In this document: one piece after another, positions 1 through 64,000 of the stretch
How the letters are laid out: every line of letters begins with the position of its first letter
Position numbering within the stretch: the first letter of the stretch is position 1
From: a virus
Lineage: Duplodnaviria; Heunggongvirae; Uroviricota; Caudoviricetes
Virus record (IMG/VR): IMGVR_UViG_3300027151_000220
Strand: one strand, 5' to 3'
DNA: 64,000 bases
The notes under the pieces: model-generated
Told to the model about the DNA's origin: nothing
Databases searched by the model: none
The model's input: only the letters and a program-made list of their open reading frames with translations
Position numbers and translations under genes: made by a program

Positions 1-2
1 GA

Positions 3-431
3 ACGAATAAATACTTTACAGACGCTAGAGCAAGAGCTGCTATTAGTGTCAGTGGTGGAGCAACATACAATTCATCTACTGGTGTTATTAATGTACCTGC
101 TCCAACAGTTACATTAGATGGTCTTGATGACGTTGTAATTAATTCTCCGCAAGCACAGCAGGTTCTTAAGTTTAATGGATCCCAGTGGGTCAATGCTAAC
201 AATGACGTTGCTGTAGCTTCTGCTGTTTTTGCTCCTCAAGCAATGAGTGATTTGGGAGAAGTTAGCGATTCAAGTATCGGTATTACTGAAGATCTTGGAC
301 TTGTTACTCAGCTTGCGTTTTTTGTTTATGATATGGGACAACTACGATTGGATGGTATTGTGTCATTGAATAACTTGGATCAATCTGTTAAATCAGATTA
401 TATTGCTTACTCTATTATTTTTGGATTCTAA
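3..431 (+). CDS. C-terminal part of a tail fiber/baseplate structural protein (5' end lies outside the window)
   Basis: Frame 3 is open from the window edge to TAA 429-431. Ala/Ser/Gly/Thr/Val-rich fiber-like composition. The ORF-track entry 243..431 is only its internal-Met tail. Confidence 0.45.
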   Translation, partial: TNKYFTDARARAAISVSGGATYNSSTGVINVPAPTVTLDGLDDVVINSPQAQQVLKFNGSQWVNANNDVAVASAVFAPQAMSDLGEVSDSSIGITEDLGLVTQLAFFVYDMGQLRLDGIVSLNNLDQSVKSDYIAYSIIFGF

Positions 432-441
432 AGGATAAACT

Positions 442-3303
442 ATGGCTCGTGCATTAGCAGAAAAATATATTTTTACTCCAGGTGGAGTTAACCAAGGAAC
501 AATTAAGATTCCTGGAAAAGTTGACTTAAATCAACTATTGGTTATTACAAATAAAAGTACACAAGAAAACATCTATGCGTTAGGAGATCCTACACGCAGT
601 GCAACCATATCATTTAATGCTGATGATGCTGATACATTCAATACTGCTTATGATGGAGTAACTACCATTACTTTGACAAAAGATACATCAGAGATGTTAT
701 CTACACATTCTTTGGCAATCTACACTGACGCTCCTAGTTATCAAGGTACTATCATTCGACCATATGCATTCGGTACAGATGCTATTGAACGTATCCGTAT
801 TGCAAACCCTCAGGCGATGATTGACGCTGACTTTGAGTATGGTCTACAAACTACAAAGTGGCAGAACTATTCTTCTATTAGAAATATTCCAGGTATCTTT
901 GAAAAACCTGGACTTGACTTGTTTATTTCTAACGTAACTACTGACGGAGCAACTCCTTCGATTATTACCGTAACAACTACAGCACCACATGGTCTCTTAG
1001 TTGGCGATCCAGTTATTCTTCATGGTCTTTCTGTTGTATTAAACTATGCACGAGCAGAAGGTGCGTTTATCGTTGCCAGTGTTCCAAACTCTACAACATT
1101 TACATATTATGCTAAGGGTATTGTTGGGACTAACGGACAAACTATGTTCGGTAGTGCGACTTATGGTCGTCGTGGTGGTTTCTATGCTGGTGCACAAATG
1201 CCAGTGACGAGTATTGTCAGTGATGGTGTTAACCCATCGAAGATTACTGTAACATTATCAGCCAACCATGGTCTGGTTCCAGGATCTCCAATTACTGTAA
1301 TTAATACTTCCAATGGAACTAATCATAATTTAATTTCAGGAAACTTTTTCTTAGAAACTATTGTTAACCCAACTACGTTTACATATACTGCTCGAGTTGG
1401 CGGATCAGTTTCTAATACAGGATTGAATGGAAAAGTTTTCGTTCGTTCAGACGCTATTTCTATCCATCGTCCATTTGATGGAGGTATTATTCTTGGACCA
1501 TTTAGTCCATCAAATGGCGCATCTGCTATTCGTCAAACTAAAAAATATATCCGTTACCAATCAGGTAAAGGTGTTATGTTCACTTCTGGTGTTTTATTCT
1601 GCCCAGTACATAACTTAGATCAAATCTCAGCTAATGGTACAGTTCCAGGATCTGTTGTTACAGTAACGTGCGAAACTAACCATGGATGTCAAGTTGGTGC
1701 AACTGTTACTATTGCAGGTGTTATTACTGGAGGTTATAATGGAACATACGGTATTACTTCCGTTGTTAACGAACAAACATTTACATACTCAGCTTCTAAT
1801 ACATTGGAATCTGCCACAGCAGTTTTAACTGACTTGCCACGTGTAACAGTTGTAGGCTGGCATGGATCCACTGTTCGTTGCGGTCCATTCGATGACCAAA
1901 ACGGAGTTTTCTGGGAATTTGATGGACAAGAACTTGCTGTAGGTAAGCGTTCAGGTACATATCAATTATCAGGATATGTTGCTTGTACTCCAGGATCTCA
2001 ATCAGTTACTGGCACGAATAGTCGTTTCACTCAACAGTTACGTGCGGGTAGTAATATTATTATTCGTGGTATGACATATAAAGTTGCATCTATTAGTAGC
2101 GATACAGCATTAACTATTAATCCTCCATATCGTGGCATTAATCCGTCAGGTAAAGTAAAATATACGGTAATTAGAGATACACGTGTCCCTCAATCTCAAT
2201 TTAATATTGATAAGATAGATGGAACTGGAGAATCTGGATATAAGATTAATCTAGGTAAAATGCAGATGATCGGTATTCAATTCTCTTGGTATGGTGCTGG
2301 TTTTATTGATTGGATGATTCGTGGATCTGATGGTAACATGATTCCTGTACATAGAATGAAACAGAATAACGTTAATGATGAAGCGTACATGCGTACTGGT
2401 AACTCAACTATTCGTTATCAAGTTATTAATGAAATCGCTGCGTCTACGTTAACTGAAAATGTAGACGCAACTCAAACAACCATTACAGTTAAAGACGCAT
2501 CTAGGTACCCAGCTACTGGTGGAGTACTTAACCTAGAAGGAGAGTTAATTCAATACACTGGTAAAACAGGAAATACATTAACTGGATGTACTAGAGGTTC
2601 AAGCATCACTCAATTCGTTGGTGGTTTAAATAGAACATTTACAGGAAGACCAGCTTTTGCTCATAGTGAAGGAAATGGACAACAGGGTGTTGGATTAATG
2701 AGTGTAACTTGCTCACCATTAATTAACCACTGGGGTTCTTCATATATTATGGACGGTAATTTTGATACTGATCGTGGATACTATTTTAACTACGCTTCTT
2801 TATCCAATACAATTAACGCAGGTGCTGCAAAAACTGTATTCTTTATTAGATTGGCTCCATCAGTTTCAAACTCCATTGCTGCTGACTTCGGAGATAGAGA
2901 TTTGATTAATCGTTCACAATTATTGTTGGAAAAATTACAGATTACAACAGACCAATCTGTTCAGTTAATTGGTATGTTAAATCCAGGTAATATTGATGCA
3001 TCTACTCTTTCGTGGGAAAACGTAAACCAAGCAGCTTTAGGTTCACAACCTTCTTTTGCTCAGATCTCTACAAGCACTACTACTGAAGCAACTCCAGGAG
3101 AACAGATTTTCGCAACTCTTGGACCTCCAGGAGGATTTGCTGAGATTGACTTAACAAAACTAAAAGAACTATCAAATTCGGCTATTGGTGGTTATAGTAA
3201 CTATCCTGATGGTCCAGACGTTTTAGCCGTTGTAGTTAAAAACTTAGGTAGTGGTAATGCTAAAGTGAACGTAAACTTATTCTGGACAGAAGCCCAAGCC
3301 TAA
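442..3303 (+). CDS. large baseplate/short-tail-fiber-like structural protein (953 aa)
   Basis: Sits in the T4 late-module position upstream of the neck genes. Three internal repeats of a (I/V)TVT..xxHGLxxGxPVxIxG module. Contains a GELIQYTGKTGNTLTGCTRG motif typical of phage fiber/baseplate proteins. SD AGGATAA before the ATG. Confidence 0.55.
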   Translation: MARALAEKYIFTPGGVNQGTIKIPGKVDLNQLLVITNKSTQENIYALGDPTRSATISFNADDADTFNTAYDGVTTITLTKDTSEMLSTHSLAIYTDAPSYQGTIIRPYAFGTDAIERIRIANPQAMIDADFEYGLQTTKWQNYSSIRNIPGIFEKPGLDLFISNVTTDGATPSIITVTTTAPHGLLVGDPVILHGLSVVLNYARAEGAFIVASVPNSTTFTYYAKGIVGTNGQTMFGSATYGRRGGFYAGAQMPVTSIVSDGVNPSKITVTLSANHGLVPGSPITVINTSNGTNHNLISGNFFLETIVNPTTFTYTARVGGSVSNTGLNGKVFVRSDAISIHRPFDGGIILGPFSPSNGASAIRQTKKYIRYQSGKGVMFTSGVLFCPVHNLDQISANGTVPGSVVTVTCETNHGCQVGATVTIAGVITGGYNGTYGITSVVNEQTFTYSASNTLESATAVLTDLPRVTVVGWHGSTVRCGPFDDQNGVFWEFDGQELAVGKRSGTYQLSGYVACTPGSQSVTGTNSRFTQQLRAGSNIIIRGMTYKVASISSDTALTINPPYRGINPSGKVKYTVIRDTRVPQSQFNIDKIDGTGESGYKINLGKMQMIGIQFSWYGAGFIDWMIRGSDGNMIPVHRMKQNNVNDEAYMRTGNSTIRYQVINEIAASTLTENVDATQTTITVKDASRYPATGGVLNLEGELIQYTGKTGNTLTGCTRGSSITQFVGGLNRTFTGRPAFAHSEGNGQQGVGLMSVTCSPLINHWGSSYIMDGNFDTDRGYYFNYASLSNTINAGAAKTVFFIRLAPSVSNSIAADFGDRDLINRSQLLLEKLQITTDQSVQLIGMLNPGNIDASTLSWENVNQAALGSQPSFAQISTSTTTEATPGEQIFATLGPPGGFAEIDLTKLKELSNSAIGGYSNYPDGPDVLAVVVKNLGSGNAKVNVNLFWTEAQA

Positions 3304-3330
3304 ATATAAGATAAAAATTAGAGGAAAACT

Positions 3331-5106
3331 ATGGCAACACAAGTACAATTTAGACGAGGTACTACCACTCAGAATAATGCGTTCACTGGCGCAGTAGGCG
3401 AGTTGACCTATGATACTGAAGTTAAAACACTTAGAATCCACGATGGCGTAACTGCTGGTGGTGGTTCTATTGCGTTAACTACAAATGCAACGCAGACAGT
3501 TCTGAATAAAACCCACAGTACTGGTTCTGTTTGGAATGGTAGTCCAGTGTCATTGCAATATGGCGGAACTAATACTGCCATTACACCTGTCGCTGGTGCT
3601 GTTGCCTATGGTACTGCTACAGGTATTAATTTATCTGCTGCAGGAACTTCTGGACAAGTTCTTATTTCAGGTGGTTCTGCTGGTCCATCTTGGATTAACT
3701 CAACTGGTCTACAAACAGGTACTGCTGTTAATGCTACATATGCCACTAACGTGGCTGGTGGTTCTGCAGGACAGTTAGTTATTCAGCAAGACTCTTCTTT
3801 AACTACATTCATTACTGCTGGCGCATCAGGAACATTCTTGAAGTCGAATGGTGCTGGTTATGCTCCAGGATGGGCGACTGCTGACGTTACAGTTGGTTCT
3901 ACTGTTATTTCTCTTGGTAGTTCTTCTACTTCCTTAGCTGGTCTTGACATTATTGCTGCAACTGGAACTAGCCACTGGACAATTCCAGTTGGTACTACTG
4001 TTCAGAGACCTGCTTCTCCAGCAGTCGGTATGATTCGTTATAACTCTACTCAATCTACATTCGAGGGATATTCTTCTGGTGCTTGGTCGTCACTTGGTGG
4101 TGTTAAATCAGTTAATGCATACACCTATATTCTTGCAGAAACTTCTGCGGGTGCAGCTAACGGAGATTTAGATTTCTACGTGCAAAATGCTGGCACAAAC
4201 GGATCTGTATATGCAGGTAAATGGAATAGAACTTCTCTTAATGTTAAACTTACAACAGCATCAAGTTCTACAACAACAGGTGCTTTAGTCGTTGATGGTG
4301 GTGTTGGTATAGCTGGCGCAGCTAACGTAGGTGGAAATTTAACTGTTTCAGGTAACTTATCTGTTTCTGGTACTACAACAACTACAAACAGTCAATCACT
4401 GACTGTTACAACTCCACAATTATATCTTGCTTCTGATAATGCTGGAAACTCAATCGACATCGGTATTATTGGTGCTTATGTTTCTAGTGGAAGCAAAAAA
4501 ACAGGTTTAGTTAAACAAGCATCTTCTGGTGAGTGGAGATTGTTCTCCAACACTACAGCTGCTCCAGGAAACGTATATGACTTCACTGGTGCAACATATG
4601 ATAATCTACGTCTTGGTGGAATTATTGGTACTGGAAACTCTACTATTGGTGGCACTCTAGGCGTAACTGGCGCAACAACTTTAAGTTCAACATTAAGCGT
4701 ATCAGGATTGATCACTTCTTCCAGTGGTATTTCTGGTGGTCCAGCATCTCATACAACTGGAACGTTTACAGATGCGGTTAGCACTACAAGCTCATTTACA
4801 GCTTCAGGACAAATTACTGGTGGTTCTTTCCAAACTTCTTCTGACGCAAGATTAAAGTCTAACATTGAAGATTCTTCATATGGTTTAGATAAAGTTTTGC
4901 AATTACGTTCTGTTCAATATGACAGAAATGATAATCATGAAGTTGGTTTAATTGCACAAGAAGTGGAAGCAATTCTACCTGAGTTTGTTGGCGAAAGCGA
5001 TGGATACAAAACTGTTAATTATTCGCAAATGGTTTCTGTTTTAATTAAGGCAGTTCAAGAACTTTCTGCAGAGGTTAATGCACTAAAAGCCAAACTAGGA
5101 GAGTAA
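3331..5106 (+). CDS. tail fiber / neck whisker-like protein with C-terminal intramolecular chaperone (peptidase S74-like) domain
   Basis: N-terminus VQFRRGTTTQNNAFTGAVGELTYDTEVKTLRIHDGVTAGG is the conserved fiber N-terminal motif. C-terminus DARLKSNIE..VQYDRND..GLIAQEVEAILPEFV matches the auto-cleaving chaperone domain of fibers/tailspikes. Gly/Ser/Thr-rich middle. Occupies the position of T4 wac, upstream of gp13. Confidence 0.7.
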   Translation: MATQVQFRRGTTTQNNAFTGAVGELTYDTEVKTLRIHDGVTAGGGSIALTTNATQTVLNKTHSTGSVWNGSPVSLQYGGTNTAITPVAGAVAYGTATGINLSAAGTSGQVLISGGSAGPSWINSTGLQTGTAVNATYATNVAGGSAGQLVIQQDSSLTTFITAGASGTFLKSNGAGYAPGWATADVTVGSTVISLGSSSTSLAGLDIIAATGTSHWTIPVGTTVQRPASPAVGMIRYNSTQSTFEGYSSGAWSSLGGVKSVNAYTYILAETSAGAANGDLDFYVQNAGTNGSVYAGKWNRTSLNVKLTTASSSTTTGALVVDGGVGIAGAANVGGNLTVSGNLSVSGTTTTTNSQSLTVTTPQLYLASDNAGNSIDIGIIGAYVSSGSKKTGLVKQASSGEWRLFSNTTAAPGNVYDFTGATYDNLRLGGIIGTGNSTIGGTLGVTGATTLSSTLSVSGLITSSSGISGGPASHTTGTFTDAVSTTSSFTASGQITGGSFQTSSDARLKSNIEDSSYGLDKVLQLRSVQYDRNDNHEVGLIAQEVEAILPEFVGESDGYKTVNYSQMVSVLIKAVQELSAEVNALKAKLGE

Positions 5107-5107
5107 A

Positions 5108-5848
5108 ATGGCAGTAGTAACTTCTAGACAGGGGTTGAGAGAATACTGTTTAAGAGCATTAGGTGCTCCAGTATTAGAGATCAACGTAGATGACGATCAG
5201 TTAGAAGATCGCATCGATGAAGCGTTAGAATATTGGAAGCAATATCACTACGATGGTATTGAACGAGTATATCTAAAGCATACTGTCACAGCAGCTGATA
5301 TTACAAATAAGTATATTCCTATTGCAGATGCAGTATATGGGATTACACGTGTAGTTCCTGTATCACAGACATCCTCATCTAAAAGTCTTTTTGATATTCA
5401 ATATCAACTTCGTTTACACGATCTTTACGATCTGACATCAACATCTATAATCTATTACAAAACTGTAATGTCGCACATTGCATTGTTGGATATGGAATTA
5501 AATGGTCCACAGATGTATAGATTTAATCGTCTTCAAAATAGATTACACATAGATTTAAAATGGGGTACTGATGTAGTTGAGGGTGGAATTATTGTTTGCG
5601 AAGCATATCGTGCTTTAGACCCAACTGAGTTCTCTAAAGCATGGAACGAATCGTGGTTAAAAAAATATGTTACTGCTCTATTTAAAAAACAATGGGCAAC
5701 AAACATTAAAAAGTTTTCAGGAATTCAGCTTCCAGGTGGTGTTACTTTGGATGGCGATAAATTGTATGACGAAGCAGTAGGAGAAATTAAAGAGTTAGAA
5801 GATGAATTGCAAAATAAATCTGCTCCGCTCGAGTTTTTCCTAGGATAA
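5108..5848 (+). CDS. gp13: neck protein gp13-like
   Basis: N-terminus LREYCLRALGAPVLEINVDDDQLEDRIDEALEYWKQYHYDG aligns with T4 gp13 ([37 protein letters not shown]). Synteny fiber-13-14-15-17. Confidence 0.65.
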   Translation: MAVVTSRQGLREYCLRALGAPVLEINVDDDQLEDRIDEALEYWKQYHYDGIERVYLKHTVTAADITNKYIPIADAVYGITRVVPVSQTSSSKSLFDIQYQLRLHDLYDLTSTSIIYYKTVMSHIALLDMELNGPQMYRFNRLQNRLHIDLKWGTDVVEGGIIVCEAYRALDPTEFSKAWNESWLKKYVTALFKKQWATNIKKFSGIQLPGGVTLDGDKLYDEAVGEIKELEDELQNKSAPLEFFLG

Positions 5849-5849
5849 C

Positions 5850-6767
5850 ATGACTACAACTAATGTTTATTTTTCTCATGGAACTAAGAATGAGCAGCAT
5901 CTAGTAGAAGATCTGATCATTGAGTCTCTGCGCATTTATGGTCAAGAGGTTTTTTATATTCCAAGAACTTTAGTTTCAAAAGATGATGTGCTGGGCGAAG
6001 ATCGCCTATCAGAATTTAAAAGTGCATTTCCAGTTGAAATGTATTTTGAAAACGTAGATAACTTTGCTGGGCAAGGTGCGTTCATTCAGAAGTTTGGTTT
6101 AATGATGGAACAGTCTGCAACTCTTGTAGTTGCAAGACGTCGTTGGGAACAATTTATTGGTCGCTATGGTGCAACTATTCTTCCCAATCGTCCATGCGAG
6201 GGTGATTTAATTTATTTCCCATTATCAAAGGGATTGTTCGAAGTTAAGTTCGTTCAACACCAAGATCCATTTTATCAGCTTGGTAAGTTATATGTATATA
6301 AACTACAAGTTGAATTGTTCCAATACAGCTCTGAGCGTATTGATACTGGTCTTGCAGCTGTAGATACATTTGAATCATTAAAAACATTCAGTACGAATAC
6401 CACAAGAAGTGCGTTTGGATATGTTAAATCTATAGAAGTAACAACCCAAGGATCTGGATATACAACAGCTCCAACTGTTGTAATTACTTCTGGAACTGGT
6501 ACTGGTGCAACAGCAACTGCTGTTCTGGGTAGTGGTTCTACTGCAAATAAAGTTATTCGTGTAGACGTAACCAATGGTGGAACTGGATATCAAATACCAC
6601 CTGCAATAGCATTTACTGGAGGTGGCGGAAGTAATGCTGCAGCAACTGCTGTAATTGAAGCTGATATTGATAAACCCGATTCTTTTGGCGACAATAACAC
6701 CTTTAAAGAAGAAGCTACAGATATCTTATTTTCAGAAAATAATCCTTTCGGTGATGTGGGTGTATAA
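5850..6767 (+). CDS. gp14: neck protein gp14-like with C-terminal Gly/Thr-rich repeat extension
   Basis: N-terminus LVEDLIIESLRIYGQEVFYIPR resembles T4 gp14 (DIVIEALQIYGTDCYYILR). The C-terminal third carries two SGYTTAPTVxxTGGTGxGATAxAV-type repeats also present in the sheath. Confidence 0.6.
   Translation: MTTTNVYFSHGTKNEQHLVEDLIIESLRIYGQEVFYIPRTLVSKDDVLGEDRLSEFKSAFPVEMYFENVDNFAGQGAFIQKFGLMMEQSATLVVARRRWEQFIGRYGATILPNRPCEGDLIYFPLSKGLFEVKFVQHQDPFYQLGKLYVYKLQVELFQYSSERIDTGLAAVDTFESLKTFSTNTTRSAFGYVKSIEVTTQGSGYTTAPTVVITSGTGTGATATAVLGSGSTANKVIRVDVTNGGTGYQIPPAIAFTGGGGSNAAATAVIEADIDKPDSFGDNNTFKEEATDILFSENNPFGDVGV
6430..6665. repeat. two ~27-aa GxGYxxxPxVxxTGGxGxGAxATAV repeats within gp14; ~72 nt nearly identical to sheath gene segment 9749-9820
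   Basis: Compare ggatctggatatacaacagctccaactgttgtaattacttctggaactggtactggtgcaacagc with ggatctggttatacaactgctccaactgcagttattactggtactggtactggcgcaactgc. Confidence 0.6.
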
Positions 6768-7513
6768 TGTTAAATAATCAAGTTTACTATCACGGAATTA
6801 TTCGCAAAAGCATTGTAGCGTTTGGTCGTTTATTCAGCGACATTTATATTGATCGCAAAGAAGGCGATTCTGTAACAGGAACAACAGTTCAACGTGTTCA
6901 AGTTCCATTGGCTTATGCGCCAAAAGAAAAGTGGCTGGTAAGAATTGAACAAGACCCAGAGTTAAAGAATAATACATATACAACTTTACCACGTATGTCT
7001 TTTGAGATTACTGGTTATACATACGATGCCACAAGAAAAATTAACCGCATGCAAAAAATTACATGTGGTTCAGCATTAGATTCTATGAGTTATGTTTATA
7101 CCCCTGTGCCATATAATATCGATATATCTTTATATGTATTAACTAAAACTCAGGAAGATGGATTGCAAATAATTGAACAGATCCTTCCAACATTTACACC
7201 TGAATATACACTTGCAGTTAAAACTGTTCAGGATATGAATATTGTTTTAGATGTTCCTATTATCTTAAATAGTGTTTCTGTTCAAGATGATTACGATGGC
7301 GACTTTCAGACTCGTCGCTTCGTTACACATACTTTAAACTTTACATTGAAAACTAGCTTGTTTGGACCAGTTTCTGGACAAGGAGTTATTACTCAAGTTA
7401 ATGCCAATGTTGGTCAGAATGAAAACTTTAGTAACCCAAATAGAGTTTATGTTGCTGAGGGTGATCCTGCAACTGCAACAATTTCCCAAGAGAATTGGGA
7501 AGATAATTTTTAA
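6767..7513 (+). CDS. gp15: tail sheath stabilizer/tail completion protein gp15-like
   Basis: Multiple aligned blocks with T4 gp15: FGRLFSDIYIDRKE/MGDLFSNIQIKRQ, RVQVPLAYAPKEKW/RVPITYASKEHF, TLPRMSFEITGYTYDATRKIN/ILPRINLHLVDFSYNAPFKTN, GLQIIEQILPTFTPEY/MFQIVEQILPYFQPHF. Confidence 0.7.
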   Translation: MLNNQVYYHGIIRKSIVAFGRLFSDIYIDRKEGDSVTGTTVQRVQVPLAYAPKEKWLVRIEQDPELKNNTYTTLPRMSFEITGYTYDATRKINRMQKITCGSALDSMSYVYTPVPYNIDISLYVLTKTQEDGLQIIEQILPTFTPEYTLAVKTVQDMNIVLDVPIILNSVSVQDDYDGDFQTRRFVTHTLNFTLKTSLFGPVSGQGVITQVNANVGQNENFSNPNRVYVAEGDPATATISQENWEDNF

Positions 7514-7515
7514 AT

Positions 7516-9096
7516 ATGGTTAAAATTTATAATGCTAATGCGAATTTAAAAGCTGCTGGTGTAACAGTTCAGTTCACACCAGAGAATGTTCAAGAGTATT
7601 TAAAATGTCGTGATGATCCAATCTATTTTATAGAAACATATTGTCAGATTGTTTCTCTTGATAAAGGGTTGATTCCTTTTAAATTATACGATTGCCAAAA
7701 AGACAAAGTTAAAGTTATTCATGAGAATCGAAGAGTGATTCTTATGGAGGGTCGCCAGCAGGGGAAGACTACTACTTCCGCTGCATATATCCTTTGGTAT
7801 ACTCTGTTTCAAGATAATAAGACTGTTGCTATTCTTGCAAATAAAGCAACTGCAGCTCGAGAAGTTTTATCTCGCTATCAGTTGATGTATGAAGGATTGC
7901 CACTTTGGTTGCAACAAGGTGTTACCACTTGGAATAAGGGTGACATTGAATTGGAGAATGGTAGTAAAGTATTTACTGCTGCAACGTCAGCTTCAGGTAT
8001 TCGTGGTAAATCTGTTAACTTACTATATGTTGACGAAACTGCGATTATCCCAAATACAGTTGCTGAAGAATTTTTTACGTCAGTTTACCCAACTATTTCT
8101 GCTGGTGAAACAACAAAGATTCTTTTAAGTTCTACGCCACTCGGTTATAATCACTTCTGGAAATTCTGGAATGATGCTGAAAATGGTAGAAATGGTTTTG
8201 TTCCATTATTCATTCCATATTGGAAAATTCCAGGACGTGATGAGAAATGGGCAGCTGAGCAGAAAGCCATGCTCGGTGAGTTAAAATATAACCAAGAGGT
8301 TTTATGTAAGTTCTTAGGTTCTAGTTTAACTTTAGTCAATGCTGATGTTATTGCAAAGATGTCAGTTGCAGTCCCAGTATTCAGCAAAGATGGTTTAGAT
8401 CTATATGAAAATCCGCAAGAAAACCACACTTATGTGTTGGTGGCGGATACAGCGAAAGGTGTTGGTGGAGATTATTCTGCTTTCACTATTGTCGATATTA
8501 CAGAAGTCCCATACAGACTTGTCGGTAAATATCGAAAAAATGATATTAGTCCATTGATGTATCCTAGTGTAATTTATCACGTGGCTACACAATTTAATCA
8601 AGCGTTTGTTTTGGTGGAAACCAATTCAAGCGAGCAAGTTCCATACATTTTGCATCATGAATTAGAATATGAAAATCTAGTTTTTGTGAATAGAAGTACA
8701 GGGTTCCAAACTGTTACTGGTGGTTTCGGTGGTGGTCAGACCCAACTTGGCGTAAATACTGATAAAAAGGTTAAAAGAACTGGTTGTCATAATTTCAAAG
8801 CGTTGGTTGAAGAAAATAAGTTAATTATACAAGACGCAGATATTATATCAGAAATTTCAACTTTTATTGAAAAACGCAATTCATATGAAGCAGATGAGGG
8901 ATATCATGATGATATGGTTATGTCTTTGGTTCTGTTTTCTTGGCTAACTTCTACGAGTTATTTCAAAGACCTAAATAATGTAAACCTAAGACAAATTATG
9001 TATGAGAAAAAGATTAAAGCGATGGAAGAAGAACTTACCCCATTTGGTTTTTTTGACAATGGGGATACAAGAGAGAAACCACTACTGAACTTTTGA
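7516..9096 (+). CDS. gp17: terminase large subunit (ATPase/nuclease)
   Basis: Walker A LMEGRQQGKTT, ATPase coupling motif, and blocks WNKGDIELENGSKV.../YVDETAIIPN align with T4 gp17. 526 aa. Directly follows gp15 with no small-terminase ORF in between. Confidence 0.9.
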   Translation: MVKIYNANANLKAAGVTVQFTPENVQEYLKCRDDPIYFIETYCQIVSLDKGLIPFKLYDCQKDKVKVIHENRRVILMEGRQQGKTTTSAAYILWYTLFQDNKTVAILANKATAAREVLSRYQLMYEGLPLWLQQGVTTWNKGDIELENGSKVFTAATSASGIRGKSVNLLYVDETAIIPNTVAEEFFTSVYPTISAGETTKILLSSTPLGYNHFWKFWNDAENGRNGFVPLFIPYWKIPGRDEKWAAEQKAMLGELKYNQEVLCKFLGSSLTLVNADVIAKMSVAVPVFSKDGLDLYENPQENHTYVLVADTAKGVGGDYSAFTIVDITEVPYRLVGKYRKNDISPLMYPSVIYHVATQFNQAFVLVETNSSEQVPYILHHELEYENLVFVNRSTGFQTVTGGFGGGQTQLGVNTDKKVKRTGCHNFKALVEENKLIIQDADIISEISTFIEKRNSYEADEGYHDDMVMSLVLFSWLTSTSYFKDLNNVNLRQIMYEKKIKAMEEELTPFGFFDNGDTREKPLLNF

Positions 9097-9178
9097 AATT
9101 GCGGTTTCAATAAATAAATTAGTGCTTTCAAGTGCTCCTCGAAGCAAAACAGAATAACATGTAATAAGGAGAATTACA

Positions 9179-11338
9179 ATGCCTTTTCAACTTAGTCCTG
9201 GCGTTGCAGTTGTAGAAAAAGACTTTACCTCTATTGTACCAGCAGTTTCGACTTCTGCTGGTGCTTTTGCTGGAGTGTTCCAGTGGGGTCCAGTTCTTCA
9301 ACCTGTAACCATTTCATCTGAAACCGAACTTGTTCGTCGTTTCGGAAAACCTGTTGCCGATAGTGCAGCATCTTTTTTCACAGCAGCAAACTTCTTATCA
9401 TATACAAACAATTTATTGGTCGTTCGTGTTGATACAATCAATCACCGTAATGCTGTTTCTAGTCCATCTGGTACTGTAACTGCAATTACCAGAAGTGCTG
9501 CTGGATCAGGTTATACTTCTGCTCCAGTTGTAACACTTAGCGCACCACAAATTGCTGGTGGTGTGCAAGCCACTGCAGTAGCCAATATGGCTGGTAGTTC
9601 TATTACTTCCGCTGCAGTTTCTGCTGGTGGTACTGGTTACACTGGAACACCTACTATAACTTTCACTGCTCCAGCTGGTGGTACTGCTGCGACTGGTACT
9701 GTTCAAGTTACTGATGGTGCTGTTACTGGCATCACAATCACTAGCGGTGGATCTGGTTATACAACTGCTCCAACTGCAGTTATTACTGGTACTGGTACTG
9801 GCGCAACTGCTGGTGCGATCACTCTTTCTAGTACAACAGTTGCTAGCATTACAGTTACCAATGGCGGATCTGGATATACTTCTGCTCCAACAGTTACACT
9901 AACTGGTGGCGGTGGTACTGGTGCTTCTGGAACTGCAGTTGTTGCAACTGGTGGCGTTAAAATTAATAACGAAAACGATTACCTAACATCTTTTGTAAAT
10001 GGTGCTGGTGTTGTTGGCGAATTCGCTGCAAAATATCCAGGAACATTGGGTAACTCTTTATTAGTTTCTTTAGCTGACGCATCAAGTTTTTCTACATGGG
10101 CATACAAAGATGAATTTGATACAGCTCCAGGAACTTCTGATGCTGCAGCAAGCGTAGGTGGTTCAAATGATGAACTACATTTAATCGTTATCGATGAGGA
10201 TGGTTTGTGGACTGGTGTTCCAGGAACTATTCTAGAAAAATATTCTTATGTTTCAAAAGCTGGTGACGCAAAGAAATTTGACGGAACTAATAACTACTAC
10301 AAAGACGTAATCAATTCTCGCTCACAGTATATCTGGTGGATGGATCATCCAGCTACTGGAACTAACTGGGGTAATGATGTAGCAGGAACATCATTCGCTA
10401 ACTCTGCATCTGTAACTCGTTCTCTATCAGGTGGTCTTGATGATTTCACTGCAACTGATGGTCAACGTATCACTGCATGGACTATTTTCTCTGATGATGC
10501 AACTTATGACATCTCATTAATTCCAGCAGGTAAATGTTCTGTTGCGGTTGCCAATGCTATCATTGATATTGTAGAAACTAGAAGAGATTGTATGGCATTC
10601 TTCTCTCCAGAAGATACTGATGGTTCTATCATCACTAGCGCAAATAGCCAAGGAACTGCCGTAACTAAAATCATTGCATATCGCAATGCATTGACAACTA
10701 CTTCTTATGCAGCTTTAGATTCTGGCTATAAGTATCAATATGATCGTTACAACGACAAGTATCGTTATGTTCCACTAAACGGCGATATCGCTGGATTGTG
10801 CGCACGTACTGACTACACTAACGATGCATGGTGGTCTCCAGGTGGTTTGAATCGTGGTCAAGTTAAGAACGTAGTTAAGCTAGCAATTAGTTTAGACAAA
10901 ACAGATCGTGACAACCTATACAAGAATGGCGTAAACCCAGTTGTTACTTTCCCAGGAGATGGTACTGTATTGTTTGGCGATAAGACATTATTGGCTAAGC
11001 CATCTGCATTCGATCGCATTAACGTGCGTCGTCTGTTTATTGTTCTTGAGAAAGCCATTGCAACTGCTGCTAAGTATCAGTTGTTTGAATTCAACGATGG
11101 ATTCACTCGTGCTCAGTTTAAGAACTTAGTTGAACCATTCCTACGTGACGTTCAAGGTCGTCGTGGTATTACTGACTTCGTTGTTAAGTGTGATGACTCT
11201 AACAATACTGGCGAAGTTATTGACCGTAACGAATTCGTTGCTGATATCTTTATCAAGCCAGCACGTTCAATTAACTTTATTACTCTTAACTTCGTTGCTG
11301 CTCGTTCTGGAATTAATTTCAGCGAGATCGGTGGCTAA
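9179..11338 (+). CDS. gp18: tail sheath protein with inserted Gly/Thr-rich repeat domain
   Basis: N-terminus LSPGVAVVEKDF..FAGVFQWGPVLQPVTISSETELVRRFGKP..FLSYTNNLLVVRV aligns to T4 gp18 (LSPGIELKE..LAGKFQWGPAFQIKQV..NFLQYGNDLRVVRA). Conserved C-terminal sheath domain. Four tandem SGYTSAPxVTL...GG.GATA repeats at residues ~105-260. Confidence 0.9.
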   Translation: MPFQLSPGVAVVEKDFTSIVPAVSTSAGAFAGVFQWGPVLQPVTISSETELVRRFGKPVADSAASFFTAANFLSYTNNLLVVRVDTINHRNAVSSPSGTVTAITRSAAGSGYTSAPVVTLSAPQIAGGVQATAVANMAGSSITSAAVSAGGTGYTGTPTITFTAPAGGTAATGTVQVTDGAVTGITITSGGSGYTTAPTAVITGTGTGATAGAITLSSTTVASITVTNGGSGYTSAPTVTLTGGGGTGASGTAVVATGGVKINNENDYLTSFVNGAGVVGEFAAKYPGTLGNSLLVSLADASSFSTWAYKDEFDTAPGTSDAAASVGGSNDELHLIVIDEDGLWTGVPGTILEKYSYVSKAGDAKKFDGTNNYYKDVINSRSQYIWWMDHPATGTNWGNDVAGTSFANSASVTRSLSGGLDDFTATDGQRITAWTIFSDDATYDISLIPAGKCSVAVANAIIDIVETRRDCMAFFSPEDTDGSIITSANSQGTAVTKIIAYRNALTTTSYAALDSGYKYQYDRYNDKYRYVPLNGDIAGLCARTDYTNDAWWSPGGLNRGQVKNVVKLAISLDKTDRDNLYKNGVNPVVTFPGDGTVLFGDKTLLAKPSAFDRINVRRLFIVLEKAIATAAKYQLFEFNDGFTRAQFKNLVEPFLRDVQGRRGITDFVVKCDDSNNTGEVIDRNEFVADIFIKPARSINFITLNFVAARSGINFSEIGG
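9490..9960. repeat. four tandem ~27-30-aa GSGYT(S/T)AP-type repeats inside the sheath gene
   Basis: Protein repeats GSGYTSAPVVTLSAPQIAGGVQATAVAN / GTGYTGTPTITFTAPAGGTAATGTVQV / GSGYTTAPTAVITGTGTGATAGAITL / GSGYTSAPTVTLTGGGGTGASGTAVV. Same family as the gp14 repeats. Confidence 0.65.
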
Positions 11339-11372
11339 GAGACTAAATAAAGAAAGAACAAAGGAGATTTAA

Positions 11373-11966
11373 ATGGCAAATATTAGCGACTTCAAAGCGC
11401 AAATGATTGGTGGCGGTGCTCGCCCAAATCAATTCCGTGTTGAATTAGTATTCCCAAGCTACGTACCACTAGGTGTCGTAGCTGGTCAACGTGCTCAGTT
11501 CTTGTGTAAGTCTGCACAGTTACCAGCTTCCACTATCGAGAACATTCAAGTTCTTTATAAAGGTCGTCCAGTAAACTTCGCAGGCGAGCGTAACTTTGCT
11601 CCATGGACTGTATCAATTTACAACGATACTACTTTCAATATCCGTAATGCTATGGAACAATGGCAAGCTGGTATTCAAAGTTATAGTTCAACTGATGGTA
11701 GAACAAACCCACGTGACTATCAAGTAGACTTACAAGTGCATCAACTAGATCGCTCTGGCGCAATCATCAAGTCATACAAATTTGTAGATGCATTCCCAAC
11801 AAACATTGGACCAATCGCATTAGACTATGATCAACAAAACCAGATCGAACAATTTGATGTAGAATTCCAATTCAATTACTTTACTTCTAATGCAACTGAG
11901 GGTGGTGGAATCAATCTTAATGTTTCCGTTGATACACCAATCGGTAGTTTCCCACTACCAATTTAA
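11373..11966 (+). CDS. gp19: tail tube protein
   Basis: RPNQFRVELVFP..QFLCKSAQLPASTIENIQV..FAPWTVSIYNDTTFNIRNAMEQWQ matches the T4 gp19 pattern (RPNLFQVEISYLG..FQCKATALPAGIVEKIPV..FDDWTVTVMNDEAHDARQKFVDWQ). Follows the sheath gene. Confidence 0.85.
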   Translation: MANISDFKAQMIGGGARPNQFRVELVFPSYVPLGVVAGQRAQFLCKSAQLPASTIENIQVLYKGRPVNFAGERNFAPWTVSIYNDTTFNIRNAMEQWQAGIQSYSSTDGRTNPRDYQVDLQVHQLDRSGAIIKSYKFVDAFPTNIGPIALDYDQQNQIEQFDVEFQFNYFTSNATEGGGINLNVSVDTPIGSFPLPI

Positions 11967-11991
11967 CTTTATAATTAGGGTTTTTTAAATT

Positions 11992-13566
11992 ATGCAAATT
12001 TTTGGATTTGAGATAAAGCGTAAGCAGACAGACAAAGAGATCGGAGCAGTTGTAACTCCGATCTCTGATGATGGATCAACAGTTGTATCCACGAATGCCA
12101 CTTCCTATTATGGAATGGTTATGGATATGGATACCATCGTTAAAAATGAGAACGATCTTATTCGTCGTTATAGAGATACTTCTTTATATGCTGACTGTGA
12201 TGCTGCTATTGAAGATATTGTAAACGAAGCGATTATCGCTGAACCTGATGATCAAGCTGTTAAAATTAACTTAGACAAAGTTAAATTGTCTGACGGAATT
12301 AAAGGTAAGATTAGAACAGAGTTTGATGAAGTCCTTCGTTTATTAAATTTTGATGACAAGGGTCATGACATTTTCCGTCAGTGGTATATTGATGGAAGAA
12401 TTTATTACAATATTTTAATTGATATGAACCAACCTAAGTTGGGCATTCAAGAATTGCGTTTTGTGGATCCTCGTAAGATTCGCAAGATTAAAAAGGTTGA
12501 AAAGAAAAGAACACCACAAGGTGTTGATGTTGTAGTTAAGAGCGAAGAATTTTATCTGTATAATGATAAAGGTATTCAAGAGAATACTACGCAAGGAATT
12601 AAGCTCTCGTTAGATTCAATTATCTACACCCCTTCGGGAATGGTGGATCAGAATACTGGCATGATGATGTCTTATTTGCATAAAGCGATTAAGCCAACCA
12701 ACCAGTTAAAGATGATTGAAGATGCAGTAGTTATCTACCGCATTTCACGTGCACCTGAGCGTAGAGTATTTTATGTTGACGTTGGTAATCTGCCGAAATT
12801 AAAAGCAGAACAATACGTCAATGATATTATGAACAAGTTTAGAAATAAAATTGTTTATGATGCGACAACTGGAGAGACTCGTGACGATCGTCGTCATTTG
12901 AGTATGATGGAAGATTTCTGGATGCCACGTCGTGAAGGTGGTAAAGGAACTGAAATTACAACTCTTCCAGGTGGGCAGAATTTGGGAGATATTGCTGATA
13001 TTCAATATTTCCAAACTAAATTATATCAGGCATTGAATGTGCCATTATCAAGATTACAACCAGCTACTGGTTTCTCTCTTGGTAGAAGTACTGAGATTTC
13101 TCGTGATGAGATTAAGTTTAATAAATTTATTGCTCGTCTACGTAAAAAGTTTTCTGGATTGTTTAGTGGTGCATTGCGTGTTCAATTAATTGCCAAAGGT
13201 ATTATTCGTGATGAAGAATGGACTGCAATTGAACAAGCAATACAATATGATTATCAAGCAGATAATCATTTCACTGAATTAAAAGATAATGAGTTGTTAA
13301 TGCAGAGAGTTACAGCACTGCAGCAAGTTGAGCCATATATTGGTCGTTTTTATTCTAGCGCATGGATTCGTAAGAATCTGTTGATGCAAACTGATGAAGA
13401 AATTGAAATTATGGATAAAGAAATGGCTGAAGATAAAGTTCAACAAATGCAGTTAGCTGATGAACAAGGAAGATTATCTGCAGTCACTCAGGTAGCCCAG
13501 CAACAACATTTAGCAGATAATGGTTTTGGCGGAAACGAAGAATCGCCTAATCAAGATAAAAAATAA
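11992..13566 (+). CDS. gp20: portal vertex protein
   Basis: 524 aa, the same length as T4 gp20. Position sheath-tube-portal-gp67-gp68-protease-scaffold-MCP is the T4 order. Acidic C-terminus. Confidence 0.8.
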   Translation: MQIFGFEIKRKQTDKEIGAVVTPISDDGSTVVSTNATSYYGMVMDMDTIVKNENDLIRRYRDTSLYADCDAAIEDIVNEAIIAEPDDQAVKINLDKVKLSDGIKGKIRTEFDEVLRLLNFDDKGHDIFRQWYIDGRIYYNILIDMNQPKLGIQELRFVDPRKIRKIKKVEKKRTPQGVDVVVKSEEFYLYNDKGIQENTTQGIKLSLDSIIYTPSGMVDQNTGMMMSYLHKAIKPTNQLKMIEDAVVIYRISRAPERRVFYVDVGNLPKLKAEQYVNDIMNKFRNKIVYDATTGETRDDRRHLSMMEDFWMPRREGGKGTEITTLPGGQNLGDIADIQYFQTKLYQALNVPLSRLQPATGFSLGRSTEISRDEIKFNKFIARLRKKFSGLFSGALRVQLIAKGIIRDEEWTAIEQAIQYDYQADNHFTELKDNELLMQRVTALQQVEPYIGRFYSSAWIRKNLLMQTDEEIEIMDKEMAEDKVQQMQLADEQGRLSAVTQVAQQQHLADNGFGGNEESPNQDKK

Positions 13567-13578
13567 AGGAGATACACC

Positions 13579-14007
13579 ATGAGTAATTCAGTTAGAGATT
13601 TGGTTTCGGCAATCGCCACAGGAAACGCAGTGCAAACAGAACAAGCATTTAATGCTACTATGGCAGAAAAGATTTCCGCTAAGTTAGATAATATGCGTAT
13701 GGATGTTGCTCAATCTTTGTTTAATCAAACAGAAGAAGAAGAACTTGTTTACGAAGAAGTTCAATTAACTCAAGAAGAGTATGATGCTCTTACAGAAGAA
13801 GAAAAACAAGCATTCGTGTTAGACGAAGGTCTTGGTAAATTTGTTGGTAAAGTAGTTAAAGGTACTGCTAAACTTGCTGGTAAAGCAGTTGGAGCAGCTA
13901 TCGGTGGCGTAGCTAGAACAGCAGGTGCCATTCGTCAAGTTGTACCAGCAGTTAAAGATGCTTATGCGAAGGGTCGTATTGCAACTCACAAGGCTATCGC
14001 AGGATAA
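13579..14007 (+). CDS. gp67: prohead core protein (gp67-like): acidic N-half, Gly/Ala/Lys-rich C-half
   Basis: Position immediately after the portal. EEEELVYEEVQLTQEEYDALTEEEKQ acidic stretch followed by GKFVGKVVKGTAKLAGKAVGAAIGG. Strong SD AAGGAGA. Confidence 0.5.
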   Translation: MSNSVRDLVSAIATGNAVQTEQAFNATMAEKISAKLDNMRMDVAQSLFNQTEEEELVYEEVQLTQEEYDALTEEEKQAFVLDEGLGKFVGKVVKGTAKLAGKAVGAAIGGVARTAGAIRQVVPAVKDAYAKGRIATHKAIAG

Positions 14008-14012
14008 TATTA

Positions 14013-14558
14013 ATGTATTATACTGACTTTACAAATAAGATCAAACCTTCTGGTGTAGTAGAAAGTATCAGATCTTATCAACATCTAATTGAAAAATTAG
14101 ATACAGGTAAAGTTTTAATTGATAATGTTGAAACTAAATTTAATACAGTTGAAGAAGCCAGACAATACATTAAACAAAATTATATTTCTCAAAAGTTAGA
14201 AGAACAAGTTTCAAAACAAGCATATAAAGAAATATCTGAACATACTGTCGCAAACATTATTAAAGAACATTATGATATTAAAGTTACAGATACTTTAATA
14301 GAATCATACCTCGAACTGGCTTCCTCAAAAATGTTTACAGTAGATATTGTTGTTCAAGAAATTAGAAAACTCAATAAATTAGATTCTATTATTGAAAATA
14401 AAATTCATTATGAATTGCAAGATGGTAGCATCGTTGCTATTGATGAACAAACTCAAGAACAACTAAATAATTTATTGGCAAACCATAAAGATGTTGTTGA
14501 GTATATGCGTGAAAGCAAAGACAACTTCTTTAACGTAGTTAATAAGATTAAGGAATAA
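14013..14558 (+). CDS. gp68: prohead core protein gp68-like
   Basis: Position between gp67-like and the protease. Lys/Glu-rich alpha-helical composition. Confidence 0.4.
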   Translation: MYYTDFTNKIKPSGVVESIRSYQHLIEKLDTGKVLIDNVETKFNTVEEARQYIKQNYISQKLEEQVSKQAYKEISEHTVANIIKEHYDIKVTDTLIESYLELASSKMFTVDIVVQEIRKLNKLDSIIENKIHYELQDGSIVAIDEQTQEQLNNLLANHKDVVEYMRESKDNFFNVVNKIKE

Positions 14559-14561
14559 GAA

Positions 14562-14990
14562 ATGGCAATGACGCTAACAACTGTCAAAAATACAAATCAG
14601 GAGACTGTAATTCACTTTGCGTCTTCTGCTGCAGAGACTGGCACTATCACTCTATCTAACTTAACTGCTCCTGCTCAAGCAAGAAATGCTGATGCACCAA
14701 AAGTTGATATCGTTAAATTTATCTGCACTGGTGAGTTGGGTTCTAAAATTATTATTTCTAGAAATGCCAAAATGGTAATTGCAACATCACCAGAGAACGA
14801 TCTTAATGTAGAGTTTAATTCATTAGGTATTCCAGTTAATAATGATGATACATCTGATATTTCTATTATTAATAGCGTAGCAAAAGATGTAACTGGTTGG
14901 ATCGTGCTTCGTAAAGTTGCTGGTTGGTCTACTGAAGTTGAAACTGCAACATTCGGTTCTTACGATAACCCAACAGTAGTAGGAAGCTAA
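14562..14990 (+). CDS. hypothetical protein (head-module insert, possibly structural)
   Basis: 142-aa ORF tightly packed between the gp68-like gene and the protease (stop/start TAAAATG). No T4 counterpart at this position. Confidence 0.35.
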   Translation: MAMTLTTVKNTNQETVIHFASSAAETGTITLSNLTAPAQARNADAPKVDIVKFICTGELGSKIIISRNAKMVIATSPENDLNVEFNSLGIPVNNDDTSDISIINSVAKDVTGWIVLRKVAGWSTEVETATFGSYDNPTVVGS

Positions 14991-14991
14991 A

Positions 14992-15645
14992 ATGAAACTT
15001 ATTAGAGAAGTTACAGAATCCGTTAATGTCATTACTGAGAGCAAACTCGGTAAAGGTAAACAATATTATATTGAAGGTGTTTTCCTTCAATCAGATTTAA
15101 CAAACCGTAATAATCGCACTTATCCAGAACAGATTATGGATAAAGAAGTTGCTCGTTATATGGAGCAATGCGTTAAACAAAATCGTGCATATGGCGAACT
15201 AGGTCATCCAGATTCACCATCTATTAATTTAGATCGTGTATCACATTTAATTGTTGACTTACGCAAAGAAGGTACGAACTATATCGGTAAAGCAAAGATT
15301 TTAGAAACTCCAATGGGTCAAATCGCCAGAGGTCTTTTAGATGGTGGTGCAAACTTAGGAGTATCTTCAAGAGCACTTGGTTCTCTACAAATGAACAAAG
15401 AGGGTGTTCAAGTGGTTCAGGATGACTTTATGCTGTCTACTGCAGCAGACATCGTTGCTGACCCATCCGCTCCAGATGCTTTCGTCCGTGGTATTATGGA
15501 AAGCAGAGAGTGGGTATTCGTTGATGGAAAGTTTGTGGAAAAGCAGATTGATGAAGTTAAATCTTTTATTAGAAAAACTTCGTCCCGTAATCTAGAGGAA
15601 GCCAAGCTACGTGCTTTCCAAGATTTTCTGACTAAAATCAGATAA
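14992..15645 (+). CDS. gp21: prohead core scaffold protein and protease
   Basis: 217 aa versus T4 gp21 212 aa. Aligned blocks YYIEGVFLQSDLTNRNNRTYP / YYFVKGVFAQADTINENKRIYP, YGELGHPDSPSINLDRVSH / VGELDHPSAESLPRIARV, and STAADIVADPSAPDAF identical to T4 ATIDAVADPSAPNA. Confidence 0.9.
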   Translation: MKLIREVTESVNVITESKLGKGKQYYIEGVFLQSDLTNRNNRTYPEQIMDKEVARYMEQCVKQNRAYGELGHPDSPSINLDRVSHLIVDLRKEGTNYIGKAKILETPMGQIARGLLDGGANLGVSSRALGSLQMNKEGVQVVQDDFMLSTAADIVADPSAPDAFVRGIMESREWVFVDGKFVEKQIDEVKSFIRKTSSRNLEEAKLRAFQDFLTKIR

Positions 15646-15687
15646 ATAATAAATAATTACATAGAACTATCCAGTTAGGAGAAAACG

Positions 15688-16680
15688 ATGTCAATCGAAC
15701 AAAAAATCGCTGAAATTCTTGCTGAGTCAAAAGCTGCTGCTCTCGAGCAACAAGTTGCTGACAATCAAGAAACTGTAGTAGAAGAGGAAGTTGAAGCTGT
15801 TGCTGAAGAAGCAGTTAAGCCAACTACTCCTCCTGCCAATCCAGACAACGCTAGAAATAACGTTGATAAAGAGAAAGCAGCTGAGGGTGGTACTTCAAAG
15901 ACAAAGAACAAAGTAAACCAAGATGAAGAAGCAGCTGAAGCCAGCCATCTTCCAATCAAAGGTGTAAAAGAAGATATTGATGCACTTATGAATGGTGAAG
16001 AACTCTCTGAAGAGTTCCGTACTAAAGCTACTACCATTTATGAAGCAGCAGTTACTACTCGTGTAAAAGCAGAAGTAGCTCGCATCGAAGAAGAATACGC
16101 TACTAAACTCGAAGAAGAAGTAGCAGAAATTGCAGAGGGTCTTGTTGAAAAGGTTGATGGATATCTCGACTACGTTGTCGAGCAGTGGATTGCACAGAAT
16201 GAAATAGCCCTTGAGCATGGTATGAAGTCCGAAATCCTTGAAGGATTTGTTGCTGGACTAAAAGGTCTTTTCGAAGAACACTATATCGATATTCCAGAAG
16301 AGAAGTTCGATGTATTAGGTTCAATGGAAAGTAAAGTTGAAGAACTCGAAGCAAAACTAAACGAGCAAGTTGCGACTAACGTTGAATTGAATAAAACAAT
16401 CGGCGAACTAAAGCGTAATGAAATCGTTGAAACTGCATGCGAAGGTTTAACTGATACTGAAGTAGAAAAACTAAAAGGTTTAGCAGAAGAACTTTCTTAT
16501 GAAGATTCTGACACTTTTAAAACAAAAGTACAGACTATTCGTGAGAATTATTTCACTACCAAGCAACAAGCGGAAGTAACATCCGTGGTAACTGATGAGC
16601 CAGTGGAAACTTTGACTGAGGAAAAGAAAATTGATCCTACAATGGCAAAGTATCTATCCGCACTCAACTATCGCAAGTAA
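15688..16680 (+). CDS. gp22: prohead scaffolding protein
   Basis: Very acidic, coiled-coil-rich 330-aa protein between the protease and the MCP. T4 gp22 position. Confidence 0.75.
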   Translation: MSIEQKIAEILAESKAAALEQQVADNQETVVEEEVEAVAEEAVKPTTPPANPDNARNNVDKEKAAEGGTSKTKNKVNQDEEAAEASHLPIKGVKEDIDALMNGEELSEEFRTKATTIYEAAVTTRVKAEVARIEEEYATKLEEEVAEIAEGLVEKVDGYLDYVVEQWIAQNEIALEHGMKSEILEGFVAGLKGLFEEHYIDIPEEKFDVLGSMESKVEELEAKLNEQVATNVELNKTIGELKRNEIVETACEGLTDTEVEKLKGLAEELSYEDSDTFKTKVQTIRENYFTTKQQAEVTSVVTDEPVETLTEEKKIDPTMAKYLSALNYRK

Positions 16681-16703
16681 TCATTTCAAAAAAGGAAAAT
16701 AAA

Positions 16704-17975
16704 ATGAATCGTCAAGATTTACTAAAAAAATGGGCACCGATTCTAGAATCTGAATCTGCTCCAAAAATCGCTGACAACTATCGTAAAGAAGTTACAGCAG
16801 TTCTATTAGAGAACCAAGAGCGTGAGATGGCTAAGCAATCTGAAGCTCTTTTCGAAGCAGTTCCAGCTAACGCTGGTGGTACTGGTGTTGCTCTAGGTGG
16901 CGCAGGTACTAACGCTAACATGGCAGGCTACGATCCAGTATTGATCGCTTTAGTTCGTCGTGCAGCTCCACAATTAATCGCTTATGACATCGCTGGCGTT
17001 CAGCCAATGACTCAGCCAACTGGTTTGATCTTCGCAATGAAGAGCAAGTATACTAGCCAAGCTGGCGCAGAAGCATTGTTCAACGAAGCCGATACTGACT
17101 TCTCTGGTACAGGTACTCACGCTGGTTCTAACCCAGTTGATGGTACTTACACTACTGGTACTGGTATCACTACTGCTAACGCAGAAGATCTAGGTGGCGC
17201 AACTGCTTTCAATCAAATGGCTTTCTCAATCGAGAAGACAACTGTAACTGCACAAACTCGTGCTTTGAAAGCAGAATACACTGTTGAACTTGCACAAGAC
17301 TTGAAAGCAGTTCATGGTCTTGATGCTGAAGGCGAATTGAGCAACATTCTTTCTTCAGAAATCCAAGCTGAAATTAACCGTGAAGTTGTACGTACTGTAT
17401 ACGCTGCTGCTAAAGTTGGCGCAGAAGTAAACACTGCAACTGCTGGTACTTTCGACATGGACGTTGACTCAAATGGTCGTTGGTCTGTTGAGAAATTCAA
17501 AGGTTTGATGTTCCAAATCGAACGTGAAGCCAATGCGATTGCTCAGACTACTCGTCGTGGTCGTGGTAACTTCATCATCTGCTCAAGCGATGTTGCATCA
17601 GCACTAGCAATGGCAGGTGTTCTAGACTATACTCCAGCACTTGCTGGCAACAATGGTCTGAACGTTGATGAGTCATCTACTACTTTCGCAGGTGTTCTAA
17701 ACGGTAAGTACAAAGTGTATGTTGACCCATATTCTGCTAACCAATCAGCAAGCCAGTTCTTCGTTGTTGGTTACAAGGGTTCTTCAGCATTTGATGCTGG
17801 TCTATTCTACTGCCCATACGTTCCATTACAAATGGTTCGTGCAGTTGACCCATCAACTTTCCAACCTAAGATTGGTTTCAAGACTCGTTACGGTATGGTT
17901 GCAAACCCATTCACTAGCTTGTCTTCTGGCACTAACATCTACTACCGTAAGGTAAAAGTAACTAACTTGATGTAA
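16704..17975 (+). CDS. gp23: major capsid protein
   Basis: N-terminus LLKKWAPILESESAPKIADNYRKEVTAVLLENQERE aligns to T4 gp23 (LLNKWKPLLEGEGLPEIANSKQAIIAKIFENQEKD). Highly expressed-gene codon bias. Followed by a strong terminator. Confidence 0.9.
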   Translation: MNRQDLLKKWAPILESESAPKIADNYRKEVTAVLLENQEREMAKQSEALFEAVPANAGGTGVALGGAGTNANMAGYDPVLIALVRRAAPQLIAYDIAGVQPMTQPTGLIFAMKSKYTSQAGAEALFNEADTDFSGTGTHAGSNPVDGTYTTGTGITTANAEDLGGATAFNQMAFSIEKTTVTAQTRALKAEYTVELAQDLKAVHGLDAEGELSNILSSEIQAEINREVVRTVYAAAKVGAEVNTATAGTFDMDVDSNGRWSVEKFKGLMFQIEREANAIAQTTRRGRGNFIICSSDVASALAMAGVLDYTPALAGNNGLNVDESSTTFAGVLNGKYKVYVDPYSANQSASQFFVVGYKGSSAFDAGLFYCPYVPLQMVRAVDPSTFQPKIGFKTRYGMVANPFTSLSSGTNIYYRKVKVTNLM

Positions 17976-18017
17976 TCAAGTTTTTGACGAAACCTACAGT
18001 AAGATAGGTATTTAAAA

Positions 18018-18042
18018 GGGGAGCTTCGGCTCCCCTTTTTTT
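18018..18042 (+). terminator. rho-independent terminator after the MCP gene
   Basis: GGGGAGC-TTCG-GCTCCCC hairpin (UUCG tetraloop) followed by a T7 run. Confidence 0.85.
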
Positions 18043-18044
18043 AT

Positions 18045-18052
18045 TATAAATA
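18045..18052 (+). promoter_or_regulatory. T4-type late promoter motif TATAAATA
   Basis: Exact TATAAATA ~28 nt upstream of the ATG at 18080. Confidence 0.5.
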
Positions 18053-18079
18053 TTAACATGAATACACTTAAGAGTAACC

Positions 18080-18616
18080 ATGAACAATAATACTATTTCT
18101 TGTCCTATCCCAGAAAACATTTCTCCATTATCACCTAATGGGTTTATGTTCTCTGTTCAAAAATTACCACAGATTAATTTCTTCTGTCAACAAGTGAACC
18201 TACCAGGAATAACATTAGGTGCTCCAGAGTTTGGTAACCCATTTAACGTTGCTCCAATTCCAGGCGACACACTAACGTATGATACATTAGATGTGCAGTT
18301 TTTAGTTGATGAAAGTATGGAAAATTATAGAGCCATCTATAATTGGGTTGTTGCGTTAGGATTCCCAGAGACATATGAACAATATTTAAACTTTGTGAGT
18401 ACGAATGAATTAAATCAAACATCTGAACTTGCAAAAAATTATTCTGATGCTTCTCTTGTAATATTGGGATCTAACAATAAACCAGTGCAAACTATTCAAT
18501 TTCACGATGCGTTTCCTGTTAGTATTTCTTCTCTCACTTTCCAATCAACGAATCAAGATGTGCAATACTTAGTAGGTAGTGCAACATTCCGCTACGGATA
18601 CTACAAGTTTACTTGA
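18080..18616 (+). CDS. gp19-family (tail tube fold) paralog; candidate baseplate tube/tail-tube initiator protein
   Basis: MFSVQKLPQINFFCQQVNLPGITLGAPEFGNPFNVAPIPGDTLTYDTLDVQFLVDESMENYRAIYNWV follows the same F.V....F.C....LPG......F......G....D.L.V.F..DE....W pattern as gp19 (11373). Confidence 0.5.
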   Translation: MNNNTISCPIPENISPLSPNGFMFSVQKLPQINFFCQQVNLPGITLGAPEFGNPFNVAPIPGDTLTYDTLDVQFLVDESMENYRAIYNWVVALGFPETYEQYLNFVSTNELNQTSELAKNYSDASLVILGSNNKPVQTIQFHDAFPVSISSLTFQSTNQDVQYLVGSATFRYGYYKFT

Positions 18617-18641
18617 CAAAAATTGCCAATTATAGTATAAT
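18613..18641 (+). promoter_or_regulatory. sigma70-like early promoter TTGACA-N17-TATAAT
   Basis: TTGACAaaaattgccaattatagTATAAT, 25 nt upstream of the uvsY ATG. Confidence 0.55.
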
Positions 18642-18666
18642 TAAATTATGACTAATTGAGGATATT

Positions 18667-19104
18667 ATGACTTTAGATGAATTACAAACTATGTGGGAAA
18701 ATGATTGCCAGATTGATGATAACTTTCTTGGTGAAAATTCCACTGCCACACCAAAGTTACATGCTAAGTATGTAAAACTTCTGGTAAACACAAAACTCAA
18801 GCATACCAAAATCCAAGCAGATTACGCATTGTTACGTAAGAATAAGTTTCGCCATTATCGTGGCGAACTATCACGTGATGAATTGTCTAATCTTGGTTGG
18901 GATCAATGGCAAGGTGTTAAGCCACTTAAAAATGAAATGGATGAATTCCTGCAAGGTGATAGCGAGTTAGTCACTTTAAAAATTAAAATAGATTATCTTG
19001 AAACAATGATTTATTTTTTGGAATCAGTTCTCGGACAAATTAAAGCACGTGACTGGCAGATTAAAACTGCAGTTGAATGGAAGAAGTTTCTAGCAGGATT
19101 TTAA
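18667..19104 (+). CDS. uvsY: recombination mediator protein UvsY
   Basis: 145 aa. LDELQ N-terminus, central YRGELSRDE and C-terminal LKIKIDYLETMIYFLESVLGQIKARDWQIKTAVEW align with T4 UvsY (LEDLQ.., YYSG.., LQYWGILLDFCSGALDAIKSRGFAIKHIQDMR). Confidence 0.7.
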   Translation: MTLDELQTMWENDCQIDDNFLGENSTATPKLHAKYVKLLVNTKLKHTKIQADYALLRKNKFRHYRGELSRDELSNLGWDQWQGVKPLKNEMDEFLQGDSELVTLKIKIDYLETMIYFLESVLGQIKARDWQIKTAVEWKKFLAGF

Positions 19105-20585
19105 TGATAACAATAGAGAAATTAGATGAAGTCTACATGCGTGTGTTCGGTGATCCAAGTATCGAACAAGAACTATGTGACTTCTTTACTTACGAATATC
19201 CAGGTGCCAGATTCACTCCGCAGTATCGAGCAAGACTCTGGGATGGTAAAGTACGTCTATATGACCAAGTAAGAAAAACTCTTTATATTGGTTTGTTGGG
19301 TTATGTTGAACAGTTTTGCGAACGAAACAACTATCAGTTAACATTCAAATCAGAAATTACTACCAGTAATGGTATAACTGCTGAACAAATTTATCATTAC
19401 GCTAAATCGTTGACTCCATATGGAAGAGGTAAACCTATTGAGATTCGTGATTATCAAGTAGAAGCAGTAAAGACTGCACTTGATAGAGAACGAACACTTC
19501 TACTATCTCCAACTGCATCTGGTAAATCATTCATCATTTATACAGCGATGCGTTGGCATGTTGAACGCAATCGTAAATGTATTATTATCGTACCAACAAC
19601 TTCTCTCGTTGAACAGTTATATGCTGACTTCGAAGATTATTCAACAGCCAATGAATGGAAAGTTTCTGCTCACTGCCAAAAACTTTATTCTGGGTTCTCA
19701 AAAGATTTTACCAAAGATGTTTTGATTACAACTTGGCAATCTGTATATCTACAACCTAAAGCGTGGTTCCGTCAATTTAATGTAATCTTTGGCGATGAAG
19801 CCCATCAGTTTAAAGCCAAGTCCTTAACAACAGTTATGGAAAAGATGGATGAAATTCGTTATCGCATTGGAACTACAGGAACTCTTGATAACAAGAAAGT
19901 TCATCGTTTAGTTCTTGAAGGTATGTTCGGTCCAGTTCACCGAGTTACTACAACCAAAGCACTGATGGAATCTGAGAGACTTGCTCAACTAAATATTACT
20001 TGTCTGGTTCTGAAATATAATGAAGAAATACGTAAGGCAAGAAAAAATAATACTTACCAAGAAGAGATGGATTGGCTAGTCGCCAATGAACAGCGTAATA
20101 AGTTTATACGCAATTTGGCAGTAAAATCTCGTGGTAACACTTTAGTTCTTTTCCAATACGTAGAAAAGCATGGACAAGTTCTTTTTGATATGATTAAACA
20201 AAAAGTTCATACAGAAAGAAAAGTATTTTTTGTTCATGGTGGAGTTGATACTACAGACAGAGAATCTATTCGTCATATAACAGAGGGTGAAGATGATGCT
20301 ATTATTATTGCATCGTTTGGAACTTTCTCAACTGGTATTAATATTCCATCAATTGAAAATATTATTTTTGCATCACCATCAAAATCTAAAATTAGAAACC
20401 TACAAAGTATTGGTCGTGGGTTGAGATTGAAAGATGGTAAGGATACTTGCAATCTTTATGACTTAGCTGATGACTTGCATTGGAAGTCTTGGAAAAATCA
20501 TACATTGAACCATGCTGCAGAAAGATATAAAACTTATGCAGAAGAACAGTTTGATGTTAAACTTGTAGAGGTAAATCTATGCTAA
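19104..20585 (+). CDS. uvsW: UvsW-like SF2 DNA helicase
   Basis: From ATG 19104 (TAATG overlap with uvsY), MITIEKLDEV..FTYEYPGARFTPQYRARLWDGKVRLYD aligns with the T4 UvsW N-terminus. Walker A SPTASGKS, DEAH box GDEAHQF, helicase C-terminal motifs. The ORF track start 19077 is probably an N-terminal over-extension. Confidence 0.8.
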   Translation: MITIEKLDEVYMRVFGDPSIEQELCDFFTYEYPGARFTPQYRARLWDGKVRLYDQVRKTLYIGLLGYVEQFCERNNYQLTFKSEITTSNGITAEQIYHYAKSLTPYGRGKPIEIRDYQVEAVKTALDRERTLLLSPTASGKSFIIYTAMRWHVERNRKCIIIVPTTSLVEQLYADFEDYSTANEWKVSAHCQKLYSGFSKDFTKDVLITTWQSVYLQPKAWFRQFNVIFGDEAHQFKAKSLTTVMEKMDEIRYRIGTTGTLDNKKVHRLVLEGMFGPVHRVTTTKALMESERLAQLNITCLVLKYNEEIRKARKNNTYQEEMDWLVANEQRNKFIRNLAVKSRGNTLVLFQYVEKHGQVLFDMIKQKVHTERKVFFVHGGVDTTDRESIRHITEGEDDAIIIASFGTFSTGINIPSIENIIFASPSKSKIRNLQSIGRGLRLKDGKDTCNLYDLADDLHWKSWKNHTLNHAAERYKTYAEEQFDVKLVEVNLC

Positions 20586-21052
20586 TGGGTAATGAGCATT
20601 TTATCATTATTAAACTTGTTTCTGGTGAACAAGTTATGGCTGTGCTCGAAAAAGAAACTGATGAGAATATTCAAATCTCGACACCATTATTGCTACGTTT
20701 ATTTCCAGTACTAGGAGCAGAGCAAGGTTCTGAACACGTAACAGCAACACCATGGTGCAAGTTTGCAGACGATTCAAATTTAACTCTCAATAAAAGAAAT
20801 ATTCTTTTTGTCAAAAATCTTCACAGTATGTTAATTCCACATTATATAAGATTAGCATCTGAAGCAGAAGAGCACGTTCCAATCAAACAAAAGCAAGACG
20901 GAAGTGTAAGAAAACTGCATTGGGAAGACGAAGAAGTAGAGCAGCTTAGTAATGAAGAAATTCAGAAAAGAATCAAACTACTAGAAGCTATTGCTGAGAA
21001 GGAAGAGGAAGAAGCGAGAACCTTTATTGAAGGTAACGATACAATCCATTGA
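20579..21052 (+). CDS. hypothetical acidic protein
   Basis: 157-aa ORF overlapping the uvsW stop. Glu-rich C-terminus. No recognisable motif. Confidence 0.3.
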   Translation: MLMGNEHFIIIKLVSGEQVMAVLEKETDENIQISTPLLLRLFPVLGAEQGSEHVTATPWCKFADDSNLTLNKRNILFVKNLHSMLIPHYIRLASEAEEHVPIKQKQDGSVRKLHWEDEEVEQLSNEEIQKRIKLLEAIAEKEEEEARTFIEGNDTIH

Positions 21053-21080
21053 TCCTTTCTTTCAAACCCCACACCGAAAG

Positions 21081-21109
21081 TTTACATGTTTTCAAAATAA
21101 ATGTAAAAT
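21081..21109 (+). promoter_or_regulatory. sigma70-like promoter TTTACA-N17-TAAAAT
   Basis: tttacatgttttcaaaataaatgtaaaat in the AT-rich intergenic region upstream of gp55. Confidence 0.4.
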
Positions 21110-21145
21110 AATTTTTATATTGCAGAAATTGCAATGAAATAAAAC

Positions 21146-21174
21146 TTTACATTTATGACAAATTGTAGTATACT
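21146..21174 (+). promoter_or_regulatory. sigma70-like promoter TTTACA-N17-TATACT
   Basis: tttacatttatgacaaattgtagtatact, ~40 nt upstream of the gp55 GTG start. Confidence 0.45.
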
Positions 21175-21212
21175 TTATATTATTGAATGAAAATAACTGG
21201 AGATTTTGACTT

Positions 21213-21767
21213 GTGGCAAACTACATAAACAATGCTGACTTCTTAGCAGCAATCAAAGAATATAAGAAAAGTGTGAAGGAAGCTGAGGAGAAGGGTTTAC
21301 CGAAACCGATTATCCCAAAATATCTTGGTGAGTGCATTCTTAAAATTGCAACGCATTTATCATATAAACCAAACTTTATTAATTATACTTACAAAGATGA
21401 TATGATTCTCGATGGTATTGAGAATTGTATCAATTACTTTGATAATTTTGATCCAGAGAAGTCGAGCAATCCGTTCGCATATTTCACACAAATTATTTAC
21501 TTCGCTTTCCTACGTCGCATAGGGAAGGAGAAGAAACATTCGTATATCAAAAATAAATTGATTCAAGATATGGCTTTTGATGCATTTGAATTACAAGAGC
21601 AAGATGAAGACGGACATTATCATAATGCATATCTTGATTTTATGCAAAGTAATAGCAACTTCGATGATTCGTTTATAACAAAGAAAAAAGAAAAAAATAA
21701 AAAGAAGAAACAAACACTTGATGATTTTATAGGTGATAATGAAGATGACAGCGCACAGAAGTATTAG
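21213..21767 (+). CDS. gp55: late-transcription sigma factor gp55
   Basis: GTG start with SD GGAG. ANYINNADFLAAIKEYK and NPFAYFTQIIYFAFLRRIGKEKK align with T4 gp55 ([40 protein letters not shown]). Confidence 0.8.
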   Translation: MANYINNADFLAAIKEYKKSVKEAEEKGLPKPIIPKYLGECILKIATHLSYKPNFINYTYKDDMILDGIENCINYFDNFDPEKSSNPFAYFTQIIYFAFLRRIGKEKKHSYIKNKLIQDMAFDAFELQEQDEDGHYHNAYLDFMQSNSNFDDSFITKKKEKNKKKKQTLDDFIGDNEDDSAQKY

Positions 21768-22938
21768 AGATTTGATCCGTCAGTTGGGTGATGGTAACGT
21801 TGAGTTTAGACCAGCTCCAGCACTAGTCAGAAAAGGTCGTTCAAAAGTTAGAGCAAGAAAACGCAAAGATAGATTATTGCGTGGTCACATTTGGGATGCG
21901 ACAGATAATCAATTTAATTTGAAAGAAATTATGAGTAATAGTGACAACAAAATTTTCTTAGGTGTTTCAGATGTTGAAGACCTAATCGTATCAGAAATTA
22001 TGAAACGTCGCATCGAAGCTGGTGAGACGACTGTTCAAAGAGAGACTACTGTTCTATGTAATCGTGAACGCTGGGCTAATTGGGCAGAAGAACATTATAG
22101 CGATATGCTTTATGTTCAAAGCAATTCTTCTTCTGGGTTTATTATCGCAGAAGAAACTGAAAACTTTATCAAGTTTGATGTAAACTCCAACTCAACTACT
22201 GTTCGTGCATACGGTGACGCTGAATTCGCAGATTGTATCATTGCTGAGGTAGCAACAAATTTTGATGTTGTTACATCTTATGTTGAGTGGATCTATGGTA
22301 GTGATGGTAACTCAGTCAATGTACCTTTGAATCGTGATCGTCTTCCTGTTGAAGAAATGTATCCATTCCTTGGAGATGAAACTCTTGGTGACTACTATGA
22401 TCGTTACATGGAATCTTCTGCGAACATCTTATTGTTGATTGGTCCCCCAGGAACTGGTAAGACTACATTTATCCGTGGCTTATTGGCTTATCGTAACGCA
22501 TCTGCAATCGTAACGTATGATGCAGGTATCCTCGAGAAAGATGGTTTCTTTGCTCGTTTTATTGAGGATGATACTGAAGTGATGGTACTTGAAGATAGCG
22601 ACGCATTCCTAAAGTCACGTAGTGATGGTAATACAATGATGCATCGTTTTCTTAACGTAGGTGATGGTCTCGTAACCACTAAAGGTAAGAAGATGATTTT
22701 CTCCACTAACCTACCAAGCATCCGTGATATCGACTCTGCATTGATTCGTCCAGGACGTTGCTTCGATATTCTTACATTCGATGAATTGAATGTTGAGCAT
22801 GCTAACAAACTTGCCAAACGACTTGGAGTAAACCTTCCTGCACGTCCACGTGGTAAAGAAACTAATAAGTATTCTATCGCTGAAGTATTTAATGAACAAC
22901 AACATAAAACACCTGAAAGAAAGGTAGGGTTTGTCTGA
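21745..22938 (+). CDS. AAA+ ATPase with ~230-aa N-terminal domain of unknown function
   Basis: Walker A LLLIGPPGTGKTT, Walker B VMVLEDSD, sensor-1 FSTN, second region of homology ALIRPGRCFD. Start could also be 21733 (GTG). Occupies the slot between gp55 and gp47, where T4 has alpha-gt. Confidence 0.6.
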   Translation: MTAHRSIRDLIRQLGDGNVEFRPAPALVRKGRSKVRARKRKDRLLRGHIWDATDNQFNLKEIMSNSDNKIFLGVSDVEDLIVSEIMKRRIEAGETTVQRETTVLCNRERWANWAEEHYSDMLYVQSNSSSGFIIAEETENFIKFDVNSNSTTVRAYGDAEFADCIIAEVATNFDVVTSYVEWIYGSDGNSVNVPLNRDRLPVEEMYPFLGDETLGDYYDRYMESSANILLLIGPPGTGKTTFIRGLLAYRNASAIVTYDAGILEKDGFFARFIEDDTEVMVLEDSDAFLKSRSDGNTMMHRFLNVGDGLVTTKGKKMIFSTNLPSIRDIDSALIRPGRCFDILTFDELNVEHANKLAKRLGVNLPARPRGKETNKYSIAEVFNEQQHKTPERKVGFV

Positions 22939-23074
22939 TGTATGAAGTCAAATTAACTTTAGATAGTGGTGAAGAAATTCAAAACACATTTGAAACATTT
23001 GAACAGATGCTTTCTTTTGTGGTTGAACATGAAAAATATATTGCTACTATGCAAATTAATGCGAATGGAGAAAA

Positions 23075-24130
23075 ATGCGAGTAGCAATTATTACTGACCA
23101 ACACTTTGGTGCTCGTAATGACAGTATTGCTTTCCTAGACTTCTTTCAAAAATTCTATGACAATACTTTCTTTCCTACTATTGATTCATCTGGTATTGAC
23201 ACTGTTCTTATTCTTGGTGATACATTTGATAGACGCAAATATGTAAACTTCTATGCTCTACAAAGAGCAAAGGAAATGTTCTTTGATAAATTACAAGAAC
23301 GTGGTATAAGAGTTTATATGTTAGCAGGTAATCACGACACATACTATAAAAATACCAATGAAGTCAATTCACCAGATTTACTTTTGCGTGAATACTCCAA
23401 CATCGAAGTTATTGATGATCCGCAAACAATCTTTGTTGGTGGTATCCCGATATGTATGATGCCATGGATTTGTCCAGATAACTATCAAGAGTCACTCGAT
23501 CAATTAAAGCAAACGCAAGCAGACCTCTGTATGGGGCATTTTGAAATTGCTGGCTTTGCTATGTATAAAGGTATGCAATCTCATGAAGGATTGGAAGCAA
23601 GTTTGTTTGATAAGTTTGACCTCGTGTTTAGTGGGCATTATCATCACCGCAGTGGCAATGGTCACATTCATTACCTCGGTAATCCCTATGAACTTACTTG
23701 GCAAGATTATAATGATCCAAGAGGGTTCCATTTGTTCTGCCTTGATAATCGAGAACTCGAGTTTATCCCAAATCCTTATACAATGTTCACCAGAGTTGAG
23801 TATTCCGACAAAGGATCCGACCCCATCGACCTCGACTCTCTCGATCTAGCCGATAAGTTTGTTAAGTTAGTTGTTGTAAATAAAACTGACTTTTATAAAT
23901 TTGACAAATTTATTCAAAAGCTGTATAATAAAGGATGTCATGAAATTAAAATTATTGAGGACATGTCTGAGTTTGAAGACGGAGAGGTTGGTGAAGATAT
24001 CAATCTTGAAGATACGCTAAGTGTTTTATCTAATTATATTGACAGCGTTGAAACTGACGTTGATAAAGAGCATGTTAAAACATTTATGAAAACATTATAT
24101 ACGGAAGCCATTAACGTAGAGGTGGTCTAA
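23075..24130 (+). CDS. gp47: recombination endonuclease subunit gp47 (SbcD/Mre11-like)
   Basis: Phosphoesterase motifs ITDQHFG, LILGDTFD, GNHD, GHYH. 351 aa versus T4 gp47 339 aa. Directly followed by the SbcC-like gene. Confidence 0.8.
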   Translation: MRVAIITDQHFGARNDSIAFLDFFQKFYDNTFFPTIDSSGIDTVLILGDTFDRRKYVNFYALQRAKEMFFDKLQERGIRVYMLAGNHDTYYKNTNEVNSPDLLLREYSNIEVIDDPQTIFVGGIPICMMPWICPDNYQESLDQLKQTQADLCMGHFEIAGFAMYKGMQSHEGLEASLFDKFDLVFSGHYHHRSGNGHIHYLGNPYELTWQDYNDPRGFHLFCLDNRELEFIPNPYTMFTRVEYSDKGSDPIDLDSLDLADKFVKLVVVNKTDFYKFDKFIQKLYNKGCHEIKIIEDMSEFEDGEVGEDINLEDTLSVLSNYIDSVETDVDKEHVKTFMKTLYTEAINVEVV

Positions 24131-24438
24131 TGCAACAACTTGAGATCCAGTATTTCTTTCCATTAACAGAACAGATTCCACTTGATTTAGATTTTACACC
24201 ATGTGTTGAATATGCTGCTAGCAAAAATGTTGGATCCGTTATTTCTGGTTCTGGATTATGTTTGTCTATTGGTAATGGTGGTACTGTAGGTTGGACCACT
24301 ATCTCAAATAATCTTGGCTCGCCATCTTTTACTATTAATGTAGATGCTATGCCAATTACTGTTATTTCTAAAAAGAAACCCAACTTCATAATGAGATTCA
24401 TTTATAAGTCTATGGGTATGAAATGGAAGAGTGAATGA
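24130..24438 (+). CDS. hypothetical protein
   Basis: 102-aa ORF exactly filling the gap between gp47 and gp46 with overlapping stop/start codons. Confidence 0.3.
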   Translation: MQQLEIQYFFPLTEQIPLDLDFTPCVEYAASKNVGSVISGSGLCLSIGNGGTVGWTTISNNLGSPSFTINVDAMPITVISKKKPNFIMRFIYKSMGMKWKSE

Positions 24439-26147
24439 TTGTATTTAAAAGTGTAGAGTGGAAGAACTTTCTTTCAACAGGTAACGCAGCAAACAAAGTA
24501 TTATTGAATAAATCACCAACTACTTTAATCATTGGTAAGAATGGTGAAGGAAAAAGCACAATCTTAGATGCATTGTGCTTTTCGTTGTTTGGCAAACCAT
24601 TTCGTAACATCAATAAGAATCAGTTGATTAACAGCATCAATGGTAAGAACTGTTTAGTTACTATCGAGTTTAATATTGGTCCAGCTGAATATAAAGTTGT
24701 TCGTGGTATCAAACCAAACATCTTTGAGATCTGGCAGAATGGAACTTTGATTAATCAGGATGCTGCTTCACGTGATTATCAAAAAAGTCTCGAACAGCAA
24801 ATCCTTAAATTAAATTATAAAACTTTTACACAAGTAGTTATTCTTGGTAGTGCTTCTTTTGTTCCATTCATGCAACTACCATCGGGACAACGTAGAGAAG
24901 TTATCGAAGACATTCTTGACATTCGCATTTTCTCTACCATGAATACATTATTAAAAGAAAAAGCACAGGAGACTAAAGATGCGATCGCAAAGATTGAATC
25001 GGAGATTGCTAACGCTAAGACGAAAGTTGAAAGCCAAACGAGTATTATTAAAACTATTAGCGATGCGAAGACAGAAACGATTAAAAATTTCCAAGCCAAA
25101 GTCGAATCCCATTCTGGAGAAATTAGCAGAATCCAGTCGGAGATTGATGTCATTCTCGGAGAAATATCAACACTTAAAGGGAAGATCTCTGAGAAGGAAA
25201 CAATCAACCAAGAGTTTGAAAAAGCAAAATCAATTAAATCCAAGTTGCTCCAGAAAGTCGAAACTTGCGAACACCATACAGAGTTTTTTAATGAACATGA
25301 TGTATGTCCGTCGTGTAACCAAGATATCGCTGAAGAATACAAAGAGACCATTGTCAAAGATCTTAATGCGAAACTCATGGACAACAACTCAAAGATTGAT
25401 GAACTCGACACGATCCTCTCTGGACTTAATGAAAAACTCAAAAAGATTAATGAAGTGGCAGAAGCGATTACCGATAAGAACATTGAGTTATCTACAAGAA
25501 ACAGTACGATCACCCTACTCAACAAACAAATCGGTGAACTCCAAGCTGAGATTGAGGGGTCTAAATCTGACACAACTAACATCGATGAAGAGAAAGCCAA
25601 GTTAAAAGAACTTGCCACTGAAGCCATTGTTAAGATTAATACTAAAACATCTTTACAAGAACAGCGTAACATTGAAGAAGTTGCTTCTGCTTTATTGAAG
25701 GACACTGGTATCAAGACAGCGATTATTCGTGAGTATCTACCTGCCATGAATAAGTTGATCAACAAGTATCTAAATGCGATGGATACTTACATTCACTTTG
25801 AACTTGACGAAGCATTTAACGAAGTTATTAAATCACGTTATCGTGATGACTTTACTTACGCAAGTTTTTCGGAAGGTGAAAAAATGAGGATTGACCTTGC
25901 AATACTTTTCACTTGGCGACAAATTGCAAAAATGAAGAACTCAGTCAATACAAACCTATTGTTGCTTGACGAGATTTTTGATTCTTCATTAGACACAGCT
26001 GGAACTGATTATTTCCTTAACCTGATGAACCAGTTTGGTGAAAAGTCAAATATCTTTGTTATCTCTCACAAAGGAGACCAGCTCTTTGAGAAGTTTAGGT
26101 CTGTCATTAAGTTTGAGAAACGTAACGACTTCAGCGTTATAGCCTAA
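24435..26147 (+). CDS. gp46: recombination endonuclease subunit gp46 (SbcC/Rad50-like ABC ATPase)
   Basis: Walker A GKNGEGKST, long central coiled coil, zinc hook CPSC, signature FSEGEKMRI, Walker B LLLLDEIFD. 570 aa versus T4 560 aa. Confidence 0.85.
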   Translation: MIVFKSVEWKNFLSTGNAANKVLLNKSPTTLIIGKNGEGKSTILDALCFSLFGKPFRNINKNQLINSINGKNCLVTIEFNIGPAEYKVVRGIKPNIFEIWQNGTLINQDAASRDYQKSLEQQILKLNYKTFTQVVILGSASFVPFMQLPSGQRREVIEDILDIRIFSTMNTLLKEKAQETKDAIAKIESEIANAKTKVESQTSIIKTISDAKTETIKNFQAKVESHSGEISRIQSEIDVILGEISTLKGKISEKETINQEFEKAKSIKSKLLQKVETCEHHTEFFNEHDVCPSCNQDIAEEYKETIVKDLNAKLMDNNSKIDELDTILSGLNEKLKKINEVAEAITDKNIELSTRNSTITLLNKQIGELQAEIEGSKSDTTNIDEEKAKLKELATEAIVKINTKTSLQEQRNIEEVASALLKDTGIKTAIIREYLPAMNKLINKYLNAMDTYIHFELDEAFNEVIKSRYRDDFTYASFSEGEKMRIDLAILFTWRQIAKMKNSVNTNLLLLDEIFDSSLDTAGTDYFLNLMNQFGEKSNIFVISHKGDQLFEKFRSVIKFEKRNDFSVIA

Positions 26148-26177
26148 AACCCTACGTTCTGTAGGGTTATTTTTTCC
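26148..26177 (+). terminator. hairpin terminator (AACCCTAC-gttct-GTAGGGTT + T-run)
   Basis: Immediately after the gp46 stop. A member of a hairpin family repeated at 28663, 37751 and 53465. Confidence 0.75.
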
Positions 26178-26204
26178 AATAAAATCAACGACTTACGATA
26201 GTGC

Positions 26205-26233
26205 TTTACAAATAATCAAAACTCGGGCATAAT
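26205..26233 (+). promoter_or_regulatory. early promoter TTTACA-N17-CATAAT with conserved AAATAATCA downstream of -35
   Basis: gtgcTTTACAaataatcaaaactcgggCATAAT. The -35 flank is shared with promoters at 28718, 30121, 37879 and 46288. Confidence 0.5.
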
Positions 26234-26244
26234 TCTACTATAGA

Positions 26245-26430
26245 ATGGAGAAAATTATGCAAAACCAGTGGAGTAGTTTTGATGACTTTGAATTGGCAAG
26301 TCTTTGCCACAAGTATGATATTGGTAATGTGTGTGAGTTTGAACACATCCTACCGATAAAGTTGGCAAATCGTGATGTGGTTGAGCAAGCATTGACTGAG
26401 TTTGAATTTGATATGGCATTTGGAGAATAA
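26245..26430 (+). CDS. hypothetical small protein
   Basis: 61-aa ORF with SD GGAG, first gene after the promoter. Confidence 0.3.
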   Translation: MEKIMQNQWSSFDDFELASLCHKYDIGNVCEFEHILPIKLANRDVVEQALTEFEFDMAFGE

Positions 26431-26436
26431 TATATT

Positions 26437-28662
26437 ATGGAAATGAAAGCATCTGATCTATCCGCAAGACTTCTTGCTACAGAAAATCTTTCTGTTGTTC
26501 GTGCAAGAACTCGCACTGCATCTTTCGATATTAAGAGTCGTGTATTGACTCTTCCTATGTGGAAAGAAATGTCCCCCGAAATTGAAGATATGTTGATCGG
26601 TCATGAAGTTGGTCATGCGCTATACACGACTGACGCATATATGAAACCGATCGAAGATAACCCAAAGATTCGTAGTTATCTAAACGTCATCGAAGACGTG
26701 CGTATCGAGAAACTAATCAAACGTAAATATCCAGGTCTACGTAAGCGTATGAGTGATGGCTACAAACAACTCAACGATCGTGACTTTTTTGGTGTTGGTC
26801 AGATTCAATCATTCGCTGAATTGAACCTTATCGACAAAATTAATCTCTACTTTAAAGCAGGTGTATTTTGTGGTGTAAAATTTACATCTGAAGAAAAGAT
26901 TTTTGTTGAACGTGCTGAACGCACCGAAACTATTGACGATGTTATCACACTAGCCAATGATGTATACGCATTCTCCAGAAAACAACTGGAAGAGCGCAAG
27001 AAACAAATGCAGGAATTGGGTTTGCAATCAAACGATGAAGACGAAGAAGATCCGATTGAATCTGACTTTGACATCGATTATGACGAAGACTTTGACGAAG
27101 AAGAACTTGACGATATGGAAGAGATTGAAAAAACTGTCAAGAGCACAAAGTCCAAAGAAACTGACGAACAAGCAAACAATAATGATGATGAAGATCTTGA
27201 GTCTAAAACTGAACGTATTTTTTCCAGTAAACTAAGCGATCTCGCTGACGATACCACTGAGTATAACTACTGGAAGTTTGATACTGATTATATGGATGAA
27301 GTTGTTGTTCCATTTAAAAAGATTCTTTCTGAAACAAAATCTCCAGAGCAGTGGCTAGATGATACAGATGGTCGTGCAGAAAGATACACACGTTATGCTG
27401 AGCCAGATTATTTGACAAAGAAAGAACTTGCCGAGAAGAAAGACTTCGAACAATTTAAGATTGACTCCAGTCGTGCAGTAAACTATTTGGTCAAAGAATT
27501 CGAGATGCGCAAGAGTGCAACTATGTATAAACGTGCTCAAGTATCCAAGATCGGTTCATTGGATATGAAGAAAGTTTATGCATACAAACTCAAAGACGAT
27601 ATCTTTAAACGTGTGACCACTATACCAGAGGGTAAAAACCATGGTATGATTATGCTGGTTGACTGGTCTGGTTCTATGAATGAAGTTTTGCAAGATACAA
27701 TTAAGCAGGTTGTTAATTTGGCTATGTTCTGCAATCGTGTTCAGATTCCTTATCGTGTTTATGCTTTTACATCTGCGTACTATGATTACGTTCGTGAGAA
27801 TGCTTGTACTTCTGACGAAGCACGTTCACAACGATATACATATGAGCGTGAATTTGAAACAGCGAAACGTGCTAAAGCTGAAACCGAAAAATTAATCGGT
27901 GCTGCCAATAATTGTTTCAATCTTCTTGAATTGTTCAGTAACAAAATGACTACCAGCGAATTCAATTCAATGGCACGTCGTTTGTTGCATTGGAAATTTC
28001 AGTGGAACAAAGGATATGAAACCAGTGGCACTCCACTTAACGAAGCATTGGTATGGTGCTACAATAACGTTGGTTCGTTTGTTAAAAACAACAATATCGA
28101 GAAGATGACGTTCATTACTCTTACCGATGGCGAAGGTCATTCTTTGGCTCCTGTTGGATATCATCGTGGTTTGGATGATGTGCGAACTGAAATTGTTGGT
28201 GCTGAATACAAACGTATCAAACAGAAACATTATATCCGTGATGAAATTACTCAAAAGACTTATGAGTTTAATAAGTATGGTAACCATCAATCGAAAACTA
28301 TTCTGCAAATGATGAAAGATCGTTACAACATTTCAGTACTGGGCTTTCATATCTGTCAGAATCATCGTCGTGACTTGCGTGGTGCAATGCAAGCAAATCT
28401 ACCCGAGTATAGAGGTAGCGATGCTATGTTAATCGAAGAATGGAGAAAAGATTTCCGTGTCAAAGGATTTGCATCAATCAAGAATACTGGTCGTGATGAC
28501 TTGTTCCTGATTCCCCAATCTTCTACAAGAATTCAAGAGGGTGAGTTGGATGTGAAAGCAGATGCGAATGCAAAGGCGATCGCAAGAAACTTTGGTAAGT
28601 TTTTGAATGTCAAGAAGACTAGCCGAGTCCTTCTGAATAACTTTATTGGCTATGTTGCATAA
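26437..28662 (+). CDS. cobT: CobT-like protein with central poly-acidic region and C-terminal von Willebrand factor A domain
   Basis: Acidic stretch EDEEDPIESDFDIDYDEDFDEEELDDMEEIE. C-terminal VWA/MIDAS-like DWSGSM motif. Paired with the downstream MoxR/CobS-like ATPase. Confidence 0.65.
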   Translation: MEMKASDLSARLLATENLSVVRARTRTASFDIKSRVLTLPMWKEMSPEIEDMLIGHEVGHALYTTDAYMKPIEDNPKIRSYLNVIEDVRIEKLIKRKYPGLRKRMSDGYKQLNDRDFFGVGQIQSFAELNLIDKINLYFKAGVFCGVKFTSEEKIFVERAERTETIDDVITLANDVYAFSRKQLEERKKQMQELGLQSNDEDEEDPIESDFDIDYDEDFDEEELDDMEEIEKTVKSTKSKETDEQANNNDDEDLESKTERIFSSKLSDLADDTTEYNYWKFDTDYMDEVVVPFKKILSETKSPEQWLDDTDGRAERYTRYAEPDYLTKKELAEKKDFEQFKIDSSRAVNYLVKEFEMRKSATMYKRAQVSKIGSLDMKKVYAYKLKDDIFKRVTTIPEGKNHGMIMLVDWSGSMNEVLQDTIKQVVNLAMFCNRVQIPYRVYAFTSAYYDYVRENACTSDEARSQRYTYEREFETAKRAKAETEKLIGAANNCFNLLELFSNKMTTSEFNSMARRLLHWKFQWNKGYETSGTPLNEALVWCYNNVGSFVKNNNIEKMTFITLTDGEGHSLAPVGYHRGLDDVRTEIVGAEYKRIKQKHYIRDEITQKTYEFNKYGNHQSKTILQMMKDRYNISVLGFHICQNHRRDLRGAMQANLPEYRGSDAMLIEEWRKDFRVKGFASIKNTGRDDLFLIPQSSTRIQEGELDVKADANAKAIARNFGKFLNVKKTSRVLLNNFIGYVA

Positions 28663-28705
28663 CCCTACGGATTGTAGGGGATTGCAAACCCTCTGGAATA
28701 GAGGG
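28663..28705 (+). terminator. tandem hairpins CCCTAC-ggatt-GTAGGG and CCCTCT-ggaat-AGAGGG
   Basis: Directly after the cobT-like stop. The same double-hairpin arrangement recurs at 37751-37801. Confidence 0.6.
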
Positions 28706-28717
28706 TGAAAATATTGC

Positions 28718-28746
28718 TTTACAATAATTCAAAAAAGACGTATAAT
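28718..28746 (+). promoter_or_regulatory. early promoter TTTACA-N17-TATAAT
   Basis: ttgcTTTACAataattcaaaaaagacgTATAAT. Confidence 0.55.
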
Positions 28747-28772
28747 TATTGTATAGAGTGAAAGGATTGTTA

Positions 28773-28922
28773 TGAAGTTCTTTGTTATTGATACTGTGAA
28801 TAAAATTGTTGTTTCTGAAGGTTTCGCTAATTTCGGTCTGGCTTATGATTACCTTCGGTCTGTTGTGTTACCTGCTGATTATCCTGATGGTGGGGTTCTT
28901 GAAATTTGGTCTAGTGTTTGAA
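28773..28922 (+). CDS. hypothetical small protein (49 aa)
   Basis: ATG with SD AAAGGA, first ORF downstream of the promoter. Not in the ORF track because it is under 60 aa. Confidence 0.25.
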
Positions 28923-28948
28923 TTTTTTATTATGAAAGTGAGTGAGTG

Positions 28949-30118
28949 ATGGCAAAAATTACTGAGCAACAAAAAGCATTCTTCGAAGATAAACTCTTTG
29001 AGATGTTCCCTGATACAAAAACTACTGGTACAGTTACACGCAAGCAATTGCTGGAAGTTCGTGCCAAAAACAAAATCGACTACCACCCATTGTGGCTAAT
29101 GCAAGATGTTGTTGGTCGTGGTTTATATTCAATTAATGGTGGTAAACCTTCTACTGTTGTAGTTGGAAATACTGTGGTAAAAACTAAATCTGAACCTGTA
29201 GAGTCTTTCGTGGTTGATTACACAAACACTGCATCATTGATTCCTAAGAAGGATTCAAACTTCGTCCCTTTCGGTAGCTACTCCGACTTGGAAGTTATTA
29301 TCAAGTCTGGTATTTTCTACCCTGCATATATTTCTGGTCCAACTGGTAACGGTAAGTCTACCATGGTTGAGCAGATCTGTGCGAAATACAAAAAGCCACT
29401 CATTCGTGTTAACCTAAACATGATGACTGACGAAGAACAACTTATCGGCTCCAAAACATTGGAGAATGGTAACGTAGAAATTGTTGAAGGACCAGTTCTA
29501 ATCGCTATGCGTACTGGTACTACTCTGTTGCTTGACGAAATTGATGCTGGCTCTGCCAACACTCTGTTGTGCTTGCAACCGATTCTCGAGGGTAAACCTT
29601 ACTATTTCAAACTCAAGAATGAGATGATTGTTCCTGCTCCTGGATTCAATGTTATTGCAACTGCGAACACTAAGGGTAAGGGTAGTGACGATGGTCGTTA
29701 TATCGGTACCAACGTATTGAACGAAGCATTCTTGGAGCGATTCGCTGTTACGTTTGAACAGGAATACCCAGCTGCAAAAGTTGAGATTAAGATTATCAAG
29801 AATCTCATGGAAACTTATTCGTGTATTGACGAAGAGTTTGCAGAGACCCTTGTAAAGTGGGCTGATGCTATCCGTCGCACTTTCGAGGATGGTGGTGTGG
29901 ATGAAACAATTACGACTCGTCGTATGATCCATATCGTTCGTGCATTTGCAATCTTCAAGAACAGGGAGAAAGCAGTCCAACTTTGTTGCAATCGTTTTGA
30001 TGCTGCAACGAAAGCTGCATTTATTGACCTGTATGATAAAGTTGCAAACCCGCAACCAGAACCTGTAGCAGTGGAAGCACCTGTTGTGCAAGAACCTGCT
30101 CAGGAAATCCCATTTTAA
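28949..30118 (+). CDS. cobS: CobS-like / MoxR-family AAA ATPase
   Basis: Walker A ISGPTGNGKST, Walker B LLLDEIDAG, MoxR-like length and motif spacing. Adjacent to the VWA partner. Confidence 0.7.
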   Translation: MAKITEQQKAFFEDKLFEMFPDTKTTGTVTRKQLLEVRAKNKIDYHPLWLMQDVVGRGLYSINGGKPSTVVVGNTVVKTKSEPVESFVVDYTNTASLIPKKDSNFVPFGSYSDLEVIIKSGIFYPAYISGPTGNGKSTMVEQICAKYKKPLIRVNLNMMTDEEQLIGSKTLENGNVEIVEGPVLIAMRTGTTLLLDEIDAGSANTLLCLQPILEGKPYYFKLKNEMIVPAPGFNVIATANTKGKGSDDGRYIGTNVLNEAFLERFAVTFEQEYPAAKVEIKIIKNLMETYSCIDEEFAETLVKWADAIRRTFEDGGVDETITTRRMIHIVRAFAIFKNREKAVQLCCNRFDAATKAAFIDLYDKVANPQPEPVAVEAPVVQEPAQEIPF

Positions 30119-30120
30119 AC

Positions 30121-30149
30121 TTGACAAATAATCAGGTTTAAGGTAGAAT
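30121..30149 (+). promoter_or_regulatory. early promoter TTGACA-N17-TAGAAT
   Basis: TTGACAaataatcaggtttaaggTAGAAT. Same AAATAATCAGGTTT flank as the promoter at 37879. Confidence 0.5.
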
Positions 30150-30191
30150 TGTTATTGTAGTTGATTATTAACTTTGAAAGGTGTATATATT

Positions 30192-30629
30192 ATGAAAAAC
30201 TTTGCTGATCTGTCTAAAGCACAAAAAGCATTTTGCGTGCGTATTCTTGACGTATGTCCACAGTATAAGACTAAGAAAGATCTTACTTGGAAAGAGTTGC
30301 TTGCTGGTTACTTTCTTCTGAAAGAACAGCGTGGCTCTACTGGTGAGAAACTTGGTTTCCCCATGTGGCTCCAGAAAACTAACATCGTAGGTCGTGGTAC
30401 TTATCAAATGCCATGGCCATCGGAGAAAGAACTTTCTGACTTCGTCGCTGCCAAGTCTGCTCCCAAAGCAGTTAAAGTGAAACAACCCAAAGCCATTAAG
30501 GTTAAGACTCCTAAAGCAGTTGCTCCCAAGAAAACTCGTCTTGAGAAAATTGTTGATGAGTCTAATGTTCACGATGCTGATGTTGAAGATTTCAACGCAA
30601 TCCTTCGTGAGAATGGCATCGAAGTTTAA
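30192..30629 (+). CDS. hypothetical DNA-binding protein with histone H1-like Lys/Ala/Pro-rich tail
   Basis: ATG 30192 with SD AAAGGTG. The track start 30174 is a TTG. C-terminal PKAVKVKQPKAIKVKTPKAVAPKK repeats. Confidence 0.45.
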   Translation: MKNFADLSKAQKAFCVRILDVCPQYKTKKDLTWKELLAGYFLLKEQRGSTGEKLGFPMWLQKTNIVGRGTYQMPWPSEKELSDFVAAKSAPKAVKVKQPKAIKVKTPKAVAPKKTRLEKIVDESNVHDADVEDFNAILRENGIEV

Positions 30630-30644
30630 TCTTCTATTTTCTAG

Positions 30645-30685
30645 TCGGGAGAGGGAATGCCATCACTTCTCCCGATCTTTTTTTT
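30645..30685 (+). terminator. rho-independent terminator
   Basis: TCGGGAGA...TCTCCCGA stem followed by a T8 run. Confidence 0.75.
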
Positions 30686-30715
30686 GATGGCTGTTTATTA
30701 TGGAGATATTATATA

Positions 30716-30967
30716 ATGTCCAAGCAAAATCTTTTATTGAAGCACCTACAAGCAGGTAAGCAGTTTACTGCCAAGCAGATCTCTGCATCTTTCGGTATCG
30801 CCCACCCAGCTTCTACCATTCGTAACTTGCGTGAGCAAGGCTACTGTGTTTATTCAAACCCAGCAGTAGTAAATGGTACTGAAGTTGTTAAGTATCGTAT
30901 GGGTCAACCATCACGTCGTATCGTTGGTCTTGCAGCCAAGATCGCAGGTTCACGTCTGTTTGCATAA
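30716..30967 (+). CDS. hypothetical small basic protein (possible winged-helix DNA binder)
   Basis: 83-aa ORF. Basic composition. Confidence 0.3.
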   Translation: MSKQNLLLKHLQAGKQFTAKQISASFGIAHPASTIRNLREQGYCVYSNPAVVNGTEVVKYRMGQPSRRIVGLAAKIAGSRLFA

Positions 30968-31108
30968 TTTGAGTCGTATCTCTACAGGACAACTGCGTCC
31001 TTTCGCTGAGCAGACTTTAAACTAAAGAGCGATAAACAGATGCAGTCTATTTTTGCTGGTTACAGACTATAAAGAAAAACCAGTACTAATTTTTGTAGTG
31101 GAGAAATA

Positions 31109-31447
31109 ATGGCAACTAAAGAAGAAATTAAAAAATCCCAAAACGCCACTACAGGTGGTCGTAAATTTGATGGTAACAAACTACAATATGGTTTGTTACC
31201 TCCACTTGCATTGAAAGCAACTGTAGAAATTCTAACATTTGGTGCGGAGAAATACGAACCAGATAATTGGAAACATGTTCCAGATTCAAAGCGTAGATAC
31301 TTTGATGCAATGCAAAGACATCTGTGGGCATGGAAAGAGGGAGAACAAAACGATCCTGAAACCAGCAAGAATCATTTGGCACACGCAATGTGCTGTCTAA
31401 TGTTCTTGTACGAACACGATGTGAAATATTCAAAGGATGAGAAATGA
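31109..31447 (+). CDS. hypothetical conserved phage protein
   Basis: 112-aa ORF with SD GGAGAAATAATG. Trp/His-rich motifs (WKHVPDSKRRYFDAMQRHLWAW). Confidence 0.35.
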   Translation: MATKEEIKKSQNATTGGRKFDGNKLQYGLLPPLALKATVEILTFGAEKYEPDNWKHVPDSKRRYFDAMQRHLWAWKEGEQNDPETSKNHLAHAMCCLMFLYEHDVKYSKDEK

Positions 31448-31620
31448 TGAAGATCGTTACATCATTCGCTATTATTTTTGCTATCTTTTATTTTGGCATT
31501 CAAGCATTTTGTGCGTTGACTGGTAAACAGAAGTGGCATGTTTCTAAACTTTTATCATACAGTTTAGTGTGTGCAGTTCTGACTGGTTTATTTTTGGTCG
31601 GTATCGTTGTTTTATTTTAA
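31444..31620 (+). CDS. small membrane protein (58 aa, two predicted TM helices)
   Basis: ATGATG overlapping the upstream stop. MMKIVTSFAIIFAIFYFGIQAFCALTGKQKWHVSKLLSYSLVCAVLTGLFLVGIVVLF. Not in the ORF track because it is under 60 aa. Confidence 0.35.
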   Translation: MMKIVTSFAIIFAIFYFGIQAFCALTGKQKWHVSKLLSYSLVCAVLTGLFLVGIVVLF

Positions 31621-31630
31621 GGAAATTATT

Positions 31631-32422
31631 ATGAAGAAAAGTGTTCTTGCTATTGCCATGCTGGCTGTTTTTGCCACTGGTTGCACTCGTATTGAAACAG
31701 GTGAAGTCGGTGTTCGTGTTGGATTTGACAAGCAAGTCCAGCAAGGAGAGTTGCTTCCTGGATCTTTTAATCAAGTGTTGATCGGTGATGTTCTTACATT
31801 CCCTATCAAAGATGTTAATGTTAAACTTGACGACATGACCCCTGTTGCCAAAGACAACAGCACTATGAAAGACTTTGATGCTGTGGTTATCTATAACATT
31901 AATCAAGCACAAGTTGCTGAACTCTATAGTCAAAAGAGTCAAGCATTCCACGCTAAACACAATGGCGATATTTACCTGATGTATAATTACATTGTTCAAA
32001 CTGCACGTAATGCTATTTACAAAGAAGCACGTAAGTACGAAGCACTGGATATGGCGGACAATCGTCAAGCAATGGAACAAGCAATCAGAGAGCAGATTCA
32101 AAAGAGTCTTGCTGATGAGAAACTTGATGGAAGTCTAATTATCGGACAGGTTCTTATTCGTAACATCGTTCCTGCTGATTCGGTTGTAGCATCTGCCAAT
32201 GAATTGGTTCGTGCAAAGAATGAATTCAAACAGAAAGAAGTAGAAGTACAGACTGCTCGTAAAGAAGCTGAGCGGATGGCTGCTCTTGCAAATAACTCTG
32301 CGAGTTCCATTGCGTTTATGAATGCTCAAGCTGCATTGAATATCTCTGAAGGTATTAAGAATGGCAAGGTTCAGACTATTGTTGTTCCAAGCAATATGAC
32401 TGGTTTGATGATTGGAAAATAA
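31631..32422 (+). CDS. SPFH/band-7 (prohibitin/stomatin-like) domain lipoprotein
   Basis: N-terminal signal peptide MKKSVLAIAMLAVFATGC with lipobox-like ATGC. Central band-7 domain followed by a coiled-coil C-terminus. SD AAGGAAA before ATG 31631. Confidence 0.6.
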   Translation: MKKSVLAIAMLAVFATGCTRIETGEVGVRVGFDKQVQQGELLPGSFNQVLIGDVLTFPIKDVNVKLDDMTPVAKDNSTMKDFDAVVIYNINQAQVAELYSQKSQAFHAKHNGDIYLMYNYIVQTARNAIYKEARKYEALDMADNRQAMEQAIREQIQKSLADEKLDGSLIIGQVLIRNIVPADSVVASANELVRAKNEFKQKEVEVQTARKEAERMAALANNSASSIAFMNAQAALNISEGIKNGKVQTIVVPSNMTGLMIGK

Positions 32423-32493
32423 ATTTTACTTTTAATCAGTTTGAAGGTAAAATGAGAATACATAGTTATGTTACATATGAATAGGAGAAGTAA

Positions 32494-33147
32494 ATGAAGT
32501 TATCTAAAGAAACAGTTGCAGTAATTAAAAACTTTGCTGGTATTAATAGCAATCTGTTGTTGAAGCAAGGTAATAAACTTGCAACCATCTCATCACAGAA
32601 AAATGTGATGGCTGACACTACAGTGGCAGAAACATTTCCCGACTTTGGCATCTACGATCTCAATGAGTTCTTGGGTGCCATGTCTTTGTTCGAAGATCCT
32701 GAACTTGAGTTCGGTGAGAAGTTCGTTACAATCAAACAAGGTAAGAGTACGATTAAATACTTCGCTGCATCACCTGAAGTATTGACTGCTCCGCAGAAAG
32801 CAATCACATTCCCTGAAGCAGAGATTAACTTCAAACTAACTGCTACTCAGTTGGATATGCTTCGTAAGACTGCAGGTGTTCTTCGCAGTGAAGACCTATC
32901 AATCATCGGTGATGGTTCAACTATCATTGCTGTCGTTGGCGATAAGAAGAATGCTACCGCAAATAGTTTCAATGAAACTGTTGGTACCACAAACAAAACT
33001 TTCAAAGCAAACTTGAAGGTTGAGAACCTAAAGATGCTTCCTGGAGATTATGATGTTAGCATTTCTTCCAAGAAGATCTCTCGCTTCAAAGGTGCTGGTG
33101 ATTTGGTTTATTATGTAGCCGTTGAAGCTGACTCTACATTTGAGTGA
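32494..33147 (+). CDS. gp45: sliding clamp
   Basis: Near-colinear match to T4 gp45: MKLSKETVAVIKNFAGINS / MKLSKDTTALLKNFATINS, YDLNEFLGAMSL / YDLNGFLGILSL, YYVAVEADSTFE / YVVALEADSTHDF. 217 aa. Confidence 0.9.
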   Translation: MKLSKETVAVIKNFAGINSNLLLKQGNKLATISSQKNVMADTTVAETFPDFGIYDLNEFLGAMSLFEDPELEFGEKFVTIKQGKSTIKYFAASPEVLTAPQKAITFPEAEINFKLTATQLDMLRKTAGVLRSEDLSIIGDGSTIIAVVGDKKNATANSFNETVGTTNKTFKANLKVENLKMLPGDYDVSISSKKISRFKGAGDLVYYVAVEADSTFE

Positions 33148-33152
33148 GATCA

Positions 33153-33797
33153 ATGACTCGAACAGATATATTCACCTATCCTATTTGGCAGTGGAAAGAT
33201 CTGCCAATAGATAATGAAAAAATATCTAGCCATGCTTATACACTAAGAAGTAAAGATCCTGAGCATAGAAACCCAGAGGGACATAGTAAATATTCTTTAA
33301 AGTGGAAGAGTTATAATTTAACTAAAAAAGACTTTTTAGCATTCCCAGAAACTAAAAAGTTAATTGGTTTAATTTTTGAAAATGCAAAGACTTGTTTTAA
33401 TGAGTTAAATCCAAGACCAACAGTTAATTTGGTTTTGGATTCTTGTTGGTTCAATATATATCCTCCAGGATCTAATCTAGAAAGCCATCCACATCCAGGG
33501 AATGTATTAGCTGGATCATACTACCCTAAAGTACCTTTAGAATCTGGCGATCTGGTTTATTTGCATCCAGATATTAGTACATATTTTAATTATGCAGCCA
33601 AATATTTCCATAACAGAAATAATATAACTGCAGTTAAACATTACGTTACACCAGTTGAAGGTGCGTTAGTTTTAGCACCTGCAAATATTATGCATGCCGT
33701 AAGAGAAAATAAATCTGAAGGTGATAGGATTTCTTTTTCGTTTAATTTTGGGGTTGTTGATGTAGATACCTATACACCCAATGATAGGTATTTTTGA
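33153..33797 (+). CDS. 2OG-Fe(II) oxygenase superfamily protein
   Basis: HPHPGN...D and ...NIMHAV (HxD/H facial triad spacing) with an RISFSFNF C-terminal strand. Family common in marine T4-like phages. Alternative GTG start at 33144. Confidence 0.5.
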   Translation: MTRTDIFTYPIWQWKDLPIDNEKISSHAYTLRSKDPEHRNPEGHSKYSLKWKSYNLTKKDFLAFPETKKLIGLIFENAKTCFNELNPRPTVNLVLDSCWFNIYPPGSNLESHPHPGNVLAGSYYPKVPLESGDLVYLHPDISTYFNYAAKYFHNRNNITAVKHYVTPVEGALVLAPANIMHAVRENKSEGDRISFSFNFGVVDVDTYTPNDRYF

Positions 33798-33824
33798 TAT
33801 TTAATTTGTTATAAGGAATTTGTT

Positions 33825-34778
33825 ATGATTGAATCACGTGATGATTTGTTTCTTTGGGTAGAGAAATATCGCCCACAGAAAATTGATGATTGTGTTCTCC
33901 CTGAATCGTTGAAACAGACATTCAGGGAATATGTATCTAAAGGACAGCTACCAACATTTTTGTTCTGCGGAACAGCTGGTGTTGGTAAGACTACTATTGC
34001 CAAAGCACTTTGCAATGAAGTCGGAGCAGACTTTATTATGATTAACGGATCTGATGAAGGTCGTTCAATTGACACTCTGCGAACTACAATCAAGAACTTT
34101 GCTTCTACTGTATCCCTGACTGACGCCAAGAAAGTAGTTATCGTTGACGAAGCAGACTATATGAATGCAGAGTCAGTGCAACCTGCTCTTCGTAACTTTA
34201 TTGAGCAGTTCTCTGGCAACTGTTCTTTTATCTTCACCTGTAACTTTAAGAACCGAATCATTGAACCATTGCATAGTCGTTGTGCTGTGATTGAATTCAA
34301 GATTGAATCTAAAGACAAGCAGGAAATTGCTGCAACATTCTTCAAGCGTGCAGCGCAGATTCTCAAACAAGAGAATATTGAGTTTGATCCAAAGGTGGTT
34401 TCTGAACTCATCATTAAACACTTCCCTGACTATCGTCGTATCCTGAACGAACTTCAGCGTTACTCTGTTTCTGGTAAGATTGATTCTGGTATCCTTATCA
34501 ATGCCAGTGCAGAATCTTACAAACAACTTGTCAAAGATATGAAGGAAAAGAACTTCGGTGAAGTTCGCAAGTGGGTTGGAAAGAATAGCGAGTTGGGTAC
34601 TGCTCCATTGTTTCGTGAGTTGTATGATAATGCAGTTGGCAACATGCAAGAAGTGAGCATTCCTCAGTTGATTCTTATTCTTGCAGACTATCAATATAAA
34701 GCAGCATTCGTAGCAGACCAAGAGATAAATATTATGGCAGCACTGACTGAAGTTATGGCTCAGTGTAAATTCAAATAA
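33825..34778 (+). CDS. gp44: clamp loader large subunit (RFC-like AAA+)
   Basis: Walker A CGTAGVGKTT, DEAD-like VVIVDEADYM, SRC motif LHSRC. 317 aa versus T4 gp44 319 aa. Confidence 0.85.
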   Translation: MIESRDDLFLWVEKYRPQKIDDCVLPESLKQTFREYVSKGQLPTFLFCGTAGVGKTTIAKALCNEVGADFIMINGSDEGRSIDTLRTTIKNFASTVSLTDAKKVVIVDEADYMNAESVQPALRNFIEQFSGNCSFIFTCNFKNRIIEPLHSRCAVIEFKIESKDKQEIAATFFKRAAQILKQENIEFDPKVVSELIIKHFPDYRRILNELQRYSVSGKIDSGILINASAESYKQLVKDMKEKNFGEVRKWVGKNSELGTAPLFRELYDNAVGNMQEVSIPQLILILADYQYKAAFVADQEINIMAALTEVMAQCKFK

Positions 34779-34787
34779 GGATATGAT

Positions 34788-35123
34788 ATGGAACTACTCA
34801 TATACATTTTGGTCGCCTTTATGCTTGTTCGTCTTGGTTGGTATCTCAGAGAATTTAAAGCGATTGCTGAAGTTAGAAAAATGCAGCAAGAAGAAACTCT
34901 TGAGGTATTACAAGAACACATTGATGAAATAAAAAAGAAATACCTGCCAATTAAAATTGAGAAGGTAGATCATGGATATTTTGTATATTCACTTCCCGAT
35001 AATACATTTATGGCTCAGGGAACTAATCGCAAAGAACTAGAAGAAAACTTGGATAAAAGATATCCAGGTAAAAAGTTCGCAGCGACTCCTGATAATTTGA
35101 AAGAAGTCGGGTTTGATTCATGA
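34788..35123 (+). CDS. hypothetical membrane-anchored protein
   Basis: N-terminal TM helix MELLIYILVAFMLVRLGWYL, charged C-terminus. ATGA overlap with the next gene. Confidence 0.3.
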   Translation: MELLIYILVAFMLVRLGWYLREFKAIAEVRKMQQEETLEVLQEHIDEIKKKYLPIKIEKVDHGYFVYSLPDNTFMAQGTNRKELEENLDKRYPGKKFAATPDNLKEVGFDS

Positions 35124-35497
35124 GTCCATTTGATTATATTAATGCAATAAATTTCACCAAACAAAACCTATTCGAAGATCCCCAAGCACATAAGGATTAT
35201 AATGCTTGGATCGTGAATAAAGGGTTGTCTTATTTTCCAGATACCCTATTGTACGCCAACGAGATGAATCGCCATTATGGGATTCCAAAGAACTGGCAAT
35301 TTTCGTTTTTGCTAAATAGTATTACTAAAAAGAAAAGATTCAGTAAATGGTCTAAGAAGGATGCCATTTCTGAGTCTTTACGTTTAGTGAAAGAATACTA
35401 TGGGTATTCTAACGAAAAGGCTAAACAGGCATTGAGTGTATTGTCTGATGAGCAGTTGGCTATGATAGAACAAAAATTATATAAAGGTGGAAAATAA
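35120..35497 (+). CDS. gp62: clamp loader small subunit gp62-like
   Basis: NKGLSYFPDTLLYANEMNRHYGIPKNWQFSFLLNSITKKKRFSKWSK aligns to T4 gp62 ([47 protein letters not shown]). Sits between gp44 and regA as in T4. Confidence 0.6.
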   Translation: MSPFDYINAINFTKQNLFEDPQAHKDYNAWIVNKGLSYFPDTLLYANEMNRHYGIPKNWQFSFLLNSITKKKRFSKWSKKDAISESLRLVKEYYGYSNEKAKQALSVLSDEQLAMIEQKLYKGGK

Positions 35498-35499
35498 TC

Positions 35500-35919
35500 A
35501 TGACTGTTGAAATGATTTACTACGACTGGACGCCAGAGTCCATGCTTGAAGTGACTTTACCTGAACCTGACAACTTTCTGAAGGTTCGTGAGACACTTAC
35601 CCGCATCGGGATCGCATCCAGAAAAGAAAAGAAATTATATCAATCCTGCCATATTTTACATAAGCAGGGTAGATACTTTATCGTTCACTTCAAAGAACTA
35701 TTTGCTTTGGATGGTAAAGAATCGAATATCACTTCTGGTGATATTGAGAGAAGAAATGCTATTGCAACATTGTTGGAAGACTGGGAACTGTTGAAGATTC
35801 TTGATTCTAAACGTGCTGACCCTAAAGCATCTCTATCTCAAATTAAAGTGGTCTCTTATAAAGAGAAAGATGAATGGGAATTAGTCCCTAAATATAACAT
35901 TGGTAAGAAGGTAAAATAA
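35500..35919 (+). CDS. regA: translational repressor RegA
   Basis: DNFLKVRETLTRIGIASRKEKKLYQSCHILHKQGRYFIVHFKEL...LLEDWELL...KEKDEWELVPKYNIG is nearly colinear with T4 RegA (EDFLKVKETLTRMGIANNKDKVLWQSCHILHKKGLYYIVHFKEM..LLEDWGLI..KQKHEWKLVPKYTIG). Confidence 0.85.
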   Translation: MTVEMIYYDWTPESMLEVTLPEPDNFLKVRETLTRIGIASRKEKKLYQSCHILHKQGRYFIVHFKELFALDGKESNITSGDIERRNAIATLLEDWELLKILDSKRADPKASLSQIKVVSYKEKDEWELVPKYNIGKKVK

Positions 35920-35920
35920 C

Positions 35921-36097
35921 ATGATTAAACTTGAACTAACAGTTGACGAATGCAATTTGATTCTGCGTGTACTTGGTAAACATCCATTTGAGGAAGTTGT
36001 AACCCTAATCAGCAAAATCAAGCAACAGGGTGAACCACAGGTAGAAGAAATTATTAAGCAACAAGAAGCTGCTGCTACAGAACTTCCTGCTGCCTAA
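35921..36097 (+). CDS. hypothetical small protein (58 aa)
   Basis: TAACATG overlap with the regA stop. Not in the ORF track because it is under 60 aa. Confidence 0.3.
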   Translation: MIKLELTVDECNLILRVLGKHPFEEVVTLISKIKQQGEPQVEEIIKQQEAAATELPAA

Positions 36098-36300
36098 ATA
36101 GATTTACCCATGCAAGTACGCATCCCTCGGGATGGGACATGGTGGTAGTAACCATGTAAAACACTACCAAGAATTCACCTTAGGACCGCTAAGTTACGAA
36201 TCGTTGGTAAAGCTGTCAGTACGTTAAGCTGTCGCTGGAACCAGTAACCAGCATTAACGCTATGCCTTCGGGGTAGCAATTTTAAACTCGCTGAAAAGGA
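36098..36300 (+). ncRNA. candidate structured non-coding RNA / structured 5' leader of the hsp20 operon
   Basis: Longest ORF-free gap in the window (~210 nt) inside an otherwise gap-free gene array. Dense nested stems: CCATG..CATCC-CTCG-GGATG..CATGG, GGTAGT..ACTACC, CTTAG-gaccg-CTAAG, GCTGG-aaccagtaa-CCAGC, GCTATGCC-UUCG-GGGTAGC. Direct repeat AAGCTGTC x2. Confidence 0.3.
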
Positions 36301-36307
36301 GAACAAT

Positions 36308-36532
36308 ATGTTATCAGCATTAAACACATCTATCGATACTGTATCAGGTATCAAAACTCAATTCGTTAAGACTTTCGTTCAAAACGAAGAAGTAGCAAAA
36401 TCCCTCCAAACTTACATCGATGCTCAGCAATCATTTGCTAAGACTGTCGCTAAATCAACTGTAGATTTTTTCACTACAGTAGGTACAGCAGCAACTTCAT
36501 TTGATGCTAAGAAAGTATTCGGAACTAAGTAA
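36308..36532 (+). CDS. hypothetical small protein
   Basis: 74-aa ORF with strong SD AAAAGGAGAA, first gene after the structured region. Confidence 0.4.
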   Translation: MLSALNTSIDTVSGIKTQFVKTFVQNEEVAKSLQTYIDAQQSFAKTVAKSTVDFFTTVGTAATSFDAKKVFGTK

Positions 36533-36542
36533 GGAGAACATT

Positions 36543-37019
36543 ATGAATCGTCAATTTATCCCAAACTTGTGGAATGATAAAGAACTAGAAAAATTCTTTA
36601 TTGGATTTGATAAGACTCTTTCTCAATATAAAGAGATGCATGATCAGATCACCAAAAATATTCCTAACTATCCTCCATACAACATTCGTAAGAACAGTGA
36701 GAACTCATATACAATCGAATTGGCTGTAGCTGGTTTCTCTAAGCAAGACATCGATATCGAGATTGATGGTGGCAAGTTAGTAATCAAAGGTAATGTTAAT
36801 AGCGTATCTGATGATGAAAACTTTGTATTTAAGGGTATTGCTAATCGTGCGTTCACTCGTTGGTTTGCTCTTGAAGATAATGTAGAAGTTAAAGACGCAG
36901 AACTTTTTAATGGTATGTTGAAGATTGCTTTAGAGCGTCTAACACCTGAAGAAAGTAAACCAAAGAAAGTTGCTATTAAGTCTAAAGGTGAGAAACAATT
37001 ATTGAATGAGGAGAAATAA
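36543..37019 (+). CDS. hsp20: small heat-shock protein (Hsp20/alpha-crystallin family)
   Basis: Alpha-crystallin domain: YTIELAVAGFSKQDIDIEIDGGKLVIKG ... AELFNGMLKIALER, a layout similar to IbpA/B. SD AAGGAGAA nearly identical to that of the preceding ORF. The track start 36501 is an over-extension. Confidence 0.8.
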   Translation: MNRQFIPNLWNDKELEKFFIGFDKTLSQYKEMHDQITKNIPNYPPYNIRKNSENSYTIELAVAGFSKQDIDIEIDGGKLVIKGNVNSVSDDENFVFKGIANRAFTRWFALEDNVEVKDAELFNGMLKIALERLTPEESKPKKVAIKSKGEKQLLNEEK

Positions 37020-37233
37020 ATGAAATCATTTTTCCGACATGTCTATGTTGTTTTAAAGGGAATTGGCTATGCTCGTGCTGCTGCAGATGCTGCTCGCAAT
37101 GGTAATCGTGAGCGAGCAACTAAGTTGATGCAGGAGTATGGGAAATGCAAGTAAACAATTGGATTCCCATGACCGATGAAGATTGGGATTGGGTAAACGG
37201 TAAAACGCCACAACCAGTTAAATCATAGAAACT

Positions 37234-37253
37234 AGGGAATCTTCGGATTCCCT
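37234..37253 (+). other. stable hairpin AGGGAATC-UUCG-GATTCCCT without T-run
   Basis: Perfect 8-bp stem with a UUCG tetraloop after two tiny ORFs (37020-37154, 37146-37229). It could be an RNA processing/stability element or a weak terminator. Confidence 0.35.
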
Positions 37254-37264
37254 AAATAATTTCT

Positions 37265-37477
37265 ATGATGAAAGCAAAAATCTCACCAAATCTAATATCC
37301 TTCGTCACGATCCGTCGTGGCAATTGGGTTATGAAAATATCTGTGTATAAAACCAGATATGTGTTATTAGTTGCACAACATTATTATGATAAGGAAAGAT
37401 TTATTATTCAAGAATTTCCAGATCATGACCAAGCAGCATCGTTTATTGATTTTTTAGCGGAGAGTGAAAATGATTAA
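37265..37477 (+). CDS. hypothetical protein
   Basis: 70-aa ORF. Confidence 0.25.
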   Translation: MMKAKISPNLISFVTIRRGNWVMKISVYKTRYVLLVAQHYYDKERFIIQEFPDHDQAASFIDFLAESEND

Positions 37478-37748
37478 AGTGTTTAAGTTATTGAATGGCG
37501 AAGAAATAATTGCAAAAGTAGAAGCGTCTGGTGTTGGATATTCTATGAAAGATCCAGCAGCAATTGTTATACAACAAACAGCACAAGGAGTTGGTGTTGC
37601 TCTTGCTCCTTATATGCCATATGCTAATGGTGATATCACCCTATACTCATCGTCAATAGGAACAGAAGGTTCTCCAACAGTAGCTATGGAGAATGAATAC
37701 AACCGAATCTTCGGCTCTGGTATTCAGATCGCATCTTCCTTCAAATAA
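37464..37748 (+). CDS. hypothetical protein
   Basis: 94-aa ORF overlapping the previous stop (ATGA). Gly/Ala/Ser-rich. Confidence 0.3.
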   Translation: MKMIKVFKLLNGEEIIAKVEASGVGYSMKDPAAIVIQQTAQGVGVALAPYMPYANGDITLYSSSIGTEGSPTVAMENEYNRIFGSGIQIASSFK

Positions 37749-37750
37749 AA

Positions 37751-37801
37751 CCCTACGTTCTGTAGGGGTATTTACAGCCCAAGACCCTCTCTGATAGAGG
37801 G
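37751..37801 (+). terminator. tandem hairpins CCCTAC-gttct-GTAGGG and CCCTCT-ctgat-AGAGGG
   Basis: Same cassette as 28663-28705. Confidence 0.6.
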
Positions 37802-37878
37802 TCGACACACATAAAAACTCCAGTAAAATCAAGGAGTTACAATCCCCTACAACCCAAAGGGTTATCCAAAAAAAATAC

Positions 37879-37907
37879 TTTACAATAATTCAGGTTTGGT
37901 GTATAAT
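37879..37907 (+). promoter_or_regulatory. early promoter TTTACA-N17-TATAAT
   Basis: tacTTTACAataattcaggtttggtgTATAAT. Confidence 0.55.
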
Positions 37908-37939
37908 AGTCTTATGATGAATGAAAAAGGAAACCTGAT

Positions 37940-38195
37940 TATGAAAAAGTCTGTCAAAAAGCAAATCGTTGCTACTATCTACAATGTCCCTGTTCGTACC
38001 AAAGCTGAATCTCGTGCTGAATCTGAAAAAGCGATTGCAGCATTCCTTCGCTCTGGTGGCGTGATTCAAGTTGACTCACGTAAACGTCGTGAACCCAAAG
38101 CCAAGATGACTGGCAAAAATTCACGTGGCTTTTGTGGTGGTACCAGTGGGTTTGCTTCGGGAATGCCACGTAAGACAACTTTTAGTTTGGTTTAA
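37940..38195 (+). CDS. hypothetical basic protein
   Basis: Start placed at the first ATG downstream of the predicted transcription start site (MKKSVKKQ...). The track start 37896 lies upstream of the -10 element. Confidence 0.3.
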
Positions 38196-38214
38196 TTTTT
38201 AGGAGATCTATATT

Positions 38215-38538
38215 ATGAAACTTGTTATTCGCACTCAGTATATGGAAAATTATGGTGCCCACGATTGGGATGGCGAGGGTGAGTGTCCCCAGTATTGGAA
38301 GATGAAAGGTGGCTCTGAGTATATGATTGAAGGTGTGCCACTAAACATCGACTACGCAGAAGTTGTTGCTGCTGCAGATGTGGAAAAGAATAACGAGTAT
38401 TGTCGTGAGTATATCCTCGACTGGTCTTTGGAGAGTGATGACTATATGTCATGGTTCGAGAAGTCGCAGTTGGAGTATGATGGTAAAGTTGCTTGTCCTG
38501 AGCCACGCATTGATTACAATGAATTGGTGGCAGCATGA
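38215..38538 (+). CDS. hypothetical acidic protein
   Basis: 107-aa ORF with SD GGAGA. Confidence 0.35.
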   Translation: MKLVIRTQYMENYGAHDWDGEGECPQYWKMKGGSEYMIEGVPLNIDYAEVVAAADVEKNNEYCREYILDWSLESDDYMSWFEKSQLEYDGKVACPEPRIDYNELVAA

Positions 38539-38879
38539 TTCTCGCTAAAGAGATTACCGTATGGGATGTTGAGTATCGTCAACCAAACCATACATACCTC
38601 ATGAATAATTCAATGGATAAAATCATTGGGTACTTTAAGTGGAACAATCCAAAAGATTTTATGAAGTTCAAGAAACCTTTGGGATTCGATACTCGGTATC
38701 GGAAGTTTCAAATAATTAAACGCTATGAAGAGAAGACATCTAATAAACGATGGAAAATTCTTGGTAGTAAAGACCATGTGTATTATGTAGAAGAAACTGA
38801 GTCTGGTATGTCTTGTACTTGCATCGGTTACAAATATCATGGAAAATGTAAACATATTGAAGGAATTAAAAGTGAATAA
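38535..38879 (+). CDS. SWIM-type zinc-finger protein
   Basis: C-terminal CxCx7CxH (MSCTCIGYKYHGKCKHI). ATGA overlap with the upstream gene. Confidence 0.4.
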   Translation: MILAKEITVWDVEYRQPNHTYLMNNSMDKIIGYFKWNNPKDFMKFKKPLGFDTRYRKFQIIKRYEEKTSNKRWKILGSKDHVYYVEETESGMSCTCIGYKYHGKCKHIEGIKSE

Positions 38880-38886
38880 ATTTGCA

Positions 38887-39171
38887 ATGAATAAAATTAC
38901 TTCGGAGAAGCAAAAAGAAATTATGCTTATCTGCCAAGAGGAATGTGCAGAAGTTACACAAGCAATCAGTAAGGTGTTTCGTTTCGGGATTGATGGCGAA
39001 CACAATGGTGCAACTAATCGTGAACGTCTTGAAGAAGAGATCGGTGATTTGCTTTGTATGATCGAGATGATGATTGAAGAACAAATTATTGATGGTAATG
39101 CAGTGGCTCAAGCAGGAATTAAAAAGAAAGAGAAACTTGCTAAGTGGTCAAACATTAAGGTGGCAGCATAA
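38887..39171 (+). CDS. MazG-like nucleoside triphosphate pyrophosphohydrolase (small all-alpha type)
   Basis: EExxE (QEECAEVTQA) and EExGD (EEEIGDLLCMIEMM) metal-binding motifs. Start uncertain (track 38839, GTG 38872, ATG 38887). Confidence 0.5.
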   Translation: MNKITSEKQKEIMLICQEECAEVTQAISKVFRFGIDGEHNGATNRERLEEEIGDLLCMIEMMIEEQIIDGNAVAQAGIKKKEKLAKWSNIKVAA

Positions 39172-40467
39172 ATGAATCTGAATAAGTTTTTCGAGAGTCT
39201 TGCGAGTAATAACTCACGCAACTTCAAGATCGAGCAACTAAACGCACATAGCGATAACGAAGTGCTACGTGAGGTTGTTCGCAAGACTCTCGACCCGTTC
39301 ACTCAGTTTTACATCCGTAAGATTCCTGAGTATACACCAAATACTGGTGATGGAATCTCTCTCAAGTTTGCCATGGATTCAATCGGTGATTTGACTAAAC
39401 GATTGGTCACTGGTAATGCTGGTATCGACCATCTGCGTGCGAATCTTGAAGCACTAAACGCAGACGATGCTAAAGTACTTGAGCGTATCATCGCTAAAGA
39501 CTTGAAGTGTGGTGTTGATGTGTCAACAGCAAACAAGGTATGGAAGAATTTGATTTTTGAATATCCTGTTATGCTCTGTTCACCATTCGAACAGAAGCTG
39601 GTTGATAAAATTAAATTCCCTGCTTTCGTGCAAACTAAAATGGATGGTATGCGATTCAATGCTATCGTTCGTTCTGGTAAGTGTGAGTTTCGTTCACGCA
39701 ATGGTAAAGAGATTGACTTGTTGGGTAATCTCGAAGAAGATTTCATTGTCATGGCTAACGGACAAGATTGCGTGTTTGATGGCGAGTTGCTCGTCAAAGA
39801 TAAAGGTATCATCCTAGATCGTCAGACTGGTAATGGTATTTTGAATAAAGCCAACAAGGGTACTATCAAAACTGATGAAGCACGCAAGGTTCATGCCACA
39901 GTATGGGATTTGATTCCGTATGATGCGTTTACTAAAGGTGAATGTCTTGTTCCTTACGGACAACGATTTGATTCTCTTTGTGTAATGCTGGATACATATC
40001 AGCCAAAGAAAGTTGGTCTTGTTGATAGCTGGGAAGTTGATGCTATCGAAGAAGCAAATACGTTGTTCGAGAAATTGCTTGCTGATGGCCAAGAAGGTAT
40101 CATCCTGAAATGTCGCAAAGGTATCTGGGAAGATAAACGTAGCAAGACTCAGATTAAATTCAAAGGCGAACTCGAGTGCGACTTGAAGATTGTTGCAGTG
40201 GAAGAGGGTAAGGGTAAAGCTGCAGGAATGCTTGGTGCGATTGTTTGCGAATCTGCCGATGGTGTTGTAAAAGTTAATGTTGGCTCTGGCTTTACTGAGG
40301 AACATCGCAAGAATTATTGGAAAGAAAATTTAGTTGACAAAATTGTAGCTATCAAGTATAATATGAGAATAAAGAATAAACAAGGTGAGGATAGTTTGTT
40401 CCTTCCAGTGTTTATTGAACTTCGTGATGATAAAACTGTTGCAGATACCAGCAAGGTGATTAAATGA
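39172..40467 (+). CDS. gp30: ATP-dependent DNA ligase
   Basis: Adenylation motif I KMDGMR, motif IV EGIILK, motif V KFK. OB-fold C-terminus. 431 aa. Confidence 0.85.
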   Translation: MNLNKFFESLASNNSRNFKIEQLNAHSDNEVLREVVRKTLDPFTQFYIRKIPEYTPNTGDGISLKFAMDSIGDLTKRLVTGNAGIDHLRANLEALNADDAKVLERIIAKDLKCGVDVSTANKVWKNLIFEYPVMLCSPFEQKLVDKIKFPAFVQTKMDGMRFNAIVRSGKCEFRSRNGKEIDLLGNLEEDFIVMANGQDCVFDGELLVKDKGIILDRQTGNGILNKANKGTIKTDEARKVHATVWDLIPYDAFTKGECLVPYGQRFDSLCVMLDTYQPKKVGLVDSWEVDAIEEANTLFEKLLADGQEGIILKCRKGIWEDKRSKTQIKFKGELECDLKIVAVEEGKGKAAGMLGAIVCESADGVVKVNVGSGFTEEHRKNYWKENLVDKIVAIKYNMRIKNKQGEDSLFLPVFIELRDDKTVADTSKVIK

Positions 40468-40679
40468 TACTAGAAAGTAAACTAGGGCAGAAAAGATTTT
40501 TCAACCCAAAGAGTAAACAAGATCTTGACTCATATAGAAAGTTTTTGAAAACTGGTGGTTGGGGTTCTAGTGGTTGTCCTTTCTTTCTTGTGTTTCCATA
40601 TATGACAATCCCACATATGATTCAGGATAAAATTATACATAGAGTATTAGGAGTTAAAAATGACAAGAGTAGCTATTAA
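40464..40679 (+). CDS. hypothetical protein
   Basis: 71-aa ORF, ATGA overlap. Confidence 0.25.
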   Translation: MILESKLGQKRFFNPKSKQDLDSYRKFLKTGGWGSSGCPFFLVFPYMTIPHMIQDKIIHRVLGVKNDKSSY

Positions 40680-41028
40680 TCGTTGCTTCGGTGGGTTTGG
40701 TTTGAGTGATACAGCGTTCGAGAAGTTGCTTGAACGTAAAGGTATTGCATTTGAGAAGGAAGAAGATCCAACCAAAGGAAAAATCTTTGGTGTTACATAT
40801 TGGAAAGACGGTATGTGTGGCAAAGATGATGGTTATCTCAGTTACTATGAGTTCTGTGAAGATCGTTCAGACCCAGACTTGATTGCTGTGATTGAAGAGA
40901 TGGGTAGTGCTGCCAATGGTTTCGCAGCAGAGATTGCTATTGTAGATATTCCCGATGGTGTTGAGTGGCACATTCATGAGTATGATGGTATTGAGCATGT
41001 GGCAGAAAACCACAGAACATGGAGTTGA
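40660..41028 (+). CDS. hypothetical protein
   Basis: 122-aa ORF. Confidence 0.3.
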   Translation: MTRVAINRCFGGFGLSDTAFEKLLERKGIAFEKEEDPTKGKIFGVTYWKDGMCGKDDGYLSYYEFCEDRSDPDLIAVIEEMGSAANGFAAEIAIVDIPDGVEWHIHEYDGIEHVAENHRTWS

Positions 41029-41181
41029 TATGGTGGATTTAGAAGAAATTAGATTAGCTCGTACACTCGGAAGAGTGATTGAAGAAGAAATACGTAAAGG
41101 TAATAAACTTCCTGATGAAGTTCTTAGAGCGTATGAAGAGTTGTATAGGTTTTGGCAATATCAAATGAGTAGAGAATTATC

Positions 41182-41709
41182 ATGAGAAAAGAATTAGACG
41201 AAGCACTATGTGCAAAGTATCCGCTTATCTTTAAAGATCGTAATGCGGATATGCGACACACAGCCATGTGCTGGGGTTTCGAATGTGGTGATGGTTGGTA
41301 TAACATCATCGATATTCTTTGTGGTTTGTTGACTTCGGAATATCGTAGCGCAAAAAGTCGATATGATTATCTTATGGAAACAGGTGTTGGTAATGTTCTT
41401 TATGGAACAAAAACAGTAACGCAAGAAGCAATTGATGAAGCCAAAGCAAAACTGGATGAAGAAACTCTAAGGGTTCCAGTTGCTGTTCAAGTCAAAGAAA
41501 AGTTCGGTGGTCTTCGTTTCTATGTTCAGGCTGCAACTGATAAACACTATAACTACATCTCTTTTGCTGAGAGTATGAGTTATCGTACATGTGAAGAGTG
41601 TGGTGCTCCAGGTAAAACTTATACCGATGGTTGGCATCGTACTATGTGTGATATCCACGCAGCAATGGAAGGTCGTACTGAAGAATATGAGTATGAGGAG
41701 AATGAATAA
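41182..41709 (+). CDS. hypothetical Cys/His-containing protein
   Basis: 175-aa ORF. CxxC..CxxC-like pairs (CWGFECGD, CEECG). Confidence 0.3.
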   Translation: MRKELDEALCAKYPLIFKDRNADMRHTAMCWGFECGDGWYNIIDILCGLLTSEYRSAKSRYDYLMETGVGNVLYGTKTVTQEAIDEAKAKLDEETLRVPVAVQVKEKFGGLRFYVQAATDKHYNYISFAESMSYRTCEECGAPGKTYTDGWHRTMCDIHAAMEGRTEEYEYEENE

Positions 41710-42077
41710 TGTTTTATGGTAAAGACGATGTTGAACGTCAATTCGCTCCACTTGTGAAGAAATTTCAAGAACAAGAATTGTTTTTATTTGAGCCGATGCC
41801 CAAGTACAAAGAAGGTGAGAGATGGACTGACGAATTTCGTATTCGTGATGGTCACACTAAACTCGCTGATGGATCGTGGGTGACTATTCATAAACTAACT
41901 ACATATGTTGATGTGCTTCAGAAAAATACTACAAAGTTGTATGAGGAAAATCTGAAACTTAATCGTGAGTTGTTGCTTGCGAGAAGGCAAAAGCGTGAGA
42001 TGGAATATGGTCTGCGTGTCGCAGGAAAAGCATTGGAGAAGTCACTTGCTATTACTAAGGAGATGATCGATGAGTAA
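41709..42077 (+). CDS. hypothetical protein
   Basis: 122-aa ORF. Confidence 0.3.
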   Translation: MFYGKDDVERQFAPLVKKFQEQELFLFEPMPKYKEGERWTDEFRIRDGHTKLADGSWVTIHKLTTYVDVLQKNTTKLYEENLKLNRELLLARRQKREMEYGLRVAGKALEKSLAITKEMIDE

Positions 42078-42381
42078 GTTTGTTTTGGTTGAAACTATTT
42101 CTCAATATCGTATGCGTTATGTTATTGAAGTTCCTGATAACCACAATGATGGTGAATATCCTTGCACAGCTGAACAATGGGCAGCTGATACAGTTACATC
42201 TGAAGAGATGAATGAGTTCTCGCAGTTGTGGGTAGGAGAAACAATTCTAAGCACTCGAGAGATTGCCAAAGAAGAAATTATTCCATTGGCTGATAAAGAT
42301 AATGACTACACTAAAGACTGGACAGATGAACAAAAGATGAATGCATTCGTCACACCAATTGGATATAAGAGAGACTGGTAA
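42070..42381 (+). CDS. hypothetical protein
   Basis: 103-aa ORF. Confidence 0.3.
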   Translation: MSKFVLVETISQYRMRYVIEVPDNHNDGEYPCTAEQWAADTVTSEEMNEFSQLWVGETILSTREIAKEEIIPLADKDNDYTKDWTDEQKMNAFVTPIGYKRDW

Positions 42382-42947
42382 TGTTTGTATTTGATGTAGA
42401 AACTTTGGGTATCGAATCAACCTGCGTGATTTTATCTGCAGGTTTAATTTATTTCGATCCAGAGGAACAACCTGACTATCAGAAACTTCTTGACGATGCA
42501 TGTTTCGTTAAGTTAAAATCAAAAGACCAAGTTGAAAGACTTGGTCGCACCATTTCAAAAGACACAATTGATTGGTGGAAGAATCAACACGAATATGTTC
42601 GCAAGGTTTCTTTTGATGCAAGTCCAGATGATTTAATTGCAGAAGATGCGATTAAAATTCTAAAAGATTATATGGCGAAGTATCCTAACGCAAGTAAGCA
42701 AACTATGTGGGCACGTGGTTCTCTTGACCAAGTTGCAATAGATAGTTTGTGCGTTAAACTTGACATTAATCCGATTACCACGTATAATATGTGGAGGGAC
42801 GTGAGAACTGCTGTTGATTGTTTTACTGGTTCCACGAATGGTTATTGTGAAGTCAATCACCCAACATTTAAACGACACAGTGTAATCAAACATCATCCAG
42901 TACATGATTGTGCATTGGATGCTATGCAACTTATGTATGGTAAATAA
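42381..42947 (+). CDS. dexA: exonuclease A (DnaQ-like 3'-5' DEDDh exonuclease)
   Basis: FDVETLG (Exo I), ...WWKNQHEYVRK aligning with T4 DexA EWWKNQSPEARK, C-terminal HHPVHDCALD (Exo III H/D). Confidence 0.75.
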   Translation: MFVFDVETLGIESTCVILSAGLIYFDPEEQPDYQKLLDDACFVKLKSKDQVERLGRTISKDTIDWWKNQHEYVRKVSFDASPDDLIAEDAIKILKDYMAKYPNASKQTMWARGSLDQVAIDSLCVKLDINPITTYNMWRDVRTAVDCFTGSTNGYCEVNHPTFKRHSVIKHHPVHDCALDAMQLMYGK

Positions 42948-43251
42948 AATCAAAATATTAAACGTACCAATATTTCATTCGCACGACTATGCCATCGGTG
43001 GTAAGATGGTAGTGGGTAAAGCAGAGATGGATGAATCGTTTTCAACTCTATTACAAGATGGTGATGAAACAGCAATCATGCAGGTGAAAGAAAAACTAAC
43101 TCGAGATATGATAAAACATATGCTCGAGAATAGACTGGTTGAGTTTACTTACTACGATGATCCAATTACAATGAGACGATGCTTAACTGTAAGAGCATAT
43201 CTTGCACCCAATGATCAAGTTAAAATTTTAAGATTAGCAAACAAAATATGA
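42904..43251 (+). CDS. hypothetical protein
   Basis: ORF filling the gap before the polymerase (ATGA overlap). True start probably internal. Confidence 0.25.
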   Translation: MIVHWMLCNLCMVNKIKILNVPIFHSHDYAIGGKMVVGKAEMDESFSTLLQDGDETAIMQVKEKLTRDMIKHMLENRLVEFTYYDDPITMRRCLTVRAYLAPNDQVKILRLANKI

Positions 43252-45737
43252 TTTTTTATACGCACGTATTTCCCTTTGGTAACAAAATGTGTGTCAGAGG
43301 TTATGAAAACGGCAGAGCGTTTCAACGTAAGATCGACTTTTACCCAACACTTTATGTAACATCAAATAAAGCAGAGAGCCAGTGGCGCACACTCGATGGT
43401 CAAGTTATCGATGAAGTTAAACCTGGAACTGTAAAAGAAACACGTGAGTTCTTTGATCGTTACAAAGAAGTGCAGGGTTTCAACGTCTACGGAAACACTA
43501 ACTATGTTCACCAATATATCAGCGACACTTATGAGAGTGATGTTCGTTGGGATATGGAACAAATTAAAGTGTTCACCATCGACATTGAAACTGCAGTTGA
43601 AGATGGATTCCCTGATGTCAAACAGGCGAATGAAGAGATCTTACTAATCACAATCAAAGACTTTCAATCTAAGAGTATTATCACTTTCGGCACACGTGAG
43701 TTTGAAAATACTCGCAAGGATGTTACTTACTTCCGTTGCAAAGACGAGCAACAACTTCTCAAAGAGTTTATGATTTTCTGGCAACAGAATTATCCTGATG
43801 TTCTAACTGGATGGAACATTGGATTCTTTGACGTACCATATTTGACTAAACGTATTCAGCGTGAACTTGGCGAAGCAATCGCAGCCAAACTTTCACCATG
43901 GGGATATATCAATGAACGAAAGATCTTTGTTAAAGGTAACGAAGAAATTTCATTTGACATCCATGGTGTAAGCCAACTTGACTATCTTGACTTGTATAAG
44001 AAGTTCACTTATCAAAAGCAAGAGTCCTATCGTCTAGATTATATCGCAGGTGAAGAACTTGGTGATGCCAAGAAAGAAAACCCTGGAGATACATTTAAAG
44101 ACTTCTATACAAATTACTGGCAAGACTTCGTTGAGTATAACATTCACGACGTAGAGTTGGTTGACAAACTTGAAGATAAGATGCGACTGATTGAGTTGTG
44201 TCTTACCATGGCATACAATGCAAAGATTAACTATGAAGATGTATTCTCTCAGGTAAGAATGTGGGACGCCATCATCTATAATCACCTGCGTAAGAAACAT
44301 ATCGCCATTCCTACCAAGGTTGGTTCCAGTAAGAATGAAGCATTTGAAGGTGCTTTCGTTAAAGACCCATTGCTGGGTATGCATAAGTGGGTTGCTTCTT
44401 TTGACTTGAACAGTCTATATCCTCACTTGATTATGCAGTATAACATCTCACCAGAAACATTGAGTGGTGAGAAGATCTCATGCAACGTTGAACGTCTGCT
44501 CAATCAAGAAGTTGATACTGAATATTGTAAGCGTAGGGATCTTGCGTTGACTGCCAATGGCTGGACTTACCGCAGAGATATCAAAGGGTTCATGCCTGAG
44601 TTGATGGAGAAGATGTATTCAGACCGCAGTAAGTTCAAGAAGCAGATGCTGAAAGTTGAACAGGAATATCAGAACGACAAGTCCAAGAAAGAACTACTGA
44701 AAGAGATTAGTCGACTGAACAACCTGCAGATGGCAATGAAGATTGCTCTCAACTCTGCTTATGGTGCGATGGGTAATCAGTATTTCCGTTACTTTGATAT
44801 TCGCATGGCAGAAGGTATTACTACCAGTGGTCAACTATCGATTCGTTGGATGGCAAATGAGTTTAATCGTTATCTCAACAAGGTCATGAAGACAGAAGGT
44901 AAAGACTTTGTTATCGCCATTGACACAGATTCAATCTATCTAACATTGGAAGAACTGATCGAGAAAGTTTGCGAAGGTAAAACTGACGACCAGAAAATTA
45001 AATATATGGATAAGGTTTGCGAAGAGATCTTCCAACCATTCATTGACCAAACGTATCAAAAGTTGGGTGAGTATATGAACGCATACTCTCAGAAGATGAT
45101 TATGAAACGTGAGGTTCTTGCCGATAAGGGTATCTGGACTGCCAAGAAAAGATACATATTGAACGTACACAATTCTGAAGGAGTGCAGTATGCTAAACCG
45201 AAACTCAAAGTTATGGGGCTTGAAATGGTCAAGTCAAGTACACCTGCTGTTATTCGTGACAAACTTAAAGATTCGATCGAAGTTATTCTCAAGGGCAGTC
45301 AAGCGGACTTACACTCGTATATCGAAAAGTTCCGTGAAGAATTCAACCAAATGCCAGTAGAGGATATTGCTTTCCCACGTGGCGTAAATGGTTTGAGAAC
45401 ATATGCTGGTTCTCCGATCTATACCAAGGGAACACCTATCCATGTAAGGGGTTCACTACTTTACAATCATTATGTCAAGAAACTTGGACTTGAAAAGAAG
45501 TATCAGTTGATTAAAGAGGGTGAGAAGGTTAAGTTTGTATATGTGAGAAAACCAAATCCATTCCAGGAAGACGTTATCGCATTCCCGCAAAATCTACCGA
45601 AAGAGTTTGGTTTGCATGACTTTATTGATTATGAAACACAGTTTGAAAAGACATTCCTCGATGCAATGCAAACTGTAATCCAGCCGATTGGTTGGAATGT
45701 TGAAGCCAAGTCATCATTGGAGGATTTCTTTGGATAA
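43248..45737 (+). CDS. gp43: DNA polymerase (family B) with 3'-5' exonuclease domain
   Basis: Exo motifs FDIETA and YNIHDVEL, pol motifs DxxSLYPH, KIALNSAYGAMG, AIDTDSIY. 829 aa. Confidence 0.9.
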   Translation: MIFYTHVFPFGNKMCVRGYENGRAFQRKIDFYPTLYVTSNKAESQWRTLDGQVIDEVKPGTVKETREFFDRYKEVQGFNVYGNTNYVHQYISDTYESDVRWDMEQIKVFTIDIETAVEDGFPDVKQANEEILLITIKDFQSKSIITFGTREFENTRKDVTYFRCKDEQQLLKEFMIFWQQNYPDVLTGWNIGFFDVPYLTKRIQRELGEAIAAKLSPWGYINERKIFVKGNEEISFDIHGVSQLDYLDLYKKFTYQKQESYRLDYIAGEELGDAKKENPGDTFKDFYTNYWQDFVEYNIHDVELVDKLEDKMRLIELCLTMAYNAKINYEDVFSQVRMWDAIIYNHLRKKHIAIPTKVGSSKNEAFEGAFVKDPLLGMHKWVASFDLNSLYPHLIMQYNISPETLSGEKISCNVERLLNQEVDTEYCKRRDLALTANGWTYRRDIKGFMPELMEKMYSDRSKFKKQMLKVEQEYQNDKSKKELLKEISRLNNLQMAMKIALNSAYGAMGNQYFRYFDIRMAEGITTSGQLSIRWMANEFNRYLNKVMKTEGKDFVIAIDTDSIYLTLEELIEKVCEGKTDDQKIKYMDKVCEEIFQPFIDQTYQKLGEYMNAYSQKMIMKREVLADKGIWTAKKRYILNVHNSEGVQYAKPKLKVMGLEMVKSSTPAVIRDKLKDSIEVILKGSQADLHSYIEKFREEFNQMPVEDIAFPRGVNGLRTYAGSPIYTKGTPIHVRGSLLYNHYVKKLGLEKKYQLIKEGEKVKFVYVRKPNPFQEDVIAFPQNLPKEFGLHDFIDYETQFEKTFLDAMQTVIQPIGWNVEAKSSLEDFFG

Positions 45738-46284
45738 TATTAAAGTGATTAAAACAGGAATCAACGTATCAAAGATTCTTGCTCAATTAAAACTTTACAA
45801 AGATGATTGGAACTCTGAAGGTCAGATGAAAGGTGCTTCAACAGTCCAGAAAGAATTTGACTTCCCACAAATTAATGCAGGTGTTTTGCAATTAGTTATT
45901 GGTGGTGTTGAGAATGAAACGCAATATGTTGGTGACACTGAGTATTGCATTAAAACACCTGCGTATAACAGACACACAGAAATTGTTAGATTTATGAAAC
46001 GAAACTTCCACGACCATTCACGTTGTGGATTCTTGTCATTGCCAGTTGGTGGTTCTGTCGGCAAACATATAGACATCGGTAGTTATTATCAGACCAGAGA
46101 TCGTTACCATCTCTCCATCGCAGGTAGATACAAATATATGGTTGGAGATGAGGAATACATAGTAGAGCCAGGAACTTTGTTGTGGTTCAATAATAAATTG
46201 CAACATGGAACTGAAAATGTTGGCAATGAAGTTCGTGTAACCTTTGTATTCGATGTGCCACATCACAAATCTAACCCAAAATAA
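45688..46284 (+). CDS. cupin-fold protein, possible 2OG-dependent hydroxylase (AspH-like)
   Basis: GKHIDIG (HxD) and LQHGTEN (H) with beta-rich context. Start uncertain because it overlaps the polymerase 3' end. Confidence 0.35.
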   Translation: MVGMLKPSHHWRISLDNIKVIKTGINVSKILAQLKLYKDDWNSEGQMKGASTVQKEFDFPQINAGVLQLVIGGVENETQYVGDTEYCIKTPAYNRHTEIVRFMKRNFHDHSRCGFLSLPVGGSVGKHIDIGSYYQTRDRYHLSIAGRYKYMVGDEEYIVEPGTLLWFNNKLQHGTENVGNEVRVTFVFDVPHHKSNPK

Positions 46285-46287
46285 AAC

Positions 46288-46316
46288 TTTACAAATAACC
46301 ATACTTCGTGTATAAT
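46288..46316 (+). promoter_or_regulatory. early promoter TTTACA-N17-TATAAT
   Basis: aacTTTACAaataaccatacttcgtgTATAAT, 20 nt before the uvsX ATG. Confidence 0.5.
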
Positions 46317-46336
46317 AAAATTTTAGGAGTTGAAAA

Positions 46337-47404
46337 ATGAGTATACTAGATAAAATTCGCAAGAATAGTACGATTAAAGATTCTGCTATTCTATCACAAT
46401 CAAAGTTCTTCACAAAGAAGGATATGATTCCTACCACTGTCCCAGCAATCAATATTGCATTGTCTGGTCGTCTTGATGGTGGTTTGACTCCAGGTATCAC
46501 AATGTGGGCTGGACCAAGTAAACACTTCAAGACAGCATTCAGTTTGCTAATGGCTAAGTCTTATATGGACAAGTACCCCGATGCTGCGTTGCTTTTCTAC
46601 GACTCAGAGTTCGGCACACCTCAAGCATACTTTGATTCTTTCGGTATTGATACCGAGCGTGTTATCCATACACCACTTACTGACGTAGAGCAGTTGAAGT
46701 TTGACATCATGCAACAGCTACAAGGAGTTGAACGTGGCGACCATCTTATTATTGTTATTGATTCTATTGGTAATCTTGCGTCTAAGAAGGAAGTAGAAGA
46801 TGCACTTGATGGCAAATCTGTTGCTGATATGAGTCGTGCCAAACAGATGAAGTCATTGTTCCGTATGATTACACCACACCTGAACCTTAAAGATATTCCA
46901 TTGGTTGTTGTTAATCATACATATATGGAGATCGGTATGTTCCCCAAACCTATTGTCGGTGGTGGAACTGGTGCCATGTACTCTGCCGATAATGTATACA
47001 TTCTTGGTCGTCAACAAGAAAAAGAAGGGACTGAAGTTGTTGGATATAATTTTATTATCAATGTGGAGAAATCTCGTTATGTGCGTGAAAAATCTAAGAT
47101 TCCTGTTACTGTATATCATGATGGGGGTATTAGCCGTTGGTCTGGCTTACTTGATATCGCACTCGAGTCTGGGCATGTTGTCAAGCCAAGTAATGGTTGG
47201 TATAGTAAAGTAGATGCAGATGGTGTTATTGAAGATAAGAAGTATCGCCTGAAAGATACAGATACTAAAGACTTCTGGATGCCAGTACTTATGCAAAAGT
47301 CTTTCATTGAGTTTGTTAAAAACAAATATCAGGTAGGTTCAACAGATATCCTTAAAGATGAAGATATCGATGCAGAACTTGCTGCGATTGATGATGAAGA
47401 ATAA
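46337..47404 (+). CDS. uvsX: RecA-like recombinase UvsX
   Basis: N-terminus SKFFTKKDMIPTTVPAINIALSGRLDGGLTPGITMWAGPSKHFKTAF aligns to T4 UvsX (SKFFNEKDVVRTKIPMMNIALSGEITGGMQSGLLILAGPSKSFKSNF). Confidence 0.85.
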   Translation: MSILDKIRKNSTIKDSAILSQSKFFTKKDMIPTTVPAINIALSGRLDGGLTPGITMWAGPSKHFKTAFSLLMAKSYMDKYPDAALLFYDSEFGTPQAYFDSFGIDTERVIHTPLTDVEQLKFDIMQQLQGVERGDHLIIVIDSIGNLASKKEVEDALDGKSVADMSRAKQMKSLFRMITPHLNLKDIPLVVVNHTYMEIGMFPKPIVGGGTGAMYSADNVYILGRQQEKEGTEVVGYNFIINVEKSRYVREKSKIPVTVYHDGGISRWSGLLDIALESGHVVKPSNGWYSKVDADGVIEDKKYRLKDTDTKDFWMPVLMQKSFIEFVKNKYQVGSTDILKDEDIDAELAAIDDEE

Positions 47405-47405
47405 T

Positions 47406-47732
47406 ATGCGCAATTATGTTACTGTGCAAAATCGCAGTAATGGACATGATGCGATAAAGTTGACAGATGGTGCATATGAAGGTATAATTTATTCTTATGG
47501 TAAAGTTGGTTTCGAAGAAGATGAAGCCAACGATTCCTTGAAGATTAGTTTTGAATATGAGATTCTTGACTACAACGATAAGGTTATCACTGACATGAAA
47601 CCCTTTGAGAAATACATAGGTGATATCCTTCAAGATCTTATTCATGAAGGTATTGCGAATAATAATTTAACGTACACAGGTGGTGTTGATGAGAATAGAA
47701 CAGGCGATCCTATCGAACCTGATTCACAATGA
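47406..47732 (+). CDS. hypothetical protein (T4 gene 40 position)
   Basis: ATG directly after the uvsX stop. The ORF track start 47358 overlaps uvsX. Confidence 0.3.
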   Translation: MRNYVTVQNRSNGHDAIKLTDGAYEGIIYSYGKVGFEEDEANDSLKISFEYEILDYNDKVITDMKPFEKYIGDILQDLIHEGIANNNLTYTGGVDENRTGDPIEPDSQ

Positions 47733-49086
47733 GGAGTTCTGTCGTAAGGCAGTTCCTCATTTAAAGACTGAGTATTTTGCAGATCGTAAAGAAAGTGCTA
47801 TCGCTAAAATCTTAGTTGAGTTTTTTGAGCAGTATAATAAGCCAGCATCACCTGAGATTCTGGCTATTGAGATTGGCAATATCAAAGGGCTAACTGACAA
47901 AGAAGTTCCTGAGTTCCAAGAATATGCCAAACAGTTGACTAATAAAGAACCTAATGAAGAATGGTTGATTGGTCAGACTGAAAAGTTTTGTAAAGACAGG
48001 GCAGTTTATAATGCGATTCTTAAATCAATTCAAATTATCGATGGTAGGGACAAAGTGCATCAACAAGATGCGATACCTACTATTCTTAGTGAAGCACTTG
48101 GTGTTTGCTTTGATAATCATGTTGGTCATGATTACATTCAGGATGCTAATGATAGGTATGATTTTTATCACAGGGTGGAAGAGAAAATTGCTTTCGATCT
48201 TGAGATGTTCAACAAAATCACCAAAGGTGGACTCAGTAAGAAAACTTTGAACATTGCTTTGGCAGGAACAGGTGTTGGTAAATCGTTGTTTATGTGTCAC
48301 GTTGGAGCCAGTGTTCTTATGCAGGGTAAAAATGTTTTATACATAACAATGGAGATGGCTGAAGAACGTATCGCTGAACGTATCGATGCAAACTTACTTA
48401 ACCTAACCATGGATGAATTGAAAGTTGTTGATCGGGATATCTTTGATTCACGTCTACAGAAGATTGCTACAAAAACACAGGGAACACTGATTGTCAAAGA
48501 GTATCCAACTGCAGGTGCTCATGCTGGTCACTTCCGTGCTTTGTTGGAAGAGTTAAAACTTAAGAGAGAGTTTGCTCCAGATATTATCTTTATTGACTAT
48601 CTGAATATCTGTGCTTCATCTAGAATGAAACAAACCCATGGTGTAAACTCTTATACATATATTAAGGCTATCGCTGAAGAACTAAGGGGACTGGCAGTTG
48701 AATACAACGTACCTATTGTTAGTGCAACTCAAACAACTCGATCTGGATTTACAAACTCAGACCCAGGACTTGAGGACACTTCAGAATCTTTTGGACTCCC
48801 TGCGACAGCTGATTTCATGTTCGCACTTGTGAGTAATGAAGAACTTGAGCAGTTGAATCAGATTATCGTTAAGCAGTTGAAGAATCGTTACAACGACCCA
48901 AATTTCTACAAGAGGTTTGTCGTTGGTATCGATAGATCTAAAATGAAGTTATATGATGTTGAAGTTTCTGCGCAAGCAGGGCTATCAGATGTTGGAACTA
49001 AAGAAAAAGACGAACCATTGTTTGATAAATCAGATTTTGGTAAACGACTACATAGTGAGAACGAGTTTAGTGGATTTAAGTTTTAG
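47689..49086 (+). CDS. gp41: replicative DNA helicase (DnaB-like)
   Basis: N-terminus MRIEQAILSNLIHNEEFCRKAVPHLKTEYF aligns with T4 gp41 (MVEIILSHLIFDQAYFSKVWPYMDSEYF). Walker A AGTGVGKS, Walker B IIFIDYLN, arginine-finger region. Confidence 0.85.
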   Translation: MRIEQAILSNLIHNEEFCRKAVPHLKTEYFADRKESAIAKILVEFFEQYNKPASPEILAIEIGNIKGLTDKEVPEFQEYAKQLTNKEPNEEWLIGQTEKFCKDRAVYNAILKSIQIIDGRDKVHQQDAIPTILSEALGVCFDNHVGHDYIQDANDRYDFYHRVEEKIAFDLEMFNKITKGGLSKKTLNIALAGTGVGKSLFMCHVGASVLMQGKNVLYITMEMAEERIAERIDANLLNLTMDELKVVDRDIFDSRLQKIATKTQGTLIVKEYPTAGAHAGHFRALLEELKLKREFAPDIIFIDYLNICASSRMKQTHGVNSYTYIKAIAEELRGLAVEYNVPIVSATQTTRSGFTNSDPGLEDTSESFGLPATADFMFALVSNEELEQLNQIIVKQLKNRYNDPNFYKRFVVGIDRSKMKLYDVEVSAQAGLSDVGTKEKDEPLFDKSDFGKRLHSENEFSGFKF

Positions 49087-49095
49087 GAGAGAGAA

Positions 49096-50397
49096 ATGAC
49101 AGTTAAAGTTATTGTCGCTGATAAAAAGATTGATTGTAAACATTTGATTGGTCAATTCGTTGACGAGAATCATTACGACCATCTTATCGAAGAAGATACT
49201 GATGTTTATATGCCAGCACCTTATGGTGAAGATCCTATCAATGAAGACAGGATTGTATTGAAGTTCCGTAAGAACTTCTTCACCAAAGAACAACAAGACC
49301 AAGCGTATGCAGGTCTTCGTGAAGCTGCAACTGAAACACAGAATCGTGGCGCAGCAGCAGGTCCACGTGGTGAGAAGTTGGGTAATCGTGAATGGGTTAC
49401 TGAGTATGAATCTGAGATGGTTGAATACTTCCTTGACCCATACTCTGGTCTTGCAGGAGATCCTGTAGAAGATATTATCAAACGCTATAAGGGTAAACCA
49501 CCTACTCCATCTAATCGCAATAATGTTTGGTCGATTGAAAGAACTAAGTCAACCAATTTTAATTTCGATCAGTGGGTTGAGAAAGTGCGTACACTTCCAC
49601 GACAAGAACAAATTAAAGAAGCAAACTTTGTTGCTGATGAATTGATTTGTGCAACCACTTACGCTAACTCAGTTTATTCTGGCATCGCAGGTTGGTTCGA
49701 TCGTTATCCTCGCATTCCTTATGGTCGTGCAACATCTTACACTGCCAAGAATCCTGAGAAGTTTGCACTTGCTTACCCATTCCTACAAACATTGTCAAAT
49801 GGTTTTAGGGATCTACTACCACAGCGTTATGAAGCACAGATGAAAGCAGCGAGACAAGTTGATCCTCGTTTCCTAGTTCCTGGAACTCCATTCACAACTG
49901 TTACTGTGAATAAAACATTCAGAACTGCTGCTCACTATGACGTTGGCGATTTAAATAGTGGTCTTTCAAATCTACTAACTTTGTCAAATGATGGACGTTA
50001 CAGTGGTGGTTATTTGATTGCACCTGAGTATCGTGTTGCTGTTAATCCACGTCCAGGCGACTTGCTATTGATTAACAACCATGATGTTATGCATGGCAAC
50101 ACTCCTATCGTTTGTGAAGAAGGTTCTGAGCGTATCAGTTTGGTTTGCTACTTCCGTGAGAAGATGCTTGAGTTGGGTTCTTGGGAATATGAGAACTGTC
50201 GTTATGACTTCGTTGAACAACGTCGCAAGAATCCTGAACATCCGATGCAACGTAAACTTTGGAATGGTGTTTCCGAAGGTATGTGGACTTCTGACGAGTG
50301 GTACGACTATTGTCGTGAAAAACTTGGAGATGAAATCCTAATTAAATATCATCCAGAATCAATGAAGTCTGGATCACTTGATGAATTTTTTGCGTAA
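49096..50397 (+). CDS. 2OG-Fe(II) dioxygenase with TET/JBP-like DSBH core (candidate nucleic-acid base hydroxylase)
   Basis: Residues ~270-380: TVTVNKTFRTAAHYDVGD (HxD) ... GGYL ... PGDLLLINNHDVMHGNTP (distal His) ... RISLVCYFR (2OG-binding Arg) in the order and spacing of TET/JBP-family enzymes. Long N-terminal domain of unknown function. Immediately upstream of a glucosyltransferase-like gene. Confidence 0.5.
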   Translation: MTVKVIVADKKIDCKHLIGQFVDENHYDHLIEEDTDVYMPAPYGEDPINEDRIVLKFRKNFFTKEQQDQAYAGLREAATETQNRGAAAGPRGEKLGNREWVTEYESEMVEYFLDPYSGLAGDPVEDIIKRYKGKPPTPSNRNNVWSIERTKSTNFNFDQWVEKVRTLPRQEQIKEANFVADELICATTYANSVYSGIAGWFDRYPRIPYGRATSYTAKNPEKFALAYPFLQTLSNGFRDLLPQRYEAQMKAARQVDPRFLVPGTPFTTVTVNKTFRTAAHYDVGDLNSGLSNLLTLSNDGRYSGGYLIAPEYRVAVNPRPGDLLLINNHDVMHGNTPIVCEEGSERISLVCYFREKMLELGSWEYENCRYDFVEQRRKNPEHPMQRKLWNGVSEGMWTSDEWYDYCREKLGDEILIKYHPESMKSGSLDEFFA

Positions 50398-50405
50398 GGT
50401 TTATT

Positions 50406-51413
50406 ATGTCACTACATGAGTTTCTAGGTGAAGAAAGGTTGTTAGAGTGGTTCTATTCAAAGAACTCTAGCAATACTGGAACTAAAATTGGTTATCGCAG
50501 AGTTTCTGGTAAGATTGGTTTGACCAACAAAGAGAATGGTGTTCGTGGAGCATGGGTAGAGAAACGTGTTGCTCTGTTCAAGAACATGCTTGATTTTGGT
50601 CATCGAATCATTCCACTATCAGAAGCAACTGATGCAACCAAAGATGATGGGTTTGAAACATTTGACACATATCAAGATTGTGATGTTCTCATGCTTGAGT
50701 TTGGTGGAACTAATTTGCAGTTCTATCAGAAGTACTGGGATAAAACTGTTGAGATGATTAAAGCACATAAGGGTCGCATCATCTTTTTGAATGACGATCC
50801 AGATCTTCCATTCCTTTGGGAGTTGTTACCTGATGAAGATTGGTCACGTTGGACTATTGCAGCCAATGCGACTGAGTGTAATGAAGTTGCAACTATCCTG
50901 AAGTGTCCTATCGGAACTACAACTGTTGATTTACCCATGGCATCTGGTATGGAGTTTGCTGAATTTCATCCAGGTAATATTGAGAAGGTGGTTTACATTG
51001 GTAGACCAAATGGCAGAACCAAATACTTCAAAGAGTTTACTTCTTCACGTTGTCTTCAAGTTGCAGGTAAAGAAGCTGAATGGGATGATTTTGAAGCACT
51101 TGAGATTCTACCAAACCCACAGCAAAGAGATCGTAGAAAGTTCTATCAACAGTTCTATGGCTGTCTAGCTGTCTATGACGATAAACATAAGAAGTCTGGT
51201 TGGAGAACTGGTCGTGCATATCATGCTCTTTATGCAGGTATTCCTGTCTGCGCACCGAAAGGTAACAATGGTTTGAATTGGTGTTTCCCTACAGATACCA
51301 AAATGGAGTTGGATAAGTTTGCGTCATTCCCAGAGGAAGTCCGTAGAAATATCTGGGAAAAGCAGAAAGCTGTTGTAGAAAAGACTGGAAAGGTTGATCC
51401 ATTAATCCTATGA
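50406..51413 (+). CDS. DNA beta-glucosyltransferase-like protein (GT-B fold)
   Basis: RIIFLNDDPDLPFLWELLPD aligns to T4 beta-gt YYLFTDIRLPFSQSWPN. Similar length (335 vs 351 aa) and C-terminal block pattern (VVYIGRPNGRT / VIYGGSFRSGQR). Confidence 0.5.
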   Translation: MSLHEFLGEERLLEWFYSKNSSNTGTKIGYRRVSGKIGLTNKENGVRGAWVEKRVALFKNMLDFGHRIIPLSEATDATKDDGFETFDTYQDCDVLMLEFGGTNLQFYQKYWDKTVEMIKAHKGRIIFLNDDPDLPFLWELLPDEDWSRWTIAANATECNEVATILKCPIGTTTVDLPMASGMEFAEFHPGNIEKVVYIGRPNGRTKYFKEFTSSRCLQVAGKEAEWDDFEALEILPNPQQRDRRKFYQQFYGCLAVYDDKHKKSGWRTGRAYHALYAGIPVCAPKGNNGLNWCFPTDTKMELDKFASFPEEVRRNIWEKQKAVVEKTGKVDPLIL

Positions 51414-51862
51414 TAGTTTCTTATGACATCGATGGGGTTCTGGCTGCTCAGCCACCGCCATCCGAAATGAAGTGGGGTAAAATGAATGGGGTTCAAAGAA
51501 AGGCTAGGAAGGACTTTTTGTACGATTGGTACGAGAATGCCGAGAAACTTATAGAGCCAGTTGAGACCCAATTTTACGCCATTTCTGCAAGAAAACGAGA
51601 GCCAAGAATACATACAATCACAAAAGACTGGCTGAATAAATATTATGGTGGAAGAGTAATTTCCTTCCATCTTCTAGATAATACCAGAACTGTTGAAAAT
51701 GTAGTCCGATTTAAGTCCGAAAGGGTGCTTGAATTGGGTATACAACGACATTATGAAGACAACAAAAAAGTACTGAGAGGGATGCGCAAACTGTTACCCC
51801 AAACTGTTGAGTTGTATTTTTGGGAAAGGGGTATGCAGGAGCCAGTTCCTTTTATCAAATAG
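51410..51862 (+). CDS. HAD-superfamily phosphatase-like protein (putative nucleotidase)
   Basis: N-terminal motif I SYDIDGVLA (DxDG[VT]). 150 aa. ATGA overlap. Confidence 0.4.
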   Translation: MIVSYDIDGVLAAQPPPSEMKWGKMNGVQRKARKDFLYDWYENAEKLIEPVETQFYAISARKREPRIHTITKDWLNKYYGGRVISFHLLDNTRTVENVVRFKSERVLELGIQRHYEDNKKVLRGMRKLLPQTVELYFWERGMQEPVPFIK

Positions 51863-51870
51863 GGCTGAAT

Positions 51871-52587
51871 ATGAAGTTCCTGGAAAATTATAACTCCGAC
51901 TGGATGGACATGCTCAATTTTTATGAGCGTCCATTTAGGGCTAAACTTGTTCCAGCAAAAGTCCTCAAGGATCTAGACAAGTATAGAAACGATTCAAAAG
52001 GTTTAGCCAACTATCTTAAAAAGTGGCGAACTAAAGTTGTATGGAGAGAAGAGAAGTCTAAGGCTAGTTGGACTGAGAAGTATGTTTGTATTGGTGGTGA
52101 GTATGATCCAGAAAATAGACAGTCACTTTTAATAATACATACAACCAAATTTGATACATTTAATTTCAATGACCAAGTTTGGGAAAAGTTTAAGTTTCGT
52201 TTATTGCAAACTTTGATGCATGAGATAATTCACTTCATGCAATATGATAGACGTGATGATACATGGAGCAATTATGTTGTTCCTTATAAGAAAGTTGGTA
52301 TAGCCAAAAAAGACGCAGAAAGAAAGTACCTTTCTGAGTTCGATGAGATACAAGCATATGCTCATTGTGTATACCTAGACTTCAAAGTACTAAGACCAAA
52401 CGTAGATATTAATACGCTACTAAATCGCTGCAAGAAATCTCGCGATTCAAAAACCCTCCACTATTTCCTCAAGACATTCGACTACGACTTCCGAAACAAT
52501 GAATCTCCAAGAAAGATCATTGACCAGATCGGTAAGTGGGATCGCAAATACGAGAAAGTTATTCGTAGACAGCGCAGACCTAAATAG
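51871..52587 (+). CDS. putative zinc metallopeptidase-like protein (HExxH)
   Basis: LMHEIIHFMQYD contains HEIIH. Basic C-terminus. Confidence 0.35.
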   Translation: MKFLENYNSDWMDMLNFYERPFRAKLVPAKVLKDLDKYRNDSKGLANYLKKWRTKVVWREEKSKASWTEKYVCIGGEYDPENRQSLLIIHTTKFDTFNFNDQVWEKFKFRLLQTLMHEIIHFMQYDRRDDTWSNYVVPYKKVGIAKKDAERKYLSEFDEIQAYAHCVYLDFKVLRPNVDINTLLNRCKKSRDSKTLHYFLKTFDYDFRNNESPRKIIDQIGKWDRKYEKVIRRQRRPK

Positions 52588-52613
52588 TACAATAATTATT
52601 GTACGGGGTTCCC

Positions 52614-53417
52614 ATGGCACAAAAAGGTTTCGATTACGAGAGAAACGCACATAACGTATTGAAAGAATACAAAATCACTGTAGGTGATCCAGCTGGCGCA
52701 TCGCACGATAAACCAGATCTTTCTATCGTCACTAAAAGTATATCAACATCAACAGGATGTGAGTTAAAGATATCCCCAACTGCAGCAGGATCTCTAGTAT
52801 TAAAATACTACAACGGTAAGTGGGCATTCGCTGAAGACCTTAAAGGCGATCCTGAGAAAATCATGATGCGAGATATCGCAACTCAATACAACCTTCTCCA
52901 AGAAATGAATGTATCGGGTACTGCTGGTGAGAAGTGGAGAAGTAAAGTTCCTATTCTACAGAATGACCAAGCTGGTAGAAAAATACTTACTGGTGGTATT
53001 AAAGACAAACGCAAAGCGTATGAAATTGATATACAAAGTTATAAGGGTGAGAACGAGGTCCACATAACAGTCCCAGCTAAGGCTATCTGTGACTACTACA
53101 ATAAGAAGAAAACCTACTACATCAATGTAGGTACTCATGGGTTCTATTTAATGAATAAATTCGATCCGTTAAAATTGAATGCCAAGCTAACCAAGAAGAT
53201 CGAAGATTTCTCAAACTGCACATCAGCTAGAATCAGAACTAGATGCCAGCCAAAGGGTGGTGGCGATTACCAGTTCGTTATGACTTTAGAATTTTCAAAC
53301 CTAAGAAAATCTCTCTATAACCTAGCACCCATTACATCCCAAAATAACGTCACTATTAATAGAACAGCTTACAGCTTAACTGACAATCAGTCTCTACTTA
53401 AAGCATTCGCTTCATAG
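52614..53417 (+). CDS. hypothetical protein
   Basis: ATG 52614 with SD GGGG. 267 aa. Confidence 0.35.
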   Translation: MAQKGFDYERNAHNVLKEYKITVGDPAGASHDKPDLSIVTKSISTSTGCELKISPTAAGSLVLKYYNGKWAFAEDLKGDPEKIMMRDIATQYNLLQEMNVSGTAGEKWRSKVPILQNDQAGRKILTGGIKDKRKAYEIDIQSYKGENEVHITVPAKAICDYYNKKKTYYINVGTHGFYLMNKFDPLKLNAKLTKKIEDFSNCTSARIRTRCQPKGGGDYQFVMTLEFSNLRKSLYNLAPITSQNNVTINRTAYSLTDNQSLLKAFAS

Positions 53418-53422
53418 ACTTT

Positions 53423-53430
53423 TATAAATA
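53423..53430 (+). promoter_or_regulatory. late promoter motif TATAAATA
   Basis: Exact TATAAATA 6 nt after the stop of the preceding gene. Confidence 0.35.
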
Positions 53431-53464
53431 CCTCTGTAAGTCATTGTTTTCAATGGATTAAAAT

Positions 53465-53485
53465 AACCCTTCAGAACGTAGGGTT
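53465..53485 (+). terminator. hairpin AACCCT-tcagaacgt-AGGGTT (variant of the conserved cassette)
   Basis: Same arm sequence as the hairpins at 26148, 28663 and 37751, with the arms swapped. Confidence 0.45.
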
Positions 53486-53498
53486 ACTAAAATAATGC

Positions 53499-53527
53499 TT
53501 TACTTTATTGTAAAAGTAGGGTATAAT
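53499..53527 (+). promoter_or_regulatory. early promoter TTTACT-N17-TATAAT
   Basis: atgcTTTACTttattgtaaaagtagggTATAAT. Confidence 0.5.
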
Positions 53528-53546
53528 AACTGTATAGATGGGTAAA

Positions 53547-54740
53547 ATGAAGTCGTTCCAAACATTCCTTAAAGAAGAAACCGAAGAAGAGAAACTGAAG
53601 CACATCCATCATGTAGAGGATCGCCCTCTATTCCATGGTTCTTCAGGGTTCGAACATGCTCTTGGTGCACTAAACCATGGACATGAACACATTAAAGCTG
53701 GGAAACAATCCAGCGATCTGACCATGAAATATGACGGATCGCCATCATTGGTTTTTGGAAAGCATCCAGAAACTGGAAAATTCTTTGTTGCTTCCAAGTC
53801 AGCGTTCAATAAAAACCCAAAAATCAACTATACTGCTAAGGACATTGACAAGAACCATGGTCATGCTCCAGGTCTCGCAGAAAAATTAAAGCATGCTCTA
53901 AAACATCTACCAAAGGTTGCACCTAAGCAAGGTGTATATCAGGGTGACGTTATGCACTCTGAGGGTGATGTTAAATATGATGAGAAGAAGGGAACTGCTT
54001 CTTATACACCAAATACAATTAAGTATACTGCGCATGGCGATGAAGCCAAGAAAACAGCCCAATCTAAATTTGGGTTAGTTGTTCACCAAAAATATGAGGG
54101 TAAAGATTTTGCTTCGATGAAAGCAACTCCTCATCCTGATATGAAAAGTTTTGGTCAACACAAAGATGTGCATCTTGCTGGTGCCGAGCATGATACTAGC
54201 AAAGTTAAATATACTCAAGCAGATCAGAAAAGATTCCAAAGCCACATGAATGCTGCAAAAGATATTCATGATAAACACGGCGATAAGATGTATGGTGCGA
54301 TCCATCCAGAACACAAAGGTGATGCTGGACATTTGGGAACTTACATCAATCAAACAGTTCGCAAAGATACAAAACCAAACGCAAAAGGATTCATTAAACA
54401 TATTCAGGATGTTTATGAAAAGAAAGCGTCTAAACTAAAGTCTGAGAAGGGACAAACTGCTCAGCGTAATCTTGGTTCTGGTCACGCTGCGCATGTTGAG
54501 AAAAATAAAGAGCATTATGAGAATCTATTTAAAATGCATCAGCATTTACAGCAAGGTAAAAACCTTTTAGTTAAGAATTTAAACCAGCATACTGGCGGTC
54601 TTGAGCATCATATTGGAGATAAGAAAACAGATCCTGAGGGATATGTTATAAATTATACGCACAAAGGTAAACAAGAACCATCTAAAATTGTTAATCGTGC
54701 AGAATTCAGTAAAGCCAACTTATTAAAGCCAAGAAAATGA
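53547..54740 (+). CDS. His/Lys-rich internal head protein candidate with N-terminal capsid-targeting sequence
   Basis: Start at the second ATG (MKSFQTFLKEETEEE), downstream of the -10 element. The leader matches the T4 CTS MKTYQEFIAE. 25% His+Lys. Confidence 0.5.
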   Translation: MKSFQTFLKEETEEEKLKHIHHVEDRPLFHGSSGFEHALGALNHGHEHIKAGKQSSDLTMKYDGSPSLVFGKHPETGKFFVASKSAFNKNPKINYTAKDIDKNHGHAPGLAEKLKHALKHLPKVAPKQGVYQGDVMHSEGDVKYDEKKGTASYTPNTIKYTAHGDEAKKTAQSKFGLVVHQKYEGKDFASMKATPHPDMKSFGQHKDVHLAGAEHDTSKVKYTQADQKRFQSHMNAAKDIHDKHGDKMYGAIHPEHKGDAGHLGTYINQTVRKDTKPNAKGFIKHIQDVYEKKASKLKSEKGQTAQRNLGSGHAAHVEKNKEHYENLFKMHQHLQQGKNLLVKNLNQHTGGLEHHIGDKKTDPEGYVINYTHKGKQEPSKIVNRAEFSKANLLKPRK

Positions 54741-55351
54741 AGACATTTAAATCTTATATTGTAGAATCAGAAAAAGACGTTCATCATGTTCTTGCTTTTG
54801 GTCGAATGAATCCTCCAACTGCTGGTCATGAGAAACTCGTAACCCATATGCATGATACTGCCAAGAAACATAATGCAGAACATACATTGGTATTATCAGG
54901 TTCGCATGCAACTAAAGACGGATCTAATCCATTACCACCTGATGTTAAAAAGAAACATGCAGAGAGAGCATTTCCTGGAACCAATGTTAAGGTAGCTGAT
55001 AAAGAACATCCTACTGTTCTTCATCATGCTGCTGAGTTGCACAAAAAAGGTGTTACTCATTTACACTTTGCTGGTGGCGATGATCGTAAACCAATGCATG
55101 AATTGATTAAAAAGTATAATGGAAAAGAAGGTCCACATGGACATTACAATTTCAAGAGTATAAAGTTCCACAATGCAGGTAAACGTGATCCAAATGCAAA
55201 AGGAACTGAAGGTATTTCTGGAACTAAACTTCGTGGTCACGCTGCAGCTGGTGAACAGAAAAAGTTTGAATCTCATCTATCGTCACAGATGAAACCAGAA
55301 CATAAAACAGAATTGTATCACGACTTACGTAAACATATGGGTGTAAAGTAA
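54737..55351 (+). CDS. CTS-tagged nucleotidyltransferase (cytidylyltransferase/NMNAT-like fold)
   Basis: MKTFKSYIVESE leader. HVLAFGRMNPPTAGHEKLV (GxFxxxHxGH motif) and GISGTKLRG (ISxTxxR motif) at canonical spacing (~150 aa). Confidence 0.55.
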   Translation: MKTFKSYIVESEKDVHHVLAFGRMNPPTAGHEKLVTHMHDTAKKHNAEHTLVLSGSHATKDGSNPLPPDVKKKHAERAFPGTNVKVADKEHPTVLHHAAELHKKGVTHLHFAGGDDRKPMHELIKKYNGKEGPHGHYNFKSIKFHNAGKRDPNAKGTEGISGTKLRGHAAAGEQKKFESHLSSQMKPEHKTELYHDLRKHMGVK

Positions 55352-56397
55352 TGAAAAATTTTAAATCGTTCTTAGCAGAAGAACAATACTACGAAGAATT
55401 GCTTATCGAAGCAGCTGATGATGCTTCCAAAGAGGGTGGTGTTTCCAATAACACTAAAGGTGTGTTGCACGAACTATTAGTCGGCAAACATTTAAATGGT
55501 GGTAAGCATCTAGAGAAACACAAGAATGAAAACGATGAAACACCTGAGCAAGCACACGAGAGATTAAAGAAACAAATTCACCCTAAAGATTATGATAAGA
55601 TCGCTAAAAATGCAGAGAGTGCTGCCAATCATATTAAGGCACATATCGATTCTACTCACAAAGGGCATAAGATTTCAGCAGTGCATTGGACTTCAAAACC
55701 TGGAGATACAGAAAAGGTAACTGGTCACAAAGCAACACAGAAAGAAGATTCTTCTGACGTTTATGTAACTACCAAGCATCCAAAGACAGGTAAAGAACAT
55801 CATCATGGCGTAAGTTTAAAAGTCAGCGATAAGTCCAGTAAAAACATTCCGTCTTCAAGTCTTGGTATGGAATCTGGTGGTTCAAAAGCCAGACAGCATT
55901 ATAAAGATCATCAAGACGCAATACTTGCTGCTCATCCTAAATTAAAAGGTAAGAATAAAGACCAGCGTAAAGAAATTGCAAAAGCAGATCCTAAGTTGCA
56001 TGATGATATTAAGAAACGCAACAAAGAACTTTTACATAAAGTTGCTCACGATCATGCTGCTGAGTTGCAGCACCACTTAGACAACAATAACCACGACCAT
56101 GTAGTTAAACATATTCGTGAAGTTCTACATGCACATAAGACTCCTGCAGAAGAAAAGGGGCACAGTTTTATTAAGCATACAACATATCAAACTGCTAAGG
56201 GTGTTCAACACCATACAAGTAAGCCAAGCGAAGACCACGAACATATCCTTAAAGACCATAAGAATATTACAGTTAAATCCAGTGGTGGCTCTGTTCACTT
56301 CTATCACAATGGTAAGAAGTTTGCTTCTCAAGCCCATAAGTTCGACTCTCAATCTGATCCATTAAGTTCATTAAAGAGTGCAGGTAAAGCTGTATGA
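55351..56397 (+). CDS. His/Lys-rich internal head protein candidate with CTS
   Basis: MKNFKSFLAEEQYYEELLIEA leader. Extremely His-rich (HHH, HxxxH repeats). Confidence 0.5.
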   Translation: MKNFKSFLAEEQYYEELLIEAADDASKEGGVSNNTKGVLHELLVGKHLNGGKHLEKHKNENDETPEQAHERLKKQIHPKDYDKIAKNAESAANHIKAHIDSTHKGHKISAVHWTSKPGDTEKVTGHKATQKEDSSDVYVTTKHPKTGKEHHHGVSLKVSDKSSKNIPSSSLGMESGGSKARQHYKDHQDAILAAHPKLKGKNKDQRKEIAKADPKLHDDIKKRNKELLHKVAHDHAAELQHHLDNNNHDHVVKHIREVLHAHKTPAEEKGHSFIKHTTYQTAKGVQHHTSKPSEDHEHILKDHKNITVKSSGGSVHFYHNGKKFASQAHKFDSQSDPLSSLKSAGKAV

Positions 56398-56741
56398 AAA
56401 AGTTAATACTGATTCTTGCCGTAGTTTCTTTATCTGCATGTTCTGTTATCCTACCAAGACCACACGACCCAGAAATGTTTGGTCGTTTAGTTGATACCAA
56501 AATAGCAGTTGATAAATTAGAATGTGGTAATCAGTTAATGTTCCAAAACGCAGACGAGTATATCGAGAGATTAAAAGTTTATGCTGTTTTAAGATCTGAC
56601 CCACAAGCAGAAGCTATTGGAAAATTGCAAGAAGCTATCAAGAAAGCAGGAGAATCCAAGAACAAAGTATTCTGCGAATCTGTTGTTAAAACAAATAAAG
56701 TTAGAATCGATGTAATAGTAGATGCTTGGAAAGGAAGATAA
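56394..56741 (+). CDS. small lipoprotein
   Basis: MKKLILILAVVSLSAC: signal peptide with LSAC lipobox. 115 aa. Confidence 0.5.
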   Translation: MKKLILILAVVSLSACSVILPRPHDPEMFGRLVDTKIAVDKLECGNQLMFQNADEYIERLKVYAVLRSDPQAEAIGKLQEAIKKAGESKNKVFCESVVKTNKVRIDVIVDAWKGR

Positions 56742-56929
56742 TGACTACATTTACAACTGAAGATAGATTAGTAGCAGAAGCACCTTATCATCCAGGATAT
56801 GAATCTATAGGATTAGAAGAAATTAAGAATCCAATTATGGATGAGGTAAATGAATATCGTGCATATAAAGCACGACATATGAAAACTGCCAAAGGTATTG
56901 TTGAATTTTTAAGGGGTCCAAGATGCTAG
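56726..56929 (+). CDS. hypothetical small protein
   Basis: 67-aa ORF. Confidence 0.25.
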   Translation: MERKIMTTFTTEDRLVAEAPYHPGYESIGLEEIKNPIMDEVNEYRAYKARHMKTAKGIVEFLRGPRC

Positions 56930-57153
56930 AACAATTAAGAGAAGCAGCAGGAATGGGTGGTCCAGCAGCAGCATTGGCGAACGAGTTATTGGTTATTCGT
57001 GAAAATTATGAACAGGGACAGCTATCCAAAGAAGAATATGAGTATTTGGTCAATGAAATCGCTGAAATTCGTGCCCAACAGGAGTTAGCCACAGACGAGG
57101 TAGCCTGTCGTTGGATCGTTGCAGCAGCAAAAGCGTTAATTAGCGTGGCATAA
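56923..57153 (+). CDS. hypothetical small protein
   Basis: 76-aa ORF. Confidence 0.25.
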   Translation: MLEQLREAAGMGGPAAALANELLVIRENYEQGQLSKEEYEYLVNEIAEIRAQQELATDEVACRWIVAAAKALISVA

Positions 57154-57196
57154 TTGCCTAAATAAATGAATAGAAATTACTTTATAGATGGATTAA

Positions 57197-59077
57197 ATGA
57201 AAGATTACAGACAACTAATCAAAGAACTACCGTCCAGTACTATTGTTTGTGCAGTTAGCGAGTTTAACCCTCCTACAATCGGTCACGAACTACTAGTCAA
57301 GACAGTCAAAAAACTGGCAGAACAAAAAAATTCTGACCACGTAATCTATACATCCCCATCTAAGAACAGTATTATCCAAGAAGATAAGAAAGAACATTAT
57401 CTAAATTTAATGTTCCCAAATACTTCTTTTAAAAGTATCACATCTTTATCGGAAACGATTAAAGATTTGTCGCAGAAGTATAAACATGTTGTATTGGTTG
57501 TCGGCAGCGAACAATCAGCCAGCTTGAAAAAAATTGTTAAAGAATCAAGTTCCATTCAGATTATTTCTACTTTAGATAAAGACCCAGATGTAAATTCTTC
57601 AAAGATGAAATCTTTTGCTACTAAAGGAATTTTTGAAGAGTTTAAGAAAAAGTTGCCAAGTTCTGTTCGTGAGTTAGATGGTCGTCGTTTGATGAACGAT
57701 GTCCGTATTACGATGGGTTTAGAACCAATTAAAGAGCAGCTTAATTTGGTCAAAGATACTGTACGTGAACAATATTTCCGTGGTGAAATTTTTAATGTCG
57801 GAGATATCGTTGAATGTAGTGGAGAAAAATTAGCAGTAGTTAAACGTGGCTCAAACCATTTACTACTTAAAGAAGCTAGTGGCAAATTAGTTTCTAAATG
57901 GATACAAGACGTAATACCAACGGAAGAAAAAGAAATGAACGAAGACTTAACAGATAAGACTTTAAAAACCAACGATAAGATTAAAGTTGCTCGAGTAATC
58001 GCAACTATGCTTGGTGTGGATAAAGTTGAGGCAACTGCAAACGCTGAGTTGCTTGTTAATACTGCACTACGCAGAATCAAATCCAAGACTTTGAATCCAG
58101 AAGCATTGAACATTGTTAATAAGATGTTACAACTGGCTAACCAAGTTGGTATTCAATATGACACAAATTTAATTCCACAGAAACTTACTCAAGAAGAAAC
58201 TTCTTTGGATGAAGCAACTCCATATTATAATAAACCTTCTTTCATCAAGAGAATGTCTCGCATGGCGAAACAAGAAAGACAGGAACGTGAGAAAAAAGAA
58301 AAAGAACAGAAGAAAGATGTAAAAGAGAATCACTGCAAACCTGGACATAGTTTAGTTGAACCAGGAGCATCTGAAACTTTACGCAAACAAAAAATTAAAC
58401 AACAATTGGGTGAAGTAGCTCCAGTTGATGTGAGCAAAGTTAATCATGCTGGCGATGAACCACATGATGAAGAATGGGAAGATACTGGTATTTGTCCAGT
58501 ACACAACGTAAAGCATGGCGAAGAAGGATGTGAACACACTAGAGATGTGTTAGAAAAAGAATTAGATCTTACTGATGAAGAAATCGATCACATTATTAAT
58601 ACTACACCAGATGATGAATTCATCGATGAGTATGAAGATGATGAGTTTGGTATTATCGATCCAGATACTGGCGAAGAATATGACGATGAAGAATGTGCTT
58701 GCACAATGCAAGAGCAAGCAATTCTGGAAGTTCTTTCAAGAACAGAACGTATGCGTGCAAGAGTTCGTTTTGCAAAATCTAAGGCTAAGCGTGAACGTAA
58801 AGCATCCATCGCATTAAGAACTCGTGCCACCACTAAGACTACAAACAAACGTGCACGTCGTCTTGCAATTAAGTTAATGAAGAAACGTCTACTCCGTGGT
58901 CGTGACTATAACAAACTTTCAGTTGGAGAGAAAGAGCGTGTAGAAAGAGTTATTCAAAGACGCAAACAAGTTATCGGTCGTGTAGCAATGAAACTTGTTC
59001 CACGTATTCGTGCTGTTGAGAAAGCAAGATTATCACATACAAAATATACTAAAGGATCTGGAAATGTTGCGTTTTAA
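57197..59077 (+). CDS. large CTS-tagged protein with N-terminal HxGH nucleotidyltransferase-like domain and acidic/basic C-terminal half
   Basis: MKDYRQLIKEL leader. IVCAVSEFNPPTIGHELLV is paralogous to 54737 (FGRMNPPTAGHEKLV). C-terminal Cys/His cluster (CPVHNVKHGEEGCEH) and Arg/Lys-rich tail. Confidence 0.5.
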   Translation: MKDYRQLIKELPSSTIVCAVSEFNPPTIGHELLVKTVKKLAEQKNSDHVIYTSPSKNSIIQEDKKEHYLNLMFPNTSFKSITSLSETIKDLSQKYKHVVLVVGSEQSASLKKIVKESSSIQIISTLDKDPDVNSSKMKSFATKGIFEEFKKKLPSSVRELDGRRLMNDVRITMGLEPIKEQLNLVKDTVREQYFRGEIFNVGDIVECSGEKLAVVKRGSNHLLLKEASGKLVSKWIQDVIPTEEKEMNEDLTDKTLKTNDKIKVARVIATMLGVDKVEATANAELLVNTALRRIKSKTLNPEALNIVNKMLQLANQVGIQYDTNLIPQKLTQEETSLDEATPYYNKPSFIKRMSRMAKQERQEREKKEKEQKKDVKENHCKPGHSLVEPGASETLRKQKIKQQLGEVAPVDVSKVNHAGDEPHDEEWEDTGICPVHNVKHGEEGCEHTRDVLEKELDLTDEEIDHIINTTPDDEFIDEYEDDEFGIIDPDTGEEYDDEECACTMQEQAILEVLSRTERMRARVRFAKSKAKRERKASIALRTRATTKTTNKRARRLAIKLMKKRLLRGRDYNKLSVGEKERVERVIQRRKQVIGRVAMKLVPRIRAVEKARLSHTKYTKGSGNVAF

Positions 59078-59561
59078 AGATTACCTTACAGAAGATAATG
59101 CCAAACATGATGAGGCAGAAGAGCATTTATCAAAAGCCAATGACGCTGAATCTAAAGGTGATATGAAGTCATTTCATGCACACATGGCGGATCATCATGA
59201 TGCTATGTCCGAGTGGCATGAGTCGAAGGGTCGTTCGGCATCAGCAGACAAGCATGCTGAAAAGGCAGATGAACACCATGAAAAATCTTTAACTGTTAAA
59301 GAAGCAGCTGTTGATGCAAAAGGATTTAAATCTTCAACTGGTGGCTTGACACAAAAGGGTCGAGATCATTATAACAGAACAGAGGGTGGCAATCTTAAAG
59401 CACCTGTAACAACACCACCATCAAAATTAAAAGCTGGTAGCAAAGCTGCCAATCGTCGCAAGTCTTTCTGTGCCAGAATGTCTGGCGTAGAAGGACCAAT
59501 GAAGAAGCCAAATGGCGAGCCAACTCGTAAAGCATTGGCATTAAGAAAATGGAATTGTTAA
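59064..59561 (+). CDS. His-rich internal head protein candidate with CTS
   Basis: ATG 59064 (ATGTTGCGTTTTAA overlap with the upstream stop) gives MLRFKDYLTEDNAKHDEAEE, a leader like the other CTS proteins. The track start 58995 is an over-extension. Confidence 0.45.
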   Translation: MLRFKDYLTEDNAKHDEAEEHLSKANDAESKGDMKSFHAHMADHHDAMSEWHESKGRSASADKHAEKADEHHEKSLTVKEAAVDAKGFKSSTGGLTQKGRDHYNRTEGGNLKAPVTTPPSKLKAGSKAANRRKSFCARMSGVEGPMKKPNGEPTRKALALRKWNC

Positions 59562-59562
59562 T

Positions 59563-60009
59563 ATGAATGAAACTTTAGTTACTGCGAAAATTTGCTTAGC
59601 AAATACATTCTTAATGTATTTTAAGGCACAATCTTATCATTGGAACTTGGAAGGGATGTTCTTTCCACAGTATCATGAATTTTTTGGCAATCTTTATGAA
59701 GAAATTTATGGAGCAGTTGATCCAATGGCAGAAGAGATGCGTGCGCTTGATGAGTATGCTCCAAAGAATATAGAAGAAATGTATAAAGTTACAACTATCG
59801 ATAATGATAATAACGCTAGTAATGTAACTGAAATGCTGCAAGATTTACAAGAAGCCAACAATAAAACCATCGAGAGCCTAAATAAACTGTTCGATCTATT
59901 ATCGAAAGACAAAGAGCAGGGTTTTGCTGATTTTATTGCTGGAAGATTGGATGCTCACAAGAAACATGGTTGGATGATACGTTCCAGCTTAAAGAAAATT
60001 GGAGAATAA
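59563..60009 (+). CDS. Dps-like ferritin-superfamily protein
   Basis: LANTFLMYFKAQSYHWNLEGMFFPQYHEFFGNLYEEIYGAVDPMAEEMRALDEYAP matches the Dps helix A/B ferroxidase-site pattern (..HWNV.G..F..LH..FEE.Y.E....D..AER...LG). Confidence 0.6.
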   Translation: MNETLVTAKICLANTFLMYFKAQSYHWNLEGMFFPQYHEFFGNLYEEIYGAVDPMAEEMRALDEYAPKNIEEMYKVTTIDNDNNASNVTEMLQDLQEANNKTIESLNKLFDLLSKDKEQGFADFIAGRLDAHKKHGWMIRSSLKKIGE

Positions 60010-60012
60010 TAA

Positions 60013-62442
60013 ATGGCAAAAAAGAAATTTGCAGATTTAGCCAGTGCTTGCTGGAAAGGCTATAAAGCAGTTGGTTTAAAGGATAAGAATGGAAGAAAAG
60101 TTCCTAACTGTGTTCCTGAAGAAACAGAAGTAGCTGACGATATTATCGAAGCTAGAGTGTTTGCAACTTATCAAGATGCGAAAGCTGCTGCAGCACCTGG
60201 ACAAAAACCTAAGTTGAACCCATCAAATAACAAGTATATTTTAGTTTCTGAAGAAACTATTGACGAAGAAGATGATTACTCTAGACGTCATACTGTAGTT
60301 GCTCATGTTTCTGATAATACTGGAACTCCTGCTGATGGTGAGAAGCGTGAAGTTATAAAGAAAGCACTATCTATATTGGCAGCAACTCCAAAGCATGCAG
60401 AGCGTGCTGCAAGAAAACATTTCTCTGACAAAGGATATAAAGTTCATAAAATCTCAGCGAAATTAAAAGAAGAAGTTGAGTTAGAAGAAGCCACAGTAAG
60501 CAAGAAAGATTATTCTTGGGGTAAGATGATGACTGTTCATCACGGCAAAGATATTTCTTATCCTCTACATCCAGAACACCAAAAGATTGTTAAGGGTTTA
60601 CGACCAAGTGGTGAACATTCGAAGGCTATGTATAAAGATGAAACTGGTAATCAAGTTCATGTAACACGTGAAGATGACAAAGTTCATTTTGTTTCTCACA
60701 GAACATCAGGCAGTAAGAAAACTACTGTTGATTACAAACACTTTGATGAATCAGTTCCAGCAAAGAACACTGACATTGCCGATAAGAGTTATTTAAAAGA
60801 TATGGGTAAGAAACCATCTATCAAATCAGATTTGAAAAACTTTAAGAACTTCTTGACAGGTAAGAAAGAAACCAACGAAGAAGTTGAAATAGAAGAAGCT
60901 AGTCAAACTTGGAATCATGCTAAGGTCAAAAAGAATACAGTTCACGGTACATATCATTCATCTTCAATGGATGTTTATGGTAATATGACTGCGCATAAAA
61001 AAGGTTTCAAAACTTCTAAAGAAGCTGACGATCACGGAAAGAGTATTACTGGTAAACGCACTAAAGCGTATCATCCTGGAGAAAGAACTCGTGCAGTTTA
61101 TGTTGATGAGTCAGTTGAACAAGTGGTGGAAGCAGCACCATTCAAAACTAAAGAAGATGCTGTGAAGTATGCTAAAGAAAAAGTTAAAACCCATCGTGAC
61201 AATCTTGATGGTATTGAGATTTATGCTCATAGTGGTGGCTTTGATGTTAACCACACTATGAACGCTAGTGGTCGCAACTCTCTACAAAAGATTAAAGCAA
61301 AACATATTGGAACTATCTACAAAGAAGAAGTTGAAATGGAAGAAGGTTACTACCAAAAGCCAGCATCTGCTTATCGTCGTAAAGGTGACGAGATTGGTGG
61401 TGGTTCTTCTAAGAATAGTGTTCCATTTGATGGTCCATATACAAAGACTAAACCTGTTAAAAACTCAGATGGCACTACTCAATCACCAATGAGTCGTGCA
61501 CGTGAACTTGCTAAACAAGCTATTGCTGCAAAGAGTAAAATCAAAGAAGACGTTGTTGATGAACAAGCTCCAGTTGCTCCAGTTCCAGATAAGAAGTATA
61601 TCAAAGGAACACCTGAGAATAAAGCATACAAAGCAACTAAGAAACCAATCAATGGTCATCCAACTAATAAGGTGTCCTGCGAAGAAGTTGAACAGATCGA
61701 TGAATTAGATCAGAAAACTTTAAAGTCATATGTTAGAAAGAATTTAAAGTCTGGCGATACTAGTGATAAAAGAGATGCGGGGTTGTACACGGCAACCAAT
61801 AAGATTGCCAAAAAACAAGCAACATCAACTCTCGATAAAAAAGTTAAAACCCTTGGTCAGACAAGACCTAGTGAAGTGAAAAACCGATATGAATATGAAG
61901 CATCTCGTTCTGAATTGAAGAACAGAGGTATTCATCATTTCGCAGGTCGCAGAACTAGAACTGAAGAAGTCGAACAAGTTGACGAGAAAGCACCTCCAGG
62001 ATTTGAGGGTACTGTTAAAGCAATGAAGAAGCATAAAGAAATTGATAATCCTTTTGCTCTTGCATGGTATATGAAGAATAAGGGTATGAAGAGTCATAAA
62101 GAAGAAGTGGAACAATTTGACGATAACGGAGAGGTAATAACTAACATGAAAACATATAAAGAGTTTGTAGAATCTCTTGATGAGGTTAAAATGGCTGACT
62201 TACCAGTACGTAAAGTGAGTGGTCGTGGTTATGGTACTGAGTATTATAAGGGTGAAGCCGAAGCAGACAAAAAAGGTTACGACGATGAAGACAAGCCAGC
62301 TAAACCAGCTGCAGAGAAACGTGGTCGTGGTCGTCCAGCAGGTTCTACATCTGGCGCACGTCAGAAGGGAACTATTGCTAAGAGAAAAGGTAGTGGTGTC
62401 GAAATGACAGGCTATCCAGTACACTTGCCTAATTTCAAATAA
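60013..62442 (+). CDS. 809-aa Lys-rich protein built of ~6 tandem divergent repeats each starting EEVE(x)(x)EE/DE
   Basis: Long ORF with SD AAGGAGAA... Repeat anchors at 60469, 60877, 61324, 61681, 61962 and 62101. 18% Lys. Confidence 0.55.
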   Translation: MAKKKFADLASACWKGYKAVGLKDKNGRKVPNCVPEETEVADDIIEARVFATYQDAKAAAAPGQKPKLNPSNNKYILVSEETIDEEDDYSRRHTVVAHVSDNTGTPADGEKREVIKKALSILAATPKHAERAARKHFSDKGYKVHKISAKLKEEVELEEATVSKKDYSWGKMMTVHHGKDISYPLHPEHQKIVKGLRPSGEHSKAMYKDETGNQVHVTREDDKVHFVSHRTSGSKKTTVDYKHFDESVPAKNTDIADKSYLKDMGKKPSIKSDLKNFKNFLTGKKETNEEVEIEEASQTWNHAKVKKNTVHGTYHSSSMDVYGNMTAHKKGFKTSKEADDHGKSITGKRTKAYHPGERTRAVYVDESVEQVVEAAPFKTKEDAVKYAKEKVKTHRDNLDGIEIYAHSGGFDVNHTMNASGRNSLQKIKAKHIGTIYKEEVEMEEGYYQKPASAYRRKGDEIGGGSSKNSVPFDGPYTKTKPVKNSDGTTQSPMSRARELAKQAIAAKSKIKEDVVDEQAPVAPVPDKKYIKGTPENKAYKATKKPINGHPTNKVSCEEVEQIDELDQKTLKSYVRKNLKSGDTSDKRDAGLYTATNKIAKKQATSTLDKKVKTLGQTRPSEVKNRYEYEASRSELKNRGIHHFAGRRTRTEEVEQVDEKAPPGFEGTVKAMKKHKEIDNPFALAWYMKNKGMKSHKEEVEQFDDNGEVITNMKTYKEFVESLDEVKMADLPVRKVSGRGYGTEYYKGEAEADKKGYDDEDKPAKPAAEKRGRGRPAGSTSGARQKGTIAKRKGSGVEMTGYPVHLPNFK
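60469..62140. repeat. intragenic tandem repeats (GAAGAAGTTGAA... anchors) within the 809-aa ORF
   Basis: Six copies of gaagaagt(t/c/g)ga(a/g) followed by an acidic hexapeptide-coding segment, with unit lengths 139-447 nt. Confidence 0.5.
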
Positions 62443-62452
62443 GGAGAATAAA

Positions 62453-62722
62453 ATGGCACTATGGGGAAAAACAGACGCAGCTGGCAGCAAGCCACAATAT
62501 CTAAACACTGCTGGTAAAGCAGCTGTTGAGGGTATCTCTGCAGCAGAAGCAGCAGTCGCAGCAAACAAGGCTAAAGGTGTTGCTCATGCAGGCTGGGTAA
62601 CAACTAATACATACACTGATGCACAAGGTGTAACACGCAACAAGACTGAAGTTCTAGTTGCTATGTCATCAATCACTGGTGATGACAACACTGATGATAC
62701 AACTATCGGTGCTGATGCCTAA
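62453..62722 (+). CDS. hypothetical Ala-rich small protein
   Basis: 89-aa ORF with SD AAGGAGAA. Confidence 0.35.
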   Translation: MALWGKTDAAGSKPQYLNTAGKAAVEGISAAEAAVAANKAKGVAHAGWVTTNTYTDAQGVTRNKTEVLVAMSSITGDDNTDDTTIGADA

Positions 62723-62736
62723 TAAATAAATTGGTT

Positions 62737-62761
62737 GAGGGGAGATTCCTCCCCTCCTTTT
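62737..62761 (+). terminator. rho-independent terminator
   Basis: GAGGGGAG-attc-CTCCCCTC followed by CTTTT. Confidence 0.7.
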
Positions 62762-62774
62762 AGAATGGGTTAGT

Positions 62775-62975
62775 ATGTTAGAGAATATTAAAAGCGAACT
62801 TGAAACACTGAGAGCAGCGCACAAAGAAAAGATGGATTTTCTTACGCAGTTACGCAACACAATGATGCAGACTGAAGCAGAGATTCATCAGATTAATGGT
62901 GCGATGGCAATGTGTGAAAAATTTATGGTTTCGGCAGCAACTGAAAAGAATGATGATGCTCGAAAAATTAAATGA
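62775..62975 (+). CDS. hypothetical coiled-coil protein
   Basis: 66-aa ORF. Confidence 0.3.
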   Translation: MLENIKSELETLRAAHKEKMDFLTQLRNTMMQTEAEIHQINGAMAMCEKFMVSAATEKNDDARKIK

Positions 62976-63333
62976 TGCTAATTTTTTAGTTTATGCCATG
63001 CGACATTATGATAATCCGCAATGTCATAGCATAGCTGAATTTGAAGATGACCTGAAAAAATTTATATACTTGAAAAAATTAATATACAGGTATAAAAATT
63101 CAGGTGAATTAAGAGAGCGATTAATATTAAACCACATTATTGTTTTATACAATATCTTTGGTGAATCAACAACTAAGATGTTGTTTCATAAAATTGAAGA
63201 AGACTTGTGGCCACAACTAATCACTTTCTTAGTTTATCTTAATAGGATGCCAGAGACTATTCCAGAATATGGAATTAATCTTACTGATATTAAATTGGAC
63301 GAAACGATTATCGCAGTATTAAGGAAGATATGA
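62953..63333 (+). CDS. hypothetical protein
   Basis: ATGATG start overlapping the upstream stop. The track start 62896 is an over-extension. Confidence 0.3.
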   Translation: MMLEKLNDANFLVYAMRHYDNPQCHSIAEFEDDLKKFIYLKKLIYRYKNSGELRERLILNHIIVLYNIFGESTTKMLFHKIEEDLWPQLITFLVYLNRMPETIPEYGINLTDIKLDETIIAVLRKI

Positions 63334-63845
63334 GCAGACTAATAGACAACTTGATAGCATATAGAATTTTAACTATGCTTATCAAGCCATTTGATGATAC
63401 GCAAGCATATAAGTTAGGTATCATTGACGCTAAAGGTAAAAACCTTAAGAAGTCCAGCACATTAAAAACTTCTGCAGAAAAAGATGCTTATACTTATTTA
63501 AATCGTCTTGTTTTCAATATGAAAAAGATTATTAACAAACTTCCAGGTGGAGAAAGTAAGTTAAAAAGTCTTGTAGCTGCATTGTTTTTAGTTAAAGAAT
63601 ATTATCAAAGTAATGATAGAACTACATCTTTAATGGAACAAAGATATATTCAGATCTTAGAGATGTTAGAAGATAATGTTTATTTGGTAGAAGAAGAGAT
63701 TTTAGTCAGTAAGTTTTTAAGTGAAGATGCAGTAGCCAATGTTGCTGGTGCTGGTGTAGCCACCGATACTCCTGCTCCATTAAAGAAAGATATTGCTAAA
63801 CATAAACAAATGGCTAGACGTAAACCACCTCTTGAGGCAGCATAA
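63330..63845 (+). CDS. hypothetical protein
   Basis: 171-aa ORF, ATGA overlap. Confidence 0.3.
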   Translation: MSRLIDNLIAYRILTMLIKPFDDTQAYKLGIIDAKGKNLKKSSTLKTSAEKDAYTYLNRLVFNMKKIINKLPGGESKLKSLVAALFLVKEYYQSNDRTTSLMEQRYIQILEMLEDNVYLVEEEILVSKFLSEDAVANVAGAGVATDTPAPLKKDIAKHKQMARRKPPLEAA

Positions 63846-64000
63846 TGTGGTTGTTAAGTTTCCTTCCAGACGCATTACTCGTTTGGATAATTAATGGTGT
63901 ATTACTAGCTGGTATAGTAGGTACAACAGTTTCAGTTTTATTTAAACTTGCTATTCGTTGGATACCTTGGATTATACCTTATCGTACTCTATTGCAGGTA
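63845..64000 (+). CDS. 5' part of a membrane protein gene (continues beyond the window)
   Basis: TAATG overlap. MWLLSFLPDALLVWIINGVLLAGIVGTTVSVLFKLAIRWIPWIIPY is hydrophobic. Confidence 0.3.
   Translation, partial: MWLLSFLPDALLVWIINGVLLAGIVGTTVSVLFKLAIRWIPWIIPYRTLLQV

Follow-up and report, generated by a model that had tools for sequence, protein, structure and literature searches.

A TET/JBP-family dioxygenase gene linked to a predicted DNA glycosyltransferase gene in a freshwater T4-like phage

Layout of the locus

The window analyzed here (the whole 64,000-nucleotide stretch of IMG/VR record IMGVR_UViG_3300027151_000220) comes from a freshwater T4-like phage with a genome of ~166 kb, and megablast against 50,697 phage records returned no near-identical isolate for this region. 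Three genes, ORF1, ORF2 (referred to as X) and Y, follow one another directly downstream of a gp41-type helicase gene (Table 1), which is matched by a T4 gp41 query in phmmer (E = 8e-98). They sit in the T4-type replication and recombination module (uvsX-41 region). Only 9 nt separate the end of gp41 from the start of ORF1, and the start of Y overlaps the end of X by 4 nt; we propose that Y is translationally coupled to X. No terminator-like site was found from gp41 through the end of Y, and the helicase and the cassette probably share one transcript, for which the promoter-like site upstream of gp41 is a candidate early promoter.

Table 1. Genes and sites of the gp41-TET-X-Y region; positions are those of the window.
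Feature	Position	Strand	Basis
Sigma-70-type promoter-like site, TTGACA-17-TATAAT, 12/12, upstream of gp41	47460..47488	+	Consensus match only
gp41-type replicative helicase, upstream neighbor of TET	47680..49086	+	Pfam DnaB_C
ORF1, TET/JBP-family Fe(II)/2OG 5-methylpyrimidine dioxygenase (5mYOX), long form, 433 aa	49096..50397	+	
ORF2 (X), predicted DNA (hydroxymethylpyrimidine) glycosyltransferase, GT-B fold, family without annotation	50406..51413	+	
Y, 150 aa, HAD-superfamily-like motif pattern, third conserved cassette member	51410..51862	+	

Protein families of the cassette

ORF1 is a TET/JBP-family dioxygenase, as the first-pass annotation had read it, and not an AlkB-type enzyme or a protein hydroxylase. 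Residues 211-355 match PF12851 at 85.5 bits (cutoff, 34.9; E = 3e-24), and the iron triad (H280, D282, and H333) and the 2OG-binding R346, which occur in TET/JBP order (HxD...H, then Arg), do not vary across 43 sequences with identities as low as 44%. The catalytic DSBH domain (approximately residues 190-366) lies between a conserved extension at the N terminus and a helical tail at the C terminus, and in fold it resembles TET enzymes more closely than it does AlkB, prolyl hydroxylases, or small-molecule oxygenases. The enzyme is predicted to oxidize the C5-methyl group of T or 5mC in DNA. Two further ideas about this protein were dropped: that its N-terminal extension is a fused ParB (hhalign probability, 0.1%), and that the residue three positions after the HxD Asp discriminates substrates, a position that is uninformative (D285 here, D or S in long TETs, and N in TET2 as well as in ParB-linked TETs). 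The family has 2848 metagenome relatives; orthologs in Cr30, DLP6, S-CBWM1, and HTVC112P are misannotated as "SNF2 DNA repair protein," which is corrected here.

X was said in the same annotation to resemble T4 beta-gt, and this is true of its fold and not of its sequence. X has a two-Rossmann-domain GT-B fold, and its nearest structure is T4 DNA beta-glucosyltransferase (BGT); at the sequence level, there is no significant Pfam match (the best is Prokineticin, E = 0.26), no tblastn match among the 50,697 phage records, T4 included, and no match in PHROG or NCBIfam, and hhalign against T4 BGT gives a probability of 5%. Distant relatives of X likewise have no match to the T4 beta-GT Pfam model (PF09198). 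An exhaustive profile search for X yielded only 120 representatives. Since no sequence- or profile-level link to T4 BGT was found, X is not assigned to GT63, the T4 beta-GT sequence family. A 344-aa ORF downstream of the C48C1 TET was also considered as a remote X homolog and rejected (hhalign not significant). Mapped by eye from motif and secondary-structure position, invariant R200/R204 (GRPNGR) and R270 (RAYH) of X line up with SFRSGQR and RVWE of BGT, in which R191, R195, and R269 are presumably the UDP-phosphate-binding Arg residues. By the same mapping by eye, from motif and secondary-structure position, invariant D131 (DDPDLPF) lines up with TDIRLPF of BGT, whose catalytic Asp is D100 (Pyle et al., bioRxiv 10.1101/2023.12.21.572611). 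X may share the catalytic Asp and phosphate-binding Arg motifs of T4 BGT. We predict that it is a DNA (hydroxymethylpyrimidine) glycosyltransferase.

Y carries the motifs DxDGVL, S-A-R-K, K, and E-D-N, and an alignment of 19 sequences has D6, D8, G9, S59, K62, K102, E116, D117, and N118 invariant. HAD motif order is kept, with motif I at D6-x-D8-G-V-L, II at S59, III at K102, and IV at E116-D117, and the protein is 48-59% identical across otherwise unrelated phage contexts. In a Pfam scan of 19 members, the best match was HAD_SAK_2 (E = 0.18, not significant). Nothing significant came from NCBIfam or a PDB profile search either, nor from an hhalign comparison with an NT5C-like phage protein. 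Placement in a recognized HAD family is not supported by these profiles; at the level of motifs, Y is a putative HAD-like phosphatase. The analysis thus flags two protein families without annotation, Y and X, the latter now with a fold-level assignment.

Conserved linkage and the choice of base

We surveyed 80 IMG/VR loci containing X. Of the 77 that were assessable for it, 76 have a TET/JBP gene next to X, and Y comes right after X in 70 of 74. Both T4-like and siphovirus-like backbones are represented, and no fewer than four distinct backbones and gene orders occur; it is this near-obligate adjacency across unrelated phage backbones that supports functional coupling of TET and X. The pairing of a hydroxylating and a glucosylating enzyme, as first proposed, is supported by this linkage, although as a two-gene unit it missed the third member, Y. 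Where the identity of the partner TET falls to only 23%, X and Y still share 45-48%, and the pair moves between very different phages. In 14 related loci, X-Y is accompanied by a ParB+TET pair (in one of them, L084, the ParB-linked TET is 46% identical to the catalytic domain of the window TET), and in Cr30, whose TET ortholog has ~45-47% identity, an amino-acid:DNA transferase gene (AADT; PF18724, E = 1e-52) is located 1.7 kb away from the TET gene. Two downstream cytidylyltransferase-like ORFs (54737-55351 and 57197-59077), only subthreshold in Pfam, were considered as sugar-activating partners and rejected, as they are not conserved with X-Y elsewhere. It is quite improbable that X glycosylates a non-DNA acceptor (protein, lipid, or small molecule) while TET leaves 5hmU or 5hmC as a final mark or targets RNA.

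The hydroxymethyl group could in principle be made before or after replication, and the genes missing from the locus bear on this. Cytosine-C5 methyltransferases and gp42 homologs were sought with Pfam lists, phmmer with Dcm and gp42 as queries, and a motif-IV regular expression with a positive control. Neither was found in the window plus flanks of -10 kb to +20 kb (~94 kb of the ~166-kb genome) or in 160 related loci (~1.96 Mb), and no C5 methyltransferase of the PF00145 type lies within 10 kb of X in the 80 loci. The gp42/ThyA family had no match in any of these regions (window, flanks, and 160 related loci) at a cutoff as loose as E ≤ 10; a DNMK query had no phmmer match in the window or flanks; and the window holds no ParB gene, AADT, or kinase. 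The earlier statement that no gp42, kinase, or cytosine methyltransferase is visible in the 64 kb therefore holds, and for gp42 and the methyltransferase, the absence extends to ~30 kb of flanking sequence. ThyX (PF02511) is the one thymidylate synthase that was seen, and the phage therefore makes dTMP. A T4 route in which hmdCMP or hmdUMP from an unrecognized hydroxymethylase is built into DNA by the polymerase and then glycosylated by X, with TET unrelated, would fit a gene order like that of the T4 replication module holding 42 and beta-gt, as well as the DNMK-type kinase and dCMP deaminase found near the cassette in the related phage UFOVP49. The lack of any gp42/ThyA-family match in the window, flanks, or 160 related loci, of a second thymidylate synthase seen beside ThyX, and of a dNMP kinase in the window speaks against this route, which would also leave the obligate TET-X adjacency unexplained, and we regard it as highly improbable.

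If the hydroxyl group is added on DNA, the substrate could be thymine or 5mC, both of which had been put forward at the outset, and the evidence leans to thymine. A cytosine version, in which a C5 methyltransferase elsewhere in the phage genome or in the host makes 5mC, TET converts it to 5hmC, and X glycosylates the product, is consistent with the closest solved structures of ORF1 being 5mC dioxygenases, with the closest structure of X being an hmC-specific enzyme, and with the use of 5hmC by published bGT-like GT-B phage glycosyltransferases (bioRxiv 10.1101/2023.12.21.572611); in addition, ~70 kb of the genome lies outside the ~94 kb covered by the methyltransferase search. Such a pathway would yield T4-like glucosyl-hmC after replication, as in published clade A/B phage TET systems. 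We consider it unlikely, since no methyltransferase or gp42 was found in the window, flanks, or 160 related loci, and since characterized 5mC-type phage TETs adjoin their own C5 methyltransferase, whereas T-type enzymes do not (PMC8256090; PMC13229309). Thymine is favored further because X-Y also follows ParB+TET pairs, the architecture of validated T-dioxygenases (PMC13229309), because the Cr30 ortholog lies near AADT, a 5hmU-pathway enzyme, and because the phage encodes ThyX.

From the observed families, folds, and conserved linkage, we infer a three-gene post-replicative cassette that would convert thymine to 5hmU on DNA and then, via X, to base-J-like glycosyl-5hmU; we give this reading a probability of roughly 0.55. 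The TET/JBP dioxygenase, with Fe(II), 2-oxoglutarate, and O2, would add a hydroxyl to the C5-methyl of thymines in phage DNA, yielding 5-hydroxymethyluracil; X would then flip out the hydroxymethylated base and transfer a sugar from a nucleotide-sugar to the hydroxymethyl oxygen, giving base-J-like glycosyl-5hmU. Y may assist, perhaps by removing a phosphate, either on the donor or on the sugar once attached, and the purpose would likely be to shield phage DNA against host nucleases. In duplex DNA, T4 beta-GT requires a mispair with G to glucosylate 5hmU (PMC4111573), so a BGT-like fold alone is no predictor of activity on 5hmU:A, and for some ParB-less clade C1 phage 5mYOXs no activity in E. 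coli was seen on either T or 5mC (PMC13229309). We advance more tentatively, as a possibility, that the cassette makes a phage analogue of base J in which an enzyme with the T4 bGT fold replaces the GT-A JGT and Y adds a new step, for example by dephosphorylating a phosphosugar that X would have put on DNA, much as a GT-B synthase is paired with a HAD phosphatase in OtsA/OtsB; such a system would be at work in freshwater T4-like phages, which are abundant, and would be exchanged horizontally with ParB-TET siphoviruses.

If glycosylation of 5hmU by this cassette is true, there are two unrelated ways for T4-like phages to arrive at a glycosylated pyrimidine, one pre- and one post-replicative, and the beta-GT fold is reused for the sugar step in both T4 and the post-replicative route. 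The locus would also offer an abundant, concrete cassette for natural glycosyl-5hmU in phage DNA, which is predicted but not demonstrated in the cited literature. Such DNA modifications affect restriction and CRISPR evasion as well as the sequencing read quality of phage DNA.

Comparison with known modification systems

Relative to T4, the route is non-canonical, as had been suggested, but it is not new: phage 5mYOX/TET clusters with GT-B enzymes resembling T4 bGT have been published (PMC8256090; bioRxiv 10.1101/2023.12.21.572611), and the cassette is a solid further example of a pathway already described in phage metagenomes, not a new principle. In those clusters, as predicted here, a post-replicative TET/JBP enzyme makes a hydroxymethyl handle that a neighboring glycosyltransferase decorates; like X, the subclass III glycosyltransferases (GT53/66/94) are GT-B enzymes with T4 bGT as their best structural match (Burke et al. 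2021, PMC8256090; Pyle et al. 2023/2024, bioRxiv 10.1101/2023.12.21.572611). A HAD-like enzyme and a cytidylyltransferase are further members of one published cluster (PMC8256090; bioRxiv 10.1101/2023.12.21.572611). The characterized clusters, however, act on cytosine and include a C5 methyltransferase gene next to the TET, and no such gene was found here; their TETs are ~290-300 aa, whereas the enzyme here is 433 aa and lies in a T4-like replication module. Further differences are the lack of a detectable sequence family for X and the stand-alone nature of the 150-aa Y.

The published phage T-dioxygenases (O'Toole et al. 2026, PMC13229309) resemble the present case in having no neighboring C5 methyltransferase and in their frequent glycosyltransferase linkage; they convert T to 5hmU on DNA, as is predicted here, and their ParB-dependent architecture is also seen where X-Y adjoins ParB+TET pairs. 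The window TET differs in that it has no ParB partner and that its N-terminal extension does not resemble ParB, and a glycosyl-5hmU product is not reported for these enzymes (O'Toole et al. 2026, PMC13229309).

Thymidine hypermodification by the 5-HMUDK kinase and AADT or aGPT-Pplase likewise decorates 5hmU, and the Cr30 TET ortholog lies near an AADT; in the window, which has no kinase or AADT, the decorating enzyme would instead be a glycosyltransferase. The T4 gp42 and beta-glucosyltransferase system shares with the predicted pathway a sugar on a C5-hydroxymethyl pyrimidine, and X has the BGT fold, but in T4 the hydroxymethyl group is made on dCMP by a ThyA-like enzyme, while here it would be made by an oxygenase on DNA, and neither gp42, a dNMP kinase, nor sequence-level BGT homology was found. 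In the trypanosomatid base J pathway, JGT has a GT-A fold (Pyle et al., bioRxiv 10.1101/2023.12.21.572611), in contrast to the GT-B fold of X, the J-binding or SWI2/SNF2 domains of the JBPs are missing from the enzyme here, and Y has no counterpart; it is with JBP1/JBP2 and JGT, nonetheless, that the cassette would share its predicted chemistry, hydroxylation of thymine followed by glycosylation of 5hmU.

The cassette and its place in the replication module

Both ORFs named in the first-pass annotation are present in the window, namely ORF1, a TET/JBP-type Fe(II)/2OG dioxygenase (TET), and X, a candidate GT-B glycosyltransferase; together with Y, a short ORF with HAD-like motifs, they form a cassette directly downstream of the gp41 helicase gene. 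Upstream of TET the order is DNA polymerase, a cupin-type ORF, uvsX, and gp41, and the gaps gp41-TET, TET-X, and X-Y are 9, 8, and -4 nt. A sequence fully matching the sigma-70 consensus (TTGACA-17-TATAAT) stands upstream of gp41, and nothing resembling a terminator was found from gp41 through Y; together with the tight gaps, this makes coexpression of the cassette with the helicase probable.

The window comes from the genome of a T4-like phage known from metagenomes; JGI contig Ga0255075_1000005 matches it, the same phage was also recovered as a 166-kb ENA contig, and no near-identical isolate was found among 50,697 phage records. A gp61 primase homolog (phmmer against T4 gp61, E=7e-56) lies ~1 kb past the window end, at ~16 kb from gp41 on its downstream side. 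Next come ThyX and the large and small ribonucleotide reductase (RNR) subunits; the gp41-gp61 interval holds the cassette and ~13 kb of mostly uncharacterised genes.

Positions of the features discussed, in the window or in the related locus or flanking contig named
Feature	Sequence	Position	Strand	Length
dGTP_diPhyd_N (PF18909) ORF	window	31109-31447	+	
Band_7	window	31607-32422		
2OG-FeII_Oxy_5 (PF13759)	window	33144-33797	+	
HSP20 region	window	36501-37019		
MazG-like ORF	window	~38839-39171	+	
DNA polymerase	window	43248-45737		
Cupin-type ORF	window	45688-46284	+	
uvsX	window	46337-47404		
Sigma-70 consensus	window	47460-47488		
gp41 helicase	window	47680-49086		
ORF1 (TET)	window	49096-50397	+	433 aa
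X	window	50406-51413	+	335 aa
Y	window	51410-51862	+	150 aa
DUF6267 ORF	window	53538-54740	+	
Cytidyltransferase-like ORF	window	54737-55351	+	
Cytidyltransferase-like ORF	window	57197-59077	+	626 aa
Ferritin	window	59563-60009		
gp61 primase homolog	L014	14974-16005		
ThyX, RNR subunits	L014	15990-19698		
Fatty-acid desaturase	L014	19698-20405		
DctP solute receptor	L015	1-852		
DLP6 TET ortholog	L001	5998-7344		
DLP6 TET neighbours	L001	4271-5962, 8559-9416		
Cr30 TET ortholog	L002	5998-7326		
Cr30 TET neighbours	L002	9024-11161, 11290-12471		
C48C1 TET neighbours	L003	7317-9349		
SulP-type gene	L006	12315-13430		
X homolog, no TET or Y	L087	8032-9045		
Split TET or X frames	L016	3003-4254		
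	L065	2923-4223		
	L070	3041-4047		

Several other genes in the region were noted. The cupin-type ORF (cupin/Asp-Arg-hydroxylase-like; PF05118, 9e-07; Cupin_2, 2e-06; PHROG 32420) occupies the T4 slot of gene 42 and beta-gt, and the gp45 clamp and gp44 clamp-loader genes flank a second 2OG-Fe(II) oxygenase. The dGTP_diPhyd_N ORF is of the nucleotide-pool pyrophosphohydrolase type, as is a weak MazG-like ORF. Beyond Y, a DUF6267 ORF carries a KYDG motif reminiscent of ligase/nucleotidyltransferase motif I, and two ORFs match PHROG "cytidyltransferase" (E=1e-48 and 8e-33; Pfam CTP_transf_like subthreshold); these three could form an activated-sugar supply or RNA-repair set and are not conserved alongside X-Y in other contexts. 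Host-like auxiliary genes, of a kind typical for aquatic T4-like phages, include ferritin, HSP20, and Band_7 in the window and a DctP TRAP-transporter solute receptor and a fatty-acid desaturase in the flanks.

The dioxygenase, the predicted glycosyltransferase, and their linkage

ORF1 matches Pfam Tet_JBP (PF12851) with E=3e-24 and 85.5 bits (gathering cutoff, 34.9). The double-stranded beta-helix motifs proposed earlier were located at residues 278, 331, and 346, and an alignment of 43 sequences, extending down to 44% identity, shows no variation at H280, D282, H333, or R346. AlkB-type enzymes, prolyl hydroxylases, and small-molecule oxygenases score <=13.4, so that the refuting check proposed earlier comes out for TET/JBP. 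Characterised phage TET enzymes measure ~290-300 aa (PMC13229309); the TET of the window is a long form, whose N-terminus is extended by a conserved stretch of ~190 aa and whose C-terminal tail is helical. Reading the extension as a ParB domain was considered and rejected, since it is not ParB-like. The family is large (2848 relatives at E<=1e-3), with orthologs in Stenotrophomonas phage DLP6 (49% identity), Caulobacter phage Cr30 (45%), phage C48C1 (42%), and Synechococcus phage S-CBWM1 (30%). The label "SNF2 DNA repair protein" on the DLP6, Cr30, S-CBWM1, and HTVC112P proteins is a misannotation, as the orthologs match PF12851 and not SNF2.

The likening of X to T4 beta-glucosyltransferase (BGT) held for the fold, which is BGT-like with resembling motifs, but not for the sequence family. 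X has no significant match in Pfam, PHROGs, or NCBIfam; tblastn against the phage collection found nothing, hhalign against the T4 BGT sequence stayed at noise level, and a profile search run exhaustively over 1.84 billion representatives returned only 120 relatives, with none of ten of the most distant matching a T4 beta-GT model in Pfam. By these comparisons X lies outside any known sequence family. Its family-invariant residues cluster in short BGT-like motifs at matching predicted secondary-structure positions: D130-D131-P-D-L-P-F against T99-D100-I-R-L-P-F of T4 BGT (D131 to D100), G199-R200-P-N-G-R204 against S189-F-R191-S-G-Q-R195 (R200 to R191, R204 to R195), and R270-A-Y-H273 against R269-V-W-E272 (R270 to R269). 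D100 is cited as the accepted catalytic Asp of T4 BGT in Pyle et al. (bioRxiv 10.1101/2023.12.21.572611). The mapping was made by eye from motifs and predicted secondary structure, and the active-site equivalence is suggestive.

The Y start overlaps the X stop by 4 nt. HAD-like motifs recur without variation in Y (D6-x-D8-G-V-L, S59-A-R-K62, K102, and E116-D117-N118); no profile search that we ran gave a significant match for it. We annotated 80 IMG/VR loci with X relatives locally, using TET, X, Y, and ParB profiles. A TET/JBP gene adjoins X in 76/77 assessable loci, and Y follows X in 70/74; the one assessable exception to TET-X linkage is an X homolog (47% identity) on a 15-kb contig carrying neither TET/JBP nor Y. 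The genes recur in at least four contexts: gp41-TET-X-Y in the window's lineage, TET-X-Y-Anp1-like-DNMK in the UFOVP49 lineage, ParB-shortTET-X-Y-terminase in siphovirus-like contigs with WhiB, and ParB-X-Y-shortTET. X and Y are 45-48% identical where the catalytic domain of the partner TET is just 23% identical. X-Y is thus a mobile pair dependent on some TET/JBP enzyme, and this mobility with constant reliance on such an enzyme argues that what TET produces is used by X-Y. Some strains of the window's phage have a gene for a SulP-type sulfate transporter (PF00916) placed exactly between X and Y, breaking their overlap, and an X-Y gap of ~1.1 kb also occurs in L020 and L029. In three other loci the TET or X frame is split into two ORFs, which could reflect assembly errors or decaying copies.

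We put the probability that ORF1 and X are a DNA dioxygenase and DNA glycosyltransferase pair at roughly 0.8.

Thymine or cytosine as the modified base

In the proposed pathway, TET would first hydroxylate the methyl group of thymines in freshly replicated phage DNA; the resulting 5hmU would be glycosylated by X, and Y would act together with X; by analogy with pairs of GT-B synthase and HAD phosphatase, a plausible guess is that Y removes phosphate from the donor or adduct. We consider this full thymine-to-glycosyl-5hmU route slightly better than an even bet.

In published systems phage 5mC dioxygenases adjoin their methyltransferase, and phage enzymes without such a neighbour are T-dioxygenases, some of them ParB dependent (PMC8256090, PMC13229309). 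The earlier observation that the window lacks a C5 methyltransferase, gp42/ThyA-type hydroxymethylase, and dNMP kinase was borne out and extends to 10 kb upstream and 20 kb downstream. Neither C5 methyltransferase nor gp42 was found in ~1.96 Mb of related loci with E. coli Dcm and T4 gp42 as queries and a motif-IV regex, for which Dcm served as a positive control. The phage encodes ThyX, with ribonucleotide reductase, just past the window and so makes dTMP. Thymine is favoured over cytosine since X-Y occurs beside ParB and TET pairs, a ParB-linked TET (locus L084) is 46% identical to the window TET in the catalytic domain, and the Cr30 ortholog lies with a 5hmU-pathway enzyme. We infer thymine rather than assert it because the phage-genome search covered ~94 kb of the ~166 kb, T4 BGT acts on duplex 5hmU only opposite G (PMC4111573), some ParB-less clade C1 enzymes were inactive in E. 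coli (PMC13229309), and no substrate-diagnostic residue was found in the TETs.

Relation to known phage hypermodification systems

The concept of TET-fed hypermodification in phages is already published (Burke 2021, PMC8256090). Glycosyltransferases associated with 5mYOX enzymes include T4 bGT-like GT-B enzymes, and one 5mYOX cluster that also encodes a HAD-like enzyme and a cytidylyltransferase makes heptosyl-5hmC (Pyle 2023/2024, bioRxiv 10.1101/2023.12.21.572611); phage T-dioxygenases often adjoin glycosyltransferases, and 31% of the pathways mined include a glycosyltransferase (O'Toole 2026, PMC13229309). The "one primer enzyme, variable decorators" layout of phage 5mYOX clusters is also seen for orthologs of the window's TET. 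In Cr30 the neighbours are an amino-acid:DNA transferase (AADT, PF18724, E=1e-52), a weak TAGT match, and inositol-1-phosphate synthase; in C48C1, an uncharacterised 344-aa ORF and UDP-galactopyranose mutase; and in DLP6, a nucleotidyltransferase/APH protein and an Anp1-like glycosyltransferase. These three isolates may carry uncharacterised thymidine hypermodifications. What the present locus adds to the phage TET/5mYOX literature compared is a long-form TET located between gp41 and gp61 in a T4-like replication module; the assignment of a fold to the unannotated glycosyltransferase family of X; a conserved X-Y pairing without prior description there; and a good candidate for natural phage glycosyl-5hmU, which that literature predicts but does not demonstrate.

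Follow-up and report, generated by a model that had tools for sequence, protein, structure and literature searches.

Results

Occurrence of the leader peptide

The locus studied here raises the question why several genes of an aquatic T4-like phage, whose products seem to be unrelated enzymes acting on nucleic acids, begin with nearly the same ten residues. The DNA analysed, below called the window, is a stretch of 64 kb; genes are named by their first position, and all those discussed lie on the plus strand. For the leader, the regular expression M..[FYW]..[FYLIMW][LIVM].E was scanned in six frames across the window. It matched the starts of 53547, 54737, 55351, 57197 and 59064, which bears out the five ORFs with a leader resembling the T4 capsid-targeting sequence (CTS) that an earlier note on this DNA had listed. 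A sixth match, in an off-frame ORF of 40 aa, was judged to be spurious. With a chance of 4e-4 per gene, about 0.04 matches are expected in 100 genes, and the probability of at least five matches in the window is about 1e-9. When the whole 141 kb genome of Melnitz was scanned with the same expression, only two genes were found, both within the orthologous module.

The consensus of the ten N-terminal residues is M-[K/L]-x-F-x-x-[F/Y]-[L/I]-x-E. A PSSM was derived from homologues of three of the five genes; the 59064 leader, which is an independent case, scored 20.3 bits. The leader of 57197 reached only -2.1 and is for this reason the weakest of the five, ranking sixth among 1333 candidate starts (mean -44, sd 12.7). 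The leader is retained across hundreds of environmental homologues, and alignments of the cytidylyltransferase, DUF6267 (leader in 110 of 120 homologues) and 55351 (77 of 120) families show that positions 4, 7, 8 and 10 are near-invariant, while positions 2, 3, 5, 6 and 9 vary. The arrangement is modular: an acidic linker of variable length joins leader and domain, and leader-free homologues of these domains exist among podovirus DUF6321 proteins, jumbo-phage cytidylyltransferases and those cyanophage DUF6267 proteins that were checked. In two AF2 models the leader and linker region is of low confidence, with pLDDT values below 50 at residues 1-15 and 7-19, respectively.

We considered whether the common N-terminus is a feature of expression, that is, an A/T-rich codon ramp, an initiation context or a regulatory element at the RNA level. 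MK- starts are frequent in A/T-rich phages, and the two operon-initial genes, 53547 and 57197, have the 5' UTR motif TATAGATGG(G/A)T(A/T)AA-ATG in common. However, the other three leader genes lie within operons, their start codons overlapping the preceding stops, and lack this UTR; moreover, the highly expressed capsid, sheath and scaffold genes of the window carry no leader. Codon choice varies among the five leaders, whereas residues 4, 7, 8 and 10 stay fixed over hundreds of homologues. As the codons differ, the conservation is at the peptide level and a DNA repeat is excluded; an expression feature is, in our judgement, very improbable.

The proteins behind the leader

The first gene (53547..54740, 397 aa) codes for the leader MKSFQTFLKE, an acidic linker and a DUF6267 domain. 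Its start was placed at 53547 and not at the in-frame upstream ATG at 53538, because nearly all of the 110 leader-bearing homologues begin directly with it and because of the 5' UTR motif in common with 57197. For the domain, in which a KxDG motif is invariant, a ligase-like covalent nucleotidyltransferase fold is confidently predicted. The cyanophage DUF6267 proteins Syn9 gp183 and S-PM2p138 are leaderless. Upstream lies a sigma-70-type promoter-like site, TTTACT-17-TATAAT (53499..53527), which belongs to a family of similar intergenic sites within the window. Its position immediately 5' of the gene suggests early expression; a TATAAATA motif is present as well, at 53423.

The second gene (54737..55351, 204 aa) combines the leader MKTFKSYIVE with a short HIGH-motif, cytidylyltransferase-like nucleotidyltransferase domain. 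It belongs to PHROG 3041 'cytidyltransferase' (1e-48). Pfam PF01467 gave 13.9 bits for the protein itself, which is under the cut-off of 21, and is precomputed for many homologues at 55-60% identity. A profile of the family, in which the leader is retained throughout, matched PDB entry 3gmi (MJ0951) at 8.5e-4 with both signature motifs aligned, and matched PPAT weakly. The fourth gene (57197..59077, 626 aa) starts with the weaker leader MKDYRQLIKE, followed by a HIGH-motif domain and a long basic C-terminal region; a late-promoter-like motif, CTAAATA, lies at 57158, near its start. It also falls into PHROG 3041 (8e-33), and its BLASTP matches to Syn9 gp184 (1.5e-23), Melnitz (1e-32) and HTVC008M (2e-26) place it as the orthologue of the cyanophage 'cytidyltransferase' T4-GC190. 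In its orthologues from Melnitz, HTVC008M and DLP_6 the leader is degenerate. The assignment of both genes to the HIGH-motif nucleotidyltransferase superfamily, made earlier from motifs, thus agrees with the profile evidence (PHROG 3041, 3gmi), and the ISGTKLR signature claimed for 54737 is present. The Rossmann motif, given earlier as HxGH for both, has to be corrected to TxGH (NPPTAGH in 54737, NPPTIGH in 57197). HRGH occurs in one jumbo-phage homologue.

Between these two lies 55351 (55351..56397, 348 aa), with the leader MKNFKSFLAE, an acidic linker, an L-I-E↓A site at residues 18-21 (the arrow marking a predicted cut of the gp21 type) and a confidently predicted MspI/HinP1I-like PD-(D/E)XK restriction-endonuclease fold. 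This second site, [LIVMF]-x-E followed mostly by A, S or G, precedes the domain at constant spacing in 92 of 102 homologues. Three small leaderless ORFs follow (56394-56741, 56741-56929 and 56923-57153), with identical gene calls on independent metagenome contigs; the first has a lipoprotein-type signal, MKKLILILAVVSLSAC, and a weak NCBIfam lipoprotein match. The five leader genes are thus not consecutive, as had been stated, since these ORFs interrupt the series between 55351 and 57197. The last leader gene (59064..59561, 165 aa) encodes MLRFKDYLTE, a His/Glu/Asp-rich spacer and a C-terminal basic DUF6321 domain (Pfam, 1.2e-25 over residues 89-163). All its tblastn matches in isolate phages span only residues ~51-92 to 161-165. 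The podovirus DUF6321 proteins are leaderless and 72-93 aa long, and in HTVC022P the DUF6321 gene lies between the scaffold and capsid genes.

The cargo of the leader is a set of unrelated proteins that act on nucleic acids or bind them: a DUF6267 ligase-like protein, two HIGH-motif nucleotidyltransferases, a protein of MspI/HinP1I-like endonuclease fold and a basic DUF6321 protein. This bears on the reading that the genes form a paralogous, metal-binding His/Lys-rich family, which arose by tandem duplication and merely inherited its N-terminus. The genes are adjacent, three neighbours are alike in their high His and Lys content, and 54737 and 57197 are true paralogues (BLASTP, 5e-10). Beyond this pair, however, BLASTP detects no homology past the leader, which is all that the other proteins have in common, so that the paralogous cluster of the earlier note does not hold; the Pfam families differ, as do the confidently predicted folds (ligase-like versus endonuclease-like). 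With respect to composition, enrichment in histidine applies to 53547 (9.1%, with 15.1% Lys), 54737 (11.8%), 55351 (11.5%) and 59064 (6.7%), where the background is 1.3%, and the description as His/Lys-rich stands for these four, but not for 57197 with just 2.2% His. The His-rich proteins 53547 and 55351 have predicted enzyme folds, a point that the earlier suggestion of metal binding passes over. In the orthologues from Melnitz, HTVC008M, Syn9 and S-SM1 the enrichment is missing, which indicates a compositional shift at the level of the lineage and not an ancestral family trait. Being contradicted already by the fold and homology results, tandem duplication is hardly credible as an explanation.

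Downstream neighbours and genome setting

Beyond the span first reported lies a possibly related neighbour (60013..62442), a Lys-rich mosaic protein of 809 aa. It contains six acidic EEVE-x-x-(E/D) linkers, with which the module boundaries in 2377 library relatives coincide, and two internal leader-like elements, LKNFKNFL (residue 274) and MKTYKEFVES (residue 712). Among 150 relatives, the internal element (M/S/K)K(S/T)Y(K)(E/Q)F(V/L) is conserved: it occurs 27 times, in 26 of them, and usually lies ~95 aa before the C-terminus. The module is bounded downstream by a small protein (62453..62722; BLASTP to S-SM1 SSM1_195, 2e-6) that is homologous to the N-terminus of a cyanophage 'S-layer domain / head protein' (T4-GC425); a terminator (62737-62760) lies 3' of it. 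The leader genes are found not in the head module but in the replication region, where UvsX, the gp41 helicase and a Tet/JBP cassette precede them.

A probable head-targeting function of the leader

In T4 IPIII, experiments have shown that residues 4 and 7 of the CTS govern targeting, and residues 8 and 10 processing (review PMC9026906). In the leaders, position 4 is aromatic, position 7 is F, Y or L, position 8 is L or I, and position 10 is E; this positional match supports the claim that they are close analogues of the T4 sequence MKTYQEFIAE. The phage, only distantly related to T4, has its nearest capsid-protein relatives among Kyanoviridae and pelagimyophages (63-64% identity). Its head genes include a gp21-like prohead (head maturation) protease (14992..15645; PHROG 207, 2e-75), whose own N-terminus reads MKLIRE↓VTE↓S and which is the presumed processing enzyme, and a gp22-like scaffold (15688-16680; PHROG 237, 3e-83), to which the leader presumably docks. 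In the gp23-like major capsid protein (16704-17975; PHROG 138, 1e-158), an L-F-E↓A site of the T4 type at residue 51 aligns with the cleavage region of T4 gp23.

Because the leader matches the T4 head-packaging signal at its key positions, the enzymes are probably packaged in the head and enter the host together with the injected DNA. We consider it likely that the leader is a propeptide that targets proteins to the capsid, as in the T4 internal proteins, and we infer docking, cleavage, injection and an early role of the enzymes as follows. During prohead assembly, the leader would dock each protein onto the gp22-like scaffolding core, and the gp21-like protease would then cleave after Glu10. 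Members of the 55351 family may be cut once more, at the additional L-x-E↓A site that immediately precedes their folded domain. The mature Lys-rich proteins would remain with the DNA inside the head and enter the host alongside the genome. A lysine content of ~15% agrees with the contacts of T4 internal-protein lysines to DNA phosphate (PMC3012670). Several observations speak against a propeptide: the cargo of 23-70 kDa exceeds the size of classical T4 IPs, the promoter-like site before 53547 is of the sigma-70 type and suggests early expression, the 57197 leader is weak, and Glu10 is frequently followed by E, D or L, compared with the A/S/G usual at T4 sites.

Mass spectrometry of cyanophage virions is informative here. 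Purified S-SM1 virions (Sullivan 2010) yielded 25 peptide counts for the T4-GC190 cytidylyltransferase, versus 18 for the portal, and the neighbours GC1453, GC1454, GC1455 and GC425 (17 counts for the latter) were detected too. In the purified virions of the 2023 S-CREM2 paper, the gp154 cytidylyltransferase was found. Both proteins begin with the leader, which reads MKKFSAFLNE↓A in SSM1_190, the S-SM1 copy, and MKNFSSFLTE↓A in S-CREM2 gp154. The leaderless S-SM1 DUF6267 protein (GC71) is not among the virion-table rows examined. The leaderless neighbours SSM1_188 and SSM1_191 were, however, detected in the S-SM1 virions too, which implies that other routes into the particle exist or that there is partial carry-over; the S-CREM2 authors cautioned that virion preparations may contain cytoplasmic proteins of high abundance.

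This caveat would suit the alternative that the leader serves docking or oligomerisation in a cytoplasmic complex, such as a replication or DNA-modification factory, and that the virion orthologues are carry-over, as would the location in the replication region, the early sigma-70-type site before 53547 and the fact that all the enzymes act on nucleic acids. Yet the leader corresponds to the T4 CTS position for position, including L/I8 and E10, the residues that determine proteolysis, and in a helix that served interaction only, a conserved Glu10 would be superfluous. The L-x-E↓A site ahead of the 55351 domain is fixed, the S-SM1 cytidylyltransferase exceeds the portal in peptide counts, and GC425, a neighbour, is an established virion protein. 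We therefore regard a cytoplasmic tag as unlikely and favour the capsid-targeting propeptide.

Comparison with known systems

A close parallel is offered by the IP locus of the T-even phages, which is polymorphic, encodes IPI, IPII and IPIII, and has a leader of the same length and 4/7/8/10 pattern, unrelated Lys-rich proteins side by side that have the leader alone in common (PMC3012670, PMC9026906), as well as a gp21 protease and gp22 scaffold of which the genome studied here has counterparts. In contrast to the small basic T4 proteins of 8-21 kDa, most proteins here are large enzymes with recognisable folds, the locus adjoins the gp41 helicase gene, and packaging and processing are deduced from sequence. 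For the internal proteins of T-even phages, diverse cargo behind a common CTS is the standard account (PMC3012670), and a virion-associated cytidylyltransferase is known in cyanophages from the reports of 2010 and 2023; the earlier statement that this combination is not a described T4 feature was thus too strong. The Sullivan 2010 and S-CREM2 papers list this protein as structural or virion-associated and do not mention a targeting signal on it, and full-text literature searches returned no paper tying a capsid-targeting sequence to cyanophages.

T4 Alt, a packaged and gp21-processed ADP-ribosyltransferase, is likewise a head-carried enzyme that is injected to act ahead of phage gene expression, as we propose here; chemistry and fold are different. 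The substrate of Alt is known. The propeptide-bearing ejection proteins of the giant phages phiKZ and SPN3US and the anti-restriction Dar head proteins of P1 comprise multiple enzymes or effectors that enter the head via the assembly core, and a protease related to gp21 trims many of them. The propeptides of these proteins are long and have no common decapeptide, their cleavage motif (S/A/G)-x-E is unlike the leader site, and the proteins are not related in sequence to those described here. Processing of Alt takes place at both termini (PMC9026906).

The T4-GC190 proteins (SSM1_190, Syn9 gp184, S-CREM2 gp154), orthologues of 57197 and paralogues of 54737, carry the same leader, whereas their DUF6267 and other neighbours are leaderless. 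Judging by these comparisons, head-targeting-type leaders of ten residues precede several unrelated genes for nucleic-acid enzymes in this phage, and in its lineage at least four protein families have acquired the leader. If delivered in this way, the enzymes may serve early in infection, in host takeover, in genome or RNA repair, or in anti-defence.

Genomic setting of the leader genes

According to PHROG profiles, the source of the window is a T4-like myovirus. The profiles identified the large terminase (7516-9096), the tail sheath (9179-11338), the portal (11992-13566) and a gp23-like major capsid protein (16704-17975; 1e-158). The gp21-type prohead protease and the gp22-type scaffolding core are both encoded between 14992 and 16680, as a gp21-like head maturation protease (14992-15645; PHROG 207, 2e-75) and a gp22-like scaffold (15688-16680; PHROG 237, 3e-83). 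With its counterparts in Methylophilales phage Melnitz, Pelagibacter phage HTVC008M and cyanomyoviruses, the major capsid protein shares 63-64% identity. A close cultured relative was not found at the DNA level, the nucleotide matches to isolate phages being 100-nt patches only; identical gene calls for the region considered here occur on many metagenome contigs, and contigs of 140-180 kb exist for the lineage.

This region contains five genes on the + strand, designated by their start coordinates 53547, 54737, 55351, 57197, and 59064, whose products begin with a common ten-residue leader. Upstream of them lie the genes for UvsX (46337-47404) and a gp41-type helicase (47680-49086), followed by a Tet/JBP dioxygenase cassette (49096-52587), which forms an insertion between the helicase and the virion-protein module. 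The cassette consists of a Tet/JBP-type 2OG-Fe dioxygenase (Pfam 3e-24) and three further genes (335, 150, and 238 aa), the last of which contains an HEIIH motif; it is probably a cassette for cytosine hypermodification. Among the leader genes sits a small protein with a lipoprotein-type signal (56394-56741; MKKLILILAVVSLSAC), which may be a membrane or periplasmic factor, e.g. a superinfection-exclusion protein. The DUF6321 gene 59064 is directly followed by the gene of a leaderless ferritin/Dps-like protein (59563-60009; Pfam 8e-20). Further downstream (62453-62760) lies the gene of an 89-aa protein with homology (E 2e-6) to the N-terminal part of T4-GC425, the cyanophage 'S-layer domain / head protein'; a strong intrinsic terminator (62737-62760) comes after it.

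We infer promoters from a recurring extended motif found by pattern search; a generic scan of the region for sigma-70 promoters and terminators performed no better than on shuffled sequence. The motif, TT(G/T)ACA-17-(G)TATAAT with an A-rich stretch upstream, is sigma-70-like and intergenic; its sites at 18613, 23901, 28718, 30121, 37879, 40334, 46288, and 53499 are probably early promoters of the phage. Gene 53547 is preceded by the last of these sites and by TATAAATA at 53423, gene 57197 by CTAAATA at 57158. By a rough composition-based estimate, TATAAATA and CTAAATA are about as frequent as expected by chance, and late-promoter calls are therefore weak. Both operon-initial leader genes have the 5' UTR motif TATAGATGG(G/A)T(A/T)AA directly ahead of the ATG (53533-53546 and 57183-57196); in 57197, the ATG embedded in it begins a two-codon mini-ORF (ATG GAT TAA).

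A leader with the determinants of the T4 capsid-targeting sequence

In T4, truncation and suppressor studies of the internal protein IPIII demonstrated, according to a review of Black's work, that its first ten residues (MKTYQEFIAE), the capsid-targeting sequence (CTS), are enough for incorporation into the head; residues 4 and 7 are the main determinants of targeting, and residues 8 and 10 determine processing (PMC9026906). When the window was scanned in six frames (64 kb) with the pattern M..[FYW]..[FYLIMW][LIVM].E, the only matches were the starts of the five genes and one spurious short ORF. Given the amino acid frequencies of the window, the pattern is expected with a chance of 4e-4 per gene, which corresponds to P ~1e-9 for at least five occurrences among 100 genes. 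In all five leaders, residue 4 is F/Y and residue 7 is F/Y/L, and residues 8-10 read LKE, IVE, LAE, IKE, and LTE, i.e. L/I at position 8 and Glu at position 10. These residues stand at exactly the T4 positions 4, 7, 8, and 10. The earlier note was right in proposing a T4-CTS-like leader on five ORFs; the cleavage-site consensus of gp21 (L/I-x-E), which it suggested looking for, is present in 5/5 cases. Its description of the ORFs as consecutive does not hold, as three leaderless small ORFs break the series. A position matrix trained on homologues of three of the five genes gave 20.3 bits for the leader of 59064, which is independent of the training; the leader of 57197 scored only -2.1 bits, yet ranked sixth among 1333 candidate starts.

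The five leaders use different codons; therefore, selection acts on the peptide. An RNA-level or translational feature at the gene starts is contradicted by this free codon variation and by other highly expressed genes, which have no leader. Conservation among homologues follows the same positions: F4, F/Y7, L/I8, and E10 are invariant in 110 of 120 DUF6267 homologues, while positions 2, 3, 5, 6, and 9 vary, and the short cytidylyltransferase family has the same pattern of fixed (4, 7, 8, 10) and variable residues. The leader pattern occurs in 77 of 120 members of the 55351 family, and E10 is invariant among the leader-bearing homologues of both the DUF6267 and the 55351 families. Applied to the whole genome of Melnitz, the strict pattern picks out two genes only, both of which belong to the orthologous module; the DUF6267 and nuclease-like genes that bear the leader in Melnitz are genes 15 and 16. 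A third Melnitz gene (MZ577098.1 21306-21701, 131 aa, hypothetical), located a few kb downstream of the module, opens with MKNFKNHIAEE, reaches 12.2 bits with the leader matrix, and is a further candidate for a cargo protein.

Judged from homologues and structure models, the leader behaves like a module that can be detached. An acidic linker, which varies in length, comes next, and the region of leader and linker has a pLDDT below 50 in both structure models (residues 1-15 and 7-19). Leaderless versions of the attached domains exist in other kinds of phages: in cyanophage DUF6267 proteins the domain begins directly, podovirus DUF6321 proteins comprise 72-93 residues, and jumbo-phage cytidylyltransferases begin at the Rossmann strand.

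A second [LIVMF]-x-E site was found in 92 of 102 members of the 55351 family, with A, S or G as the most common next residues. Although the extension as a whole can be anything from 13 to 52 residues long, this site lies exactly 11 residues ahead of the folded domain in 60 of the 92 cases. It looks like a conserved protease site and recalls the longer IPI propeptide of T4. The phage's own capsid protein has L-F-E followed by A at the place matching the cleavage region of T4 gp23.

The proteins carrying the leader

The five genes had been regarded as a cluster of His/Lys-rich paralogues. Paralogy holds for 54737 and 57197 (5e-10), but all other pairs have the leader alone in common; simple paralogy as the origin of the shared N-terminus is contradicted by the differing folds. 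As to composition, 53547, 54737, and 55351 contain 9-12% His and about 15% Lys, compared with 1.3% and 6.7% in other genes; the enrichment is smaller in 59064, and 57197 is not His-rich. The His content of 9-12%, common to three adjacent non-homologous proteins (53547-56397), is specific to the lineage: the orthologues of Melnitz, HTVC008M, Stenotrophomonas phage DLP_6, Syn9, and S-SM1 have only 1-5% His. His richness as the mark of a metal-binding family was set aside; it may still be a surface property.

53547 is a DUF6267 protein (Pfam 2e-96), a family with more than 2700 database proteins at E ≤ 1e-5. K61, D63, and G64 of a KxDG motif, which corresponds to ligase motif I with the catalytic lysine, are invariant in this lineage, Melnitz, DLP_6, HTVC008M, Syn9, and S-PM2. 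The AlphaFold model (pLDDT 89.7, residues 1-15 excepted) has the fold of the nucleotidyltransferase domain of the ligase superfamily; Foldseek and sequence-profile searches gave no match reaching significance. Further conserved candidate motifs are QGD (132-134), PEG(F/Y)V (363-367), and K380/R384, whose possible equivalence to ligase motifs III/IV/V was judged by eye. We read 53547 as a ligase-like covalent nucleotidyltransferase; a canonical DNA ligase is encoded separately (39172-40467).

Against the phage 'cytidyltransferase' PHROG profile, 54737 scores 1e-48 and the first 250 residues of 57197 score 8e-33. The best match of the family profile in the PDB is the HIGH-type protein MJ0951 (3gmi; 8.5e-4), with both signature motifs aligned. 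These results support the nucleotidyltransferase domains claimed previously, but the PF01467 scores of the two proteins (13.9 and 15.9 bits) are below the Pfam cut-off of 21; for many close homologues PF01467 is a precomputed assignment. NCBIfam gave no match for any module protein. The motif claimed as HxGH in fact reads TxGH (NPPTAGH in 54737, NPPTIGH in 57197), i.e. Thr stands in place of its first His; the family shows no variation at T28, G30, and H31, and the jumbo-phage homologue G17 has HRGH. The ISGTKLR signature, a C-terminal motif of the ISxTxxR type, is indeed present in 54737 and aligns with GISGTKIRE of 3gmi; 57197 has only a looser NSSKMKS. Membership of both proteins in the HIGH superfamily is probable.

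For 55351, no Pfam, PHROG or NCBIfam match and no homologue among 50,697 isolate phage genomes was found; there are 360 environmental homologues. The structure model (pLDDT 90.7) has an MspI/HinP1I-like PD-(D/E)XK fold, and the catalytic region S135-D136-x18-S155-x-K157 is invariant, with Ser where an acidic residue is expected. HinP1I and MspI have Q or N at this position of the catalytic motif. The related enzyme HhaI has SD-x11-EAK (PMC7026639). The family looks endonuclease-like, and its activity is uncertain because Ser replaces the usual acidic residue. A cognate DNA methyltransferase was not detected among the window proteins scanned with Pfam, a subset of the ORFs in a window that is itself only part of the genome.

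Just upstream of the module, a leaderless 267-aa protein (52614-53417) contains a classical PD-x14-ELK nuclease-like motif. Its positional counterparts in Melnitz (with leader), HTVC008M, and S-SM1 (GC1453) share PKTD...S-x-K. In a comparison with the 55351-family profile, the D...xLK motifs of the 52614-53417 protein aligned without significance (E 0.1), and for Melnitz gp15 the leader alone was aligned; these results do not establish homology among the nuclease-like proteins.

59064 consists of the leader, an acidic His-rich spacer, and a basic DUF6321 domain (Pfam 1.2e-25). A nearby gene (60013-62442) encodes an 809-aa Lys-rich mosaic protein, whose modules are parted by six acidic EEVE-x-x-(E/D) linkers; linkers 1-5 each contain an L/I/M/V-x-E motif. 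A search of 1.8 billion representatives yielded 2377 relatives that match single modules; the modules are shuffled among them, with boundaries at the linkers, and one relative (P0382) joins such modules to a 57197-type enzyme. Internal CTS-like elements are located at residues 274 and 712. The latter reads MKTYKEFVES, close to the T4 CTS, and relatives have a conserved counterpart of the form (M/S/K)K(S/T)Y(K)(E/Q)F(V/L), which as a rule lies some 95 residues before the C-terminus, with 27 occurrences in 26 of 150 relatives. A head-delivered, protease-processed polyprotein is a possible but speculative interpretation of this arrangement.

Virion data from cyanophage relatives

57197 is an orthologue of the cyanophage gene cluster T4-GC190 (Syn9 gp184, 1.5e-23), which Sullivan et al. 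(2010) count among the cyanophage core genes and among the virion proteins established by experiment. Table S8 of that study gives GC190 a peptide count of 25 in S-SM1 virions, against 18 for the portal; for the neighbours of GC190, namely GC1453, GC1454, and GC1455, the counts are 12, 10, and 7, respectively. GC1453, detected in this way, is the positional counterpart of the 52614-53417 protein, and GC425, the match of the 89-aa protein, was likewise found (peptide count 17). The leaderless S-SM1 DUF6267 protein (GC71) is absent from the portion of the table considered here. In S-CREM2 virions, the cytidylyltransferase gp154 was found; the authors stated that such enzymes are frequent in cyanophage virion proteomes and cautioned against co-purification. 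The N-termini of these enzymes are MKKFSAFLNE (SSM1_190), MKNFSSFLTE (S-CREM2 gp154), and MKKFSAFLSE (Syn9 gp184), each followed by A. S-SM1 virions also yielded two neighbours that have no leader, which counts against a simple one-signal model.

These data bear on the alternative that the leader is a tag for assembly in the cytoplasm. Such a tag would explain the genomic position of the leader genes and the early-type promoter ahead of 53547; it leaves unexplained both the protease determinants of the leader and the cyanophage virion data.

Proposed mechanism and significance

In the most likely mechanism, which is head targeting, the leader would dock the proteins onto the scaffolding core while the prohead is being assembled. 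It would then be taken off by the gp21-like protease, and the mature Lys-rich proteins would stay with the DNA and enter the cell along with it. This proposal fits the T-even internal proteins, a diverse set having only the CTS in common, and the lysines of T4 internal proteins, which contact DNA phosphates (PMC3012670). The injected enzymes might serve in sealing or repair of nucleic acids, in nucleotidyl transfer to some acceptor, or in DNA cleavage or binding. A packaged endonuclease sparing modified phage DNA is conceivable, given the position of the Tet/JBP cassette directly upstream and the M.HhaI-like methylase of Melnitz.

A more far-reaching reading, which we consider improbable as a whole, is that an enzyme toolkit is loaded into the head for co-injection by means of an ancient, portable T4 CTS code. 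In a widespread uncultured aquatic T4-like lineage, the cargo would comprise the RNA-ligase-like DUF6267 protein, the two HIGH-type nucleotidyltransferases, and the MspI/HinP1I-like endonuclease. On entry, this endonuclease would at once attack DNA of the host or of rival phages that is not modified; the phage's own DNA would be protected by cytosine hypermodification that depends on the adjacent Tet/JBP cassette. Repair or modification of RNA or DNA ahead of all phage gene expression would fall to the ligase-like and nucleotidyltransferase proteins, and the 809-aa neighbour would be a head-delivered polyprotein whose modules are cut apart by the prohead protease.

The class of mechanism (T4 CTS, internal proteins, Alt) is already known, and the virion association of the cyanophage cytidylyltransferase is published. 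In the searchable literature, with subscription journals outside its scope, we found no paper mentioning DUF6267 and no description of a T4-type CTS in aquatic T4-like phages; only a T4 review contains both 'capsid targeting sequence' and 'cyanophage', unlinked. Nor did the searchable literature yield a description of the spread of such a CTS across four or more unrelated families of enzymes or binders within a single lineage, of a ligase-like DUF6267, of the MspI/HinP1I-like fold of the 55351 family, or of the lineage-specific His enrichment.

The analysis gives the first clues to the function of two uncharacterized families, DUF6267 (ligase-like) and the 55351 family (endonuclease-like), and the leader suggests itself as a ready-made tag with which foreign proteins could be loaded into the heads of cyanophages or pelagiphages. 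If true, the proposal would account for a 15-year-old oddity, the 'cytidyltransferase' in cyanophage virions, and would provide a sequence rule for predicting injected proteins of uncultured phages. It also brings up the possibility that enzymes, and not small inhibitors alone, are delivered by these phages together with their DNA. If the leader works as in T4, head targeting by a decapeptide would be a conserved trait of the whole T4 superfamily, coliphages and abundant aquatic phages alike.
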